The notes beneath the pieces are model-generated. The model was not told the DNA's origin. It saw only the letters and a list, made by a program, of their open reading frames with translations, and did no database searches. From a virus (lineage: Duplodnaviria > Heunggongvirae > Uroviricota > Caudoviricetes), in the IMG/VR virus record IMGVR_UViG_2690316344_000014: a stretch of 31,116 nucleotides of DNA; one strand, written 5' to 3'. The translations under genes and the position numbers were made by a program. Within the stretch, counting starts at the first letter, position 1. Each line of letters starts with the position of its first letter. Positions 1-31,116 of this stretch are shown one piece after another.

Positions 1-75
1 CCGTCAGTAGCTGAACAGGAGGGACAGCTGATAGAAACAGAAGCCACAGGAGCACCTCAAAAACACCATCATACA

Positions 76-420
76 CTAAATCAGTAAGTTGGCAGCATCA
101 CCAAACTCCCCTTCCGGCGATAACCAGGTAACATTTTCCGGTAACGGACCGAGTTCAGAAATAAATAACGCGTCCCCTGACGCTACGTCATAAACCATTT
201 TACCCCGATGGTCTTCAACGAGATGCCACGATGCCTCATCACTGTTGAAAACAGCCACGAAGCCTGCCGGAATATCTGGCGGTGCAATATCGGTACTGTT
301 TGCTGGCAGACCTGTATGAGGCGGAATATATGCATCACCTTCACCAATAAATTCATTAGTTCCGGCCAGCAGATTATAAATTTTTATGGTCCGTGATTGT
401 TCACTCATTCTGAATGCCAT
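76..420 (-). CDS. tfa: phage tail fibre assembly protein (Tfa), short 114-aa form
   Basis: N-terminus [39 protein letters not shown] matches the lambdoid Tfa family. Its ATG overlaps the stop of the upstream tail-fibre-type ORF by 1 nt (TAATG), the usual stf-tfa coupling. Shorter than the roughly 190-aa typical Tfa, so possibly truncated. Confidence 0.8.
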
Positions 421-2483
421 TATGCAAGCCTCACAATATAGTTAAATGCGATGTTTTTGACGGTGTTTTCCGCGTTACCAGCAGCGTTAACGGTGATGGT
501 GTGTCCATGTGAACCAATCGCAACAGAGTGCGTATGAGCACCAATACCGACAGTATGTGTGTGTGCACCTGCGCTTGCAGCAGTACCCGATACAGAGTGC
601 GTATGAGCGCCTGCAGAAGAAGTGTTAACACTGTATTTAGAATAATCAGGTGATCCACTTCCCGGAGCACCACTGGAACCACCTGAAACAAATGTCATCG
701 AATGGGTATGTGCACCGGCTGAAGCAGCCGTACCGCTAACACTATGGGTATGTGCACCAGTGTTATTCGTGGATTTAGTGCCGTAATCAAACGATGATGT
801 GGTTTTCGTCCCCAAATCCGTACTGGATGCGCTGGCGCTGTGGGTGTGCGATTTAATGCCGTCCTGTTCCTGAGACAATACGGCACGACCACTGGCGGGC
901 TTGCCCTTAATCGTCCAGCCACGCATATCCGTACCAATTTCGGTAAGGTAAACCCCGTTTTTGTTTCGCTTACGTGGCATGCTGGCCACAGGCTTTCCGT
1001 AGACGGATGCCCCTTTAATGGGGATCACCCGGAACAGCCCATGCTTTTTCGAGCGTTCATACACAATGGTCGGGTCAATCCCGCCAGTATCCCAGCAGAT
1101 ACGGGATACCGACATTTCTGCACCATTCCGGCGGATATAGGTTTTATTGATGGCCTCATCCACACGCAGCAGCGTCTGTTCATCGTCGTGGCGGCCCATA
1201 ATAATCTGCCGGTCAATCAGCCAGCTTTCCTCACCCGGCCCCCATCCCCATACGCGCATTTCGTAGCGATCCAGCTGGGAGTCGATACCGGCGGTCAGGT
1301 AAGCCACACGGTCAGGAACGGGCGCTGAATAATGCTCTTTCCGCTCTGCCATCACTTCAGCATCCGGACGTTCACCGATTTTCGCTTCCCACGTCTCACC
1401 GAGCGTGGTGTTCACGAAGGTTTTACGTTTTCCCGTATCCCCTTTCGTCTTCATCCAGTCTTTGACAATCTGCACCCAGGTGGTGAACGGACTGTACGCC
1501 GTCCAGATGTGAAAGGTCACGCTGTCCGGCGGCTCAATCTCTTCACCGGATGACGAAAACCAGAGAATGCCATCACGGGTCCAGATCCCGGTCTTTTCGC
1601 AGATATAACGGGCATCAGTGAAGTCCAGCTCCTGCTGGCGGATGACGCAGGCATTATGTTCGCAGAGATAAAACACGCTGGAGGGATCATCCGGCGTCCA
1701 TTTGAGGCCAAACGGCGTCTCTTTATCGCCAAATTTAAGGTACTGCTCCTCCCCGCAGTGCGGGCAGGCAACATGAAAACGCATAAAATGCGGGGATTCA
1801 CTGGCTGCACGCTCAATCTGACAGGTGCCTCTCACTTTGGGCGTGGAGCCACGGATGGACTTTGGCCAGACCGAGCCTTCAATACGCTTGTCACCCAGGA
1901 ACGTCGGAGAGCCTTCCTGTTCAATATCATCATCAAAAGCAGCAAGTTCATCATAACCCGCCACATCCACCGACTTTTCACGGTAGTTTTTTGCCGCTTT
2001 ACCGCCCAGGCACCAGAAGCCACGCCCATTAGTGAAACGCTTCATGGTGAGCGTGTTATCCCGGTGCTTTTTGCCATACCACGGGGCCAGCGCCAGCAGC
2101 GACGGAATATCACGAATAGTCGGCTCAACGTGGGTTTTCATAAAGTTCTCGGCATCACCATCCGTCGGCAACCAGATAAGGGTGTTGCGCTGCTTATGCT
2201 CTATGAAGTAGGCATAAACACCCAACAGCATTTTGGAATAACCGACACGGGCAGACTTCACCACATTCACCTCACGGATGTAGTCGCTGCCCATCGCATT
2301 CATGATGGCCCGCTGAAAGGGCAGTGTTTCCCAGCGCCCTTCCTGGTATGCGGATTCTTTCGGGAGATAGTAATTGGCATCCGCCCATTCAACGGCGGTC
2401 TGTGGCTCCGGCCTGAACAGTGAGCGAAGCCCGGCGCGGACAAAATGCCGCAGCCTGTTAACCTGACTGTTCGATATATTCAC
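420..2483 (-). CDS. chimeric ORF: terminase large subunit (lambda gpA-like) N-terminal ~557 aa fused in frame to a side tail fibre C-terminus (deletion remnant)
   Basis: The first ~557 residues ([43 protein letters not shown] ... VYLTEIGTD) follow lambda gpA as I remember it. From about nt 812 downward the frame continues into Gly/His-rich repeats ([20 protein letters not shown]) and ends ...[28 protein letters not shown], the lambda Stf C-terminus. Confidence 0.85.
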
Positions 2484-3003
2484 TCAGCAACCCCGGTATC
2501 AGTTCATCCAGCGCGGCTGCTTTGTTCATGGCTTTGATGATATCCCGTTTCAGGAAATCAACATGTCGGTTTTCCAGTTCCGGAAAACGCCGCTGCACCG
2601 ACAGGGGGATCCCGTCGAGAATACTGGCAATTTCACCTGCGATCCGCGACAGCACGAAAGTACAGAATGCGGTTTCCACCACTTCAGCGGAGTCTCTGGC
2701 ATTTTTCAGCTCCTGTGCGTCGGCCTGCGCACGCGTAAGTCGATGGCGTTCGTACTCAATAGTCCCTGGCTGGAGATCTGCCTCGCTGGCCTGCCGCAGT
2801 TCTTCAACTTCCCGGCGCAGCTTTTCGTTCTCAATTTCAGCATCCCTTTCGGCATACCATCTTATAACGGCGGCAGAGTCATAAAGCACCTCATTACCCT
2901 TGCCACCGCCTCGCAGAACGGGCATTCCCTGTTCCTGCCAGTTCTGAATGGTACGGATACTCGCACCGAAAATGTCAGCCAGCTGCTTTTTGTTGACTTC
3001 CAT
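2458..3003 (-). CDS. nohD: terminase small subunit Nu1
   Basis: 181 aa, [39 protein letters not shown]..., matching lambda Nu1 essentially along its length. Its 3' end overlaps the terminase A start, as in lambda. Confidence 0.9.
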
Positions 3004-3192
3004 TGTTCATTCCACGGACAAAAACAGAGAAAGGAAACGACAGAGGCCAAAAAGCCCGTTTTCAGCACCTGTCGTTTCCTTTCTTTTCAGGGGGTATTTT
3101 AAATAAAAACATTAAGTTACAACGAAGAAGAACGGAAATGCCTTAAACCGGAAAATTTTCATAAATAGCGAAAACCCGAGAGGTCGCCGCCC
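3003..3192. other. cos region: cosN cohesive-end sequence at 3181-3192, cosB between cosN and nu1
   Basis: Reverse complement of 3181-3192 is GGGCGGCGACCT, the lambda 12-nt cohesive end. The flanking sequence resembles the lambda left end upstream of Nu1. Confidence 0.75.
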
Positions 3193-3391
3193 CGTAACCT
3201 GTCGGATCGCCGGAAAGGACCCGCAAAATGATAATAATTATCATCTATATGTCACAACGTGCATCTACGCCATCAAACCACGTCAAATAATCAATTATGA
3301 CGCAGGTATCGTATTAATTGATCTGCATCAACTTAACGTAAAAACAACTTCAGACAATACAAATCAGCGACACTGAATACGGGGCAACCTC

Positions 3392-3586
3392 ATGTCAACG
3401 AAGAACAAAACCCGCAGAACAACAACCCGCAACATCCGCTTTCCTAACCAAATGATTGAACAAATTAACATCGCTCTTGAGCAAAAAGGGTCCGGGAATT
3501 TCTCAGCCTGGGTCATTGAAGCCTGCCGTCGGAGACTAACGTCAGAAAAGAGAGCATATACATCAATCCAGAGTGATGATGGATGA
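3392..3586 (+). CDS. small lambda right-arm protein (orf64-like), probable ribbon-helix-helix DNA binder
   Basis: 64 aa, MSTKNKTRRTTTRNIRFPNQMIEQINIALEQKGSGNFSAWVIEACRRRL. It sits beside cos as the lambda orf-64 homologue does; possibly ylcI of DLP12. Confidence 0.6.
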   Translation: MSTKNKTRRTTTRNIRFPNQMIEQINIALEQKGSGNFSAWVIEACRRRLTSEKRAYTSIQSDDG

Positions 3587-3948
3587 ACATCCCGGTTTCT
3601 TCCACCATCGCACCGGAAAAGCGACTATGAGGGTAACCCTGCGTCTGTCAGCACAGTAAAACCCGGTGTGCATCGTTTTTGATTATTCCCGCACACTCAC
3701 GCAGAAGGAATTCCCCGTCGGGCTACGGTCATGGTTAATGCGGGAATACGGCGACGATACAGCGCAGCTAAAAGGGTAATAGACGGATAGACCGGTTTAT
3801 TTCATTCCACAGGATTCTGAGTGTCCCCAACTTCCTCCAATAGTCTGAGCGTACACCTATATAGTTTTAATTTTCATCAATCCATTTAACTATCGTTTAA
3901 TTGTTGTCACATAGGATTCTGCCGTTTTTAACAATGCAGGATAATAAG

Positions 3949-4242
3949 ATGAAAAAAATGTTGTTTTCTGCCGCTCTGGCAATGCTTATTACAGGATGTG
4001 CTCAACAGACGTTTACTGTTGGAAACAAACCGACAGCAGTAACACCAAAGGAAACCATCACCCATCACTTCTTCGTTTCGGGAATTGGACAGGAGAAAAC
4101 TGTTGATGCAGCCAAAATTTGTGGCGGCGCAGAAAATGTTGTTAAAACAGAAACCCAGCAAACATTCGTAAATGGATTGCTCGGTTTTATTACTTTAGGC
4201 ATTTATACTCCGCTGGAAGCGCGTGTGTATTGCTCACAATAA
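3949..4242 (+). CDS. borD: Bor lipoprotein (serum-resistance moron)
   Basis: Internal start MKKMLFSAALAMLITGCAQQTF gives a 97-aa product with a lipobox (LITGC) that matches lambda Bor. It is oriented opposite to the lysis genes, as in lambda. Confidence 0.9.
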   Translation: MKKMLFSAALAMLITGCAQQTFTVGNKPTAVTPKETITHHFFVSGIGQEKTVDAAKICGGAENVVKTETQQTFVNGLLGFITLGIYTPLEARVYCSQ

Positions 4243-4273
4243 TTGCATGAGTTGCCCATCGATATGGGCAGCT

Positions 4274-4735
4274 CTATCTGCATTGCTCATTAATATACTT
4301 CTGGGTTCCTTCCAGTTGTTTTTGCATAGTGATCAGCCTCTCTCTGAGGGTGAAATAATCCCGTTCAGCGGTGTCTGCCAGTCGGGGGGAGGCTGCATTA
4401 TCCACGCCGGAGGCGGTGGTGGCTTCACGCACTGACTGACAGACTGCTTTGATGTGCAACCGACGACGACCAGCGGCAACATCATCACGCAGAGCATCAT
4501 TTTCAGCTTTCGCATCAGCTAACTCCTTCGTGTATTTTGCATCGAGCGCAGCAACATCACGCTGACGCATCTGCATGTCAGTAATTGCCGCGTTCGCCAG
4601 CTTCAGTTCTCTGGCATTTTTGTCGCGCTGGGCTTTGTAGGTAATGGCGTTATCACGGTAATGATTAACAGCCCATGACAGGCCGACGATGATGCAGATA
4701 ACCAGAGCGGAGATAATCGCGGTTACTCTGTTCAT
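4274..4735 (-). CDS. rzpD: Rz i-spanin
   Basis: From the internal Met, [55 protein letters not shown]..., near-identical to lambda Rz and immediately downstream of the lysozyme gene. Confidence 0.9.
4333..4515 (-). CDS. rzoD: Rz1 o-spanin lipoprotein, embedded in Rz in the +1 frame
   Basis: 60 aa, [24 protein letters not shown] with a lipobox and a proline-rich stretch ([13 protein letters not shown]). Fully nested inside Rz, the lambda Rz/Rz1 architecture. Confidence 0.85.
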
Positions 4736-5229
4736 TGCTGACCCCACAAACAGATTTCACGCTCAATCTCACGACGAGTCATGAGACCTTTCCATTGCTT
4801 ACCGCCAGCATATGTCCAGCGACGTAGCTGATCACATGCGCCTTTGATATCGCCCTGGTTTATTTTGCGAAGAAGCGTCGATGTTCTGAAATTGCCAGCA
4901 CCCACGTTGTAAACGAATGAGTAAAGAGCGCCGCGCATTGTTTCCGGTATATCGACTTTGATGTACGGGTTAATTTGTCTGGCGACCGTGGCAAGGTCTT
5001 TATTCAGGAGGGCTTTGCATTCTGCTTTGGTATACGTTTTACCGAGCATGATGTCTTTTCCTGTATGCCCGTGACATACAGTCCATACACCAACAATATC
5101 TTTGTATGGTATGTAGCTGACACCTTCCAGACCATCGTTACCACTTGGGCCAGTAATTAACACTGATGCTATAGCAATTGCTCCGCCACCAATAGCAGCA
5201 GCAACGGCTTTTCGTAATGATGGAGGCAT
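4732..5229 (-). CDS. rrrD: phage lysozyme (endolysin) with N-terminal hydrophobic signal-anchor-release-like segment
   Basis: 165 aa with a hydrophobic N-terminus ([20 protein letters not shown]) followed by lysozyme-family sequence ([16 protein letters not shown]). Sits between holin and Rz. Confidence 0.85.
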
Positions 5230-5444
5230 TATTCACCTCTCGCAGCCTTGCGCTTATCTTCTTTAATCTTGAAATAAAGGTTTGTCAGGTACGTCAGCAG
5301 GCCAAATACCAGGCTACCCAGCACACCTATTGCTGCCCACTGTGAGGGCGTGACTTTATCGAGCAGCTGTAAAAACCAGTAACCGGCACTACCTGCTGAG
5401 GTGCCATAGGCGACACCCGTTGTTAACTTATCCATGGATTTCAT
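5229..5444 (-). CDS. essD: holin
   Basis: 71 aa from the internal start [33 protein letters not shown]..., with transmembrane segments. Its stop overlaps the lysozyme start. Confidence 0.8.
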
Positions 5445-6032
5445 AACCCCACCTCGCAGACAAAGCGGGTGTAAATTGAGGGAATACAACGTATCGCAAA
5501 AAAGCAGAAACGTAACAGACTCGGAGTCAGTGAATAACTCAGGTATTGAGTTATCAGCTAATATCGAGACTCAAAAAATGGAAAAACCAGCTCGACGGCG
5601 GGTTAAGCTGTGTGACGAAGTAACCACTCTTAACAGCATAACCAATTTTTTACGTACGTAAACCACTGAATGATATTTATGAGAATGCTACCGAGTGTTC
5701 AAAACACCACCACAAATACATAAGAAAACCTCAACAAATAACCAACAAATAATTTCCAGTGTTATTTTTAGCCGATTTAAATTGAACCTTCAAATTATAG
5801 AGCACTTATAAATAACAGCCGTTAATATAAATTGGCTAATAGATTTATTTTTATTCAGCCAAGAGCTATGAATAGGATTCGATAGAAAAAAGTTCAGATA
5901 AAAATAGAGATCTACTTCACAAATCAAACGAGAAACCAAAACTTACATCTTGAAATAATCACATTGATTAGATGAATATTTATCGCGCAGTGACATCATT
6001 TTTTAATAATAGTTCAAAAAAAAGGGCTCACG

Positions 6033-7130
6033 ATGAAAAAATTAACAGTGGCAATTTCTGCTGTAGCTGCATCAGTACTGATGGCGATGTCTGCTCAGGC
6101 AGCTGAAATTTATAATAAAGACAGTAACAAGCTGGATCTGTACGGGAAAGTTAATGCCAAGCACTACTTCTCCTCTAATGATGCAGATGATGGTGATACT
6201 ACTTATGCCCGTCTTGGCTTCAAAGGTGAAACCCAAATCAACGATCAACTGACTGGTTTCGGTCAGTGGGAATATGAATTCAAAGGCAACCGCGCTGAAT
6301 CTCAAGGTTCCTCCAAAGACAAAACCCGTCTTGCATTTGCAGGCCTGAAATTCGGTGACTACGGCTCAATCGATTACGGCCGTAACTACGGTGTAGCATA
6401 CGACATCGGTGCGTGGACTGACGTTCTGCCAGAATTCGGTGGCGATACCTGGACCCAAACAGATGTGTTCATGACTGGTCGCACCACTGGTGTTGCAACC
6501 TATCGTAACAACGACTTCTTTGGTCTGGTTGATGGTCTGAACTTTGCTGCTCAGTACCAAGGCAAAAACGATCGTAGCGATTTCGATAACTACACTGAAG
6601 GTAACGGTGATGGCTTCGGTTTCTCTGCTACCTATGAATACGAAGGATTCGGTATCGGTGCAACTTATGCGAAATCTGATCGTACCGACACTCAAGTTAA
6701 TGCAGGGAAAGTTCTTCCTGAAGTATTTGCTTCCGGTAAAAATGCAGAAGTTTGGGCCGCAGGTCTGAAATATGACGCTAACAACATTTACCTGGCCACT
6801 ACCTATTCTGAAACCCAGAATATGACTGTATTTGCTGATCACTTCGTTGCTAATAAAGCCCAAAACTTCGAAGCTGTTGCACAATATCAGTTCGATTTCG
6901 GTCTGCGTCCGTCCGTTGCTTACCTGCAATCTAAAGGTAAAGATCTTGGAGTATGGGGCGATCAGGACTTAGTCAAATATGTTGATGTAGGTGCAACCTA
7001 TTACTTCAACAAAAATATGTCTACTTTCGTTGATTACAAAATCAACCTGCTTGACAAAAATGACTTCACTAAAGCACTCGGTGTAAGCACTGATGACATC
7101 GTTGCTGTAGGTCTGGTTTACCAGTTCTAA
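6033..7130 (+). CDS. nmpC: outer membrane porin NmpC (OmpC/OmpF family), intact
   Basis: 365 aa, signal peptide [23 protein letters not shown] followed by [16 protein letters not shown] and C-terminal ...VGLVYQF, a classic general-porin signature. AT-rich upstream region; lies between Q and the lysis cassette in the opposite orientation. Confidence 0.9.
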
Positions 7131-7139
7131 TCTGATTAC

Positions 7140-7180
7140 GAAAAAGATATGTTGCGGGAGGCGTTGCCTCCCCAACATAT
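7140..7180 (-). terminator. near-perfect ~15-bp-stem hairpin followed by T-run on the minus strand (candidate tR'-like terminator downstream of Q)
   Basis: ATATGTTGCGGGAGGC-GTT-GCCTCCCCAACATAT at 7147-7180. On the minus strand it is followed by CTTTTTC. Confidence 0.4.
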
Positions 7181-7267
7181 AAGTGGCTCCCTCAAGCCAC
7201 TTCCTTTAGAAGCACAACCTTGCTTCTAACTATATAAACCTTCTGTTATATATTACCCTTTATTTTT

Positions 7268-7300
7268 GGGGGCGTCTCAACGCCCCATTTTTAATAATTT
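7268..7300 (+). terminator. rho-independent terminator (nmpC 3' region)
   Basis: GGGGCG-tctcaa-CGCCCC followed by ATTTTTAATAATTTTT on the plus strand. Confidence 0.5.
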
Positions 7301-7319
7301 TTAGTAAACAATTGGCATA

Positions 7320-7703
7320 TTAATTAGAGTTATTAACAACGATATCCATCTCTAACCGGATATCTAATGCCATTAACATCCCTTCAATTATGCCCTCAGC
7401 CTTCTGTAACCTTTTCCCGATATAACCATCAGAGCAGCAATGCTTACCTGCCAGTGACATGAATGTCATACCGACTACATAATAATCTACTAATAAATCG
7501 TGCAAATCGCTGTTGTTCTTTTTCAGACGGGCCATGCACCCGCAAATGATCATCGCGTCATCGTCACAACATTGCGGGCGAGATTTTACTTTTGAAGGAA
7601 TTAATCCCTTAAAACCGGCGGCAATGGACGACCAGGTCACATCTTCATGATTATTAGCCGCCCACGCTCCCCAACGCTCAAGAACCATCTGAATATCACG
7701 CAT
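7320..7703 (-). CDS. quuD: late-gene antiterminator Q
   Basis: [60 protein letters not shown], cysteine-rich Q family. Sits upstream of the lysis cassette. The ORF can extend to 7718 (MWSKL...). Confidence 0.8.
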
Positions 7704-7788
7704 CAACTTACTCCACAAAAATCAGACCAGAACGCCAATCACAAGCAAAAATCAACAAAACAGTATTAGTTGATTGTTATCTCTGACT

Positions 7789-7929
7789 TCATACTCCTGC
7801 TCCTGTCAGGGTTTTGGCGTAATTCTTCAGTATTCGGTAATCGGTCAAAACAGAACCGGGGAAACGATATAAGCGCAGATGCCCCCAGCGGTGGCGAAGA
7901 AGTTCTGCCATATAAAACTCAAACATCAT
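7789..7929 (-). CDS. ylcG: small prophage protein YlcG-like (46 aa)
   Basis: Found by hand below the ORF-track length cut-off: [46 protein letters not shown]. Its start overlaps the rusA stop, between rusA and Q. Confidence 0.55.
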
Positions 7930-8288
7930 TCATTCCCCATTTCGGTGATGGTCAGTTCCAGCCTCCCACCTTTGGTAACGGGCATCTTCACAACGCGGTA
8001 ATCAACGACCTGAGCATCATCCAGCCAGAAACCTGCTTTAGTGAGTGCGTCAAAAGCGGCTTTTTGCAGATTATCCAGGTCACGGCGACGGCGATCCGGC
8101 ATGTGGCACTCAATGCGGATTTTCACAGGCATAGCCAGGCCGATATCCAGCATTGCGTTTTTAATGATTCGGGCGACGTTATCGCGGTATGCCTGCCCCT
8201 CTGCGCTGATGTGCGTGCGCCCGCGATTATGGCGGTAATAGCGATTATTGCTCGGAGGCCAGGGTAATGTGATGCTGTAGGTATTCAC
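7926..8288 (-). CDS. rusA: Holliday junction resolvase RusA
   Basis: 120 aa, [26 protein letters not shown] ... [26 protein letters not shown], the RusA family. Confidence 0.9.
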
Positions 8289-8575
8289 GCCTTAATAACC
8301 CCCTCTTTCAGCCAGATAACCTGTGTTCTCGCCATACCTTCCAGCGCGCATTCTTTTGCATATGCAGCATCGACAAAATGTGTGCGGCGGTCGATTTCGT
8401 CGTGGCAGGCAGAACATGCAATGGTGGCAATCAGGTCTGGCGGTTTGATACCGGTACCGCACAATCCAGCCAGCCGGATATGTGCCAGTACAGACGTTTC
8501 AGGGTTGCCATTACATACGCCAGGGATTCTTACCTGGCATTCCCGACCACGCGCTGCTTTTCTCAAATCAGCCAT
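8285..8575 (-). CDS. ybcO: YbcO-like prophage protein (putative nuclease, Cys-rich)
   Basis: 96 aa from the internal start [47 protein letters not shown]. Position between ninE and rusA matches DLP12. Confidence 0.75.
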
Positions 8576-8738
8576 GACTCCTCCTTGCTGCCAGTCGCAA
8601 CCATTTTTTATCAACCAAGCTGGCGGTATATCCGAGCAGTGTTGGTATTTCGGATGGCTTCAGCTCAGGTTTACGCTTACGACGATTTGGTACTCTGTAG
8701 ATGTGTCCGTTCATGACACGAATAAGCGGTGTAGCCAT
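8568..8738 (-). CDS. ninE: NinE
   Basis: 56 aa from the internal start [53 protein letters not shown]-type overlap with the upstream gene. Confidence 0.75.
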   Translation of the reverse strand: MATPLIRVMNGHIYRVPNRRKRKPELKPSEIPTLLGYTASLVDKKWLRLAARRSHG

Positions 8739-9193
8739 TACGCCTCCTGCTTGTCGCGCAGCAGCTGAAACTCGCAGCTCTGTGGAATAGTCAGGTGGCA
8801 ACCAATATTCATCGCCCAGGCTTCAACCTTACACAGGAAGACATACATCTCTCCGGTATCAAGATCGGAGGTATGGCGTAACGACTGGATAGTGGTGATA
8901 TCACCGGTTACGACATCAACCAGGTCTTTGGTTTCATAACCGAGATATGTGTGTTTGAGAGCATCTTTTACCCAAGCTGGAGTAGCGAACGTTTTACCCT
9001 TGCTGATGAGGTATTCACTGATTTCGCTGTACCACATGTGGCTGAGTGCATTCTGGGAAAGACTGCGTCTCTCGCGCCACGGTTTAAGCACCATGCGAAA
9101 GCATTTGCCTTCCTCCAGATAAGGCTGGATCTGCTGGCCGATAGCGGTGAAGTTGCCGCGATGTAATTTGATGCCGTCTTGTGGGAGGTTCAC
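8738..9193 (-). CDS. ybcN: YbcN-like prophage protein
   Basis: 151 aa, [55 protein letters not shown]. Position matches DLP12 ybcN. Confidence 0.75.
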
Positions 9194-9315
9194 GCTTCAC
9201 CTCCGCAGAGGTCAAACGCTAGATGCAAAGAATTGCAGGTGCATTTCTGCATCTGTGAAAGGAGAAGATAGTTTGGATTGTATGTGCGCATAAACGTCCC
9301 CGTTTAGCGCAGAAG

Positions 9316-9344
9316 TCACCGGAGTTGTTCAGGCTCCGGTGACA
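9316..9344. terminator. perfect 10-bp-stem hairpin between ybcM and ybcN
   Basis: GTCACCGGAG-ttgttcagg-CTCCGGTGAC, about 65 nt downstream of the ybcM stop. No strong T-run on either side, so its function is uncertain. Confidence 0.3.
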
Positions 9345-9407
9345 TAATTATGCCGTGTTGATTTCCCAAAATCAAAATCGATAGAATTGCTCCTTCTTAA
9401 AACACTT

Positions 9408-10205
9408 TTACTCTCTGGAAGCTTTTCTTATCTCTCTTGGTGTTATATTAAAACGATTATGAAATCTTTCAGTAAAACGAGAAGGACACTTATAACCATT
9501 TTCTCTGGCAATCTCGCTTATAGGTTTTACCGTCGTTTGTATAGCAGACAACGCATTATTTAACCTCACATCGTCCAGTATACTTTGGAAACTTACCCCC
9601 TCGCTTGCTAGACGGCGATGTAATGTAGAAACAGAAATGTAGAGATATCGAGCAACCTTGTTTGCTGTCCATTTTGTGCCGGGTTCGGATAGCAGCAGGT
9701 TATAACAACGACTTATCAATGATTGTTTACTATATGATAAAAGTAAATGATTAACATGATTCACTCCTAACGAAAGTAGAACGCCCATTGCTAAGTGCTC
9801 CTGAATTTTAGTTGAGAAGCCTCGGGAAACAGATGTTTTTAGTTGCTCCCAACAATATATTAACTCAGGATTCTGAGGTAAAAAGAAACTTGTTTTGTTA
9901 CGTATTTGATCAGTTACCGTATAAAGTTTTTGGAAACTCTCAATTAAATCAATGGGTAAGTAAAGCATTTCTGCAAGATAAAGCCCTGCTTCAGGATAAT
10001 TCTCAATATAAAATTCATAACCACAAGGAAATAATATTATTTGATTATTATCAACAGTTAAAGTATGCGTCTCCCAATTGATAACTTTCTTTCCCTGACG
10101 GATACGACACAAAGCTGGCATAAGAGGCTTAACCCTATGAATCTCATGATGTTTATGCATCCGTATTTCTTCGATCTTTAAGTTAGTCTTACCTCTTGCC
10201 AGCAT
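9408..10205 (-). CDS. ybcM: AraC-family transcriptional regulator
   Basis: 265 aa with a C-terminal AraC-type HTH region ([43 protein letters not shown] ... [28 protein letters not shown]). Confidence 0.85.
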
Positions 10206-10214
10206 ACTCTCACC

Positions 10215-10766
10215 CTACTTTATCTCATAAACTGGTGTTATCTCAGCGGTTGCGATTTTATTAGCATTAAGCATATAACCAACTAACGCTCCGCTGGAGT
10301 TAGAATCTACAGGAATCTTTTCAGTTTTTAGAGCCCATACTTTAAACTGGTAATGATGTGGTTTATCTCCTTTAGGAGGACATGCGCCACCAAACCCAGC
10401 ATAGCCAAAATCATTTCGGCCTTGAACAGCACCAGTCGGCAGTTTTGTTCCATCACGTCTCCCTGCATCAACGGGCAAATATGTTACTGTTGCTGGAATA
10501 TTAACAACAGTCCAATGCCACCAACCACTGCCTGTAGGTGCATCTGGATCATATACAGTTACGGCAAAGCTTTTGGTACCTTCAGGAACACCAGACCAGG
10601 TTAATGAGGGCGATGTATTACCACCTTCACACCCAAATCCAGAAAAGACATGAGACGTTGTAAGTTGCTCTCCTGTTTTTATTTCATTACTAGTGACCTG
10701 AAATGCTGCAGCCTGCGCAGAAAATGTTATGAATGCCAATACAGTTGAAACGATAAGTGTTTTCAT
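10215..10766 (-). CDS. ybcL: periplasmic YbcL-like protein (phosphatidylethanolamine-binding / Raf-kinase-inhibitor-like family)
   Basis: 183 aa with signal peptide MKTLIVSTVLAFITFSAQAAAFQV and a conserved PDAPTGSGWWHWTV motif. Confidence 0.85.
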   Translation of the reverse strand: MKTLIVSTVLAFITFSAQAAAFQVTSNEIKTGEQLTTSHVFSGFGCEGGNTSPSLTWSGVPEGTKSFAVTVYDPDAPTGSGWWHWTVVNIPATVTYLPVDAGRRDGTKLPTGAVQGRNDFGYAGFGGACPPKGDKPHHYQFKVWALKTEKIPVDSNSSGALVGYMLNANKIATAEITPVYEIK

Positions 10767-10982
10767 AAAAACCTCTTTGTTATGACCTATCGTTATTTTA
10801 TTTGATATTCCTTTATCTCATTATGCATAAAGGCGCAATGTTCATGCAAAAGCAATCACAATTGTACCCCCAACCCAATTATTTGCCACAATATACACAA
10901 AGCACATTGATACTATCTAAAAACTCTGCTTTATTATTAGTAATACCTACGAAAGTCGGTGTTATTTTTTAACCTACCATTC

Positions 10983-11032
10983 AAAATACGTGACATACAC
11001 CATTTTGCTCATAATAATTTGTCACGTATTTT
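10983..11032. promoter_or_regulatory. 13-bp perfect inverted repeat with 24-bp spacer in the ybcL upstream region
   Basis: AAAATACGTGACA (10983-10995) and TGTCACGTATTTT (11020-11032). Candidate operator; no U-run, so not an obvious terminator. Confidence 0.3.
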
Positions 11033-11230
11033 CAGTATTTGAATCTGCGACCAAGAGTTCTCACCTAACAAATGATTAAGATTGTATAGCTCATTTACTA
11101 CCCCAATACAGCCGTACAAAACTCGCTTGTGGGAGCAAACAAAGTAATTACCCATTAAGTTTCGTCAAAGATAATTAATTCTGTCTTGCACTTTATCACC
11201 ATAGCATAACTTAAAATCCGAGATCATTAT

Positions 11231-12757
11231 TTAGAAATAAATCTCACCATCAACCATATATTTGAGAGCACTTATCGCCTGCTGGGCGGATATTACTTTC
11301 ATTAAAGGATAGTGTTTAAAAACAATGCCATTCATAAAATAGATATCACAGGTTTTATTATCCGTATTAATTATGATTTTTTCGAATGTTTTATAGGCAA
11401 GTGTACGGCATAACTCTCGTCCATTTTTACTGGTTAAGTCAATAGCATAAAAATCACTGAATGAATTTACACCTTTACTCTTCAAAGTTTTCAATGATAC
11501 CGAAGCCCTTCGTAATTCCTTATCTAATAGTCTTATTTTCTCTGCTATAGCGGTAACTTCAGGCGCGACAGACAATGCAACGATTAAATTATTAATTTTC
11601 ATCTGAAGCTCAATAATTTTTAACTCTAAAGTTTCATTAGCATCTTTCTTGTTTTCAACTGGTTGAATTTTGCTACAATTAAAAAGCAATTCATTAATGA
11701 TATTATAATCAACCAAATCTCTTTTTATTGATGGCCTGTCACATCGATGTAATCTTCTCATCGGACAAACATAATAGCCATGCAAACTTCCAGATGCCGC
11801 ATGAACAATCATGGTATTACCACAAGCCTCACACTTCATAACTGTTCGAAGTAGATTTATTAGCATAGGATTCTTGCTACTATTGCTAATACCAAAAGGT
11901 ACCAACCGAATTTCCTGTACAGCGTAAAACAAATCATCTGATATGACTCTGGGATAATAGCCAGCGATTTCACTTATCCCTTTCCCTCTTGCACGATATG
12001 AAGGTACGCATATACCTATCAGAGCTTTATTCGCTAATAATTTTTCAATTACAGAAGGTCCCCATGCACTTTCTTTTCCTGAGAAATTCTTTACAGCATG
12101 ATCATTTAAATACTTGGCTATTGCATTCAATGAGCGCCTTTCCATCCTGAGTTTAAAAATTAGCTCAATAGTTTTCACCCTGTCGGGGTCTGGAACAAAA
12201 GCCGTTCTTTTGTCATCTAAGGAGAGCCATCTCGGACAAGACGCCGTCATAATCGTACCTGATTCCAGTGCATCCTGCCGTTTTTTCTTCCATGATAATT
12301 TAACCCGACTTGACTTTATCTCGCTTTCTTCATTTGCCCTTTGTGCTATAAGTATGGCTTTTATTAATGAATATGGCTCATTCAAAGAGTCAATATTATA
12401 GACTGTATTGTCGCAAAGAGTTATAACATCAATACCGTGATTCAAAATCAATTTCAGACGTTCAATCGCTTCACCGACTTTTTCTCTTGAAAGTCTGTCC
12501 AGACTTTCAACTAACAATGTAGTTCCTGGCAATATATAACCATGCTCTATAGCATCTAAAAATTCCGAAAAAGCTCCTGATTGTGCATGCTTTCCTTTGA
12601 ATGCACTTAATCCTAAATCTTCATATGTTATGGTATCAAGATAATAATCACTATTTACCTTTAACCATTCAGCAATAAGTCTTCTCTGTCGGTTTAATGA
12701 GTCGCCAGACATCTGACCTGGTGATGAAAATCGCATATATGCTATGGCTTTTTTCAT
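11231..12757 (-). CDS. ybcK: large serine recombinase (resolvase/invertase N-domain plus recombinase and zinc-ribbon domains)
   Basis: 508 aa. N-terminal resolvase catalytic region (MKKAIAYMRFSSPGQ ... SLNRQ with the catalytic Ser) and a C-terminal Cys cluster (CEACGNTM ... YYVCP). Position matches DLP12 ybcK. Confidence 0.85.
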   Translation of the reverse strand: MKKAIAYMRFSSPGQMSGDSLNRQRRLIAEWLKVNSDYYLDTITYEDLGLSAFKGKHAQSGAFSEFLDAIEHGYILPGTTLLVESLDRLSREKVGEAIERLKLILNHGIDVITLCDNTVYNIDSLNEPYSLIKAILIAQRANEESEIKSSRVKLSWKKKRQDALESGTIMTASCPRWLSLDDKRTAFVPDPDRVKTIELIFKLRMERRSLNAIAKYLNDHAVKNFSGKESAWGPSVIEKLLANKALIGICVPSYRARGKGISEIAGYYPRVISDDLFYAVQEIRLVPFGISNSSKNPMLINLLRTVMKCEACGNTMIVHAASGSLHGYYVCPMRRLHRCDRPSIKRDLVDYNIINELLFNCSKIQPVENKKDANETLELKIIELQMKINNLIVALSVAPEVTAIAEKIRLLDKELRRASVSLKTLKSKGVNSFSDFYAIDLTSKNGRELCRTLAYKTFEKIIINTDNKTCDIYFMNGIVFKHYPLMKVISAQQAISALKYMVDGEIYF

Positions 12758-13013
12758 GGTGACACCTGCTAACGTATGCTTTTATAAACCTTAGTGGTGG
12801 GATATAATTTTTTGTTTATTTTTTATTTAAAAAGACAATTAAGGTCACATTATCTTGAATATACAACAATAATCGTATTGCAATTTTCTTACGCCATAAT
12901 CTTGAAAGCACAAAAGAATACATAAAAAATAAAGACATTAACAAAAAGCATAAAACGAGGCTCATATAAATATAAGAGCCTCCATATTTTAGTCGTTTAG
13001 AAACAAATTATTT

Positions 13014-13256
13014 TAATGTGGTGTGCTTCGTGACAATAAATTAATAATCAACACACCGGCACAAATCAACATCATGCCTATAATGGCTGGCAGGTCCAGC
13101 CGTTGGCCGAAAAATCCCCATGACAGTAAGCTAATCAGGACAATACCGACTCCTGACCAGATAGCATAAGCAATCCCTGTAGGAATATAAGCCAGCGTCT
13201 GAGCTAATAACCAGAATGATGCACAATAACAAATAATTGTACCAACAGATGGCCAT
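13014..13256 (-). pseudogene. emrE: emrE (small multidrug resistance transporter) 3' fragment, 5' end replaced by IS2
   Basis: Reverse-strand translation gives WPSVGTIICYCASFWLL ... ending LLSRSTPH-stop, the EmrE C-terminal ~80 residues. The reading frame breaks at the IS2 terminal repeat at 13257. Confidence 0.75.
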
Positions 13257-13966
13257 TGGATTTGCCCCTATATTTCCAGACACCTGTTATCACTTAACCC
13301 ATTACTGGCTTGCTGCCGTAGATATTCCCGTGGCGAGCGATAACCCAGTGCACTATGCGGATGCCATTCGTTATAATGCTCGAACGCCTCTGCAAGGTTC
13401 TTTGCTGCCGTTAACCCGTCTGGTTTGGGCATGACACTGATGTAGTCACGCTTTATCGTTTTCACGAAGCTCTCTGCTATGCCGTTACTCTCCGGACTCC
13501 GCACCGCCGTGCTCTTCGGTTCAAGCCCCAACATCCGGGCAAACTGCCGTGTTTCATTAGCCCGGTAGCATGAACCATTATCCGTCAGCCACTCTACTGG
13601 AGACGCCGGAAGCTCGTTGCCGAAGCGGCGTTCCACCGCTCCCAGCATGACGTCCTGTACTGTTTCACTGTTGAAGCCGCCCGTAGTGACCGCCCAGTGC
13701 AGTGCCTCACGGTCACAGCAGTCCAGCGCGAACGTGACTCGCAGTTTTTCTCCGTTATCACAGCGGAACTCGAACCCGTCAGAGCACCATCGCTGATTAC
13801 TTTCTTTCACAGCCACTCTGCCTGTATGTGCCCGTTTCGATGGCGGTACAGCAGGTTTTCGCTCAAGCAACAGCGCATTCTGGCGCATGATCCGGTAAAC
13901 ACGTTTGGCATTGATCGCAGGCATACCATCAAGTTCTGCCTGTCTGCGAAGCAGCGCCCATACCCG
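13257..13966 (-). mobile_element. IS2 partial copy (right end and 3' part of insD only, ~710 bp of ~1.3 kb)
   Basis: Reverse complement of 13257-13300 is the IS2 terminal sequence (...GGGTTAAGTGATAACAGGTGTCTGGAAATATAGGGGCAAATCCA). The InsD C-terminal 218 aa is intact. Similarity to IS2 stops after ...CGCCCATACCCG at 13966, where the lambda gam 3' end begins. Confidence 0.85.
13268..13924 (-). CDS. insD: IS2 transposase InsD, C-terminal fragment (IS3 family OrfB)
   Basis: [53 protein letters not shown] ... [24 protein letters not shown]. The N-terminal third of InsD and all of insC are absent. Confidence 0.85.
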
Positions 13967-14072
13967 TGCGTTTGATGACGATGTTGAGTTTCAGGAGCGC
14001 ATGGCAGAACACATCCGGTACATGGTTGAAACCATTGCTCACCACCAGGTTGATATTGATTCAGAGGTATAA
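13965..14072 (+). pseudogene. gam: gam 3' fragment (last ~35 codons of lambda Gam)
   Basis: Translates as [35 protein letters not shown]-stop, the lambda Gam C-terminus, directly upstream of bet. The 5' part is deleted at the IS2 junction. Confidence 0.8.
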
Positions 14073-14077
14073 AACGG

Positions 14078-14863
14078 ATGAGTACAGCACTCGCAACGCT
14101 GGCTGGGAAGCTGGCTGAACGTGTCGGCATGGATTCTGTCGACCCACAGGAACTGATCACCACTCTTCGCCAGACGGCATTTAAAGGTGATGCCAGCGAT
14201 GCGCAGTTCATCGCATTACTGATCGTTGCCAACCAGTACGGCCTTAATCCGTGGACGAAAGAAATTTACGCCTTCCCTGATAAGCAGAACGGCATCGTTC
14301 CGGTGGTGGGCGTTGATGGCTGGTCCCGCATCATCAATGAAAACCAGCAGTTTGATGGCATGGACTTTGAGCAGGACAATGAATCCTGCACATGCCGGAT
14401 TTACCGCAAGGACCGTAATCATCCGATCTGCGTTACCGAGTGGATGGATGAATGCCGCCGCGAACCATTCAAAACCCGTGAAGGCAGAGAAATCACGGGG
14501 CCGTGGCAGTCGCATCCTAAACGGATGTTACGGCATAAAGCCATGATTCAGTGTGCCCGTCTCGCCTTCGGATTTGCGGGTATCTATGACAAGGATGAAG
14601 CCGAGCGCATTGTCGAAAATACCGCATACACTGCAGAACGTCAGCCGGAACGCGACATCACTCCGGTTAACGATGAAACCATGCAGGAGATTAACACTCT
14701 GCTGATTGCCCTGGACAAAACATGGGATGACGACTTATTGCCGCTCTGTTCCCAGATATTTCGCCGCGACATTCGCGCATCGTCGGAACTGACACAGGCC
14801 GAAGCAGTGAAAGCTCTTGGATTCCTGAAACAGAAAGCCTCTGAACAGAAGGTGGCTGCATGA
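14078..14863 (+). CDS. bet: Red-beta single-strand annealing recombinase Bet
   Basis: 261 aa, [66 protein letters not shown]..., near-identical to lambda Bet over its full length. Confidence 0.95.
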
Positions 14864-15540
14864 CACCGGACATTATCCTGCAGCGTACCGGGATCGACGT
14901 GAGAGCTGTCGAACAGGGGGATGATGCGTGGCACAAATTACGGCTCGGCGTCATCACCGCTTCAGAAGTTCACAATGTGATAGCAAAACCCCGCTCCGGA
15001 AAGAAATGGCCTGACATGAAAATGTCCTACTTCCACACCCTGCTTGCCGAGGTTTGCACCGGTGTGGCTCCGGAAGTTAACGCTAAGGCGCTGGCCTGGG
15101 GAAAACAGTACGAGAACGACGCCAGAGCCCTCTTTGAGTTCACTTCCGGCGTGAATGTTACTGAATCCCCGATCATCTATCGCGACGAAAGTATGCGCAC
15201 CGCCTGCTCTCCCGATGGTTTATGCAGTGACGGCAATGGCCTTGAACTGAAATGCCCGTTTACCTCACGGGATTTCATGAAGTTCCGGCTCGGTGGTTTC
15301 GAGGCCATAAAATCGGCTTACATGGCCCAGGTGCAGTACAGCATGTGGGTGATACGAAAAGATGCCTGGTACTTTGCCAACTATGACCCGCGTATGAAGC
15401 GTGAAGGCCTGCATTATGTCGTGATTGAGCGGGATGAAAAGTACATGGCGAGTTTTGACGAGATGGTGCCGGAGTTCATCGAAAAAATGGACGAGGCACT
15501 GGCTGAAATTGGTTTTGTATTTGGGGAGCAATGGCGATGA
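14860..15540 (+). CDS. exo: lambda exonuclease (Red-alpha)
   Basis: 226 aa, [65 protein letters not shown]..., full-length match to lambda Exo. Start overlaps the bet stop. Confidence 0.95.
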
Positions 15541-15719
15541 AGCATCCTCACGATAATATCCGGGTAGGCGCGATCACTTTCGTCTACTCCGTTACAAAGC
15601 GAGGCTGGGTATTTCCCGGCCTTTCTGTTATCCGAAATCCCCTGAAAGCACAGCGGCTGGCTGAGGAGATAAATAATAAACGGGGAGCTGTATGCACAAA
15701 GCATCTCCCGTTGAGTTAA
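15531..15719 (+). CDS. lambda orf61-like small early protein
   Basis: 62 aa immediately after exo, the position of lambda orf61. Product unknown. Confidence 0.55.
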
Positions 15720-15883
15720 GAACGAGTATCGAGATGGCACATAGCCTCGCTCAAATTGGAGTCAGGTTTGTGCCAATACCAGTAGAAACAGACGAAGAAT
15801 TTCATACGTTAGCCGCATCCCTTTCACAAAAGCTGGAAATGATGGTGGCGAAAGCAGAAGCAGATGAGAGAGACCAGGTATGA
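15692..15883 (+). CDS. lambda orf63-like small early protein
   Basis: 63 aa, [63 protein letters not shown]. Position matches lambda orf63. Confidence 0.55.
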   Translation: MHKASPVELRTSIEMAHSLAQIGVRFVPIPVETDEEFHTLAASLSQKLEMMVAKAEADERDQV

Positions 15884-15959
15884 CAACCACTGAATGCATT
15901 TTTCTGGCAGCGGGCTTCATATTCTGTGTGCTTATGCTTGCCAACATGGGGCTTGTTCA

Positions 15960-16175
15960 ATGACACCTCAGCAAGAAAACGCCCTTCGCAGCATTGCCCG
16001 TCAGGCTAATTCTGAAATCAAAAAAGCCAGACAGCAGTTTCCGGATAAAAACGTCGATGACATTTGCCGTAGCGTACTGAAGAAGCACCGCGAAACGGTA
16101 ACGCTGATGGGATTCACACCGACTCATTTAAGCCTGGCGATCGGCATGTTAAACGGCGTCTTTAAGGAGCGATGA
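15960..16175 (+). CDS. lambda orf60a-like small early protein
   Basis: Internal start MTPQQENALRSIARQANSEIKKARQQFPDKNVDDICRSVLKKHRETVTLMGF...; position matches lambda orf60a. Confidence 0.5.
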   Translation: MTPQQENALRSIARQANSEIKKARQQFPDKNVDDICRSVLKKHRETVTLMGFTPTHLSLAIGMLNGVFKER

Positions 16176-16273
16176 ACATGAAAAGCAAAATCATCAGGGA
16201 GCTACAGGCTCCTTTTTTATTATTCGCATTCACCCTCAAGCGTATTAACCAACAATTCAGGGATTAATGGAAG

Positions 16274-16492
16274 ATGGCAGACATCATTGATTCAGCATCA
16301 GAAATCGAAGAATTACAGCGCAATACAGCAATAAAAATGCGTCGTCTGAACCACCAGGTTATATCTGCCACTCATTGTTGTGAGTGTGGCGATCCCATAG
16401 ATGAACGAAGACGCCTGGCCGTTCAGGGTTGTCGGACTTGTGCAAGTTGCCAGGAGGAGATCGAACTTAAGAACAAACAATGGGGATTGTGA
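16274..16492 (+). CDS. TraR/DksA-family C4 zinc-finger protein (lambda Orf73-like)
   Basis: 72 aa with CxxC-x17-CxxC (CCECGDPIDERRRLAVQGCRTCASC), the TraR/DksA C4-type zinc-finger layout. Phage homologues of this family are known to act on host RNA polymerase. Confidence 0.65.
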   Translation: MADIIDSASEIEELQRNTAIKMRRLNHQVISATHCCECGDPIDERRRLAVQGCRTCASCQEEIELKNKQWGL

Positions 16493-16539
16493 TGGCCTCA
16501 AAGCAGCAAATTTCAACATCGTCCAACTGAGGTGTAAAA

Positions 16540-16818
16540 ATGTTCAGAATCATTTTTCCTAACACCTGGTACGTCGACCACCACGGCACTCCCTGCAAAA
16601 TCCTGCGTTCTACCCACAACAAAGTTCACTACATCCGAAAAGGCAGAACATGTATCGCCAGCATGTTCCGCTTTAATCATGACTTTGAACCTGTGAATAA
16701 AGCTGATGCAGATCGGATAGCAGAAGAGATCGAAACGGCAGAACACATTAAGAAGTTACGTGACATGCGTTCAAAAAGCAGAGGTAACCATGGAATCATA
16801 CAGCCTCACACTCGATGA
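16540..16818 (+). CDS. small Cys/His-rich early-left protein (possibly Ea8.5-like)
   Basis: 92-aa ORF between the TraR-like gene and xis, with several His/Cys residues. Assignment is tentative, from position and size only. Confidence 0.4.
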   Translation: MFRIIFPNTWYVDHHGTPCKILRSTHNKVHYIRKGRTCIASMFRFNHDFEPVNKADADRIAEEIETAEHIKKLRDMRSKSRGNHGIIQPHTR

Positions 16819-17140
16819 GGCCTGTCAGTTTCTCAAGATATCCAGACCTACCGCTACCAACTGGATACGAACAGGCCGCCTACAGGCAACACGCAAAGAC
16901 CCCACTAAACTAAAATCTCCTTACCTCACAACACGACAAGCCTGCATTGCGGCGCTTCAGTCTCCGCTGCATACTGTCCAGGTGAGCGCGGGTGATGGCA
17001 TAACAGAGGAAAGAAAATGTCACTCTTCCGCAGAGGTGAAATATGGTACGCCAGTTTCACATTGCCGAACGGTAAAAGATTTAAACAGTCTCTTGGAACA
17101 AAGGACAAAAGGCAGGCGACAGAACTCCATGACAAGCTAA
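16790..17140 (+). CDS. xis: excisionase (Xis), HTH DNA-binding
   Basis: Internal start with a good SD (GAGGTAACC-ATG): [37 protein letters not shown]. Immediately upstream of int, but overlaps it by ~120 nt, so the true 3' end is uncertain and the gene may be frameshifted. Confidence 0.55.
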
Positions 17141-18180
17141 AGGCTGAAGCATGGCGGGTCAGCAAACTTGGTGAAATACCTGATATAACGTTCGAGGAAG
17201 CGTGTGTCAGGTGGCTTGAAGAGAAAGCACATAAAAAATCACTGGACGATGACAAAAGCCGGATCGGATTCTGGCTTCAACATTTCGCAGGAATGCAACT
17301 AAGAGACATTACTGAATCAAAAATTTATTCAGCAATGCAGAAAATGACGAACCGGCGTAATGAGGAAAACTGGAAACTCAGGGCAGAAGCATGCAGAAAA
17401 AAAGGGAAACCTGTTCCAGAATACAAGCCAAAACCAGCGTCTGTTGCAACGAAGGCTACGCATCTTTCATTTATAAAAGCCCTACTAAGAGCCGCAGAGC
17501 GTGAATGGAAAATGCTGGATAAGGCACCAATTATTAAAGTGCCTCAACCAAAGAATAAACGGATCCGCTGGCTGGAGCCCCATGAAGCACAAAGGCTGAT
17601 TGATGAATGTCCGGAGCCATTAAAGTCTGTTGTTGAATTTGCACTGGCAACAGGCTTAAGACGCTCGAACATCATCAACCTTGAATGGCAACAAATAGAT
17701 ATGCAGCGCCGGGTGGCATGGATAAACCCGGAAGAGAGTAAATCAAACCGCGCAATCGGCGTTGCGCTGAATGATACTGCATGTCGCGTATTGAAAAAAC
17801 AAATCGGGAATCATCACCGTTGGGTATTTGTGTACAAGGAAAGCTGTACCAAACCAGACGGAACGAAAGCGCCAACAGTAAGGAAGATGCGGTATGACGC
17901 AAACACAGCCTGGAAAGCGGCGCTGAGACGGGCTGGTATTGATGATTTCAGATTTCACGACTTGAGACACACCTGGGCAAGTTGGCTGGTTCAAGCCGGA
18001 GTCCCGTTGTCAGTGTTACAGGAAATGGGAGGCTGGGAGTCTATCGAAATGGTTCGTCGATATGCTCACCTTGCACCTAATCACCTTACCGAACACGCAC
18101 GGCAAATAGACTCGATCCTGAACCCATCGGTCCCAAATTTGTCCCAGTCAAAAAATAAGGAAGGTACTAATGATGTGTAA
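17017..18180 (+). CDS. int: prophage tyrosine integrase (DLP12 IntD-like)
   Basis: 387 aa with a C-terminal catalytic region ([42 protein letters not shown], i.e. HxxR ... Y). Ends 15 nt before the tRNA-Thr fragment and is convergent with it. Confidence 0.9.
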
Positions 18181-18194
18181 CTTATTGATTTAAA

Positions 18195-18243
18195 TGGTGC
18201 CGATAATAGGAGTCGAACCTACGACCTTCGCATTACGAATGCG
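18195..18243 (-). other. att core: 3' 49 nt of a tRNA-Thr(CGU) gene (thrW-like), not a complete tRNA
   Basis: Reverse complement is CGCATTCGTAATGCGAAGGTCGTAGGTTCGACTCCTATTATCGGCACCA: anticodon stem-loop (anticodon CGT), T-arm and CCA end. Sequence 5' of the anticodon stem does not continue as D-arm or acceptor stem. Confidence 0.8.
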
Positions 18244-18331
18244 TAAATTGATCTTGTAAAATCAATACCTATCGAATTTAAATGGATTTTTTGCCACAAT
18301 ATTGCCACAGTTCGTTAGGAATCAGACAGAA

Positions 18332-19405
18332 ATGGCGACTATACGCAAACGTGGTAACTACCAATGGGAAGCTCAAATCCGTAAACGTGGTTTTCCCTCT
18401 CAAACCAAAACCTTTAACACCAAAGTAGAAGCAGAAGCTTGGGCCAAAATGATCGAGTCAGAAATGGCGAGAGGAGTTTGGCTTAGCCGCAGCGAAGCGG
18501 AATCTACGACATTGTATGAAGCCCTAACGCGATATGAAAAAGAGATTGTTCCCGACAAAAAAGGGGCAGTGCAAGACCGATCATTGGTGCGGATACTAAA
18601 AGGCACTCAGCTGGCGAAAAACTATATGGCCAGCATCAGGAGTGCCGATGTCGCCAAGCTGAGAGATGAATGGTTGAAAATCTATGCTCCTGCAACCGTT
18701 TTAAGGCGTTTGGCCTTACTTTCTCATGTATTCAATGTTTCGCGGAAAGAATGGGGCATGGAGAGCCTGCTGAACCCCGTAGAGGCCATTCGCAAACCCC
18801 AACCCAAGAACTCCAGGACCAGACGCCTAGAAGCGCTGCCTGTAGTTTCTGAGAAAACCGGTGTTACGTCAGGAAAGCAAATAGCCAACGAGATCGAACA
18901 TATCATCGCCGCAACACATTCATTAGTATTGCCAGCAATCATTCTTCTGGCGTTAGAGACAGCCATGCGCCGTAGCGAAATCGCAGAGCTTCGATGGCGC
19001 TTTATCGATCTTGATCGGCGAGTTGCACATCTGCCGGATACTAAGAATGGTAATGCCCGCGATGTCCCTTTATCAACGAAAGCCATTACGATACTGTCCA
19101 GTCTCAAGGAACATTCTAAGCCAGCTGCTGATAAGGTTTTTGATATGCGTGCAGACGCGATTACCCGAGCTTTTGACCGAGCTGTAAAACGAGCCAGAGA
19201 ACGATACGAGAAAACAAACTCATTATGTGATGAATCTTTCCTTAAAGATTTAAGATTTCATGACCTTCGACATGAAGCAACTTCTCGACTTGCTGAAATT
19301 TTCCCTATGCATGAACTAACCAAAATTACAGGACATAAAGATCCAAGAATGCTAATGCGGTATTATCATCCAAAAGCTGAAGATTTGGCGTTAAAGTTGA
19401 AATAA
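18332..19405 (+). CDS. second tyrosine site-specific integrase/recombinase
   Basis: MATIRKRGNYQWEAQIRKRGF... with C-terminal catalytic residues (RRSE, LRFHDLRHEATSRL, MLMRYYH). The ORF can start at 18302. Lies just across the att fragment from the prophage int. Confidence 0.85.
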   Translation: MATIRKRGNYQWEAQIRKRGFPSQTKTFNTKVEAEAWAKMIESEMARGVWLSRSEAESTTLYEALTRYEKEIVPDKKGAVQDRSLVRILKGTQLAKNYMASIRSADVAKLRDEWLKIYAPATVLRRLALLSHVFNVSRKEWGMESLLNPVEAIRKPQPKNSRTRRLEALPVVSEKTGVTSGKQIANEIEHIIAATHSLVLPAIILLALETAMRRSEIAELRWRFIDLDRRVAHLPDTKNGNARDVPLSTKAITILSSLKEHSKPAADKVFDMRADAITRAFDRAVKRARERYEKTNSLCDESFLKDLRFHDLRHEATSRLAEIFPMHELTKITGHKDPRMLMRYYHPKAEDLALKLK

Positions 19406-19414
19406 GGACGTTGT

Positions 19415-20305
19415 ATGGATTATAAAAATAAGTTAGTTGATGCATCACCAAAATTAAACAACCCTCAACTATTGGCTATAATATACTTAATACCTTTTGG
19501 ATACTTGATTGTAGAAAACCCATTATGGCTAGAAAATATATACATTGCCGCTCCAATTTTCCTATCATCTATAGCTTTATTAACCAGTGTATACATAGGA
19601 TATCGTGATTTATTAAATAAAGTATTTAATAATGCAGTAGTTAAATGGGGCGTAACTGGCTTTACATATTCCGTATGCTTATGGATCGCAAAGTTTAAGC
19701 TTGACATAGCTTATGGTATAGTCCCAGAAAACCTTAATTACTCGACATTAGCTTATGCTTTCATGCTCTCATTTCCAATAGGGGCAATGATTTGTGCAAT
19801 TACAGTCTATATATACATATTTTTGCGAGATGTATCCCCAGCAAAAATAGTAATATCCTCTATGATTTCAGTATATATTGGAAGCTTGGCTCAACATCAT
19901 ATACAGGTGAACAATCTTCCTGAAAAAATAATATTAATAGGACTTATAATTATGGTCCCCTATAACATGGTCAATTTAGCTAGTTCATTAGTTATTAAAA
20001 GGAAATTTAATTTTAATCGTTTAGTATCAGGCTTATCCCTTTTTGCTGTGTCAGTTGCTCTTTTTATTATTAGCATGACAGCAATGAAATACATTGAAAG
20101 ATTTCAAGAAAAGTTTATTTTTCTCGATGCAAGAACATCTACGACATGTGGTAGCTCAGAAAGCAAATCTCTTTATATTGAAAAAAATGAAAATCAGTGT
20201 TATAAAATATCAGGAAATAAATTCTCGGAGTTAAGACTAACTCTTGTAGATAAAAACATCTTGAATATAAATAATAAAGGCACTTCAACTTATGAACAAA
20301 AATAA
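19415..20305 (+). CDS. hypothetical polytopic inner-membrane protein
   Basis: 296 aa, AT-rich codon usage, multiple long hydrophobic segments (LLAIIYLIPFGYLIV, AAPIFLSSIALLTSVYIGY, LIGLIIMVPYNMVNLASSLVI, LSLFAVSVALFIISM). No family recognised. Confidence 0.6.
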   Translation: MDYKNKLVDASPKLNNPQLLAIIYLIPFGYLIVENPLWLENIYIAAPIFLSSIALLTSVYIGYRDLLNKVFNNAVVKWGVTGFTYSVCLWIAKFKLDIAYGIVPENLNYSTLAYAFMLSFPIGAMICAITVYIYIFLRDVSPAKIVISSMISVYIGSLAQHHIQVNNLPEKIILIGLIIMVPYNMVNLASSLVIKRKFNFNRLVSGLSLFAVSVALFIISMTAMKYIERFQEKFIFLDARTSTTCGSSESKSLYIEKNENQCYKISGNKFSELRLTLVDKNILNINNKGTSTYEQK

Positions 20306-20519
20306 CCCTGCTAATTCATTTTCTATAGAAGCAAGGAAAGAAGCTTTTCGGAGAGCTGAAGCCAGTCTTTTTTATCAAGTAAAGATCCCAAAGGCTCCTC
20401 ATTTTTTAATGAAATAAAAACTAAGGTAATCAATGGAGAGCTAACCTATGAAGAGGCAAAGAGAGAAGTATTAAATTATCACATTGAACAATCTAAAAAT
20501 CAAAATAAAAAAGGCTAAC
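20292..20519 (+). pseudogene. small ORF split by a frameshift at a T6 run (41-aa 5' part plus 3' part in another frame)
   Basis: MNKNNPANSFSIEARKEAFRRAEASLFYQVKIPKAPHFLMK-stop. Adding one T at the T6 run (20405-20410) restores a 75-aa ORF ending ...NGELTYEEAKREVLNYHIEQSKNQNKKG. Function unknown. Confidence 0.3.
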
Positions 20520-20539
20520 ATTTAGTTAGCCTCTTCTCA

Positions 20540-20752
20540 CTAGTGAGCTATTTTATAGTCCCTTAATGCATTTTTAAGTAACTCCGTTTGCTCATCAGCA
20601 TCATCATAATTATAAATTCCCGTAGCAGAATAATACTCTTCGATGCATAGAATATTTATCAATGGTTCACAAATCTCTTTAATAAACTCCTTGTTGTTAT
20701 CGGCAAAAATAATTTTTATTCCTTCCAAAACAAAGCTATTATAATCAGCCAT
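20540..20752 (-). CDS. hypothetical small acidic protein
   Basis: 70-aa ORF 70 nt downstream of trbL on the same strand. No recognisable family. Confidence 0.4.
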   Translation of the reverse strand: MADYNSFVLEGIKIIFADNNKEFIKEICEPLINILCIEEYYSATGIYNYDDADEQTELLKNALRDYKIAH

Positions 20753-20782
20753 TATCCACCTCCTTACAGGTGTTTAGTGGAA

Positions 20783-20814
20783 GCGTCAGTTAACGTTACC
20801 GCGCTAACTGACGC
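20783..20814. repeat. hairpin: 10-bp inverted repeat with 12-nt loop between trbL and the 70-aa ORF
   Basis: GCGTCAGTTA (20783-20792) and TAACTGACGC (20805-20814). No flanking U-run. Confidence 0.3.
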
Positions 20815-20821
20815 GCCTAAA

Positions 20822-22225
20822 TCAAGATTTTTTACTGCCAGTTAAACTATCACCCTCAAACTCATCCTGTTCGTGGTTAGTCTGACGATCGGCTGTGTGT
20901 TTACGTATTTGATTCGCTATTTCCCCACCAACGGTCTGTTGTCTTCGGATAGTATTAGTACTTCCCTTCATCATCTGATACTCCGAAGCTCCGTTAGACA
21001 ACCCGCTCGCCATGTGAGAAGCCATGCGGCCAGCTCGTGAGAATGATGAAGCAAACCCCTGGCTTCCTCCGCTGACGCTACCTGTATTACTCCCTGCAGA
21101 AGAACCACCGGAACCGCCTGATGGTTGTCCTCCAGAAGTATCTACGGAACCGGTATCTTCCCCTCCGCCAAATCCTCCACCTGAACCACCTTTATCACCA
21201 GAACCAGATTCTTCGGCCATCGCCGCTTGTGCAGATTCAAATGCTGCTTTTAGAGCGGAAGCACCACCACTGACTTGAGCTGTAGCACTTATTGCCATTG
21301 CCCCAGCGCCACTGATTGCAGTAGTAGCAGCGCCAGTAATCATACCTGCTCCAAAACCACCGATCCCTTGTAAGGACGCTCCTCCAACAACGCCTGATAA
21401 CAACAACGGTAATTTATTCGTCAATACTAAAAGAATAATTGACGCCAGAAGTAAAACAATAAGACTATTAAGATCAGGAATATCATTTTTAATAATAGAA
21501 AAATACTGATCTATAAATGATTGCCCAATCCCAATGATTAATGTCATCGTAAATAACTGAATACCAATCGATAATACTGTGCGTAAGTAATTTATTGCTA
21601 TATCAGAAGTCCATTTCGAGCCACCAAACCCAAGCAAAATAACTCCTGCATAACACAACACCCATGCAGAAACTAACATTATTAGCATATTTATCGCGAT
21701 AAGCGCCATTACTACTAATACTATTATCGCGACGGTTATCATAATGGTCGAAATCATTGGAGACCAAATTGATGCTGCTGAACTGACCTTTGTTAATATC
21801 ACAAATGCCATATCCACTATGCTGGAGGGTGAAATACCAGTACTTGTTCCTAAAGCATTTGCTGCAAGTTGTCTCATTGAGTTAATTATAGATTGTGATA
21901 TGGCTGGGCCGTTGATTAAAAGATAATAAAAAAAACCAATCACGGCAAAAAAACGAACTATTTCTGCAAGTGCACTGATTAAACCTTCCCCTTGCATCGC
22001 CAACATACCAAATGTCCAAACCATACTTATTAATACCACCCCCCAGAAGAGCCAATTTGCATAATCACCAATTACTAATGACCATGTGCTGGCTACTTGC
22101 TGAAACTTATCTAATAACGTATCAAGTAATCCGCTACTATCTAATTGACCAGCATAAGCATTTACAGAAAACAAAAAAAACATTCCTAAAAAAGTGAGCT
22201 TGCTTACTATTCTCATAATTACCAT
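20822..22225 (-). CDS. trbL: P-type conjugative transfer protein TrbL/VirB6
   Basis: 467 aa. N-terminal signal plus multiple transmembrane helices, then a C-terminal Gly/Ser-rich low-complexity tail (GGSGGGFGGGEDTGSVDTSGGQPSGGSGGSSAGS), typical of TrbL. Confidence 0.8.
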   Translation of the reverse strand: MVIMRIVSKLTFLGMFFLFSVNAYAGQLDSSGLLDTLLDKFQQVASTWSLVIGDYANWLFWGVVLISMVWTFGMLAMQGEGLISALAEIVRFFAVIGFFYYLLINGPAISQSIINSMRQLAANALGTSTGISPSSIVDMAFVILTKVSSAASIWSPMISTIMITVAIIVLVVMALIAINMLIMLVSAWVLCYAGVILLGFGGSKWTSDIAINYLRTVLSIGIQLFTMTLIIGIGQSFIDQYFSIIKNDIPDLNSLIVLLLASIILLVLTNKLPLLLSGVVGGASLQGIGGFGAGMITGAATTAISGAGAMAISATAQVSGGASALKAAFESAQAAMAEESGSGDKGGSGGGFGGGEDTGSVDTSGGQPSGGSGGSSAGSNTGSVSGGSQGFASSFSRAGRMASHMASGLSNGASEYQMMKGSTNTIRRQQTVGGEIANQIRKHTADRQTNHEQDEFEGDSLTGSKKS

Positions 22226-22392
22226 TCTCGCTTAGGGCTAGGATTGTTATTGCCACGCAGGGCACATTTATCGTAGTTATGTTCGTTCAATTTATTCTCT
22301 GGCGTCGATAAACAATCTTCATCTTTTTTATCGCAAGAGCATAGAATTAATGAAATTATTAGAATAAAAATGACCAAAAGTTTATCTTTCAT
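22219..22392 (-). CDS. small putative lipoprotein in the TrbK (entry-exclusion) position
   Basis: Found by hand (57 aa, below the ORF-track cut-off): MKDKLLVIFILIISLILCSCDKKDEDCLSTPENKLNEHNYDKCALRGNNNPSPKREW. Hydrophobic N-terminus followed by Cys; sits between trbJ and trbL as trbK does in IncP plasmids. Confidence 0.45.
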   Translation of the reverse strand: MKDKLLVIFILIISLILCSCDKKDEDCLSTPENKLNEHNYDKCALRGNNNPSPKREW

Positions 22393-22403
22393 TCAGCTCT
22401 CCC

Positions 22404-23198
22404 TCACCAAATTCGCTTCGGGCTTGGTGTGTTCTCGCCAGCTAACGCTTTTTCATCAGCGACTATTTGTTGGGCTTCTTTATCAGCCTCAGCCTGTGCC
22501 AGTGTTGCTGCAGCGTTTTGCTGAGCTACCAGAAGCGAGCGGATTTGCAGCAACTGGTTCGTTTGAGCACTGGCAAGCTGGTTAGCGGCCTGAATAGCTT
22601 CCATTTGCCCTTGTGCGCCGGTTGCCTGCGTTTGTAAATCTGCAAGGTTGTCAGCATCGCTTTGCAGTGTTTCCTGCTGTTCGTCAAGAGCCTTAAATAC
22701 AGCGTCATTGGCCTTTTTACGTGCCTCAGAGCTGTTCTGTTCAGCTTTGCGCAGTGCGCTAATTTCATCCGCAGTACATTCAACATTACTGTTAAAGCAC
22801 GGTGATGAGCGGTAGTAATTCACGTCCTGATAACGTTTCAGATATGAATCAAGACTCCCGGCCTGGTTTTTGTAGTAATTTAGGGTGTCCTGCGCCTGCA
22901 ACAATTTGTTGATGGTCGAATTGGCCTGATCCCAGATATAGGCTGCAGGTGCGACTGTATTTTTGAGCATGTTTTCATACTGCTGCAGCTGCGTCTGGTA
23001 CTGCTGGATCTGTTTTGCCACAGCCTGAACGTTGTTGACTGCGCTGATTGTGGTCTGCACCACATTAGTACCATCGATTACAGGGATACCGGCTGTCGCC
23101 GGTAATGCCATGATGGACGCCAGGAAGGAAGCAGCTAATGATTTTTTAGCTGCTAAAATCCCTCTCAGTGATGAAAATACTCGGAGCATTAACTTCAT
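22404..23198 (-). CDS. trbJ: P-type conjugative transfer protein TrbJ (VirB5-like)
   Basis: 264 aa, signal peptide then a coiled-coil-rich Q/A-rich sequence (QIQQYQTQLQQYENMLKN ...). The trbJ-trbK-trbL order is conserved. Confidence 0.75.
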   Translation of the reverse strand: MKLMLRVFSSLRGILAAKKSLAASFLASIMALPATAGIPVIDGTNVVQTTISAVNNVQAVAKQIQQYQTQLQQYENMLKNTVAPAAYIWDQANSTINKLLQAQDTLNYYKNQAGSLDSYLKRYQDVNYYRSSPCFNSNVECTADEISALRKAEQNSSEARKKANDAVFKALDEQQETLQSDADNLADLQTQATGAQGQMEAIQAANQLASAQTNQLLQIRSLLVAQQNAAATLAQAEADKEAQQIVADEKALAGENTPSPKRIW

Positions 23199-23279
23199 TT
23201 GCCCACCTCAAATTTAACTGATTATTAATATTGAAAACTCGTACTTTTAACAAATACAGATATTTAGGAAACCATAAAT

Positions 23280-23645
23280 TTATTTATTCAAGATTCTATC
23301 CATAATATTTCTTAGTTCTTGTCTGGTTGATTCTATTTTAGCAAGCAACGTTTTTATCAATGAGGGTGAAAAATCAACTGTGCGTGGATCGTTAGCTAAC
23401 CACAGTTTAAGTAACCCACCAAGTCGACCAAGATCAGCATTTACTCGGCTAAGCTCTACAACCTGTTCAATATCTACCATAGACTCAACCTGATAACCCA
23501 TTGCTACTTTACGAATGAAACTCGCTACACTTAAGCCAGATGCTTCTGCATTATCCTGGATTTGCGCTTTTTCATCTGGCAAACAATAAACTTTAATTGG
23601 TGTACTATTTTTTCTAGTCTGAGAAACGGTCATATCATTCTCCAT
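23280..23645 (-). CDS. traJ: relaxosome accessory oriT-binding protein, TraJ/MobC family
   Basis: 121 aa with PIKVYCLPDE and DLGRLGGLLKLWL motifs resembling RP4 TraJ / the MobC family. Sits immediately beside an RP4-like oriT. Confidence 0.75.
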   Translation of the reverse strand: MENDMTVSQTRKNSTPIKVYCLPDEKAQIQDNAEASGLSVASFIRKVAMGYQVESMVDIEQVVELSRVNADLGRLGGLLKLWLANDPRTVDFSPSLIKTLLAKIESTRQELRNIMDRILNK

Positions 23646-23660
23646 ACAGGCGGTAGCCGA

Positions 23661-23765
23661 TCAGCCTCGCAGAGCAGGACTCCGTTGAGCAGCTCAGCTG
23701 CGAATAAGGGAAGGTAAAGTAGAAGCACCGTTTACGGTGGGCCTACTTTACATATCCTGCCCTAC
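23661..23765 (+). other. origin of transfer (oriT), IncP/RP4 type, with TraJ-binding inverted repeat and nic site
   Basis: CAGCCTCGCAGAGCAGGACTCCGTTGAGCAG ... GCGAATAAGGGAAGGTAAAGTAGAAGCACCGTTTACGGTGGGCCTACTTTACATATCCTGCCC closely parallels the RP4 oriT as I recall it from mob vectors. Inverted repeat GTAAAGTAG (23714-23722) / CTACTTTAC (23743-23751), then the ATCCTG/C nick consensus at 23754-23760. Confidence 0.8.
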
Positions 23766-23915
23766 ATTTGCCGTTGTGAATCTGTGTACGTATTGTGTAT
23801 TCCTGTGTACTCAGTGTGTTTTCCTAAAGCATTTGTGCAGGATTAGTAGTGTAAAAATGTGCAGCATATGTGTTTATTGGAATGGAAATTATTTGAATGA
23901 CCCTAAGAGATATTT

Positions 23916-24197
23916 TTATTCTCGCGGCTTGGGTTTTGGCGGCCTGCCACGTTTCCTTTGACATCTATTTATCTCTTTCGCTATATCGTCATTTTCTGTC
24001 TTTGACTCAACAGATTTATCTATCCAGTCCTTAACATCTTCTTTACGCCAGAGAAGACGTTTATTACCGGGAAGACGGCATCTTGGTGGAAGACATTTTG
24101 GATTTCGCGTTGCATCACTGCGGATACTTTTTACAGTTTTCTTTAATGCAAAAGCCAACTCTTCAACGGTTATAAGTTCTGGCATAACTGATTTCAT
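23916..24197 (-). CDS. alpA: AlpA-family DNA-binding protein (excisionase/transcriptional regulator-like)
   Basis: MKSVMPELITVEELAFALKKTVKSIRSDATRNPKCLPPRCRLPGNKRLLWRKEDVKDWI, the AlpA/MerR-like winged-HTH pattern, with a basic C-terminal tail. The ORF can start at 24209. Confidence 0.7.
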   Translation of the reverse strand: MKSVMPELITVEELAFALKKTVKSIRSDATRNPKCLPPRCRLPGNKRLLWRKEDVKDWIDKSVESKTENDDIAKEINRCQRKRGRPPKPKPRE

Positions 24198-24231
24198 CGA
24201 AGAACCCATCTCTCAGTAGAAATTTGAGGAT

Positions 24232-24259
24232 TTTAGCGGCTAAAATTTTAGCCGCTAAA
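24232..24259. promoter_or_regulatory. 28-bp perfect palindrome immediately upstream of alpA
   Basis: TTTAGCGGCTAAAA-TTTTAGCCGCTAAA, 23 nt upstream of the longest alpA start. Candidate operator. Confidence 0.45.
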
Positions 24260-24509
24260 GTTTGCTAACCAACGTTATGAATTGAGAATAATTAAAACTT
24301 ACTGGCAAAAAGAATAATGTCAACAGGGTTTTTATTCATCGGATTCTTACTCCATATGAAATTGGTTTTATTGACCGATTTCTGAATGACACTAAGGTTT
24401 TAATAATTCCTTTAATCTTTTTGGTTATATAAAAGGTTAAAGATCAGGTTAGAGAGGTGTGGAAAAGCGATATATTCACTTGTTTACTATGACAATTTTA
24501 AATTATATC

Positions 24510-24572
24510 CGTACCTCAAATGTCATGAAAGCGTACCTCATATGTCATAAAGGCGTACCTCATATGTCATAT
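24510..24572 (+). repeat. three tandem ~22-bp direct repeats (iteron-like)
   Basis: CGTACCTCAAATGTCATGAAAG, CGTACCTCATATGTCATAAAGG, CGTACCTCATATGTCATAT, head to tail. Confidence 0.7.
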
Positions 24573-24615
24573 AATAAAAAATAAGCAAACAAGTTATACA
24601 CAATATTATTAACAG

Positions 24616-24865
24616 AATCTGTGGATAAATACACAGATTATACATGATAAAATAGATTGTTTAGCTAAACTAAATAACAATAAATAAAATGAAACAAAAT
24701 GTAAATAACAGGGGGGGGGGTGTAAGTGACTTATAAATTTGGTTAGCTAACCTTTATAAGAAACACTGTTTGTAAATGATTCATTTCTGACAACGGATAT
24801 ATCGAATTTGAGTAAGAAAAACACTTCAACTAACCTTACTCTCTGATTTGTTTAGCTAAACAAAT
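24616..24865. promoter_or_regulatory. cluster of palindromes upstream of the higA-like gene, three sharing a TTAGCTAA core
   Basis: AATCTGTG-n8-CACAGATT (24616-24639); GTTTAGCTAAAC (24659-24670); CTTATAAA-ttt-GGTTAGCTAACC-TTTATAAG (24730-24760); ATTTGTTTAGCTAAACAAAT (24846-24865, 20 bp perfect). Confidence 0.5.
24711..24720. repeat. G10 homopolymer tract
   Basis: Ten consecutive G in an otherwise AT-rich intergenic region. Confidence 0.9.
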
Positions 24866-24889
24866 TACTGTAAGGAATCCGATGACGTT

Positions 24890-24904
24890 AAAAAAAAGGG
24901 GGGG
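24890..24904 (+). repeat. A8G7 homopolymer tract overlapping the ribosome-binding site of the higA-like gene
   Basis: AAAAAAAAGGGGGGG ends 2 nt before the ATG at 24907. Confidence 0.9.
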
Positions 24905-24906
24905 AT

Positions 24907-25164
24907 ATGAGGACAATAAATGCTGCACCTTCAACTGTCGGAGAGATTTTATACGAAGAATTCTTGAAACCATTGGATATGCCTCCCGCAAGACTTGCTG
25001 AACTGATGGATACATCATATGAAAAAATTTGGGAAATAATTAAAAATGAGCGAAATATAACTCTTGAAGAAGCTATTCAACTCTCGATAATTTTCAATAC
25101 AGATGCATCTTTTTGGGTGAAACTGCAAGAGCTACATGAGGCATGGTTTAATAAACAAAAGTAA
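24907..25164 (+). CDS. HigA-like XRE-family HTH protein (antitoxin-like / transcriptional regulator), apparently orphan
   Basis: 85 aa, MRTINAAPSTVGEILYEEFLKPLDMPPARLAELMDTSYEKIWEIIKNERNITLEEAIQLSIIFNTDASFWVKLQ, the HigA/VapI-type pattern. No HigB/RelE-like ORF found on either side. Confidence 0.7.
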   Translation: MRTINAAPSTVGEILYEEFLKPLDMPPARLAELMDTSYEKIWEIIKNERNITLEEAIQLSIIFNTDASFWVKLQELHEAWFNKQK

Positions 25165-25364
25165 GGTTATTCAATTAGATTACTTAGTCCTAATACATAA
25201 TTTGCTTTGAATAATACTCATACATTTCTAACGACTTATTAAAGCGATAATATACTCGGACGACTGAGGATTAAAAAATCCGATCCTTGATGATGGGAAC
25301 CTGCCATGACTAGGTAAGTCATTTTAGCAGTGGTACAGGCGACATTAAAAGCCGATATAAAGAA

Positions 25365-25397
25365 GCCCGACTGGTAAGATCGGGCCTTTTTATTTTT
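25365..25397 (+). terminator. rho-independent terminator
   Basis: GCCCGA-ctggtaaga-TCGGGC followed by CTTTTTATTTTT. Confidence 0.5.
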
Positions 25398-25782
25398 CCA
25401 CTCTGGCCTGAATGGAACATCCTACATTAGACGTTAAGATCTTACATCTAATTATCCGAAAATACTAATGGATGCGTAGTTGCATTTGACCTGACCGCCC
25501 ATTTGCGGGTTACTCTACCATCGCCAATAAAGTCCGGCTACTCGAATTCGGAAGTATTAGGCTATAGGTCATAAACCTGAATAACTGCTATGTGCTGAAG
25601 CGGATAAAGCTGACATCATTATGCACCAATCAACTCGGTGTAAGTCAGCTAGTTGGTGATGGAGTGACTTGTCAATAGTTGTAGCCCCTACCAGTGCATC
25701 GGAGATTCTTGAGTGTAACCTTAGTTGCTTTAATCAGAAGTAAAGGAAACGTACTATGAAAATCAGTACTCTTAATCAAGAG

Positions 25783-25812
25783 ATCCCCCGTTCTCTCACG
25801 GAAAAGGGGGAT
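25783..25812. terminator. hairpin just 3' of the 420-aa gene
   Basis: ATCCCCC-n16-GGGGGAT beside the stop at 25820; T-rich sequence follows on the plus strand. Confidence 0.3.
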
Positions 25813-25819
25813 TGAATTT

Positions 25820-27082
25820 TCAAATTTTCTTTTTAGCGATAAAAATACAGTAAAAATATAAGGTTTTGATAATGTGATTAATGCTGTGCACCTCGCGAAA
25901 TAATAGTAATAGCTTCCTCATAAAAGACATGAAACTAAGTTCGTTGTATTTAGTGCGTTCCATTCCTTCCTTAGCGAAATAGTAGGTTATCATCTGAATT
26001 GACTCTTTATATTCATATTTATAATGTGCAATGCCATTTCGCAGCTTGTTGTCTAAAGCATTGAGATCAACTATATAAAAGCTATCATCCAATCCGCTTA
26101 TTTTCGTGCCTAAATCAACGTTTGCATATTCGTTGAGACTAGAAAAACCTTTAATTAAATCGCCTTTTTTATTTAGTCTTACTGAATCGTCAAAAATATT
26201 ATGATCTCCGCGTTTTAATAAGTTATTCAATCCGGCCACAATTATTAATTGCCGAGAGAATACTTCAGATAAGTCTTTGTAAAAATTGTTACAGTCATCA
26301 AATTCGGCAGTTGAAACTCGAGCAGGAATCATTGATAAATCTACGTTTTTATCATAATCATAGTAAAGCGCTGGGCGTGAAGGGAGTTCAAAGTCAAGCA
26401 TTTTGGGATATAGGCTTAAACAATCGAAATGCAAACTTTTCAGAAACCCACTTCCAATAATATCATCTAAAAATTTATTTAGCTGTTTTGGATGATTTTT
26501 CTGAATATAATGAAGAAATTGTGGCATTTTTTCACTAATTTCAGCATTATGTGCATGTATTGTAAAGGGAAATGACATTGCAGAGGTTGCTGTATAAAGT
26601 GCGGAAAGGATATCTTGTATTTTTAGCGAACGAGGTTTTTTCAGAGTAGGTAATTCTTTCATTAGGTTACTGAAAGTATTGTAATTTCCTTGTTTGTATT
26701 GAGTAATGAGTCGCTGGAGCTTATCGCGATGTTTATAAATATAATTCATTCCATTTAGATGTGCGTTCAGCATTAAGTATTTTTCATGACCTATTGCACT
26801 TGTTATTTTTAAGAATGCTGTTTTTCCTATTTCGTATTTTCCAAAGCCTACGGGAAAATCTAAATGCAAATCGATGAATGGATTTGTTGTGCCAAAGTCA
26901 TTGCTTTCTACAGTTTCCGCACCGTTAAATACAGGCTCTCCCTCCCCAAGAGTAAACGATATATTATTCTCACAATTTGGACATGCAAATTGGAACGGTT
27001 GTATGTCTCGATTAGACATACCTATTCTTGTATCAATGACCGTGTCACATACAAGGCATTTAAATTGCTGTAAAAAATTCAT
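25820..27082 (-). CDS. hypothetical protein with N-terminal zinc-ribbon (CxxC ... CxxC), 420 aa
   Basis: MNFLQQFKCLVCDTVIDTRIGMSNRDIQPFQFACPNCEN: Cys9/Cys12 and Cys34/Cys37. AT-rich; no family recognised by eye. Confidence 0.6.
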   Translation of the reverse strand: MNFLQQFKCLVCDTVIDTRIGMSNRDIQPFQFACPNCENNISFTLGEGEPVFNGAETVESNDFGTTNPFIDLHLDFPVGFGKYEIGKTAFLKITSAIGHEKYLMLNAHLNGMNYIYKHRDKLQRLITQYKQGNYNTFSNLMKELPTLKKPRSLKIQDILSALYTATSAMSFPFTIHAHNAEISEKMPQFLHYIQKNHPKQLNKFLDDIIGSGFLKSLHFDCLSLYPKMLDFELPSRPALYYDYDKNVDLSMIPARVSTAEFDDCNNFYKDLSEVFSRQLIIVAGLNNLLKRGDHNIFDDSVRLNKKGDLIKGFSSLNEYANVDLGTKISGLDDSFYIVDLNALDNKLRNGIAHYKYEYKESIQMITYYFAKEGMERTKYNELSFMSFMRKLLLLFREVHSINHIIKTLYFYCIFIAKKKI

Positions 27083-27329
27083 AAATATTTTATTAATCCT
27101 ATAAATTATAAGTTAAGTATTAGTCTTTTATCTACAAACCAAAGCCACTTTACTACTTTACCTAACTGCACTTTAAACAATCATAAGTTCTTTTTTTTTA
27201 AAAAGGTAGTCCAAAGATACCAATTTATTCAATATCAACGAGAATTCGAGACTCCTATGTGAGTAAAAAACTATGAGCTTCATGCCATGCTTTCAATAAA
27301 TGTCTTCAGTTACCCATAAATTTACTGGA

Positions 27330-27857
27330 TTAACAATTTGTAGTCTTTCCGACCAAATTACCGCGCGCAGTGTGACCCCATACTTTAGATGTCACCTTAT
27401 CTCTTTCCACTAGTTGTTTACGGTGCATCAAATCGGCAAGCAGTATTGAAACAAAGAACATGAATTTTGTTTTGGGAGTATTAGGAACATCTTTGGGTCC
27501 AAGCCAAGGTAGCTGCTCCAGTTGATTTTGTATTTTGGGTGTTGCGAAGCTAACACCATTCCAACTATGCCCAAAAGCATTTCTAATGCTACGCAGTGTG
27601 TTTAGTTCTTTGTATTCGTGTTCCATTATCAGTCCTAACGCATATGCTAAGCCTGTTCTAGCAGCAAAAGATGATAAAGGCGCTGTTGCACCATTCAGTA
27701 GACCTTTAGCTACTTTGTCATTTAACAGGTGAGCCTGGATGATCTCGGATAACCACTCATCGAAAATGGATGCTGCTATTAGAACAGAGCCACGATCTGA
27801 TTCTTTATTTAGTTCGGACAAAAATTGACCGAGTTCAATTTGGGTTTTATCACTCAC
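27330..27857 (-). CDS. HEPN/MtlR-like protein with Rx4H motif (candidate RNase-type toxin or abortive-infection protein)
   Basis: 175 aa. The N-terminus (GSVLIAASIFDEWLSEIIQAHLL) resembles the MtlR/HEPN helical fold; RNAFGH (R92-x4-H97, nt 27567-27584) fits the HEPN Rx4-6H motif. Confidence 0.5.
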   Translation of the reverse strand: MSDKTQIELGQFLSELNKESDRGSVLIAASIFDEWLSEIIQAHLLNDKVAKGLLNGATAPLSSFAARTGLAYALGLIMEHEYKELNTLRSIRNAFGHSWNGVSFATPKIQNQLEQLPWLGPKDVPNTPKTKFMFFVSILLADLMHRKQLVERDKVTSKVWGHTARGNLVGKTTNC

Positions 27858-28371
27858 AGACTCTGGAACTCCTTTCTCAAAAATTCAACATGAGGACGCT
27901 TCGGTCGCACATCAATCTTAACCATTAGATTATGAAATTGTGTTAGGTCTGGGTCAAACTATGAACAAAAACAGAAAAAATTATTGTGACGTTATTTAGG
28001 GGGACCTACAATGACACATTTTAAACAATTACTTTAATATCAATAAATTGGATCGTATTACTGTGTTCCTATTATTGGTTTAGCTCAGCTTGTCGCTCAC
28101 AGCGGACCTTCAGCTCGATAGCAAGTCCGCTCCGTTGGAGTGCCAGATGCGCTCTAAATTTGATGGCTAGTATTGAAGAGATACTTGGGCATCATGGTTA
28201 TGGTGTAAATACCGTCTGTGATACCCGCAGAGGTGCTAGGTTTAGGCACTGAGAAGGATACATTGAACATGAATTCAGAGTGATGTAACACAAGTCATAG
28301 AAAATTAGTGATTTATATTGAAAAGGGGGCTATTTTATTAAAGCAAGGCCGCCTTTAGGCAGCCTCTTATT

Positions 28372-29049
28372 TTACATGTAGATATTCATTAAACTGTCAA
28401 ATAGTCTTTTGGTTAACTCTTTTTCCGCTCGTGCTTCGATTTGAGCCATACCATTTCGGAAGAGTTTTAATTTACCGCTAAATTCTTGGTCATGAATAGT
28501 ACATGTCAATCGATCAAGTCTCATTTTTTTGTGAATAAGCTCATCTTTGAAATATTTTTTAAGATCGCTGGTACTATTAATTTGCATCTTGGCAAGAGCA
28601 AATTCAGCAACTTGAATTTGAGATACATCTAGTTGCACTATATTAAGTGTCAACTCTGTGTTTAAAGAACTGAACCATATGAACGGGTCAATCTCAATCT
28701 CTTCTAAGCTGGTACCAAGACCAAGGTTTTTTACCAGTGCCTGAGCAAATGGTTTAAGTGTTCTCGGTGGATTATCAATAAGTAAAACTGGGGTGTATTG
28801 TTCGTCAAAACTGAAAGATGTTACTCTATATTCAATGCGTTCAACAGCGGTACTGTTGCCGTATAGATTACTTATTCTATCTTCGCTAATTATCTTTTCG
28901 ATGAAGCGAGCGTGAAAATGAGATGTTCGTGATTTATCAAATATAAACCCTTTCCCTTTCTCTTCAGTAAAAGGATCACGCATGAGTTTTTCAACTGTTT
29001 CACTAGTAGTGAAACGATTGTTGAGTTTAATCCATTTAAATTTTTTCAT
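28372..29049 (-). CDS. hypothetical protein, gene C of a coupled three-gene operon
   Basis: 225-aa ORF whose start overlaps the last 14 nt of the upstream gene. AT-rich; no recognisable motif. Confidence 0.6.
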   Translation of the reverse strand: MKKFKWIKLNNRFTTSETVEKLMRDPFTEEKGKGFIFDKSRTSHFHARFIEKIISEDRISNLYGNSTAVERIEYRVTSFSFDEQYTPVLLIDNPPRTLKPFAQALVKNLGLGTSLEEIEIDPFIWFSSLNTELTLNIVQLDVSQIQVAEFALAKMQINSTSDLKKYFKDELIHKKMRLDRLTCTIHDQEFSGKLKLFRNGMAQIEARAEKELTKRLFDSLMNIYM

Positions 29050-30115
29050 GCTCTTCCACCTTTTTACCCGTCACGATATTATAGGCGTCTGCTGCTGACT
29101 GTTCAATTAGTAGGCTGATTTTCTTCTTTTCAACTTCATTTGCTGCACGAATAGTAACATTGTATCCACTACCTTTTTGGTTATTGATTCCTTTAATTTG
29201 ATAGGAAAAATCAGAGCAATTTTCTGAATCCTTAAAGAAAGCTTCAACCAAAATCCTGTCTCCTATTCCGTTTTTAGGTTTAGCAGACCAAGCAATTCTT
29301 CCAATATAGTATCCTTTGTTATGTAGTTGGGTGAAAATAGCAGAACTATTAACAGAATCACCTTTTAGAACCGCTTTTTTTACGAATCCTGTCTCGATTT
29401 CTTCTTCTTCCTCGTCATCACCTTTGCTTGTTGAACGGTTAAGCTCTACATTAGTAACGTCGTCAATTTCATATCCACTCAAGCCGCCCATAACCTCTTG
29501 AAAAAACTGACTTCTTAGCGCTGGTGTAGGAATCGCTTCTAAAGAAATTTCAAACTTTTCAACATCAACGGATTTAATCTTTGACAACTCTTTTTGTAAT
29601 AGTGTTATTACATCTTTAGCCTTTTGGTTCTGAGGCATACGAATATCAACATTATCGTTATTTACAGTAAGATCAATCTTGATGTTTCGGTTGTCTATCT
29701 GACGCAATGCTGTTCTGGACAAGTCTACTTCTTGGTAGTTTACCTCGATTGCTAAAGACCCATCTTTTTTCGCAGTGATTTTTACTGTTTCACCAGAGCC
29801 AGTGGCTAATTTTCTTTTAACTAACTCTGCTGCTGTTTTTAATTCCGTCTGAGAGGATGATGCTTGAAGCTTGACGCTAGTTATACTCTCTCTTTTATCA
29901 TAAGTTTGTACAAGTTCCTTAATAGAATCTAGATCACTATATCCCTGAGGTAGTTTGCAAACCTCTTCAATTAATTCCTCCTTTGTTAAGTCTTGAGCAA
30001 CAATAATACCTTTCCGTAATAATATCTCGCGTAATCTTGCGATGGTAATTCGTTTATGATGAAGTGCATCATATATATTTTTGTCAGTTGCGAAATAAAT
30101 ATTCATGTTATTCAT
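29036..30115 (-). CDS. hypothetical protein, gene B of a coupled three-gene operon
   Basis: 359 aa with an acidic stretch (GDDEEEEEIE). Its ATG overlaps the upstream stop by 1 nt (TAATG). No family recognised. Confidence 0.6.
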   Translation of the reverse strand: MNNMNIYFATDKNIYDALHHKRITIARLREILLRKGIIVAQDLTKEELIEEVCKLPQGYSDLDSIKELVQTYDKRESITSVKLQASSSQTELKTAAELVKRKLATGSGETVKITAKKDGSLAIEVNYQEVDLSRTALRQIDNRNIKIDLTVNNDNVDIRMPQNQKAKDVITLLQKELSKIKSVDVEKFEISLEAIPTPALRSQFFQEVMGGLSGYEIDDVTNVELNRSTSKGDDEEEEEIETGFVKKAVLKGDSVNSSAIFTQLHNKGYYIGRIAWSAKPKNGIGDRILVEAFFKDSENCSDFSYQIKGINNQKGSGYNVTIRAANEVEKKKISLLIEQSAADAYNIVTGKKVEEHEKI

Positions 30116-31116
30116 TAACGTTGCTCCATGCCTATAGCTTCAAGACTATATTGAATTACCATTGCAGCTGTTTTTTCGAATGCAACTTTTGAAAACAAAC
30201 GTTCACTTTCGCCTGATAGCCAATGGGCACTATATTTTTGCTTTGCTCTTTCAAAGTGATGAATGGAGTCTTCATGCGGATTTATATGACAATGTCTAAT
30301 TTTTATTCTTTTTGCATCAGTCAGTATTTGATAATTAGAAAGCATGTCAAGGAAATAGATGAACTCATCTTCACTATTCCCTGGTTGATTATAATAAATT
30401 ACGTAACCACTATCTTCTTTTTCACCCATCCAATCGAATTCTTCATGCTTTATTATTATGAATGGTGATGTTAAGACCTCAACAGTAGCTGCAGTCTTAT
30501 TGTTGATAGGATGTTTTATCCTAGTTAGTGCTAAGTCTGGGTAATAGAAATAGTACAAATCTGGTTGAGGTAAAGCCCCGGTACCAATAAGCATTTTAAT
30601 ATCTGATGCTATATTTATCATATCGGATATTTTGAATGGATCTAAAAGGTGTAATTTTATGTTTGGGGGGCATTTTATTATTTCAGGGTCGACTTTCTTC
30701 ATCACGGATGAGTAAAAATCCTTGTCATAAAGGTTGTCATGATTATAGAGAAATAATAAACCTCGAACTTTGTAACCTAATGACTCATCCCGCACATATC
30801 GTTTACACCACTGTTGGCTAATGTTGGCGCATTCTGTAGCGAGAGCTAAAGAAGAAAGTGCACCTTCTACCATCCCTTTGCCGATACTACTTTGAGCATA
30901 GCTTTTGAGGTCTGTGTTCAAGTACACAATCTCTTCTTCATAAGGATCGGTATAGTAAAACACCACATCGCTAGGATGTGTTTTTTTGTCATGAGCCTCT
31001 AGGTCGCAATCCCAGTTCATATCTTGACTAGTAGCTCGTTGCCATTTGAAAATTTTAAAAATATCTTGGGTTATCTTATTTGCAACATGCTGTATTGAAG
31101 AGGTCTCTCCGCCCAT
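30115..31116 (-). CDS. hypothetical protein, gene A of a coupled three-gene operon; possible PD-(D/E)xK nuclease-like motif; start at or beyond the window edge
   Basis: At least 333 aa. The ORF reaches the last base of the window, where an ATG lies. A hydrophobic strand ending in Asp (DVVFYYTD57) is followed by EIVYLNTD69-L-K71, a pattern like restriction-endonuclease-fold motifs II/III. Confidence 0.55.
   Translation of the reverse strand: MGGETSSIQHVANKITQDIFKIFKWQRATSQDMNWDCDLEAHDKKTHPSDVVFYYTDPYEEEIVYLNTDLKSYAQSSIGKGMVEGALSSLALATECANISQQWCKRYVRDESLGYKVRGLLFLYNHDNLYDKDFYSSVMKKVDPEIIKCPPNIKLHLLDPFKISDMINIASDIKMLIGTGALPQPDLYYFYYPDLALTRIKHPINNKTAATVEVLTSPFIIIKHEEFDWMGEKEDSGYVIYYNQPGNSEDEFIYFLDMLSNYQILTDAKRIKIRHCHINPHEDSIHHFERAKQKYSAHWLSGESERLFSKVAFEKTAAMVIQYSLEAIGMEQR

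What the first reader, a model, noticed from the sequence alone, without database searches (positions are those of the whole stretch)
24907..25164. Orphan HigA-like HTH gene with no partner toxin, positioned at the head of the cargo block
HigA-type antitoxins normally sit beside a RelE/HigB-type toxin, but I find no such ORF on either side. The nearest small frames are interrupted by stops, including around the G10 tract. The protein may instead be a stand-alone XRE-type regulator of the adjacent cargo genes, as seen for HTH regulators that gate defence systems.
Basis: partly seen in the sequence, partly recalled or inferred. Interest (0 to 1): 0.4.

Follow-up and report, generated by a model that had tools for sequence, protein, structure and literature searches.

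The report
Toxin-less HigA regulator in mobilizable island
This is a real antitoxin-type DNA-binding gene that has no toxin partner; it is a fixed backbone gene of a small E. coli island that depends on IncP plasmids and swaps anti-phage cargo, and it is probably the island's own regulator, not a switch for the neighbouring defence genes.

Summary
Window 24907-25164 (+) is an intact 85-aa ORF. It scores above the curated cut-off for the HigA antitoxin family (TIGR02607) and models as a five-helix HigA fold. No HigB/RelE/ParE gene or relic lies near it.

The gene belongs to the backbone of a roughly 10-14 kb integrative mobilizable element: int, trbL-trbK-trbJ, traJ, IncP-type oriT, alpA-like excisionase. 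The element is close to the recently described IncP-dependent PIME family but has no replicase.

HigA sits divergently from alpA across about 700 nt of IncP-1-type control DNA. That DNA holds two exact KorB operators, two exact and one symmetric-variant KorA operator, three TrfA-type iterons and a DnaA box. All are at fixed distances from the higA start in 15 loci from several enterobacterial genera.

Variable defence cargo follows about 300-450 nt after the stop codon: Rst_3HP here; IetAS, Pycsar, CBASS, NACHT and Dcm/HEPN/GmrSD elsewhere. One HigA allele occurs with three cargos, and one cargo with three alleles, so cargo-specific gating is not supported.

Best reading (inferred): an ex-antitoxin kept as the island's resident repressor. 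An anti-addiction role against the helper plasmid's HigB is the main rival. Orphan antitoxins are common, so interest is modest.

The parts
24907..25164 (+). Solitary HigA-family HTH gene, 85 aa
   Evidence: TIGR02607 scores 65.9 bits (cut-off 47.7). The AF2 model plus Foldseek matches PaHigA/YbaQ/GraA at TM 0.81-0.89. The ORF is intact in 17 island alleles, with dN/dS 0.13-0.76 against the window allele.
24882..24906 (+). Upstream ATG (24882) and A8G7 homopolymer run (24889-24904) just before the start codon. The G run is the likely Shine-Dalgarno site.
   Evidence: The tract length differs between lineages (A7-8, G5-8). The upstream ATG is therefore in frame in some alleles (MTLKKGGDMRT..., 93-94 aa) and out of frame here.
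24846..24865 (.). KorA operator OA3: exact GTTTAGCTAAAC at 24850-24861, inside a 20-bp perfect palindrome, 45 nt upstream of the higA ATG
   Evidence: Exact match. OA consensus from PMC2680271 and PMC11790492. Found at -57 relative to the ATG in 14 of 15 island loci.
24726..24753 (+). Candidate higA promoter: -35 GTGACT (24726-31), 16-nt spacer, -10 TAACCT (24748-53). It overlaps the symmetric KorA-operator variant GGTTAGCTAACC (24741-52).
   Evidence: The layout is the same as korAp/trfAp on IncP-typed plasmids, where OA overlaps the -10. The variant operator is conserved at -166 in 13 of 15 loci. The promoter assignment is inferred.
24711..24720 (.). G10 tract: non-coding, lineage-specific, length-polymorphic
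   Evidence: Near-identical islands have G7-G8. Other lineages have GGGGATTG.
24659..24670 (.). KorA operator OA1 (exact GTTTAGCTAAAC)
   Evidence: Found at about -244 in all 15 loci.
24510..24628 (.). oriV-like module: three 22-nt TrfA-type iterons (24510-24575) and a DnaA box TGTGGATAA (24620-28)
   Evidence: Repeats. The iterons match the oriV iterons beside trfA on IncP-typed plasmids. Conserved in the island loci.
24232..24259 (.). Two adjacent KorB operators: TTTAGCGGCTAAA and TTTAGCCGCTAAA
   Evidence: Exact matches; 0.08 expected by chance. OB consensus from PMC2680271. OB1 is conserved in the loci examined where the scanned upstream stretch reached it.
24296..24323 (-). Candidate leftward promoter of the alpA-traJ-trbJKL operon: TTGACA (24323-18), 16-nt spacer, TAAGTT (24301-24296). 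The OB pair lies in its 5' leader.
   Evidence: Read from the sequence. The block is conserved in the seven aligned variants. Inferred.
23916..24209 (-). alpA/excisionase-like gene, divergent from higA
   Evidence: phrog_66 'excisionase and transcriptional regulator' E 7e-6; phrog_6355 E 2.5e-31.
23663..23762 (.). IncP-type oriT: 9-bp inverted repeat (23714-22 / 23743-51) and nic motif TATCCTG|C (23753-60, + strand), 8 nt from the repeat
   Evidence: Rfam traJ-II scores 93 bits on this stretch. The motif is read directly from the sequence. The comparison with the RP4 nic sequence is from memory. The PIME preprint reports IncP-like oriT in related elements.
23280..23645 (-). traJ (NikA-like oriT-binding protein)
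   Evidence: PF21983 scores 81 bits. 77-83% nucleotide identity to traJ of IncP-typed plasmids.
25165..25590 (+). Conserved non-coding tail of the backbone, with an intrinsic terminator (stem 25365-25387, T run to 25400). Variable cargo starts beyond it.
   Evidence: Alignment of variants. One compensatory change in the terminator stem. Fold z-score -2.1.
25820..31116 (-). Cargo of this variant: a 420-aa protein, an MltR-like 175-aa protein, and the Rst_3HP defence genes Hp3-Hp2-Hp1
   Evidence: PADLOC Hp1-3 at 267-583 bits. MtlR Pfam/NCBIfam hits.

Best explanation
The gene encodes a HigA-family helix-turn-helix protein that descends from a higBA toxin-antitoxin pair. It is now kept without a toxin as a backbone gene of an IncP-plasmid-dependent integrative mobilizable island, a PIME-like element that lacks a replicase.

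Proposed mechanism (inferred):
- It binds DNA as a dimer in the ~700-nt control region it shares with the divergent alpA/xis-traJ-trbJKL operon.
- It represses its own promoter and probably the leftward excision/transfer operon. This is the role a divergent second regulator (luxR) plays beside alpA in PIME1 elements.
- That control region also carries exact KorA and KorB operators and TrfA iterons. So higA and alpA expression should additionally respond to the KorA/KorB/TrfA proteins of a co-resident IncP-type plasmid.
- It is not a dedicated regulator of the defence genes downstream.

Shown here: family membership, fold, absence of a toxin, backbone status, operator sequences and their conservation.

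Inferred: DNA targets, promoter positions, repression, and response to the helper plasmid.
For: - Family and fold.
- DNA-contact positions of P. aeruginosa HigA (T40, D43, R46, R49; PMC6987408) align to K40, E43, K46, R49. These positions are invariant or nearly so in the island clade. A DNA-binding surface is therefore kept.
- Solitary in every island locus examined, more than 30 across several enterobacterial genera (Escherichia, Enterobacter, Erwinia and Pseudescherichia by record title; homologues also named from Klebsiella, Citrobacter and Salmonella). No gene is called in the ~700-nt gap to alpA. No HigB signal in 17 of these loci.
- All 17 alleles tested are intact, with dN/dS below 1.
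- A second allele, 47% identical and also TIGR02607-positive and toxin-less, fills the same slot in another variant. This argues that the position needs such a protein.
- The divergent alpA-HTH layout parallels PIME1, where alpA and a divergent luxR are both required for induction.
- OA, OB, iterons and the DnaA box sit at fixed distances from the higA ATG in 15 loci. They are identical to the operators at korAp/trfAp of IncP-typed plasmids that also share traJ.
- The allele and the cargo reassort independently.
Against: - No binding site for this protein has been identified. The palindromes upstream are KorA/KorB operators, not demonstrably HigA operators.
- dN/dS is only moderately below 1, and the coding region is not much more conserved than its flanks. 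Selection on the protein is therefore not strongly demonstrated.
- The L019-type allele is found only with IetAS. This leaves room for some cargo linkage.
- One island has higA cut by IS1 and is otherwise intact, so the gene is dispensable for carriage.
- The PIME preprint does not mention HigA or KorA.
- Helper dependence of this particular repA-less element is untested.
Confidence: 0.45

Rival explanations
1. Anti-addiction or anti-toxin role. The orphan HigA neutralises HigB toxins made by others. The obvious candidate is the higBA module that IncP-typed helper plasmids carry next to oriV. This would protect the island's host from post-segregational killing when the helper is lost. Alternatively it could disarm HigB-type abortive-infection toxins in a new recipient.
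For: - The closest plasmid homologues (51% identity) are the antitoxins of complete higB-higA pairs beside oriV. They lie on the same IncP-typed plasmid family that shares traJ, iterons and OA/OB with the island.
- higA lies in the leading region: the nic site is on the + strand at 23759/60.
- Orphan antitoxins are reported as enriched in leading regions and proposed to counter rival elements (PMC11541004).
- Anti-addiction is the standard proposal for orphan antitoxins (PMC7354431, PMC10790755).
Against: - 51% identity is low for cross-neutralisation, because type II pairs are usually insulated.
- The island protein lacks the 17-residue C-terminal tail of the plasmid HigA.
- The higA coding strand is the transferred strand, so it cannot be transcribed from incoming single-stranded DNA, unlike typical early leading-region genes (inference and PMC11541004).
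- Two alleles only 47% identical to each other occupy the slot. This is odd if a single plasmid toxin were the target.
Confidence: 0.22
2. First reader's reading. The protein is a stand-alone XRE-type regulator that gates expression of the adjacent defence cargo.
For: - It always sits at the backbone/cargo junction, and the cargo is defence systems.
- The divergent L019-type allele travels only with IetAS.
- Recombination breakpoints fall at or within higA.
Against: - The same protein occurs with three unrelated cargos, and the same cargo with three alleles.
- Cargo genes are mostly convergent with higA.
- A conserved terminator and spacer lie between higA and the cargo.
- There is no PADLOC family for it: PDC-S05 scores 16 bits with no stretch passing the threshold on its own.
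- No shared operator is possible across unrelated cargo promoters.
Confidence: 0.1
3. Evolutionary relic. It is a leftover antitoxin gene from a decayed higBA module of the ancestral IncP-like plasmid, with no current function.
For: - Relatives are overwhelmingly paired with HigB (16 of 18).
- Surveys find that many orphan antitoxins are degraded systems (PMC7354431).
- dN/dS reaches 0.76 in some comparisons.
- One IS1-disrupted copy exists.
Against: - The ORF is intact in all 17 alleles tested across several genera, although the homopolymer tract beside the start codon varies in length.
- No trace of a toxin remains in any lineage, so toxin loss is ancient while the antitoxin persisted.
- A second, divergent allele was recruited to the same slot.
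- The promoter and operator architecture is conserved.
Confidence: 0.12
4. It is the antitoxin of an unrecognised, non-HigB toxin encoded elsewhere in the island. Candidates are the 296-aa membrane protein or the 70-aa ORF next to trbL.
For: - The island holds several addiction-like pieces: a VbhA-family gene, and PtaRNA1 with a small ORF.
- The 296-aa protein has no family assignment.
Against: - Those candidates already have their own putative antidotes next to them: vbhA and PtaRNA1.
- They lie 4-5 kb away, in other transcription units.
- Nothing adjacent to higA is coding.
Confidence: 0.05

Closest known systems
HigA antitoxins of higBA modules (TIGR02607 type: P. aeruginosa HigA PA4674, P. 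putida GraA, and the HigA of IncP-typed enterobacterial plasmids such as p14EC001a)
   Same: - Sequence family, about 85-100 aa.
- Five-helix XRE fold (TM 0.81-0.89).
- The conserved GEIL-EEFL-PL N-terminal motif.
- Arg49 and conservative replacements at the other DNA-contact positions.
- 51% identity to the plasmid HigA.
   Different: - No HigB upstream or anywhere in the window.
- No bicistronic operon.
- The C-terminus is shorter than in the plasmid HigA.
- It is preceded by about 700 nt of IncP control DNA instead of a compact TA promoter.
PIME family of IncP-dependent integrative mobilizable elements (bioRxiv 10.64898/2026.01.12.698999)
   Same: - int, alpA, traJ, trbJ-trbK-trbL.
- IncP-like oriT with its own inverted repeat.
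- A large accessory region with immune systems.
- A second regulator divergent from alpA (as in PIME1).
- Enterobacterial hosts.
   Different: - No repA/repC replicase. TrfA-type iterons and a DnaA box are present instead.
- The divergent regulator is HigA-like, not LuxR-family.
- Integration is at the yagP / thrW (proA) region in most genomes, not at guaA.
- KorA/KorB operators are not described for PIMEs.
- Helper dependence is not tested for this element.
IncP-1 central control regulon (KorA/KorB operators of RK2/RP4)
   Same: - Exact OA (GTTTAGCTAAAC) and OB (TTTAGCSGCTAAA) sequences.
- An OA-like site overlaps a -10 element.
- TrfA-type iterons and a DnaA box.
   Different: - The island encodes no korA, korB, trfA or relaxase, so any regulation must come in trans from a plasmid.
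- One operator is a symmetric variant (GGTTAGCTAACC).
Orphan antitoxins in E. coli and Klebsiella genomes and in plasmid leading regions
   Same: - A toxin-less type II antitoxin gene on a mobile element, in the leading region relative to oriT.
   Different: - Here the orphan state is fixed across a whole element family, with a conserved regulatory architecture.
- A second allele occupies the same slot.
HTH regulators that gate defence systems (CapW/BrxR, CapH-CapP)
   Same: - A small HTH gene next to defence genes. CapH appears only as a weak structural neighbour of the model (TM 0.64).
   Different: - No fixed partnership with any one defence system.
- No WYL or protease partner.
- Convergent orientation, with a terminator in between.

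Membership tests
HigA family antitoxin (NCBIfam TIGR02607) | Sequence scores above the curated family cut-off | tested here: met
   65.9 bits against a cut-off of 47.7, E 2e-18, covering 77 of 81 model positions.
HigA family antitoxin (NCBIfam TIGR02607) | All-helical XRE/HTH fold like solved HigA structures | tested here: met
   AF2 pLDDT 84.7, five helices. Foldseek top hits are PaHigA 7CSY/7CSV/6JPI, YbaQ 2EBY and GraA 6F8S at TM 0.81-0.89.
HigA family antitoxin (NCBIfam TIGR02607) | Binds and neutralises a HigB/RelE-fold toxin | not testable with these tools
   Needs co-expression or binding assays.
higBA type II toxin-antitoxin module | Adjacent HigB/RelE/ParE-family toxin gene, normally upstream in one operon | tested here: not met
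   The HigB HMM scores <=3.6 bits in the window and <=8.7 bits in 17 island loci, against 56-186 bits in 16 of 18 non-island relatives. The plasmid HigB gives 16.9 bits by tblastn. The six-frame Pfam scan is empty.
higBA type II toxin-antitoxin module | Autoregulatory palindrome at the module's own promoter | tested here: inconclusive
   The palindromes upstream are exact KorA/KorB operators. Only partial matches to the PaHigA motif TTAACGTTAA were seen by eye in the sequence (CCAACGTTAT at 24270-79, ATGACGTTAA at 24882-91), and they are not conserved as such.
PIME (IncP-dependent integrative mobilizable elements) | Integrase, alpA, trbJ and trbL (with or without traJ and trbK) together on one island | tested here: met
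   Phage_integrase 93.6 bits and TrbL 103 bits. TrbJ/T4SS weak hit and NikA-like TraJ. RefSeq names in L001. alpA-like by phrog_66. A 57-aa lipoprotein-like ORF sits between trbJ and trbL.
PIME (IncP-dependent integrative mobilizable elements) | Own replicase (repA/repC), used as a core search criterion by the authors | tested here: not met
   No replicase among the island genes in the window or in the annotated relatives. Only TrfA-type iterons are present.
PIME (IncP-dependent integrative mobilizable elements) | IncP-like oriT: inverted repeat plus conserved nic site | tested here: met
   9-bp inverted repeat and TATCCTG|C 8 nt away. Rfam traJ-II scores 93 bits.
PIME (IncP-dependent integrative mobilizable elements) | Excision and mobilisation triggered by an IncP helper plasmid | not testable with these tools
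   Experimental.
IncP-1 KorA/KorB regulon | Consensus operators OA GTTTAGCTAAAC and OB TTTAGCSGCTAAA at promoters | tested here: met
   Two exact OA sites, one 2-mismatch symmetric OA, and two exact OB sites. The consensus sequences come from PMC2680271 and PMC11790492.
IncP-1 KorA/KorB regulon | korA/korB encoded on the same replicon | tested here: not met
   No such genes in the island. They are present on the IncP-typed plasmids.
Defence-system gating HTH regulators (CapW/BrxR/CapH type) | Conserved linkage to one defence system and shared or divergent promoter with it | tested here: not met
   One allele occurs with three cargos and one cargo with three alleles. Orientation is convergent, with a terminator in between.

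The most novel reading that the evidence does not exclude
HigA is the helper-sensing switch of this repA-less island.

- It is a labile, antitoxin-derived repressor that holds the alpA/xis-traJ-trbJKL operon off.
- Its own promoter carries KorA operators.
- When an IncP-type plasmid enters, plasmid KorA (with KorB loaded at the OB pair) shuts off higA.
- HigA then decays, the island excises, replicates from its TrfA iterons using the helper's TrfA, and is transferred.

This would supply the unknown 'helper plasmid inducer' mechanism that the PIME authors say is still under investigation.
Probability: 0.1. Interest if true: 0.65.

Novelty: new member of a known kind. Interest (0 to 1): 0.3.

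Why it matters
For the gene itself the result is mostly clarifying. A RefSeq 'HigA family addiction module antitoxin' that looks misplaced is a stable, toxin-less backbone gene. It should not be counted as a TA system or as a defence-system regulator.

The wider value is in the context. A compact island that ferries many anti-phage systems among Enterobacteriaceae carries exact KorA/KorB operators and TrfA iterons but none of the corresponding genes. This suggests its expression and replication are wired into IncP-type helper plasmids. If HigA is the resident repressor in that circuit, it offers a simple experimental handle on how such defence-carrying islands sense their helpers.

Tried and rejected
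- **Decayed higB between the iterons and higA, or around the G10 tract.** Rejected. There is no similarity in any frame, and the G tract is a lineage-specific non-coding expansion.
- **Faint HigB-HMM hit.** It lies in the +1 frame inside higA with four stops, at 2-9 bits. I treat it as chance.
- **The three TTAGCTAA palindromes as HigA operators.** My first guess was that they were autoregulatory sites. They are exact KorA operators.
- **The 22-nt repeats as integrase arm sites or TraJ sites.** They match TrfA iterons of IncP-typed plasmids instead.
- **Simple synteny 'oriV-higB-higA' with the plasmids.** Rejected. The iterons are inverted relative to higA compared with the plasmid, and HigA is far more diverged (51% aa) than traJ (77-83% nt).
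- **Rfam.** Nothing is found at higA or its flanks except oriT/traJ-II. The Thr-leader hit is just the terminator.
- **PADLOC for HigA.** Only PDC-S05 at 16 bits, with no stretch passing the threshold on its own.
- **An 11-nt perfect inverted repeat (24336-46 / 24875-85).** It does not covary in relatives, so I read it as chance.
- **IetAS copies without the L019-type allele.** They are IS1 truncations and therefore uninformative.
- **The sigma-70 scan.** It gave fewer hits than the shuffles. The promoters proposed here rest on analogy with the plasmid korAp/trfAp layout only.
Full report
**1. The observation**

The window has an ATG-initiated ORF at exactly 24907-25164 (+), 85 aa.
- It scores 65.9 bits on NCBIfam TIGR02607 'HigA family addiction module antitoxin' (curated cut-off 47.7).
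- It hits the PHROG 'plasmid antitoxin with HTH domain'.
- It is below threshold for the generic Pfam HTH_3 model.
- An AlphaFold2 model built on a 58-sequence alignment (pLDDT 84.7, five helices) superposes on P. aeruginosa HigA bound to DNA, E. coli YbaQ and P. putida GraA with TM 0.81-0.89. The same proteins are the best sequence matches among solved structures.

So 'HigA-like HTH' is correct.

**2. Is it really alone?**

I collected relatives of the protein in reference genomes and built a HigB profile from the ~93-aa toxins that lie immediately upstream of them.
- The profile finds a toxin within 800 nt of 14 of 16 distant genomic relatives and 2 of 2 plasmid relatives, at 56-186 bits.
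- It gives <=3.6 bits around the window gene and <=8.7 bits in 17 loci of the same island family.
- The residual hit lies in an alternative frame inside higA, is broken by four stops, and is not meaningful.
- tblastn of the toxins against the whole window finds nothing.
- The HigB of the nearest plasmid homologue gives 16.9 bits at best.
- A six-frame Pfam scan of 24200-25830 finds no toxin family.

The G10 tract (24711-20) is non-coding. It is G7-G8 in islands >=99% identical and GGGGATTG in other lineages.

**3. What the surroundings are**

Positions 1-17.3 kb of the window are a lambdoid prophage. From about 18.3 kb onward lies an island whose relatives occur in about 95-160 of 5,426 complete E. 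coli genomes and in other enterobacteria. By record title these include Enterobacter, Erwinia and Pseudescherichia; homologues are also named from Klebsiella, Citrobacter and Salmonella.

The backbone, in order:
- integrase
- a 296-aa membrane protein
- a VbhA-family gene
- a 70-aa ORF with the Rfam antisense RNA PtaRNA1
- trbL
- a 57-aa lipoprotein-like ORF in the trbK position
- trbJ
- traJ
- an alpA/excisionase-like gene
- about 700 nt without genes
- higA

.

Upstream of traJ lies an IncP-type oriT. It has a 9-bp inverted repeat and the nic motif TATCCTG|C 8 nt away on the + strand. Rfam calls this stretch traJ-II.

There is no relaxase, no coupling protein, no full T4SS and no replicase. 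This is therefore an integrative mobilizable element.

A January 2026 preprint defines the PIME family: int, alpA, repA, traJ, trbJ/K/L, an IncP-like oriT, induction by IncP helper plasmids and immune-system cargo. In its PIME1 subfamily a second regulator (luxR) lies divergent from alpA, and both regulators are required for induction. The present element fits that description except that it has no replicase and the divergent regulator is HigA-like. The preprint mentions neither HigA nor KorA.

**4. The 700-nt region in front of higA**

It is IncP-1 control DNA.
- It holds two adjacent exact KorB operators (TTTAGCGGCTAAA and TTTAGCCGCTAAA, 24232-59). Chance expectation is 0.08.
- It holds two exact KorA operators (GTTTAGCTAAAC at 24659-70 and 24850-61) and a symmetric variant (GGTTAGCTAACC, 24741-52). 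The consensus sequences were checked in PMC2680271 and PMC11790492.
- It also holds three 22-nt repeats (24510-75) that match the TrfA iterons beside trfA on IncP-typed enterobacterial plasmids, and a DnaA box.
- Those plasmids share traJ at 77-83% nucleotide identity. They use the same OA/OB at their korA and trfA promoters, with OA overlapping the -10 element.
- By analogy I propose a higA promoter (GTGACT, 16-nt spacer, TAACCT) overlapped by the variant operator, with OA3 in the leader 45 nt before the ATG. I also propose a leftward alpA promoter (TTGACA, 16-nt spacer, TAAGTT) with the OB pair in its leader. These assignments are inferences; the generic promoter scan was uninformative.
- The whole architecture is conserved at fixed distances from the higA start in 15 island loci: OA at -244 and -57, the variant at -166, OB at about -672, iterons at -390 to -345, and the DnaA box at -284.

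**5. Relation to the cargo**

Conservation continues for 300-450 nt past the stop codon, through an intrinsic terminator (25363-25400; one compensatory change in a relative). It then breaks.

What follows differs between variants:

| Locus | Cargo |
|---|---|
| window | 420-aa protein, MltR-like protein, Rst_3HP |
| L019 | IetAS |
| L021 | Pycsar |
| L022 | AAA + HNH |
| L023 | Dcm + HEPN + DUF262/GmrSD |
| L028 | CBASS |
| L030, L031 | NACHT/STAND proteins |
| L036-L038 | others |

- The identical HigA protein precedes three of these cargos.
- The Dcm/HEPN/GmrSD cargo follows three different HigA alleles.
- Most cargo genes converge on higA.

One variant carries a different HigA-family allele in the same slot. 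It is 47% identical, scores 53 bits on TIGR02607, and also lacks a toxin. It always occurs with IetAS, as one clone in 28 genomes. This shows that recombination can swap higA together with cargo, and that the slot is refilled with the same kind of protein.

**6. Origin**

Beyond the island clade (>=82% identity), the next relatives are <=48% identical among protein-database representatives and about 51% on plasmids. The best plasmid matches (51%) are antitoxins of complete higB-higA pairs next to oriV on IncP-typed plasmids. The island gene thus most likely descends from such a pair.

It is not a simple syntenic remnant. The iterons are inverted relative to higA compared with the plasmid, and HigA is much more diverged than traJ.

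**7. Function**

Shown:
- The gene is intact in all 17 alleles tested, with dN/dS 0.13-0.76.
- The positions that contact DNA in P. aeruginosa HigA (T40, D43, R46, R49; PMC6987408) are K40, E43, K46 and R49 here.

Inferred: the protein binds DNA in the shared control region and represses its own promoter and probably the alpA/xis-traJ-trbJKL promoter, as the second regulator of the island. KorA/KorB from an IncP helper would act on the same promoters. I give this about 0.45.

Rivals:
- Anti-addiction against the helper's HigB, or another anti-toxin role in the leading region: 0.22. This is supported by the plasmid higBA pairs and by reports that orphan antitoxins are enriched in leading regions (PMC11541004). 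It is weakened by the low identity, by the two divergent alleles, and by the coding strand being the transferred strand.
- Cargo gating: 0.10.
- Inert relic: 0.12.
- Antidote of an unrecognised toxin elsewhere in the island: 0.05.

**8. Novelty**

Orphan antitoxins are very common. In 950 E. coli genomes, 176 of 290 antitoxin groups occur unpaired (PMC10790755). RefSeq already names this gene. The element type is known: VirB5/VirB6-bearing non-canonical IMEs are noted in Hochhauser et al., and there is the PIME preprint.

The finding is therefore a new member of a known kind, and I score interest at 0.3.

The part worth following up is the wiring: exact KorA/KorB operators and TrfA iterons on an island that encodes none of those proteins, with an antitoxin-derived HTH at the centre. 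If HigA is the labile repressor that couples helper arrival to excision, it would answer a question the PIME authors leave open. I rate that at about 0.1.

Noticed in passing
window 20540-20818: Rfam PtaRNA1 (RF01811, 48.6 bits, just above gathering) lies at 20746-20818 (+). It overlaps the 5' end of a 70-aa ORF (20540-20752, -) beside trbL. This looks like a type I toxin/antisense-RNA pair on the island backbone.
   Followed up: partly
window 20292-20519: The VbhA-family antitoxin gene annotated in 99.8%-identical islands is split over two frames in this window. This is a frameshift or a homopolymer sequencing error. It follows a 296-aa multi-pass membrane protein that has no family assignment.
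   Followed up: partly
window 22219-22392 (-): A 57-aa ORF with a lipoprotein-like signal (…LILCSC…) lies between trbJ and trbL, where IncP plasmids encode the entry-exclusion protein TrbK. An island with trbJ-trbK-trbL but no other T4SS genes might exclude or modify IncP transfer.
   Followed up: no
window 24741-24752, and the same site in 13 of 15 island loci: The middle KorA-type operator carries a symmetric double change (GTTTAGCTAAAC to GGTTAGCTAACC) that keeps the palindrome and is conserved across genera. This suggests selection for a dimeric binder with altered affinity or specificity.
   Followed up: partly
window 24510-24628: There are TrfA-type iterons and a DnaA box but no trfA or other rep gene on the island. 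The excised island might replicate using the helper plasmid's TrfA in trans.
   Followed up: no
window 25165-25590: A conserved non-coding segment follows higA. It has a structured, strongly conserved stretch (about 25320-25400) ending in an intrinsic terminator. This could be a 3'UTR-derived or independent small RNA, or the recombination boundary for cargo exchange.
   Followed up: partly
window 25820-27857 (-): A 420-aa protein and an MltR/MtlR-like 175-aa protein sit between higA and Rst_3HP. They have strong PHROG families of unknown function and no PADLOC hit. Given the position, they may be an undescribed defence pair.
   Followed up: no
window 24882-24906: The A8G7 run before the start codon varies in length between lineages. 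This puts an upstream ATG in or out of frame with higA (85 aa versus 93-94 aa products). It is constant (A8G7) within the window's own lineage.
   Followed up: partly
L021, L023, L024, L030 (left end of the island): RefSeq annotates a 112-nt 'tRNA-Ser' immediately before the island integrase. ARAGORN finds no tRNA in the window. The other island end is tRNA-Thr next to proA in most genomes, but not in the window's variant, where a second tyrosine recombinase and CP4-like genes follow the cargo.
   Followed up: no
window 1-17300: The left half of the window is a DLP12/lambdoid-type prophage (terminase, ybcK, porin, replication protein). It is unrelated to the finding.
   Followed up: partly

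Follow-up and report, generated by a model that had tools for sequence, protein, structure and literature searches.

A stand-alone MtlR-like HEPN protein in a decayed integrative element of Escherichia coli, a candidate single-gene defence ribonuclease

What is the role of a small, all-helical protein with an intact HEPN motif when its gene stands by itself, downstream of a three-gene defence operon and with no antitoxin gene at its side? The question is raised by a gene for a 175-aa protein near the right end of a 31,116-nucleotide stretch of DNA ("the window" below always means this whole stretch), which an initial annotation made from the letters alone had described as HEPN/MtlR-like and had connected with toxins and abortive-infection effectors, either as a separate single-gene module or as an effector of the upstream operon under its own control. 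The reading that best explains the evidence gathered here is that of a solo HEPN ribonuclease of an MtlR-like/DUF4145-like clade. The features on which the argument draws are the following:

27330–27857, minus strand: coding sequence of the 175-aa stand-alone MtlR-like HEPN protein, starting with GTG; the stop codon is counted in the end coordinate 27330.
27567–27584, minus strand: codons of the HEPN Rx4H motif R92-N93-A94-F95-G96-H97, the predicted catalytic site (from sequence, translation and conservation).
27792–27803, minus strand: codons of E19-S-D-R22, the second conserved motif, at the turn between helix 1 and helix 2 (from the alignment of 81 homologues).
27869–27874, minus strand: Shine-Dalgarno-like AAGGAG, 11 nt 5' of the GTG (read from the sequence).
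27929–27957, minus strand: sigma-70-like promoter candidate, TTGACC-17 nt-CATAAT, about 70 nt 5' of the start (consensus scan, 10 of 12 matches).
28372–31116, minus strand: Rst_3HP operon Hp1-Hp2-Hp3, upstream of the 175-aa gene (PADLOC E 5e-176, 2e-160 and 3e-80).
25820–27082, minus strand: 420-aa gene, with a zinc-ribbon-like N-terminus, followed by a helical body that holds an invariant RNGIAH (from sequence conservation).

The 175-aa gene is real and under strong purifying selection, with dN/dS values of 0.08–0.14 in comparisons with three homologues (dS 0.4–0.9). The open reading frame first proposed at 27330–27857 is also the gene called by RefSeq, where the identical CDS appears as WP_021570025.1, "MltR family transcriptional regulator", in identical islands of E. 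coli chromosomes. From stop to stop, the frame holds merely nine extra codons 5' of the GTG, and close homologues have their start codon at the same position, as ATG or GTG. The region of the promoter candidate is conserved in two of the related contexts described below (L010 and L011) and not in the other (L004, from Pantoea); the candidate is a consensus match only, of a kind that is locally no commoner than expected from shuffled sequence, and it suggests that the gene may have a promoter of its own. That the product is an all-helical small protein was borne out by the AlphaFold2 model (mean pLDDT 83, pTM 0.77), which is built of seven helices with no strand, becomes helical at residue 3 and confines disorder to the last 20 residues, and whose four-helix up-down core matches solved HEPN domains. 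The sole cysteine of the protein is its C-terminal residue. RNAFGH, at residues 92–97, is its single Rx4H in a scan of the translation, and is intact as the initial annotation had it.

Searches of several databases converge on an HEPN-fold protein of an MtlR-like branch. Pfam, which had been proposed as a check, gave a match to MtlR (PF05068) over residues 23–126, above the gathering score (27.8 bits against 25.2, E 2.7e-6), and NCBIfam MltR (NF008234) was matched with 30.6 bits, far under its curated cutoff of 149. PADLOC returned no match for the protein at E≤1, the PD-T7-4 model included, the PHROG match was PHROG 22031, of "unknown function", and a sequence search of the PDB matched only the MtlR proteins of E. 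coli (E 3e-4) and Vibrio (E 6e-3). It is from these results together that we derive the placement, and the MtlR family has itself been assigned to the HEPN superfamily (PMC3710099). Among 81 aligned homologues, 72 match the MtlR model of Pfam and 28 match DUF4145, and other HEPN models are matched as well. That the protein carries an intact HEPN domain is, in our opinion, very probable.

The conservation of the motif was followed from close relatives to the whole family. A word-indexed search found 15 relatives of the 175-aa protein, and R89, R92, N93 and H97 are kept in all of them except a frameshifted E. coli allele. The profile made from these relatives was compared exhaustively with 1.84 billion cluster representatives and drew 13,791 matches at E≤1e-3, 10,489 at E≤1e-10 and 294 at E≤1e-30; R[NDH]x3H is present in 149 of the best 150 of the 13,791 matches, overwhelmingly as RNxF(A/G)H. 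In the alignment used to score conservation (81 homologues, 25–44% identical to the query), the only invariant positions are R92, N93 and H97, and E19, R22 and R89 are conserved in at least 90% of the sequences. The initial annotation had named a lack of conservation of R92 and H97 among homologues as evidence against its reading; both residues are invariant. Going by amino-acid frequencies, we estimate that about one fifth of proteins of this size would contain a bare Rx4H by chance. RNAFGH is non-random here, because its R, N and H are invariant in homologues, motifs of the RNxF(A/G)H type are near-universal in the best matches, and it aligns with the Rx4H motifs of E. coli MtlR and of HepS, a solo HEPN protein discussed below.

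A polar residue after the arginine, here N93, is typical of active HEPNs, and many HEPN families have a second conserved motif of acidic and basic residues (PMC3710099), of which we infer that E19-S-D-R22 is the counterpart. In the MtlR family, the catalytic motif is kept in only about 60% of the members and lost in about 40%; some members are predicted to be active RNases, and the mannitol repressors are probably non-catalytic (PMC3710099). Judged by its sequence, the 175-aa protein belongs to the motif-retaining part of this family, and the motif makes RNase activity a reasonably likely prediction. The motif by itself is no proof of catalysis, because the regulator E. coli MtlR also keeps the R...H pair. 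Relatives with two tandem HEPN copies (P0142, P0157 and P0173) give a hint, and only a hint, that the protein may function as a dimer.

The gene lies in DNA of foreign composition. GC content is 33–37% across 24–31 kb of the window, its right third; E. coli chromosomal DNA has about 51% GC. To the left of the 420-aa gene come an orphan HigA, an excisionase-like gene, TraJ with a traJ-II RNA, TrbJ, TrbL, PtaRNA1, a VbhA antitoxin and an integrase; the island is a decayed integrative conjugative element, with a lambdoid prophage remnant on its left. A 2.7-kb segment of the window is present in 12 of 5,426 complete E. coli genomes, always in the chromosome and beside tRNA-Ser, the 175-aa gene itself is present in 11, and the E. 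coli island variants that have no 3HP or no 175-aa gene are IS1 or IS4/Tn10 deletions. A near-identity DNA search of plasmid and phage collections gave no match. Close relatives of the gene (at least 84% identity) were found in three further contexts: in a lambdoid prophage (L011), beside Hachiman HamA/HamB (PADLOC E 8e-106 and 0) and an AbiJ_NTD3 protein, with Lom and a J tail gene on the other side; in L010, flanked by ParDE and a DUF4238 protein; and in Pantoea vagans (L004), by itself at the end of a prophage, next to genes for Lom and tail-fibre assembly. In the window, the 175-aa gene is best understood as cargo of an AT-rich defence cluster in a decayed integrative element. It is only for the four close contexts that an enrichment in defence islands is seen. 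With its 10,489 clusters at E≤1e-10, the wide family covers many phyla, and in our survey of 74 genome loci from many phyla, with the four nearest genes taken at each, the 140 immediate neighbours match 131 different Pfam families, none of them more than twice; few of them match defence models (TIR, PD-T7-1, PD-T7-5, cytosine methylase, type I REase and PDC-S45), and most of the immediate neighbours in the wider family have ordinary housekeeping functions, gyrA, metH and ferrochelatase among them.

Could the gene be an accessory effector of the upstream Rst_3HP operon, under separate transcriptional control? The two lie on the same strand in the same AT-rich block, and the distance of 514 nt given in the initial annotation is exact (28372 − 27857 − 1 = 514), but the genes occur apart in both directions. 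Among nine 3HP operons in viral contigs, only one, in a 100%-identical island, is accompanied by the 175-aa and 420-aa genes, and both genes are absent from six others with 1.9–5.3 kb of downstream flank, one of them with a 95% identical Hp2; conversely, the 175-aa gene is found without 3HP in L004, L010 and L011, and persists in E. coli strains that have lost 3HP through IS1. We rejected it as a part of 3HP on these grounds, and hold an accessory role to be very improbable. Thus, of the two arrangements originally envisaged, the separate single gene stands and the effector of the operon does not. The other way in which the gene could have a partner is as an addiction or toxin-antitoxin toxin with an unrecognised antidote, be it a small protein, an RNA, or the 420-aa protein as the other half of a two-gene system, and this we consider unlikely. 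The 175-aa and 420-aa genes do travel together in two elements, as one 2.4-kb block with 82.6% identity to the L011 prophage, but each is also found without the other: the 175-aa gene at L004 and L010, and the 420-aa gene, with no MtlR-like gene in reach, at L012–L019, in settings that include Gabija and a prophage integrase. Their homologue counts differ widely (15 versus at least 359), and an hhalign comparison of the two families (R348, N349 and H353 are invariant in that of the 420-aa protein) aligned the motif alone, with E 0.11. The 420-aa gene was rejected as an obligatory partner accordingly. No MNT nucleotidyltransferase is encoded near the gene in the window, nor does one occur among the 25 families shown for the 140 neighbours at the 74 loci, where there is no recurrent neighbour family either (the largest cluster has 3 of 271 neighbour genes).

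As for an RNA antidote, which the initial annotation had suggested looking for in 27858–28371, Tandem Repeats Finder detected no arrays in 25500–28600, Rfam gave nothing credible (its single match at E≤1 is a spurious miRNA inside the CDS), and a repeat search gave just two short chance pairs. The DNA common to the four contexts amounts to the ORF plus about 26 nt, with upstream conservation ending by about 130 nt, and in Pantoea by about 26 nt. With no repeats, no Rfam family and unconserved flanks, an RNA antitoxin in that interval or downstream was rejected. An antisense ORF of 65 codons (27535–27732, plus strand) is open in four homologues; over 78 family genes, the median length in this antisense register is 53 codons versus 67 in synonymous-codon shuffles, and we rejected the ORF as chance, its openness being not above these controls. 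Other small flanking or overlapping ORFs are broken in homologues and were rejected as well. The 175-aa gene is therefore a stand-alone unit: the early observation that no antitoxin-like small ORF is adjacent proved correct, and the overlapping or antisense partner that it had been proposed to look for was not found above shuffle controls.

The RefSeq name raises an alternative of another kind, in which the protein would be a non-catalytic MtlR-type adaptor or regulator that uses the HEPN fold as a protein- or RNA-binding scaffold to regulate genes of the element or of the host. The mannitol repressor, with HPr, EII-Mtl and CRP as its binding partners, is the precedent; by structure and by sequence, the 175-aa protein is best matched by the non-catalytic regulators MtlR and YggD; and E. 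coli MtlR keeps R and H at the aligned positions and yet is a regulator (PMC6763467, PMC13421365), in line with the acceptance of non-catalytic MtlR members in the HEPN survey (PMC3710099). MtlR and YggD (PDB 6kcr, 3brj, 3c8g; PF05068) are repressors of the mannitol operon, however, whereas the 175-aa gene is rare and horizontally mobile. Neither mtlA nor mtlD is near the gene in its foreign AT-rich island, where it is surrounded by 3HP, the 420-aa gene, HigA and trb remnants, and its other close contexts have prophage or defence neighbours and not an mtl operon. The HPr-binding acidic residues of E. coli MtlR are E108, E111, E118, E119, D123, E133 and E140 (PMC6763467; the MtlR numbering is from the residue list of that paper, checked against the aligned sequence), and they align to K83, N86, N93, A94, S98, K108 and Q115, so that none of the seven is acidic here and two are charge-reversed to lysine. 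The segment R117-E-E-L-N-H122-D, once the active site, lies within the HPr interface of E. coli MtlR, in contrast to the canonical R-N-x3-H of the 175-aa protein. The motif of MtlR/YggD reads RE...H, or is lost as in Vibrio MtlR, whereas it is RN...H, with an invariant N, in the family of the 175-aa protein; this invariance also differs from the loss of the motif in some 40% of the canonical family. As the protein falls far short of the NCBIfam cutoff, has no mtlA/mtlD nearby and has lost the HPr surface, it is not a canonical mannitol repressor, and we regard the more general regulator reading as improbable. An active RNase with a function outside defence, serving the host or the element in the processing or turnover of RNA or acting in stress-induced growth control, would agree with a wide family that spans many phyla and is often located among housekeeping genes, unlike a typical defence island. 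For the gene considered here, such a function is quite unlikely: it has a patchy distribution (11 of 5,426 E. coli genomes), its four close contexts are all prophage or island, it has no conserved partner or locus, unlike housekeeping RNases, and two phage-encoded structural relatives exist.

Among HEPN systems with a partner, the MNT-HEPN type II/VII toxins (SO_3166, HEPT; PDB 5yep, 7ae2) are, to our knowledge, always paired with an adjacent MNT antitoxin, and the 175-aa locus differs from them in having no MNT gene. AbiF/AbiD (Abi2) differ too, AbiF being larger and ncRNA-bound (PDB 8vz6 title), whereas the 175-aa gene has no tandem repeats or conserved upstream RNA. Closer in their organization are two solo HEPN defences. 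HepS ("HEPN Solo", STM14_3211 from the Gifsy-1 prophage of Salmonella Typhimurium; PDB 9oij/9oik; Nature 2026) is constitutively made and non-toxic; its tetramer buries the R100/H105 sites and is opened by the siphovirus J tail-tip protein, after which the enzyme cuts tRNA anticodon loops, and its gene has no conserved neighbours and is frequently prophage-borne (PMC13043305). RAZR (PD-T7-4; Nature 2026) is a zinc-finger-DUF4145 HEPN that is activated when it assembles around rings of phage portal or Gp77, and its substrate is ssRNA (PMC13017515). Both are kept inactive by their own oligomeric state (PMC13043305, PMC13017515). As both are single-gene defences, the remark in the initial annotation that a missing antitoxin is unusual for a HEPN toxin is outdated. 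Like HepS, the 175-aa protein is a small stand-alone HEPN (HepS has 212 aa) with a canonical R-N-x3-H, has no partner or antitoxin gene, and is encoded on prophages and mobile elements, with accessory genes around it; a profile alignment of the two families has a shared "ALGL...IRNxxAH" core. It matches HepS only marginally, at 15% identity and a profile E of 0.019, which suggests a different sequence family, and its MtlR-like family is nearer to MtlR than to HepS. Searches with a HepS fragment, by tblastn against the phage collection and by word-indexed protein search, gave no match. With RAZR, an abortive-infection RNase that has no antitoxin, it shares the single-gene HEPN organization and the DUF4145 branch, to which the 28 of 81 DUF4145-matching family members attest; RAZR, however, binds its trigger with an N-terminal Cys4 zinc finger and has an Rx7H (R146/H154), whereas the 175-aa protein has no zinc finger and an Rx4H, and the zinc-ribbon-plus-helical layout belongs to its 420-aa neighbour. 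The protein lies outside the RAZR sequence family and probably outside that of HepS.

The precedents of HepS and RAZR lead us to propose an inactive oligomeric RNase that would be switched on by a phage protein. The 175-aa protein would be made from its own promoter and form a dimer or a higher oligomer, with two Rx4H motifs (R92, N93 and H97) paired into a composite, metal-independent RNase site. At rest this site would be inactive, and no antitoxin would be needed for that reason. The trigger would come from the phage, most likely as a structural protein or another late one; it would bind the oligomer directly, reshape it and open the site, and the opened enzyme would then cut cellular RNA, in tRNA anticodon loops or other single-stranded RNA, with the result that translation stops and the infection is aborted. 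We infer the oligomeric auto-inhibition, the phage trigger, the cleavage of RNA and the abortive outcome by analogy with these two systems. We would give an even chance to the 175-aa protein being such a self-contained, normally inactive and phage-triggered HEPN RNase like HepS or RAZR, and a role in defence as such seems to us about equally balanced; a direct trigger of the HepS kind is a more tentative and somewhat doubtful proposition. It is also possible that the 420-aa zinc-ribbon/RNGIAH protein is a second solo HEPN-like defence gene, in which case the locus could be a stack of three independent defences that target RNA or nucleic acids.

Part of this picture is already known, as defence HEPN RNases and catalytically intact MtlR members were predicted in 2013, and solo HEPN Abi proteins are experimentally established. 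According to a rough estimate, with bit scores scaled to the library, some 10^4 clusters are closer to the 175-aa protein than canonical MtlR is, and this large family is systematically labelled as a transcription regulator. Conceivably, though we think it rather unlikely, this phylum-spanning family of solo MtlR-like HEPN proteins, which on this view would comprise about 10,000 clusters defined at 50% identity, all with an invariant RNxF(A/G)H and no partner gene, could constitute an unrecognised class of sensor-effector RNases with triggers of their own, parallel to HepS and RAZR. If the protein were a regulator, the finding would be an ordinary one. If instead the proposal is true, the annotation "MltR family transcriptional regulator" hides a large family of single-gene abortive-infection RNases. 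For E. coli, one, and perhaps two, candidate defence genes would be added to the rare Rst_3HP island. The only solo HEPN defences we know of for which the trigger has been worked out are HepS and RAZR (both 2026), and a third family, distinct in sequence, small and easily cloned, would add a new pair of trigger and sensor with which the generality of this sensing principle could be tested.

The island of the window in which the MtlR-like HEPN gene (175 aa) resides also holds a complete anti-phage operon, the remains of a conjugation system and two antitoxin genes; a lambdoid prophage remnant occupies other parts of the window. The features are as follows (window coordinates):

420-3003 (- strand) and 6033-18180: lambdoid prophage remnant
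19415-20305, + strand: gene of a 296-aa protein without a Pfam match
20746-20818, + strand: PtaRNA1 antisense RNA
23663-23762, - strand: traJ-II RNA
24907-25164, + strand: HigA-family antitoxin gene (TIGR02607, E 2e-18)
28372-31116, - strand: Rst_3HP anti-phage operon, complete (Hp1/Hp2/Hp3)

Within the island, trbL, trbJ and traJ are flanked by the PtaRNA1 and traJ-II RNAs (20746-23762), and these three genes and two RNAs are the only surviving parts of a P-type conjugation system, which makes the island a decayed conjugative element. The HigA-family antitoxin of the island is an orphan: no HigB-like toxin ORF adjoins its gene. Directly downstream of the 296-aa gene, and overlapping it, lies a gene annotated in RefSeq as a VbhA-family antitoxin, of which the 296-aa protein may be the toxin partner, either a divergent Fic-type protein or a toxin of another kind. 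In the Rst_3HP operon, Hp1 carries the annotation PD-(D/E)XK nuclease domain protein in part of the RefSeq records, and the start of its ORF is exactly the final base of the window. Insertion sequences are now eroding the island, as seen in E. coli (records H9-H12; L002, L003): in three strains IS1 stands in place of the operon from about window position 28271 onward, and in one strain IS4/Tn10, carrying tetB, replaces everything past the neighbouring 420-aa gene.

The prophage remnant contains the Nu1 and gpA terminase genes, a porin, an AraC regulator, a serine recombinase, an IS3-type integrase, RecT/YqaJ and a tyrosine integrase. The C-terminus of the gpA ORF (residues 573-586) gives an odd match to the Phage_fiber repeat, which suggests that this ORF is the product of a fusion or rearrangement.

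A 37-nt stretch (28078-28114) is conserved, at 86% identity, at positions 7634-7670 of L011, a lambdoid prophage that carries a close relative of the gene; in these two otherwise unrelated contexts it lies 220-370 nt upstream of the 175-aa gene, at a different distance in each. This stretch could be left over from an ancestral sequence, or could serve as a small regulatory or att-like element. It bears some resemblance to a tRNA D-arm; ARAGORN found no tRNA.

The E. coli homologue P0006 (142 aa) is an allele of the same gene with a frameshift after about residue 87 and has lost the RNAFGH motif, and is therefore a naturally inactivated copy. Three relatives of the family among the library matches (P0142, P0157 and P0173) have two tandem MtlR-like HEPN domains per chain, consistent with an intramolecular HEPN dimer, and in P0142 and P0173 the motif of the second copy is partly degenerate (RIPFAH and RNESSH, respectively). 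The same fold was found by Foldseek in two BFVD proteins, A0A223W0X1 from Agrobacterium phage Atu_ph08 (E 3e-6) and A0A076YJ58 from Mesorhizobium phage Lo5R7ANS (E 6e-4), and members of this family therefore also occur in bona fide phage genomes.

Follow-up and report, generated by a model that had tools for sequence, protein, structure and literature searches.

What is encoded by three tightly joined genes in the cargo of a mobilizable island, and do they form an anti-phage system that has yet to be described? This question is raised by a tailed-phage record (IMG/VR IMGVR_UViG_2690316344_000014; Caudoviricetes), a DNA stretch of 31,116 nucleotides that is referred to here as the window. A preliminary description, made from the sequence alone, had proposed that the trio is a candidate for an undescribed defence-type system and had placed none of its proteins in a known family. 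The genes are adjacent and co-oriented in the order Hp1-Hp2-Hp3, as they are in related loci, and Hp1 is the gene called A in that description.

The layout of the operon is consistent with production of the three proteins as a set, and the features on which the following discussion is based are collected in Table 1. All three minus-strand open reading frames were confirmed, including their coordinates. At the first junction, base 30115 is common to the stop codon of Hp1 and the start codon of Hp2 (CGTTAATGAAT), and in distant homologues the boundaries of these two reading frames are likewise adjacent or overlapping. At the second junction, Hp2 and Hp3 share 14 nt (29036-29049, ATGAAAAAATTTAA), and a Shine-Dalgarno sequence (AAGGTGGA, 29055-29062) lies 5 nt 5' of the Hp3 ATG. 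Both junctions can be read directly in the DNA, and the trio is one translationally coupled unit, as had been proposed. The second junction differs in the allele of strain PM22, where GAA is changed to TAA at 29056, so that Hp2 ends after 353 aa and no longer overlaps Hp3. Scans for promoters and terminators returned signals no better than chance. The AT-rich character noted earlier is borne out by a G + C content of 35.8% in the operon, compared with 37.7% in the island and 45.6% in the adjoining prophage, and a motif scan agreed with the earlier reading in finding no Walker A motif. The start codon of Hp1 forms the final three bases of the window. Truncation of Hp1 at this edge can be ruled out, both by a PADLOC profile that aligns with residues 1-333 of 333 and by an identical gene of 1002 nt that is annotated in RefSeq.

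Table 1. Positions of features discussed in the text, numbered along the window.
Feature	Position	Strand	Size or basis
Hp1 ORF	30115-31116	minus	333 aa, 1002 nt
Hp1 catalytic-core codons, H47-P-S-D50 ... D69-L-K71	30904-30978	minus	invariant columns
Hp1/Hp2 TAATG stop/start overlap	30113-30117	minus	direct sequence reading
Hp2 ORF	29036-30115	minus	359 aa
Hp2 predicted four-helix N-terminal domain, residues 1-75	29891-30115	minus	AlphaFold2 model
Hp2 acidic insert between predicted lobes, residues 228-246 (…GDDEEEEEIE…)	29378-29434	minus	model and alignment
Hp2/Hp3 overlap and ribosome-binding site	29036-29062	minus	direct sequence reading
Hp3 ORF	28372-29049	minus	225 aa
Distal att copy	18194-18243	n/a	exact 50 nt, covers the 3' 49 nt of tRNA-Thr thrW
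Lambdoid prophage	926-17285		in window

Comparison with profiles of known defence systems identifies the operon. The PADLOC Hp1 model (PDLC03004) matches the first protein along its whole length with an E-value of 5.1e-176, and the Hp2 and Hp3 models match the 359-aa and 225-aa proteins with E-values of 2.2e-160 and 3.4e-80, each over essentially the full length of both protein and profile. These models belong to a system tested by Rousset et al. 2022 as construct pFR109, listed there as ‘hp + hp + hp’, which originates from E. coli E1114, where it occupied the P2 hotspot, and protects E. coli against phage P1, the only one of eight phages against which protection was seen. Taking the pFR109 proteins from Table S2A of that study as reference, identity over the full length is 71% for Hp1, 65% for Hp2, and 52% for Hp3. 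The same system is named Rst_3HP in DefenseFinder. Scans of the three proteins against NCBIfam and a copy of Pfam-A that lacked PF26115 and PF26110 gave nothing meaningful. Judged by sequence, the operon in the window is almost certainly a functional-looking copy of this known three-gene anti-phage system, 3HP. It is a different allele in a different vehicle, the defence phenotype being known only for the E1114 homologue. Confident profile matches to an already named system, which the preliminary description had itself listed as grounds against novelty, were thus found for all three proteins, and because of this the reading as an undescribed system fails, as does the statement that the proteins belong to no known family. 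The broader proposal, that the genes serve defence and are carried in the setting of a mobile element, is supported.

The trio is also conserved as a unit. Related loci were sampled in 80 viral sequences and five other contexts, and the order Hp1-Hp2-Hp3 was kept in all of those with enough sequence to judge (83 of 83), down to identities of 35%, 26%, and 21% for Hp1, Hp2, and Hp3. An ordered three-gene block that is conserved in every sufficiently sequenced related locus is more than a chance arrangement, and co-occurrence on this scale bears out the shared function that had been suggested for the three genes. In 50 of the 80 viral loci the trio lies between the P2-type portal and gpA genes, at the P2 hotspot, and in P2-like phages it adjoins gpA and DinI. 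Outside phages its neighbours include type I restriction-modification (RM) genes, Gabija-like genes, AAA_15/DUF3696, and Mrr. Among 5426 E. coli genomes the trio occurs in 27, and the allele found in the window occurs in only eight or nine of the 5426 complete genomes.

The window allele has a different location. No portal or gpA homologue was found near it, placing it outside the P2 gpQ-gpA hotspot. Its vehicle is a mobilizable island, integrated at thrW, that carries trbJ, trbL, and traJ. The island is bounded by an att copy that exactly matches positions 15444-15493 of sequence L001 and overlaps a tRNA-Thr(CGU) gene there (15445-15520); in strain PM22 an intact tRNA-Thr gene lies ∼700 bp past the point where the window ends. 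A tRNA-associated island beside a prophage had also been seen in the preliminary description; the prophage is lambdoid. Immediately downstream of the operon is an MtlR-like gene with an Rx4H motif, followed by a gene that begins with a zinc ribbon. These locations show that P2 hotspots and mobilizable islands integrated at tRNA genes are sites between which 3HP moves.

Hp1 can be assigned to a nuclease family. It was compared with GAPS4, a two-gene system (GAPS4a and GAPS4b) with a DNase that is triggered by DNA breaks (Mahata et al. 2024; 2025 preprint). The family PF26115 (PDDEXK_GAPS4) is precomputed on 120 of 120 Hp1 homologues among the matches listed, as well as on a protein 98% identical to Hp1 of the window. 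Hp1 itself is named ‘PD-(D/E)XK nuclease domain-containing protein’ in RefSeq. Alignment of Hp1 by hhalign with a single GAPS4a sequence gave a probability of 95.3%, and profile-profile comparison raised this to 97.8% (E-value 8.9e-13, 203 columns). A search of PDB sequences with the Hp1 profile returned zero matches. Across 46 homologues with 34-84% identity, the residues E4, H47, P48, D50, D69, L70, and K71 are invariant, and the pattern E ... D ... (D/E)xK that defines PD-(D/E)xK enzymes is satisfied in these 46 sequences by E4, D50, D69, and K71. From this sequence evidence, Hp1 is a PD-(D/E)xK nuclease homologous to GAPS4a, and it is the predicted effector of the system. A motif of this type had been suggested in the preliminary description, with D57 as its upstream aspartate. 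The motif is present and D69-x-K71 is invariant, but position 57 varies among D, N, H, and E, which rules it out as a catalytic residue and means that a D57A mutant would probably be uninformative. The invariant upstream aspartate is D50, and hhalign pairs it with D49 of GAPS4a from RiKo. Aspartate-to-alanine mutants of GAPS4a lose defence, and a mutation of the D49A type in the RiKo protein serves as the inactive form.

For Hp2 and Hp3 the evidence comes from predicted structure. The top structural match of both AlphaFold2 models is the two-lobed RdgC-like fold, a link that rests on models and not on solved structures. Pfam RdgC matched neither protein at E-values up to 1, a PDB sequence search with the Hp3 profile returned zero matches, and sequence similarity of Hp3 to Hp2, GAPS4b, or RdgC was looked for and not found. 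Paralogy of Hp2 and Hp3 is likewise without sequence support. The same holds for an origin of Hp3 as a fragment split from GAPS4b, an idea that was dropped because GAPS4b (385 aa) is about as large as Hp2 alone. The known proteins of this fold form homo- or heterodimers, shaped as rings or horseshoes, that bind DNA without specificity. RdgC itself modulates RecA and replication restart, and RexA of lambda, which shares the fold, belongs to a phage-exclusion system.

In its model, Hp2 appears to begin with a helical domain, after which comes a two-lobed core resembling RdgC/CENP-N, and it is predicted to act as scaffold and DNA-sensor subunit. Helices are modelled at residues 11-19, 25-34, 45-53, and 59-69, and this region has a weak Pfam match to HeH/LEM (E-value 0.02). 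Full-length comparison of Hp2 with GAPS4b by hhalign was not significant (E-value 0.11), and a deeper Hp2 profile gave a weak alignment of residues 7-84 with residues 7-80 of GAPS4b (P 0.008). Among 49 Hp2 homologues, 11 have PF26110 (GAPS4b_N) as a precomputed match, and so does the orthologue from V. vulnificus; the precomputed annotation of Hp2 from the window itself does not include it. Residues 1-75 are in this respect a candidate GAPS4b_N-like docking site for Hp1. Between the lobes is an insert that is D/E-rich and length-variable in 34 of 34 aligned homologues, with a pI of 4.05 for the segment and model confidence (pLDDT) below 50 at residues 231-237; one speculation is that it acts as an autoinhibitory DNA mimic. 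Hp3 would be a stand-alone protein of the RdgC/Iml3(CENP-L) fold, predicted to form, together with Hp2, a ring or horseshoe that binds DNA. Hp3 is basic (pI 8.8), and the basic pI that it shares with the C-terminal lobe of Hp2 is at most suggestive of such an assembly.

These features can be combined into a possible mechanism, in which GAPS4 serves as the guide. According to a preprint, GAPS4 forms an a2b2 complex in which GAPS4b makes up a ring, and this complex degrades DNA upon sensing breaks or linear DNA. By analogy, Hp1 would be the DNase, with a catalytic core of E4, D50, and D69-x-K71, and Hp2 and Hp3, as diverged proteins of the RdgC/CENP-N/L fold, would encircle DNA as a paired ring or horseshoe, a hetero-ring that corresponds to the ring of the GAPS4b homodimer. 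Hp1 may be held by the N-terminal helical domain of Hp2 until the ring meets DNA ends, either at breaks or on linear incoming phage DNA. It would then be released or activated to degrade DNA without discrimination by sequence or modification, and infection would be aborted, as reported for GAPS4. Against this reading, protection by the pFR109 system, seen with one of eight phages, is narrower than that by GAPS4. Pairing of Hp2 with Hp3, docking of Hp1, the trigger, and the abortive outcome are all parts that we infer, and the GAPS4-like mechanism as a whole is a tentative proposal, with a little less than an even chance of being correct. The specific image of a three-subunit GAPS4 relative, in which a CENP-N/CENP-L-like hetero-ring threads onto or clamps DNA ends and licenses a docked DNase, is plausible though somewhat doubtful. 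A 3HP copy that works through a GAPS4-like mechanism is nevertheless the best explanation of the locus as a whole, and a reasonably probable one.

Different models can be proposed for the same three proteins. The trigger might be a particular protein or process of the phage, for example a factor specific to P1, and not DNA ends, with Hp2 and Hp3 as a scaffold or inhibitor that senses protein and sequesters Hp1 in a toxin-antitoxin-like manner. The activity of the validated homologue against P1 alone among eight phages suggests a specific trigger, tight coupling of the three genes fits a toxic nuclease that is kept in check by stoichiometry, and RexA demonstrates that a protein of the RdgC fold can exclude phage without a strict need for DNA binding. 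However, known members of the Hp2/Hp3 fold bind DNA, and GAPS4, the closest characterized relative, responds to generic DNA breaks and does not protect when either component is present alone, making this model rather unlikely. A separate possibility retains DNA ends as the signal and changes the outcome: the Hp2-Hp3 ring would load on free ends of phage DNA and guide Hp1 to degrade this DNA alone, leaving the circular chromosome intact. P1 DNA is linear when it enters the cell, and by threading onto ends a ring would distinguish linear from circular DNA by topology. Set against this, GAPS4 destroys host and phage DNA alike and lowers viability at high multiplicity of infection, and a non-abortive nuclease of this type seems improbable.

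The trio could also be considered as an accessory for recombination or replication of the P2 phage or the island, made up of RdgC-like RecA modulators and a nuclease, and not primarily as a defence system. The known effects of RdgC on RecA and replication restart would fit such a role, as would the position of the trio next to gpA and DinI in P2-like phages. Yet cloning of the homologue alone is enough to produce a defence phenotype, the locus is a variable hotspot that is not part of core P2, the trio is also found outside phages beside RM and Gabija-like genes, and its rarity in E. coli is what would be expected of accessory defence cargo. Taken with these points, an accessory role of this type is very improbable, and defence through a GAPS4-like nuclease complex continues to be the preferred reading.

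As the discovery of a new system the operon carries no weight, 3HP having been found and validated in 2022 and being recognized by both DefenseFinder and PADLOC. What is new is the homology of Hp1 to GAPS4a, its invariant core E4/H47-P-x-D50/D69-L-K71, and the conservation of trio order. In a survey from 2024, 3HP was still classed as unclassifiable by domain, and searches of the literature found no connection of 3HP with GAPS4 or RdgC. A nuclease homologous to GAPS4a, together with two partners that are modelled with the RdgC ring fold, may offer a mechanistic lead. If correct, this would provide a testable mechanism for a system so far without recognizable domains, and the RdgC fold, together with RexA, would be a recurrent sensor of DNA state in bacterial immunity.

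The relationships of the window operon to known systems differ in closeness. The nearest is 3HP of pFR109, which has three proteins of similar length (333, 359, and 227 aa) in the same order and with the same overlapping architecture; it differs in lying in a P2-like prophage between gpQ and gpA, whereas the window allele is on the thrW island. Shedu and Hachiman, defence nucleases that have PD-(D/E)xK effectors and respond to DNA ends or aberrant DNA, offer an analogy, in that a PD-(D/E)xK effector licensed by the sensing of DNA ends or damage, as has been discussed for GAPS4, is also proposed for 3HP. Their sensors are an N-terminal domain in Shedu and a helicase in Hachiman, as opposed to putative RdgC-fold subunits in 3HP, and the PADLOC models for these two systems did not match the window proteins. 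For the partner subunits, the two-lobed fold in the Hp2 and Hp3 models resembles that of RdgC (E. coli 2OWL, P. aeruginosa 2OWY), RexA, and the Iml3-Chl4/CENP-L-CENP-N pairs. RdgC is larger than Hp3 (∼300 aa compared with 225 aa), is without sequence similarity to Hp2 or Hp3, and lacks the additional N-terminal helical domain and acidic insert of Hp2; neither RdgC nor RexA is coupled to a nuclease, unlike the 3HP partners.

In GAPS4 the order is again nuclease gene first and partner second, with overlapping genes, and both systems have a partner that is predicted to form a ring. The PDDEXK_GAPS4 domain is common to Hp1 and GAPS4a, which have ∼200 alignable residues and an aligned catalytic aspartate, although they are only ∼23-25% identical. 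The GAPS4a motif H-G-x-D...S-x-K departs from the canonical H-P-x-D...D-L-K of Hp1, with His, Asp, and Lys aligned, and sequence similarity of the Hp2 core to GAPS4b is undetectable. A search of plasmids for GAPS4b found two near-identical copies only. GAPS4 has two genes, or a fused single gene, and its locus on pB61b is without an Hp3-like third gene, whereas 3HP consists of three genes, and every trio locus includes Hp3 as an obligatory third gene. These comparisons suggest that 3HP and GAPS4 are perhaps hetero-ring and homo-ring versions of one superfamily.

In the preliminary description, this operon was proposed to be an undescribed defence system; a defence system it is, but not an undescribed one. 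The three proteins have end-to-end matches to the PADLOC-DB models PDLC03004 Hp1 (gene 1, E 5e-176), PDLC03005 Hp2 (gene 2, E 2e-160), and PDLC03006 Hp3 (gene 3, E 3e-80). An additional eight systems of the P2 gpQ-gpA hotspot were cloned by Rousset et al. 2022 (PMC9122126), and Table S2A of that study lists pFR109 ("hp + hp + hp", source E. coli E1114) with protein sequences, to which full-length identities are 71% (Hp1), 65% (Hp2), and 52% (Hp3). DefenseFinder names this system Rst_3HP and describes it as mostly prophage-borne. Because a profile search for named systems gave this confident match, the locus is not an undescribed system, and these similarities assign it to the already known 3HP. 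All features of 3HP membership that could be checked were found, except the typical P2 location.

Features of the operon and its surroundings in the window
Feature	Position	Strand	Remarks
Hp1 (gene 1)	30115-31116	-	ORF, 333 aa
Hp2 (gene 2)	29036-30115	-	ORF, 359 aa
Hp3 (gene 3)	28372-29049	-	ORF, 225 aa
MtlR/MltR-like protein	27330-27857	-	175 aa; RNAFGH, R-N-x-x-x-H (Rx4H, HEPN-type) motif
Zinc-ribbon protein	25820-27082	-	420 aa; N-terminal CxxC...CxxC; RNGIAH (Rx4H, HEPN-type) near C-terminus
Distal att site	18194-18243		exact 50-nt copy over 3' 49 nt of thrW, tRNA-Thr(CGU)
DLP12-like lambdoid prophage	926-17285		in tandem with thrW island at same att site
thrW island	18.2-31.1 kb		integrated at same att site as prophage

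The layout noted at the outset, three minus-strand ORFs with overlapping stop and start codons in AT-rich DNA and lacking a Walker A motif, was borne out in each respect. The Hp1/Hp2 junction reads CGT TAA TGA AT, with base 30115 common to the gene 1 stop and the gene 2 ATG, and the Hp2/Hp3 junction is a 14-nt overlap, ATGAAAAAATTTAA, with AAGGTGGA just upstream. The G + C content is 35.8% in the operon vs 45.6% in the adjoining prophage, and a search of the three proteins for Walker A found none. The last codon of the window is the Hp1 ATG, so that the window (end 31116) stops exactly at the start codon and the promoter lies outside it. Truncation of gene 1 at this edge is ruled out, since the family profile covers residues 1-333 of 333 and RefSeq has the same 1002-nt gene at full length. 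A provirus contig in IMG/VR (IMGVR_UViG_2671181019_000012, L010) with a 100% identical operon stops at the same base, which suggests that the common end was set by provirus prediction and not by biology. In strain PM22, a GAA-to-TAA change at window position 29056 (12685 in L001, the PM22 locus) makes Hp2 six residues shorter and abolishes its overlap with Hp3, and in strain E1739 an IS1 lies within the operon; given these changes, certain natural 3HP copies may be impaired.

Profile HMMs from the three alignments (Hp1, Hp2, Hp3) were run against all fetched loci, and in every locus with enough sequence the three genes were neighbours in that order; three divergent loci have a third ORF of the same size and position that the Hp3 profile left undetected. 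The trio persists at identities as low as 35/26/21% in metagenomic defence islands, in company with type I RM, AAA_15/DUF3696, Mrr, and genes resembling Gabija. It is likewise kept in Vibrio vulnificus, Burkholderia, and Pantoea. The co-occurrence and defence neighbourhoods by which the preliminary description had proposed to judge the trio were both seen, and Hp1-Hp2-Hp3 is one unit. Among 1.84 billion proteins the Hp3 profile matched 696 cluster representatives, the best 150 of which are all stand-alone proteins of about 205-236 aa.

Among 5426 complete E. coli genomes, 8-9 carry the operon at 99.9% identity, and the number with a 3HP rises to 27 when ~67%-identical P2-type alleles are also counted. 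In PM22 the operon lies on a ~13.5 kb island adjoining tRNA-Thr thrW and proA, together with an integrase, trbL/trbJ/traJ, VbhA and HigA antitoxins, and both downstream neighbours seen in the window. RefSeq annotation of this identical island places trbL, trbJ, traJ, a VbhA-family antitoxin, and a HigA antitoxin at window 19415-24209, and these conjugation genes and antitoxins are consistent with a mobilizable element whose maintenance is secured by addiction modules. The thrW att copy sits between two integrase genes (17017-18180; 18302-19405); in PM22 it is labelled by RefSeq as a 112-nt 'tRNA-Ser', which ARAGORN did not support. The two downstream neighbours, which may form a pair of uncharacterised HEPN proteins, had no match to PADLOC models and are not kept beside 3HP in other loci. 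An Hp1 relative occurs in 80 IMG/VR loci, 50 of which have homologues of the P2-type portal and gpA within 6 kb; the window allele and the loci nearest to it (L001, L010, L011) have none in that range. Klebsiella phage ST437-OXA245phi4.1 (Peduoviridae) carries the trio between the portal gene and replication endonuclease, next to DinI. Pseudomonas phages 54-4 and 99-2 (L034/L035, L090, H34/H37) encode Hp1 relatives, 30-35% identical and annotated 'nuclease related protein'; the 13-kb size of these 'phage' records suggests satellites or fragments.

RefSeq names Hp1 a PD-(D/E)XK nuclease domain protein, and precomputed Pfam PF26115 (PDDEXK_GAPS4) is present on every Hp1 homologue among the matches listed. 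Across 46 homologues (34-84% identity), invariant residues include E4, H47, P48, D50, D69, L70, K71, and S72. Of the catalytic residues first suggested, D69 and K71 stand; D57 is rejected, position 57 being variable (D/N/H/E), with the invariant D50 in its place. GAPS4a and GAPS4b of strain RiKo were transcribed from a deposited AF3 model, the latter confirmed by tblastn matches on plasmids (94% and 88%), and further GAPS4a sequences were taken from File S1 of the preprint. The Hp1 profile matched a single GAPS4a sequence with a probability of 95.3%, and profile-profile comparison gave 97.8% (E 8.9e-13), aligning Hp1 2-223 with GAPS4a 1-214. THPSD50 falls on THGID49 and D69-L-K71 on S-x-K, within the GAPS4a motif HGxD...SxK, whose D-to-A mutants are inactive (2025 preprint). 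By this alignment, with the catalytic motifs superposed, Hp1 is a GAPS4a homologue with an active site more canonical than that of GAPS4a.

The AlphaFold2 model of Hp3 (pLDDT 91, pTM 0.83) retrieved RdgC first in Foldseek (E 1e-6, TM 0.50-0.53), with Iml3 and CENP-L next. The Hp2 model (pLDDT 82, pTM 0.72) has four N-terminal helices (11-69), then a core that follows the secondary-structure order of Hp3 element for element, broken by a disordered acidic insert (228-246). Both accessory subunits are thus predicted to have the RdgC fold; the likeness is in the fold of the models, and neither is a member of the RdgC family by sequence. Hp3 (pI 8.8) and the Hp2 C-lobe (pI 9.2) are basic. Adams et al. 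2024 (PMC11077077) describe RdgC as a ring-shaped dimer with non-specific DNA binding, the DNA being thought to lie in its basic central pore; RexA has the same fold, and the Iml3-Chl4 heterodimer takes the form of a horseshoe on centromeric DNA. Hp3 has no sequence similarity to Hp2 or GAPS4b. Hp2 compared with full-length GAPS4b gave E 0.11, the sole matching part being a weak match of Hp2 7-84 to GAPS4b 7-80 (P 0.008), and precomputed PF26110 GAPS4b_N is present on 11/49 Hp2 homologues and the V. vulnificus orthologue.

In the reading favoured here, 3HP would be the hetero-ring version of GAPS4. Hp2 and Hp3, both with the RdgC fold, would form a pair around DNA, the Hp1 DNase would be held by the N-terminal helical domain of Hp2, and DNA ends or breaks would license indiscriminate DNA degradation, after which infection would abort. 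The assignments to families, the invariant residues, the folds of both models, and the constancy of the trio are shown by the analysis; how Hp2 and Hp3 pair, where Hp1 docks, what triggers the system, and how infection ends are inferred from them. That an RdgC-fold hetero-ring is the DNA-end sensor of a GAPS4-type nuclease is a tentative proposal, somewhat short of an even chance. Of eight phages, the pFR109 homologue protected against P1 alone (Rousset et al. 2022, PMC9122126). So narrow a spectrum agrees with the sensing of exposed linear DNA and equally well with a phage-specific trigger, and for this reason we retain such a trigger as an alternative, albeit an unlikely one. The literature searched has no joint mention of 3HP and GAPS4, and 3HP and RdgC are both absent from the GAPS4 preprint, so that the mechanistic connection of 3HP, GAPS4, and RdgC is a fresh lead, resting on models.

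GAPS4 is a two-gene system of Vibrio GMT islands whose complex is an a2b2 heterotetramer (2025 preprint), and its locus on plasmid pB61b of Ewingella consists of just two genes. The mode of action of 3HP is very probably like that of GAPS4. Strict membership of GAPS4 is ruled out, as 3HP has three genes rather than two, the active-site motif of Hp1 differs from that of GAPS4a, and the partner protein can be aligned to GAPS4b only in part.
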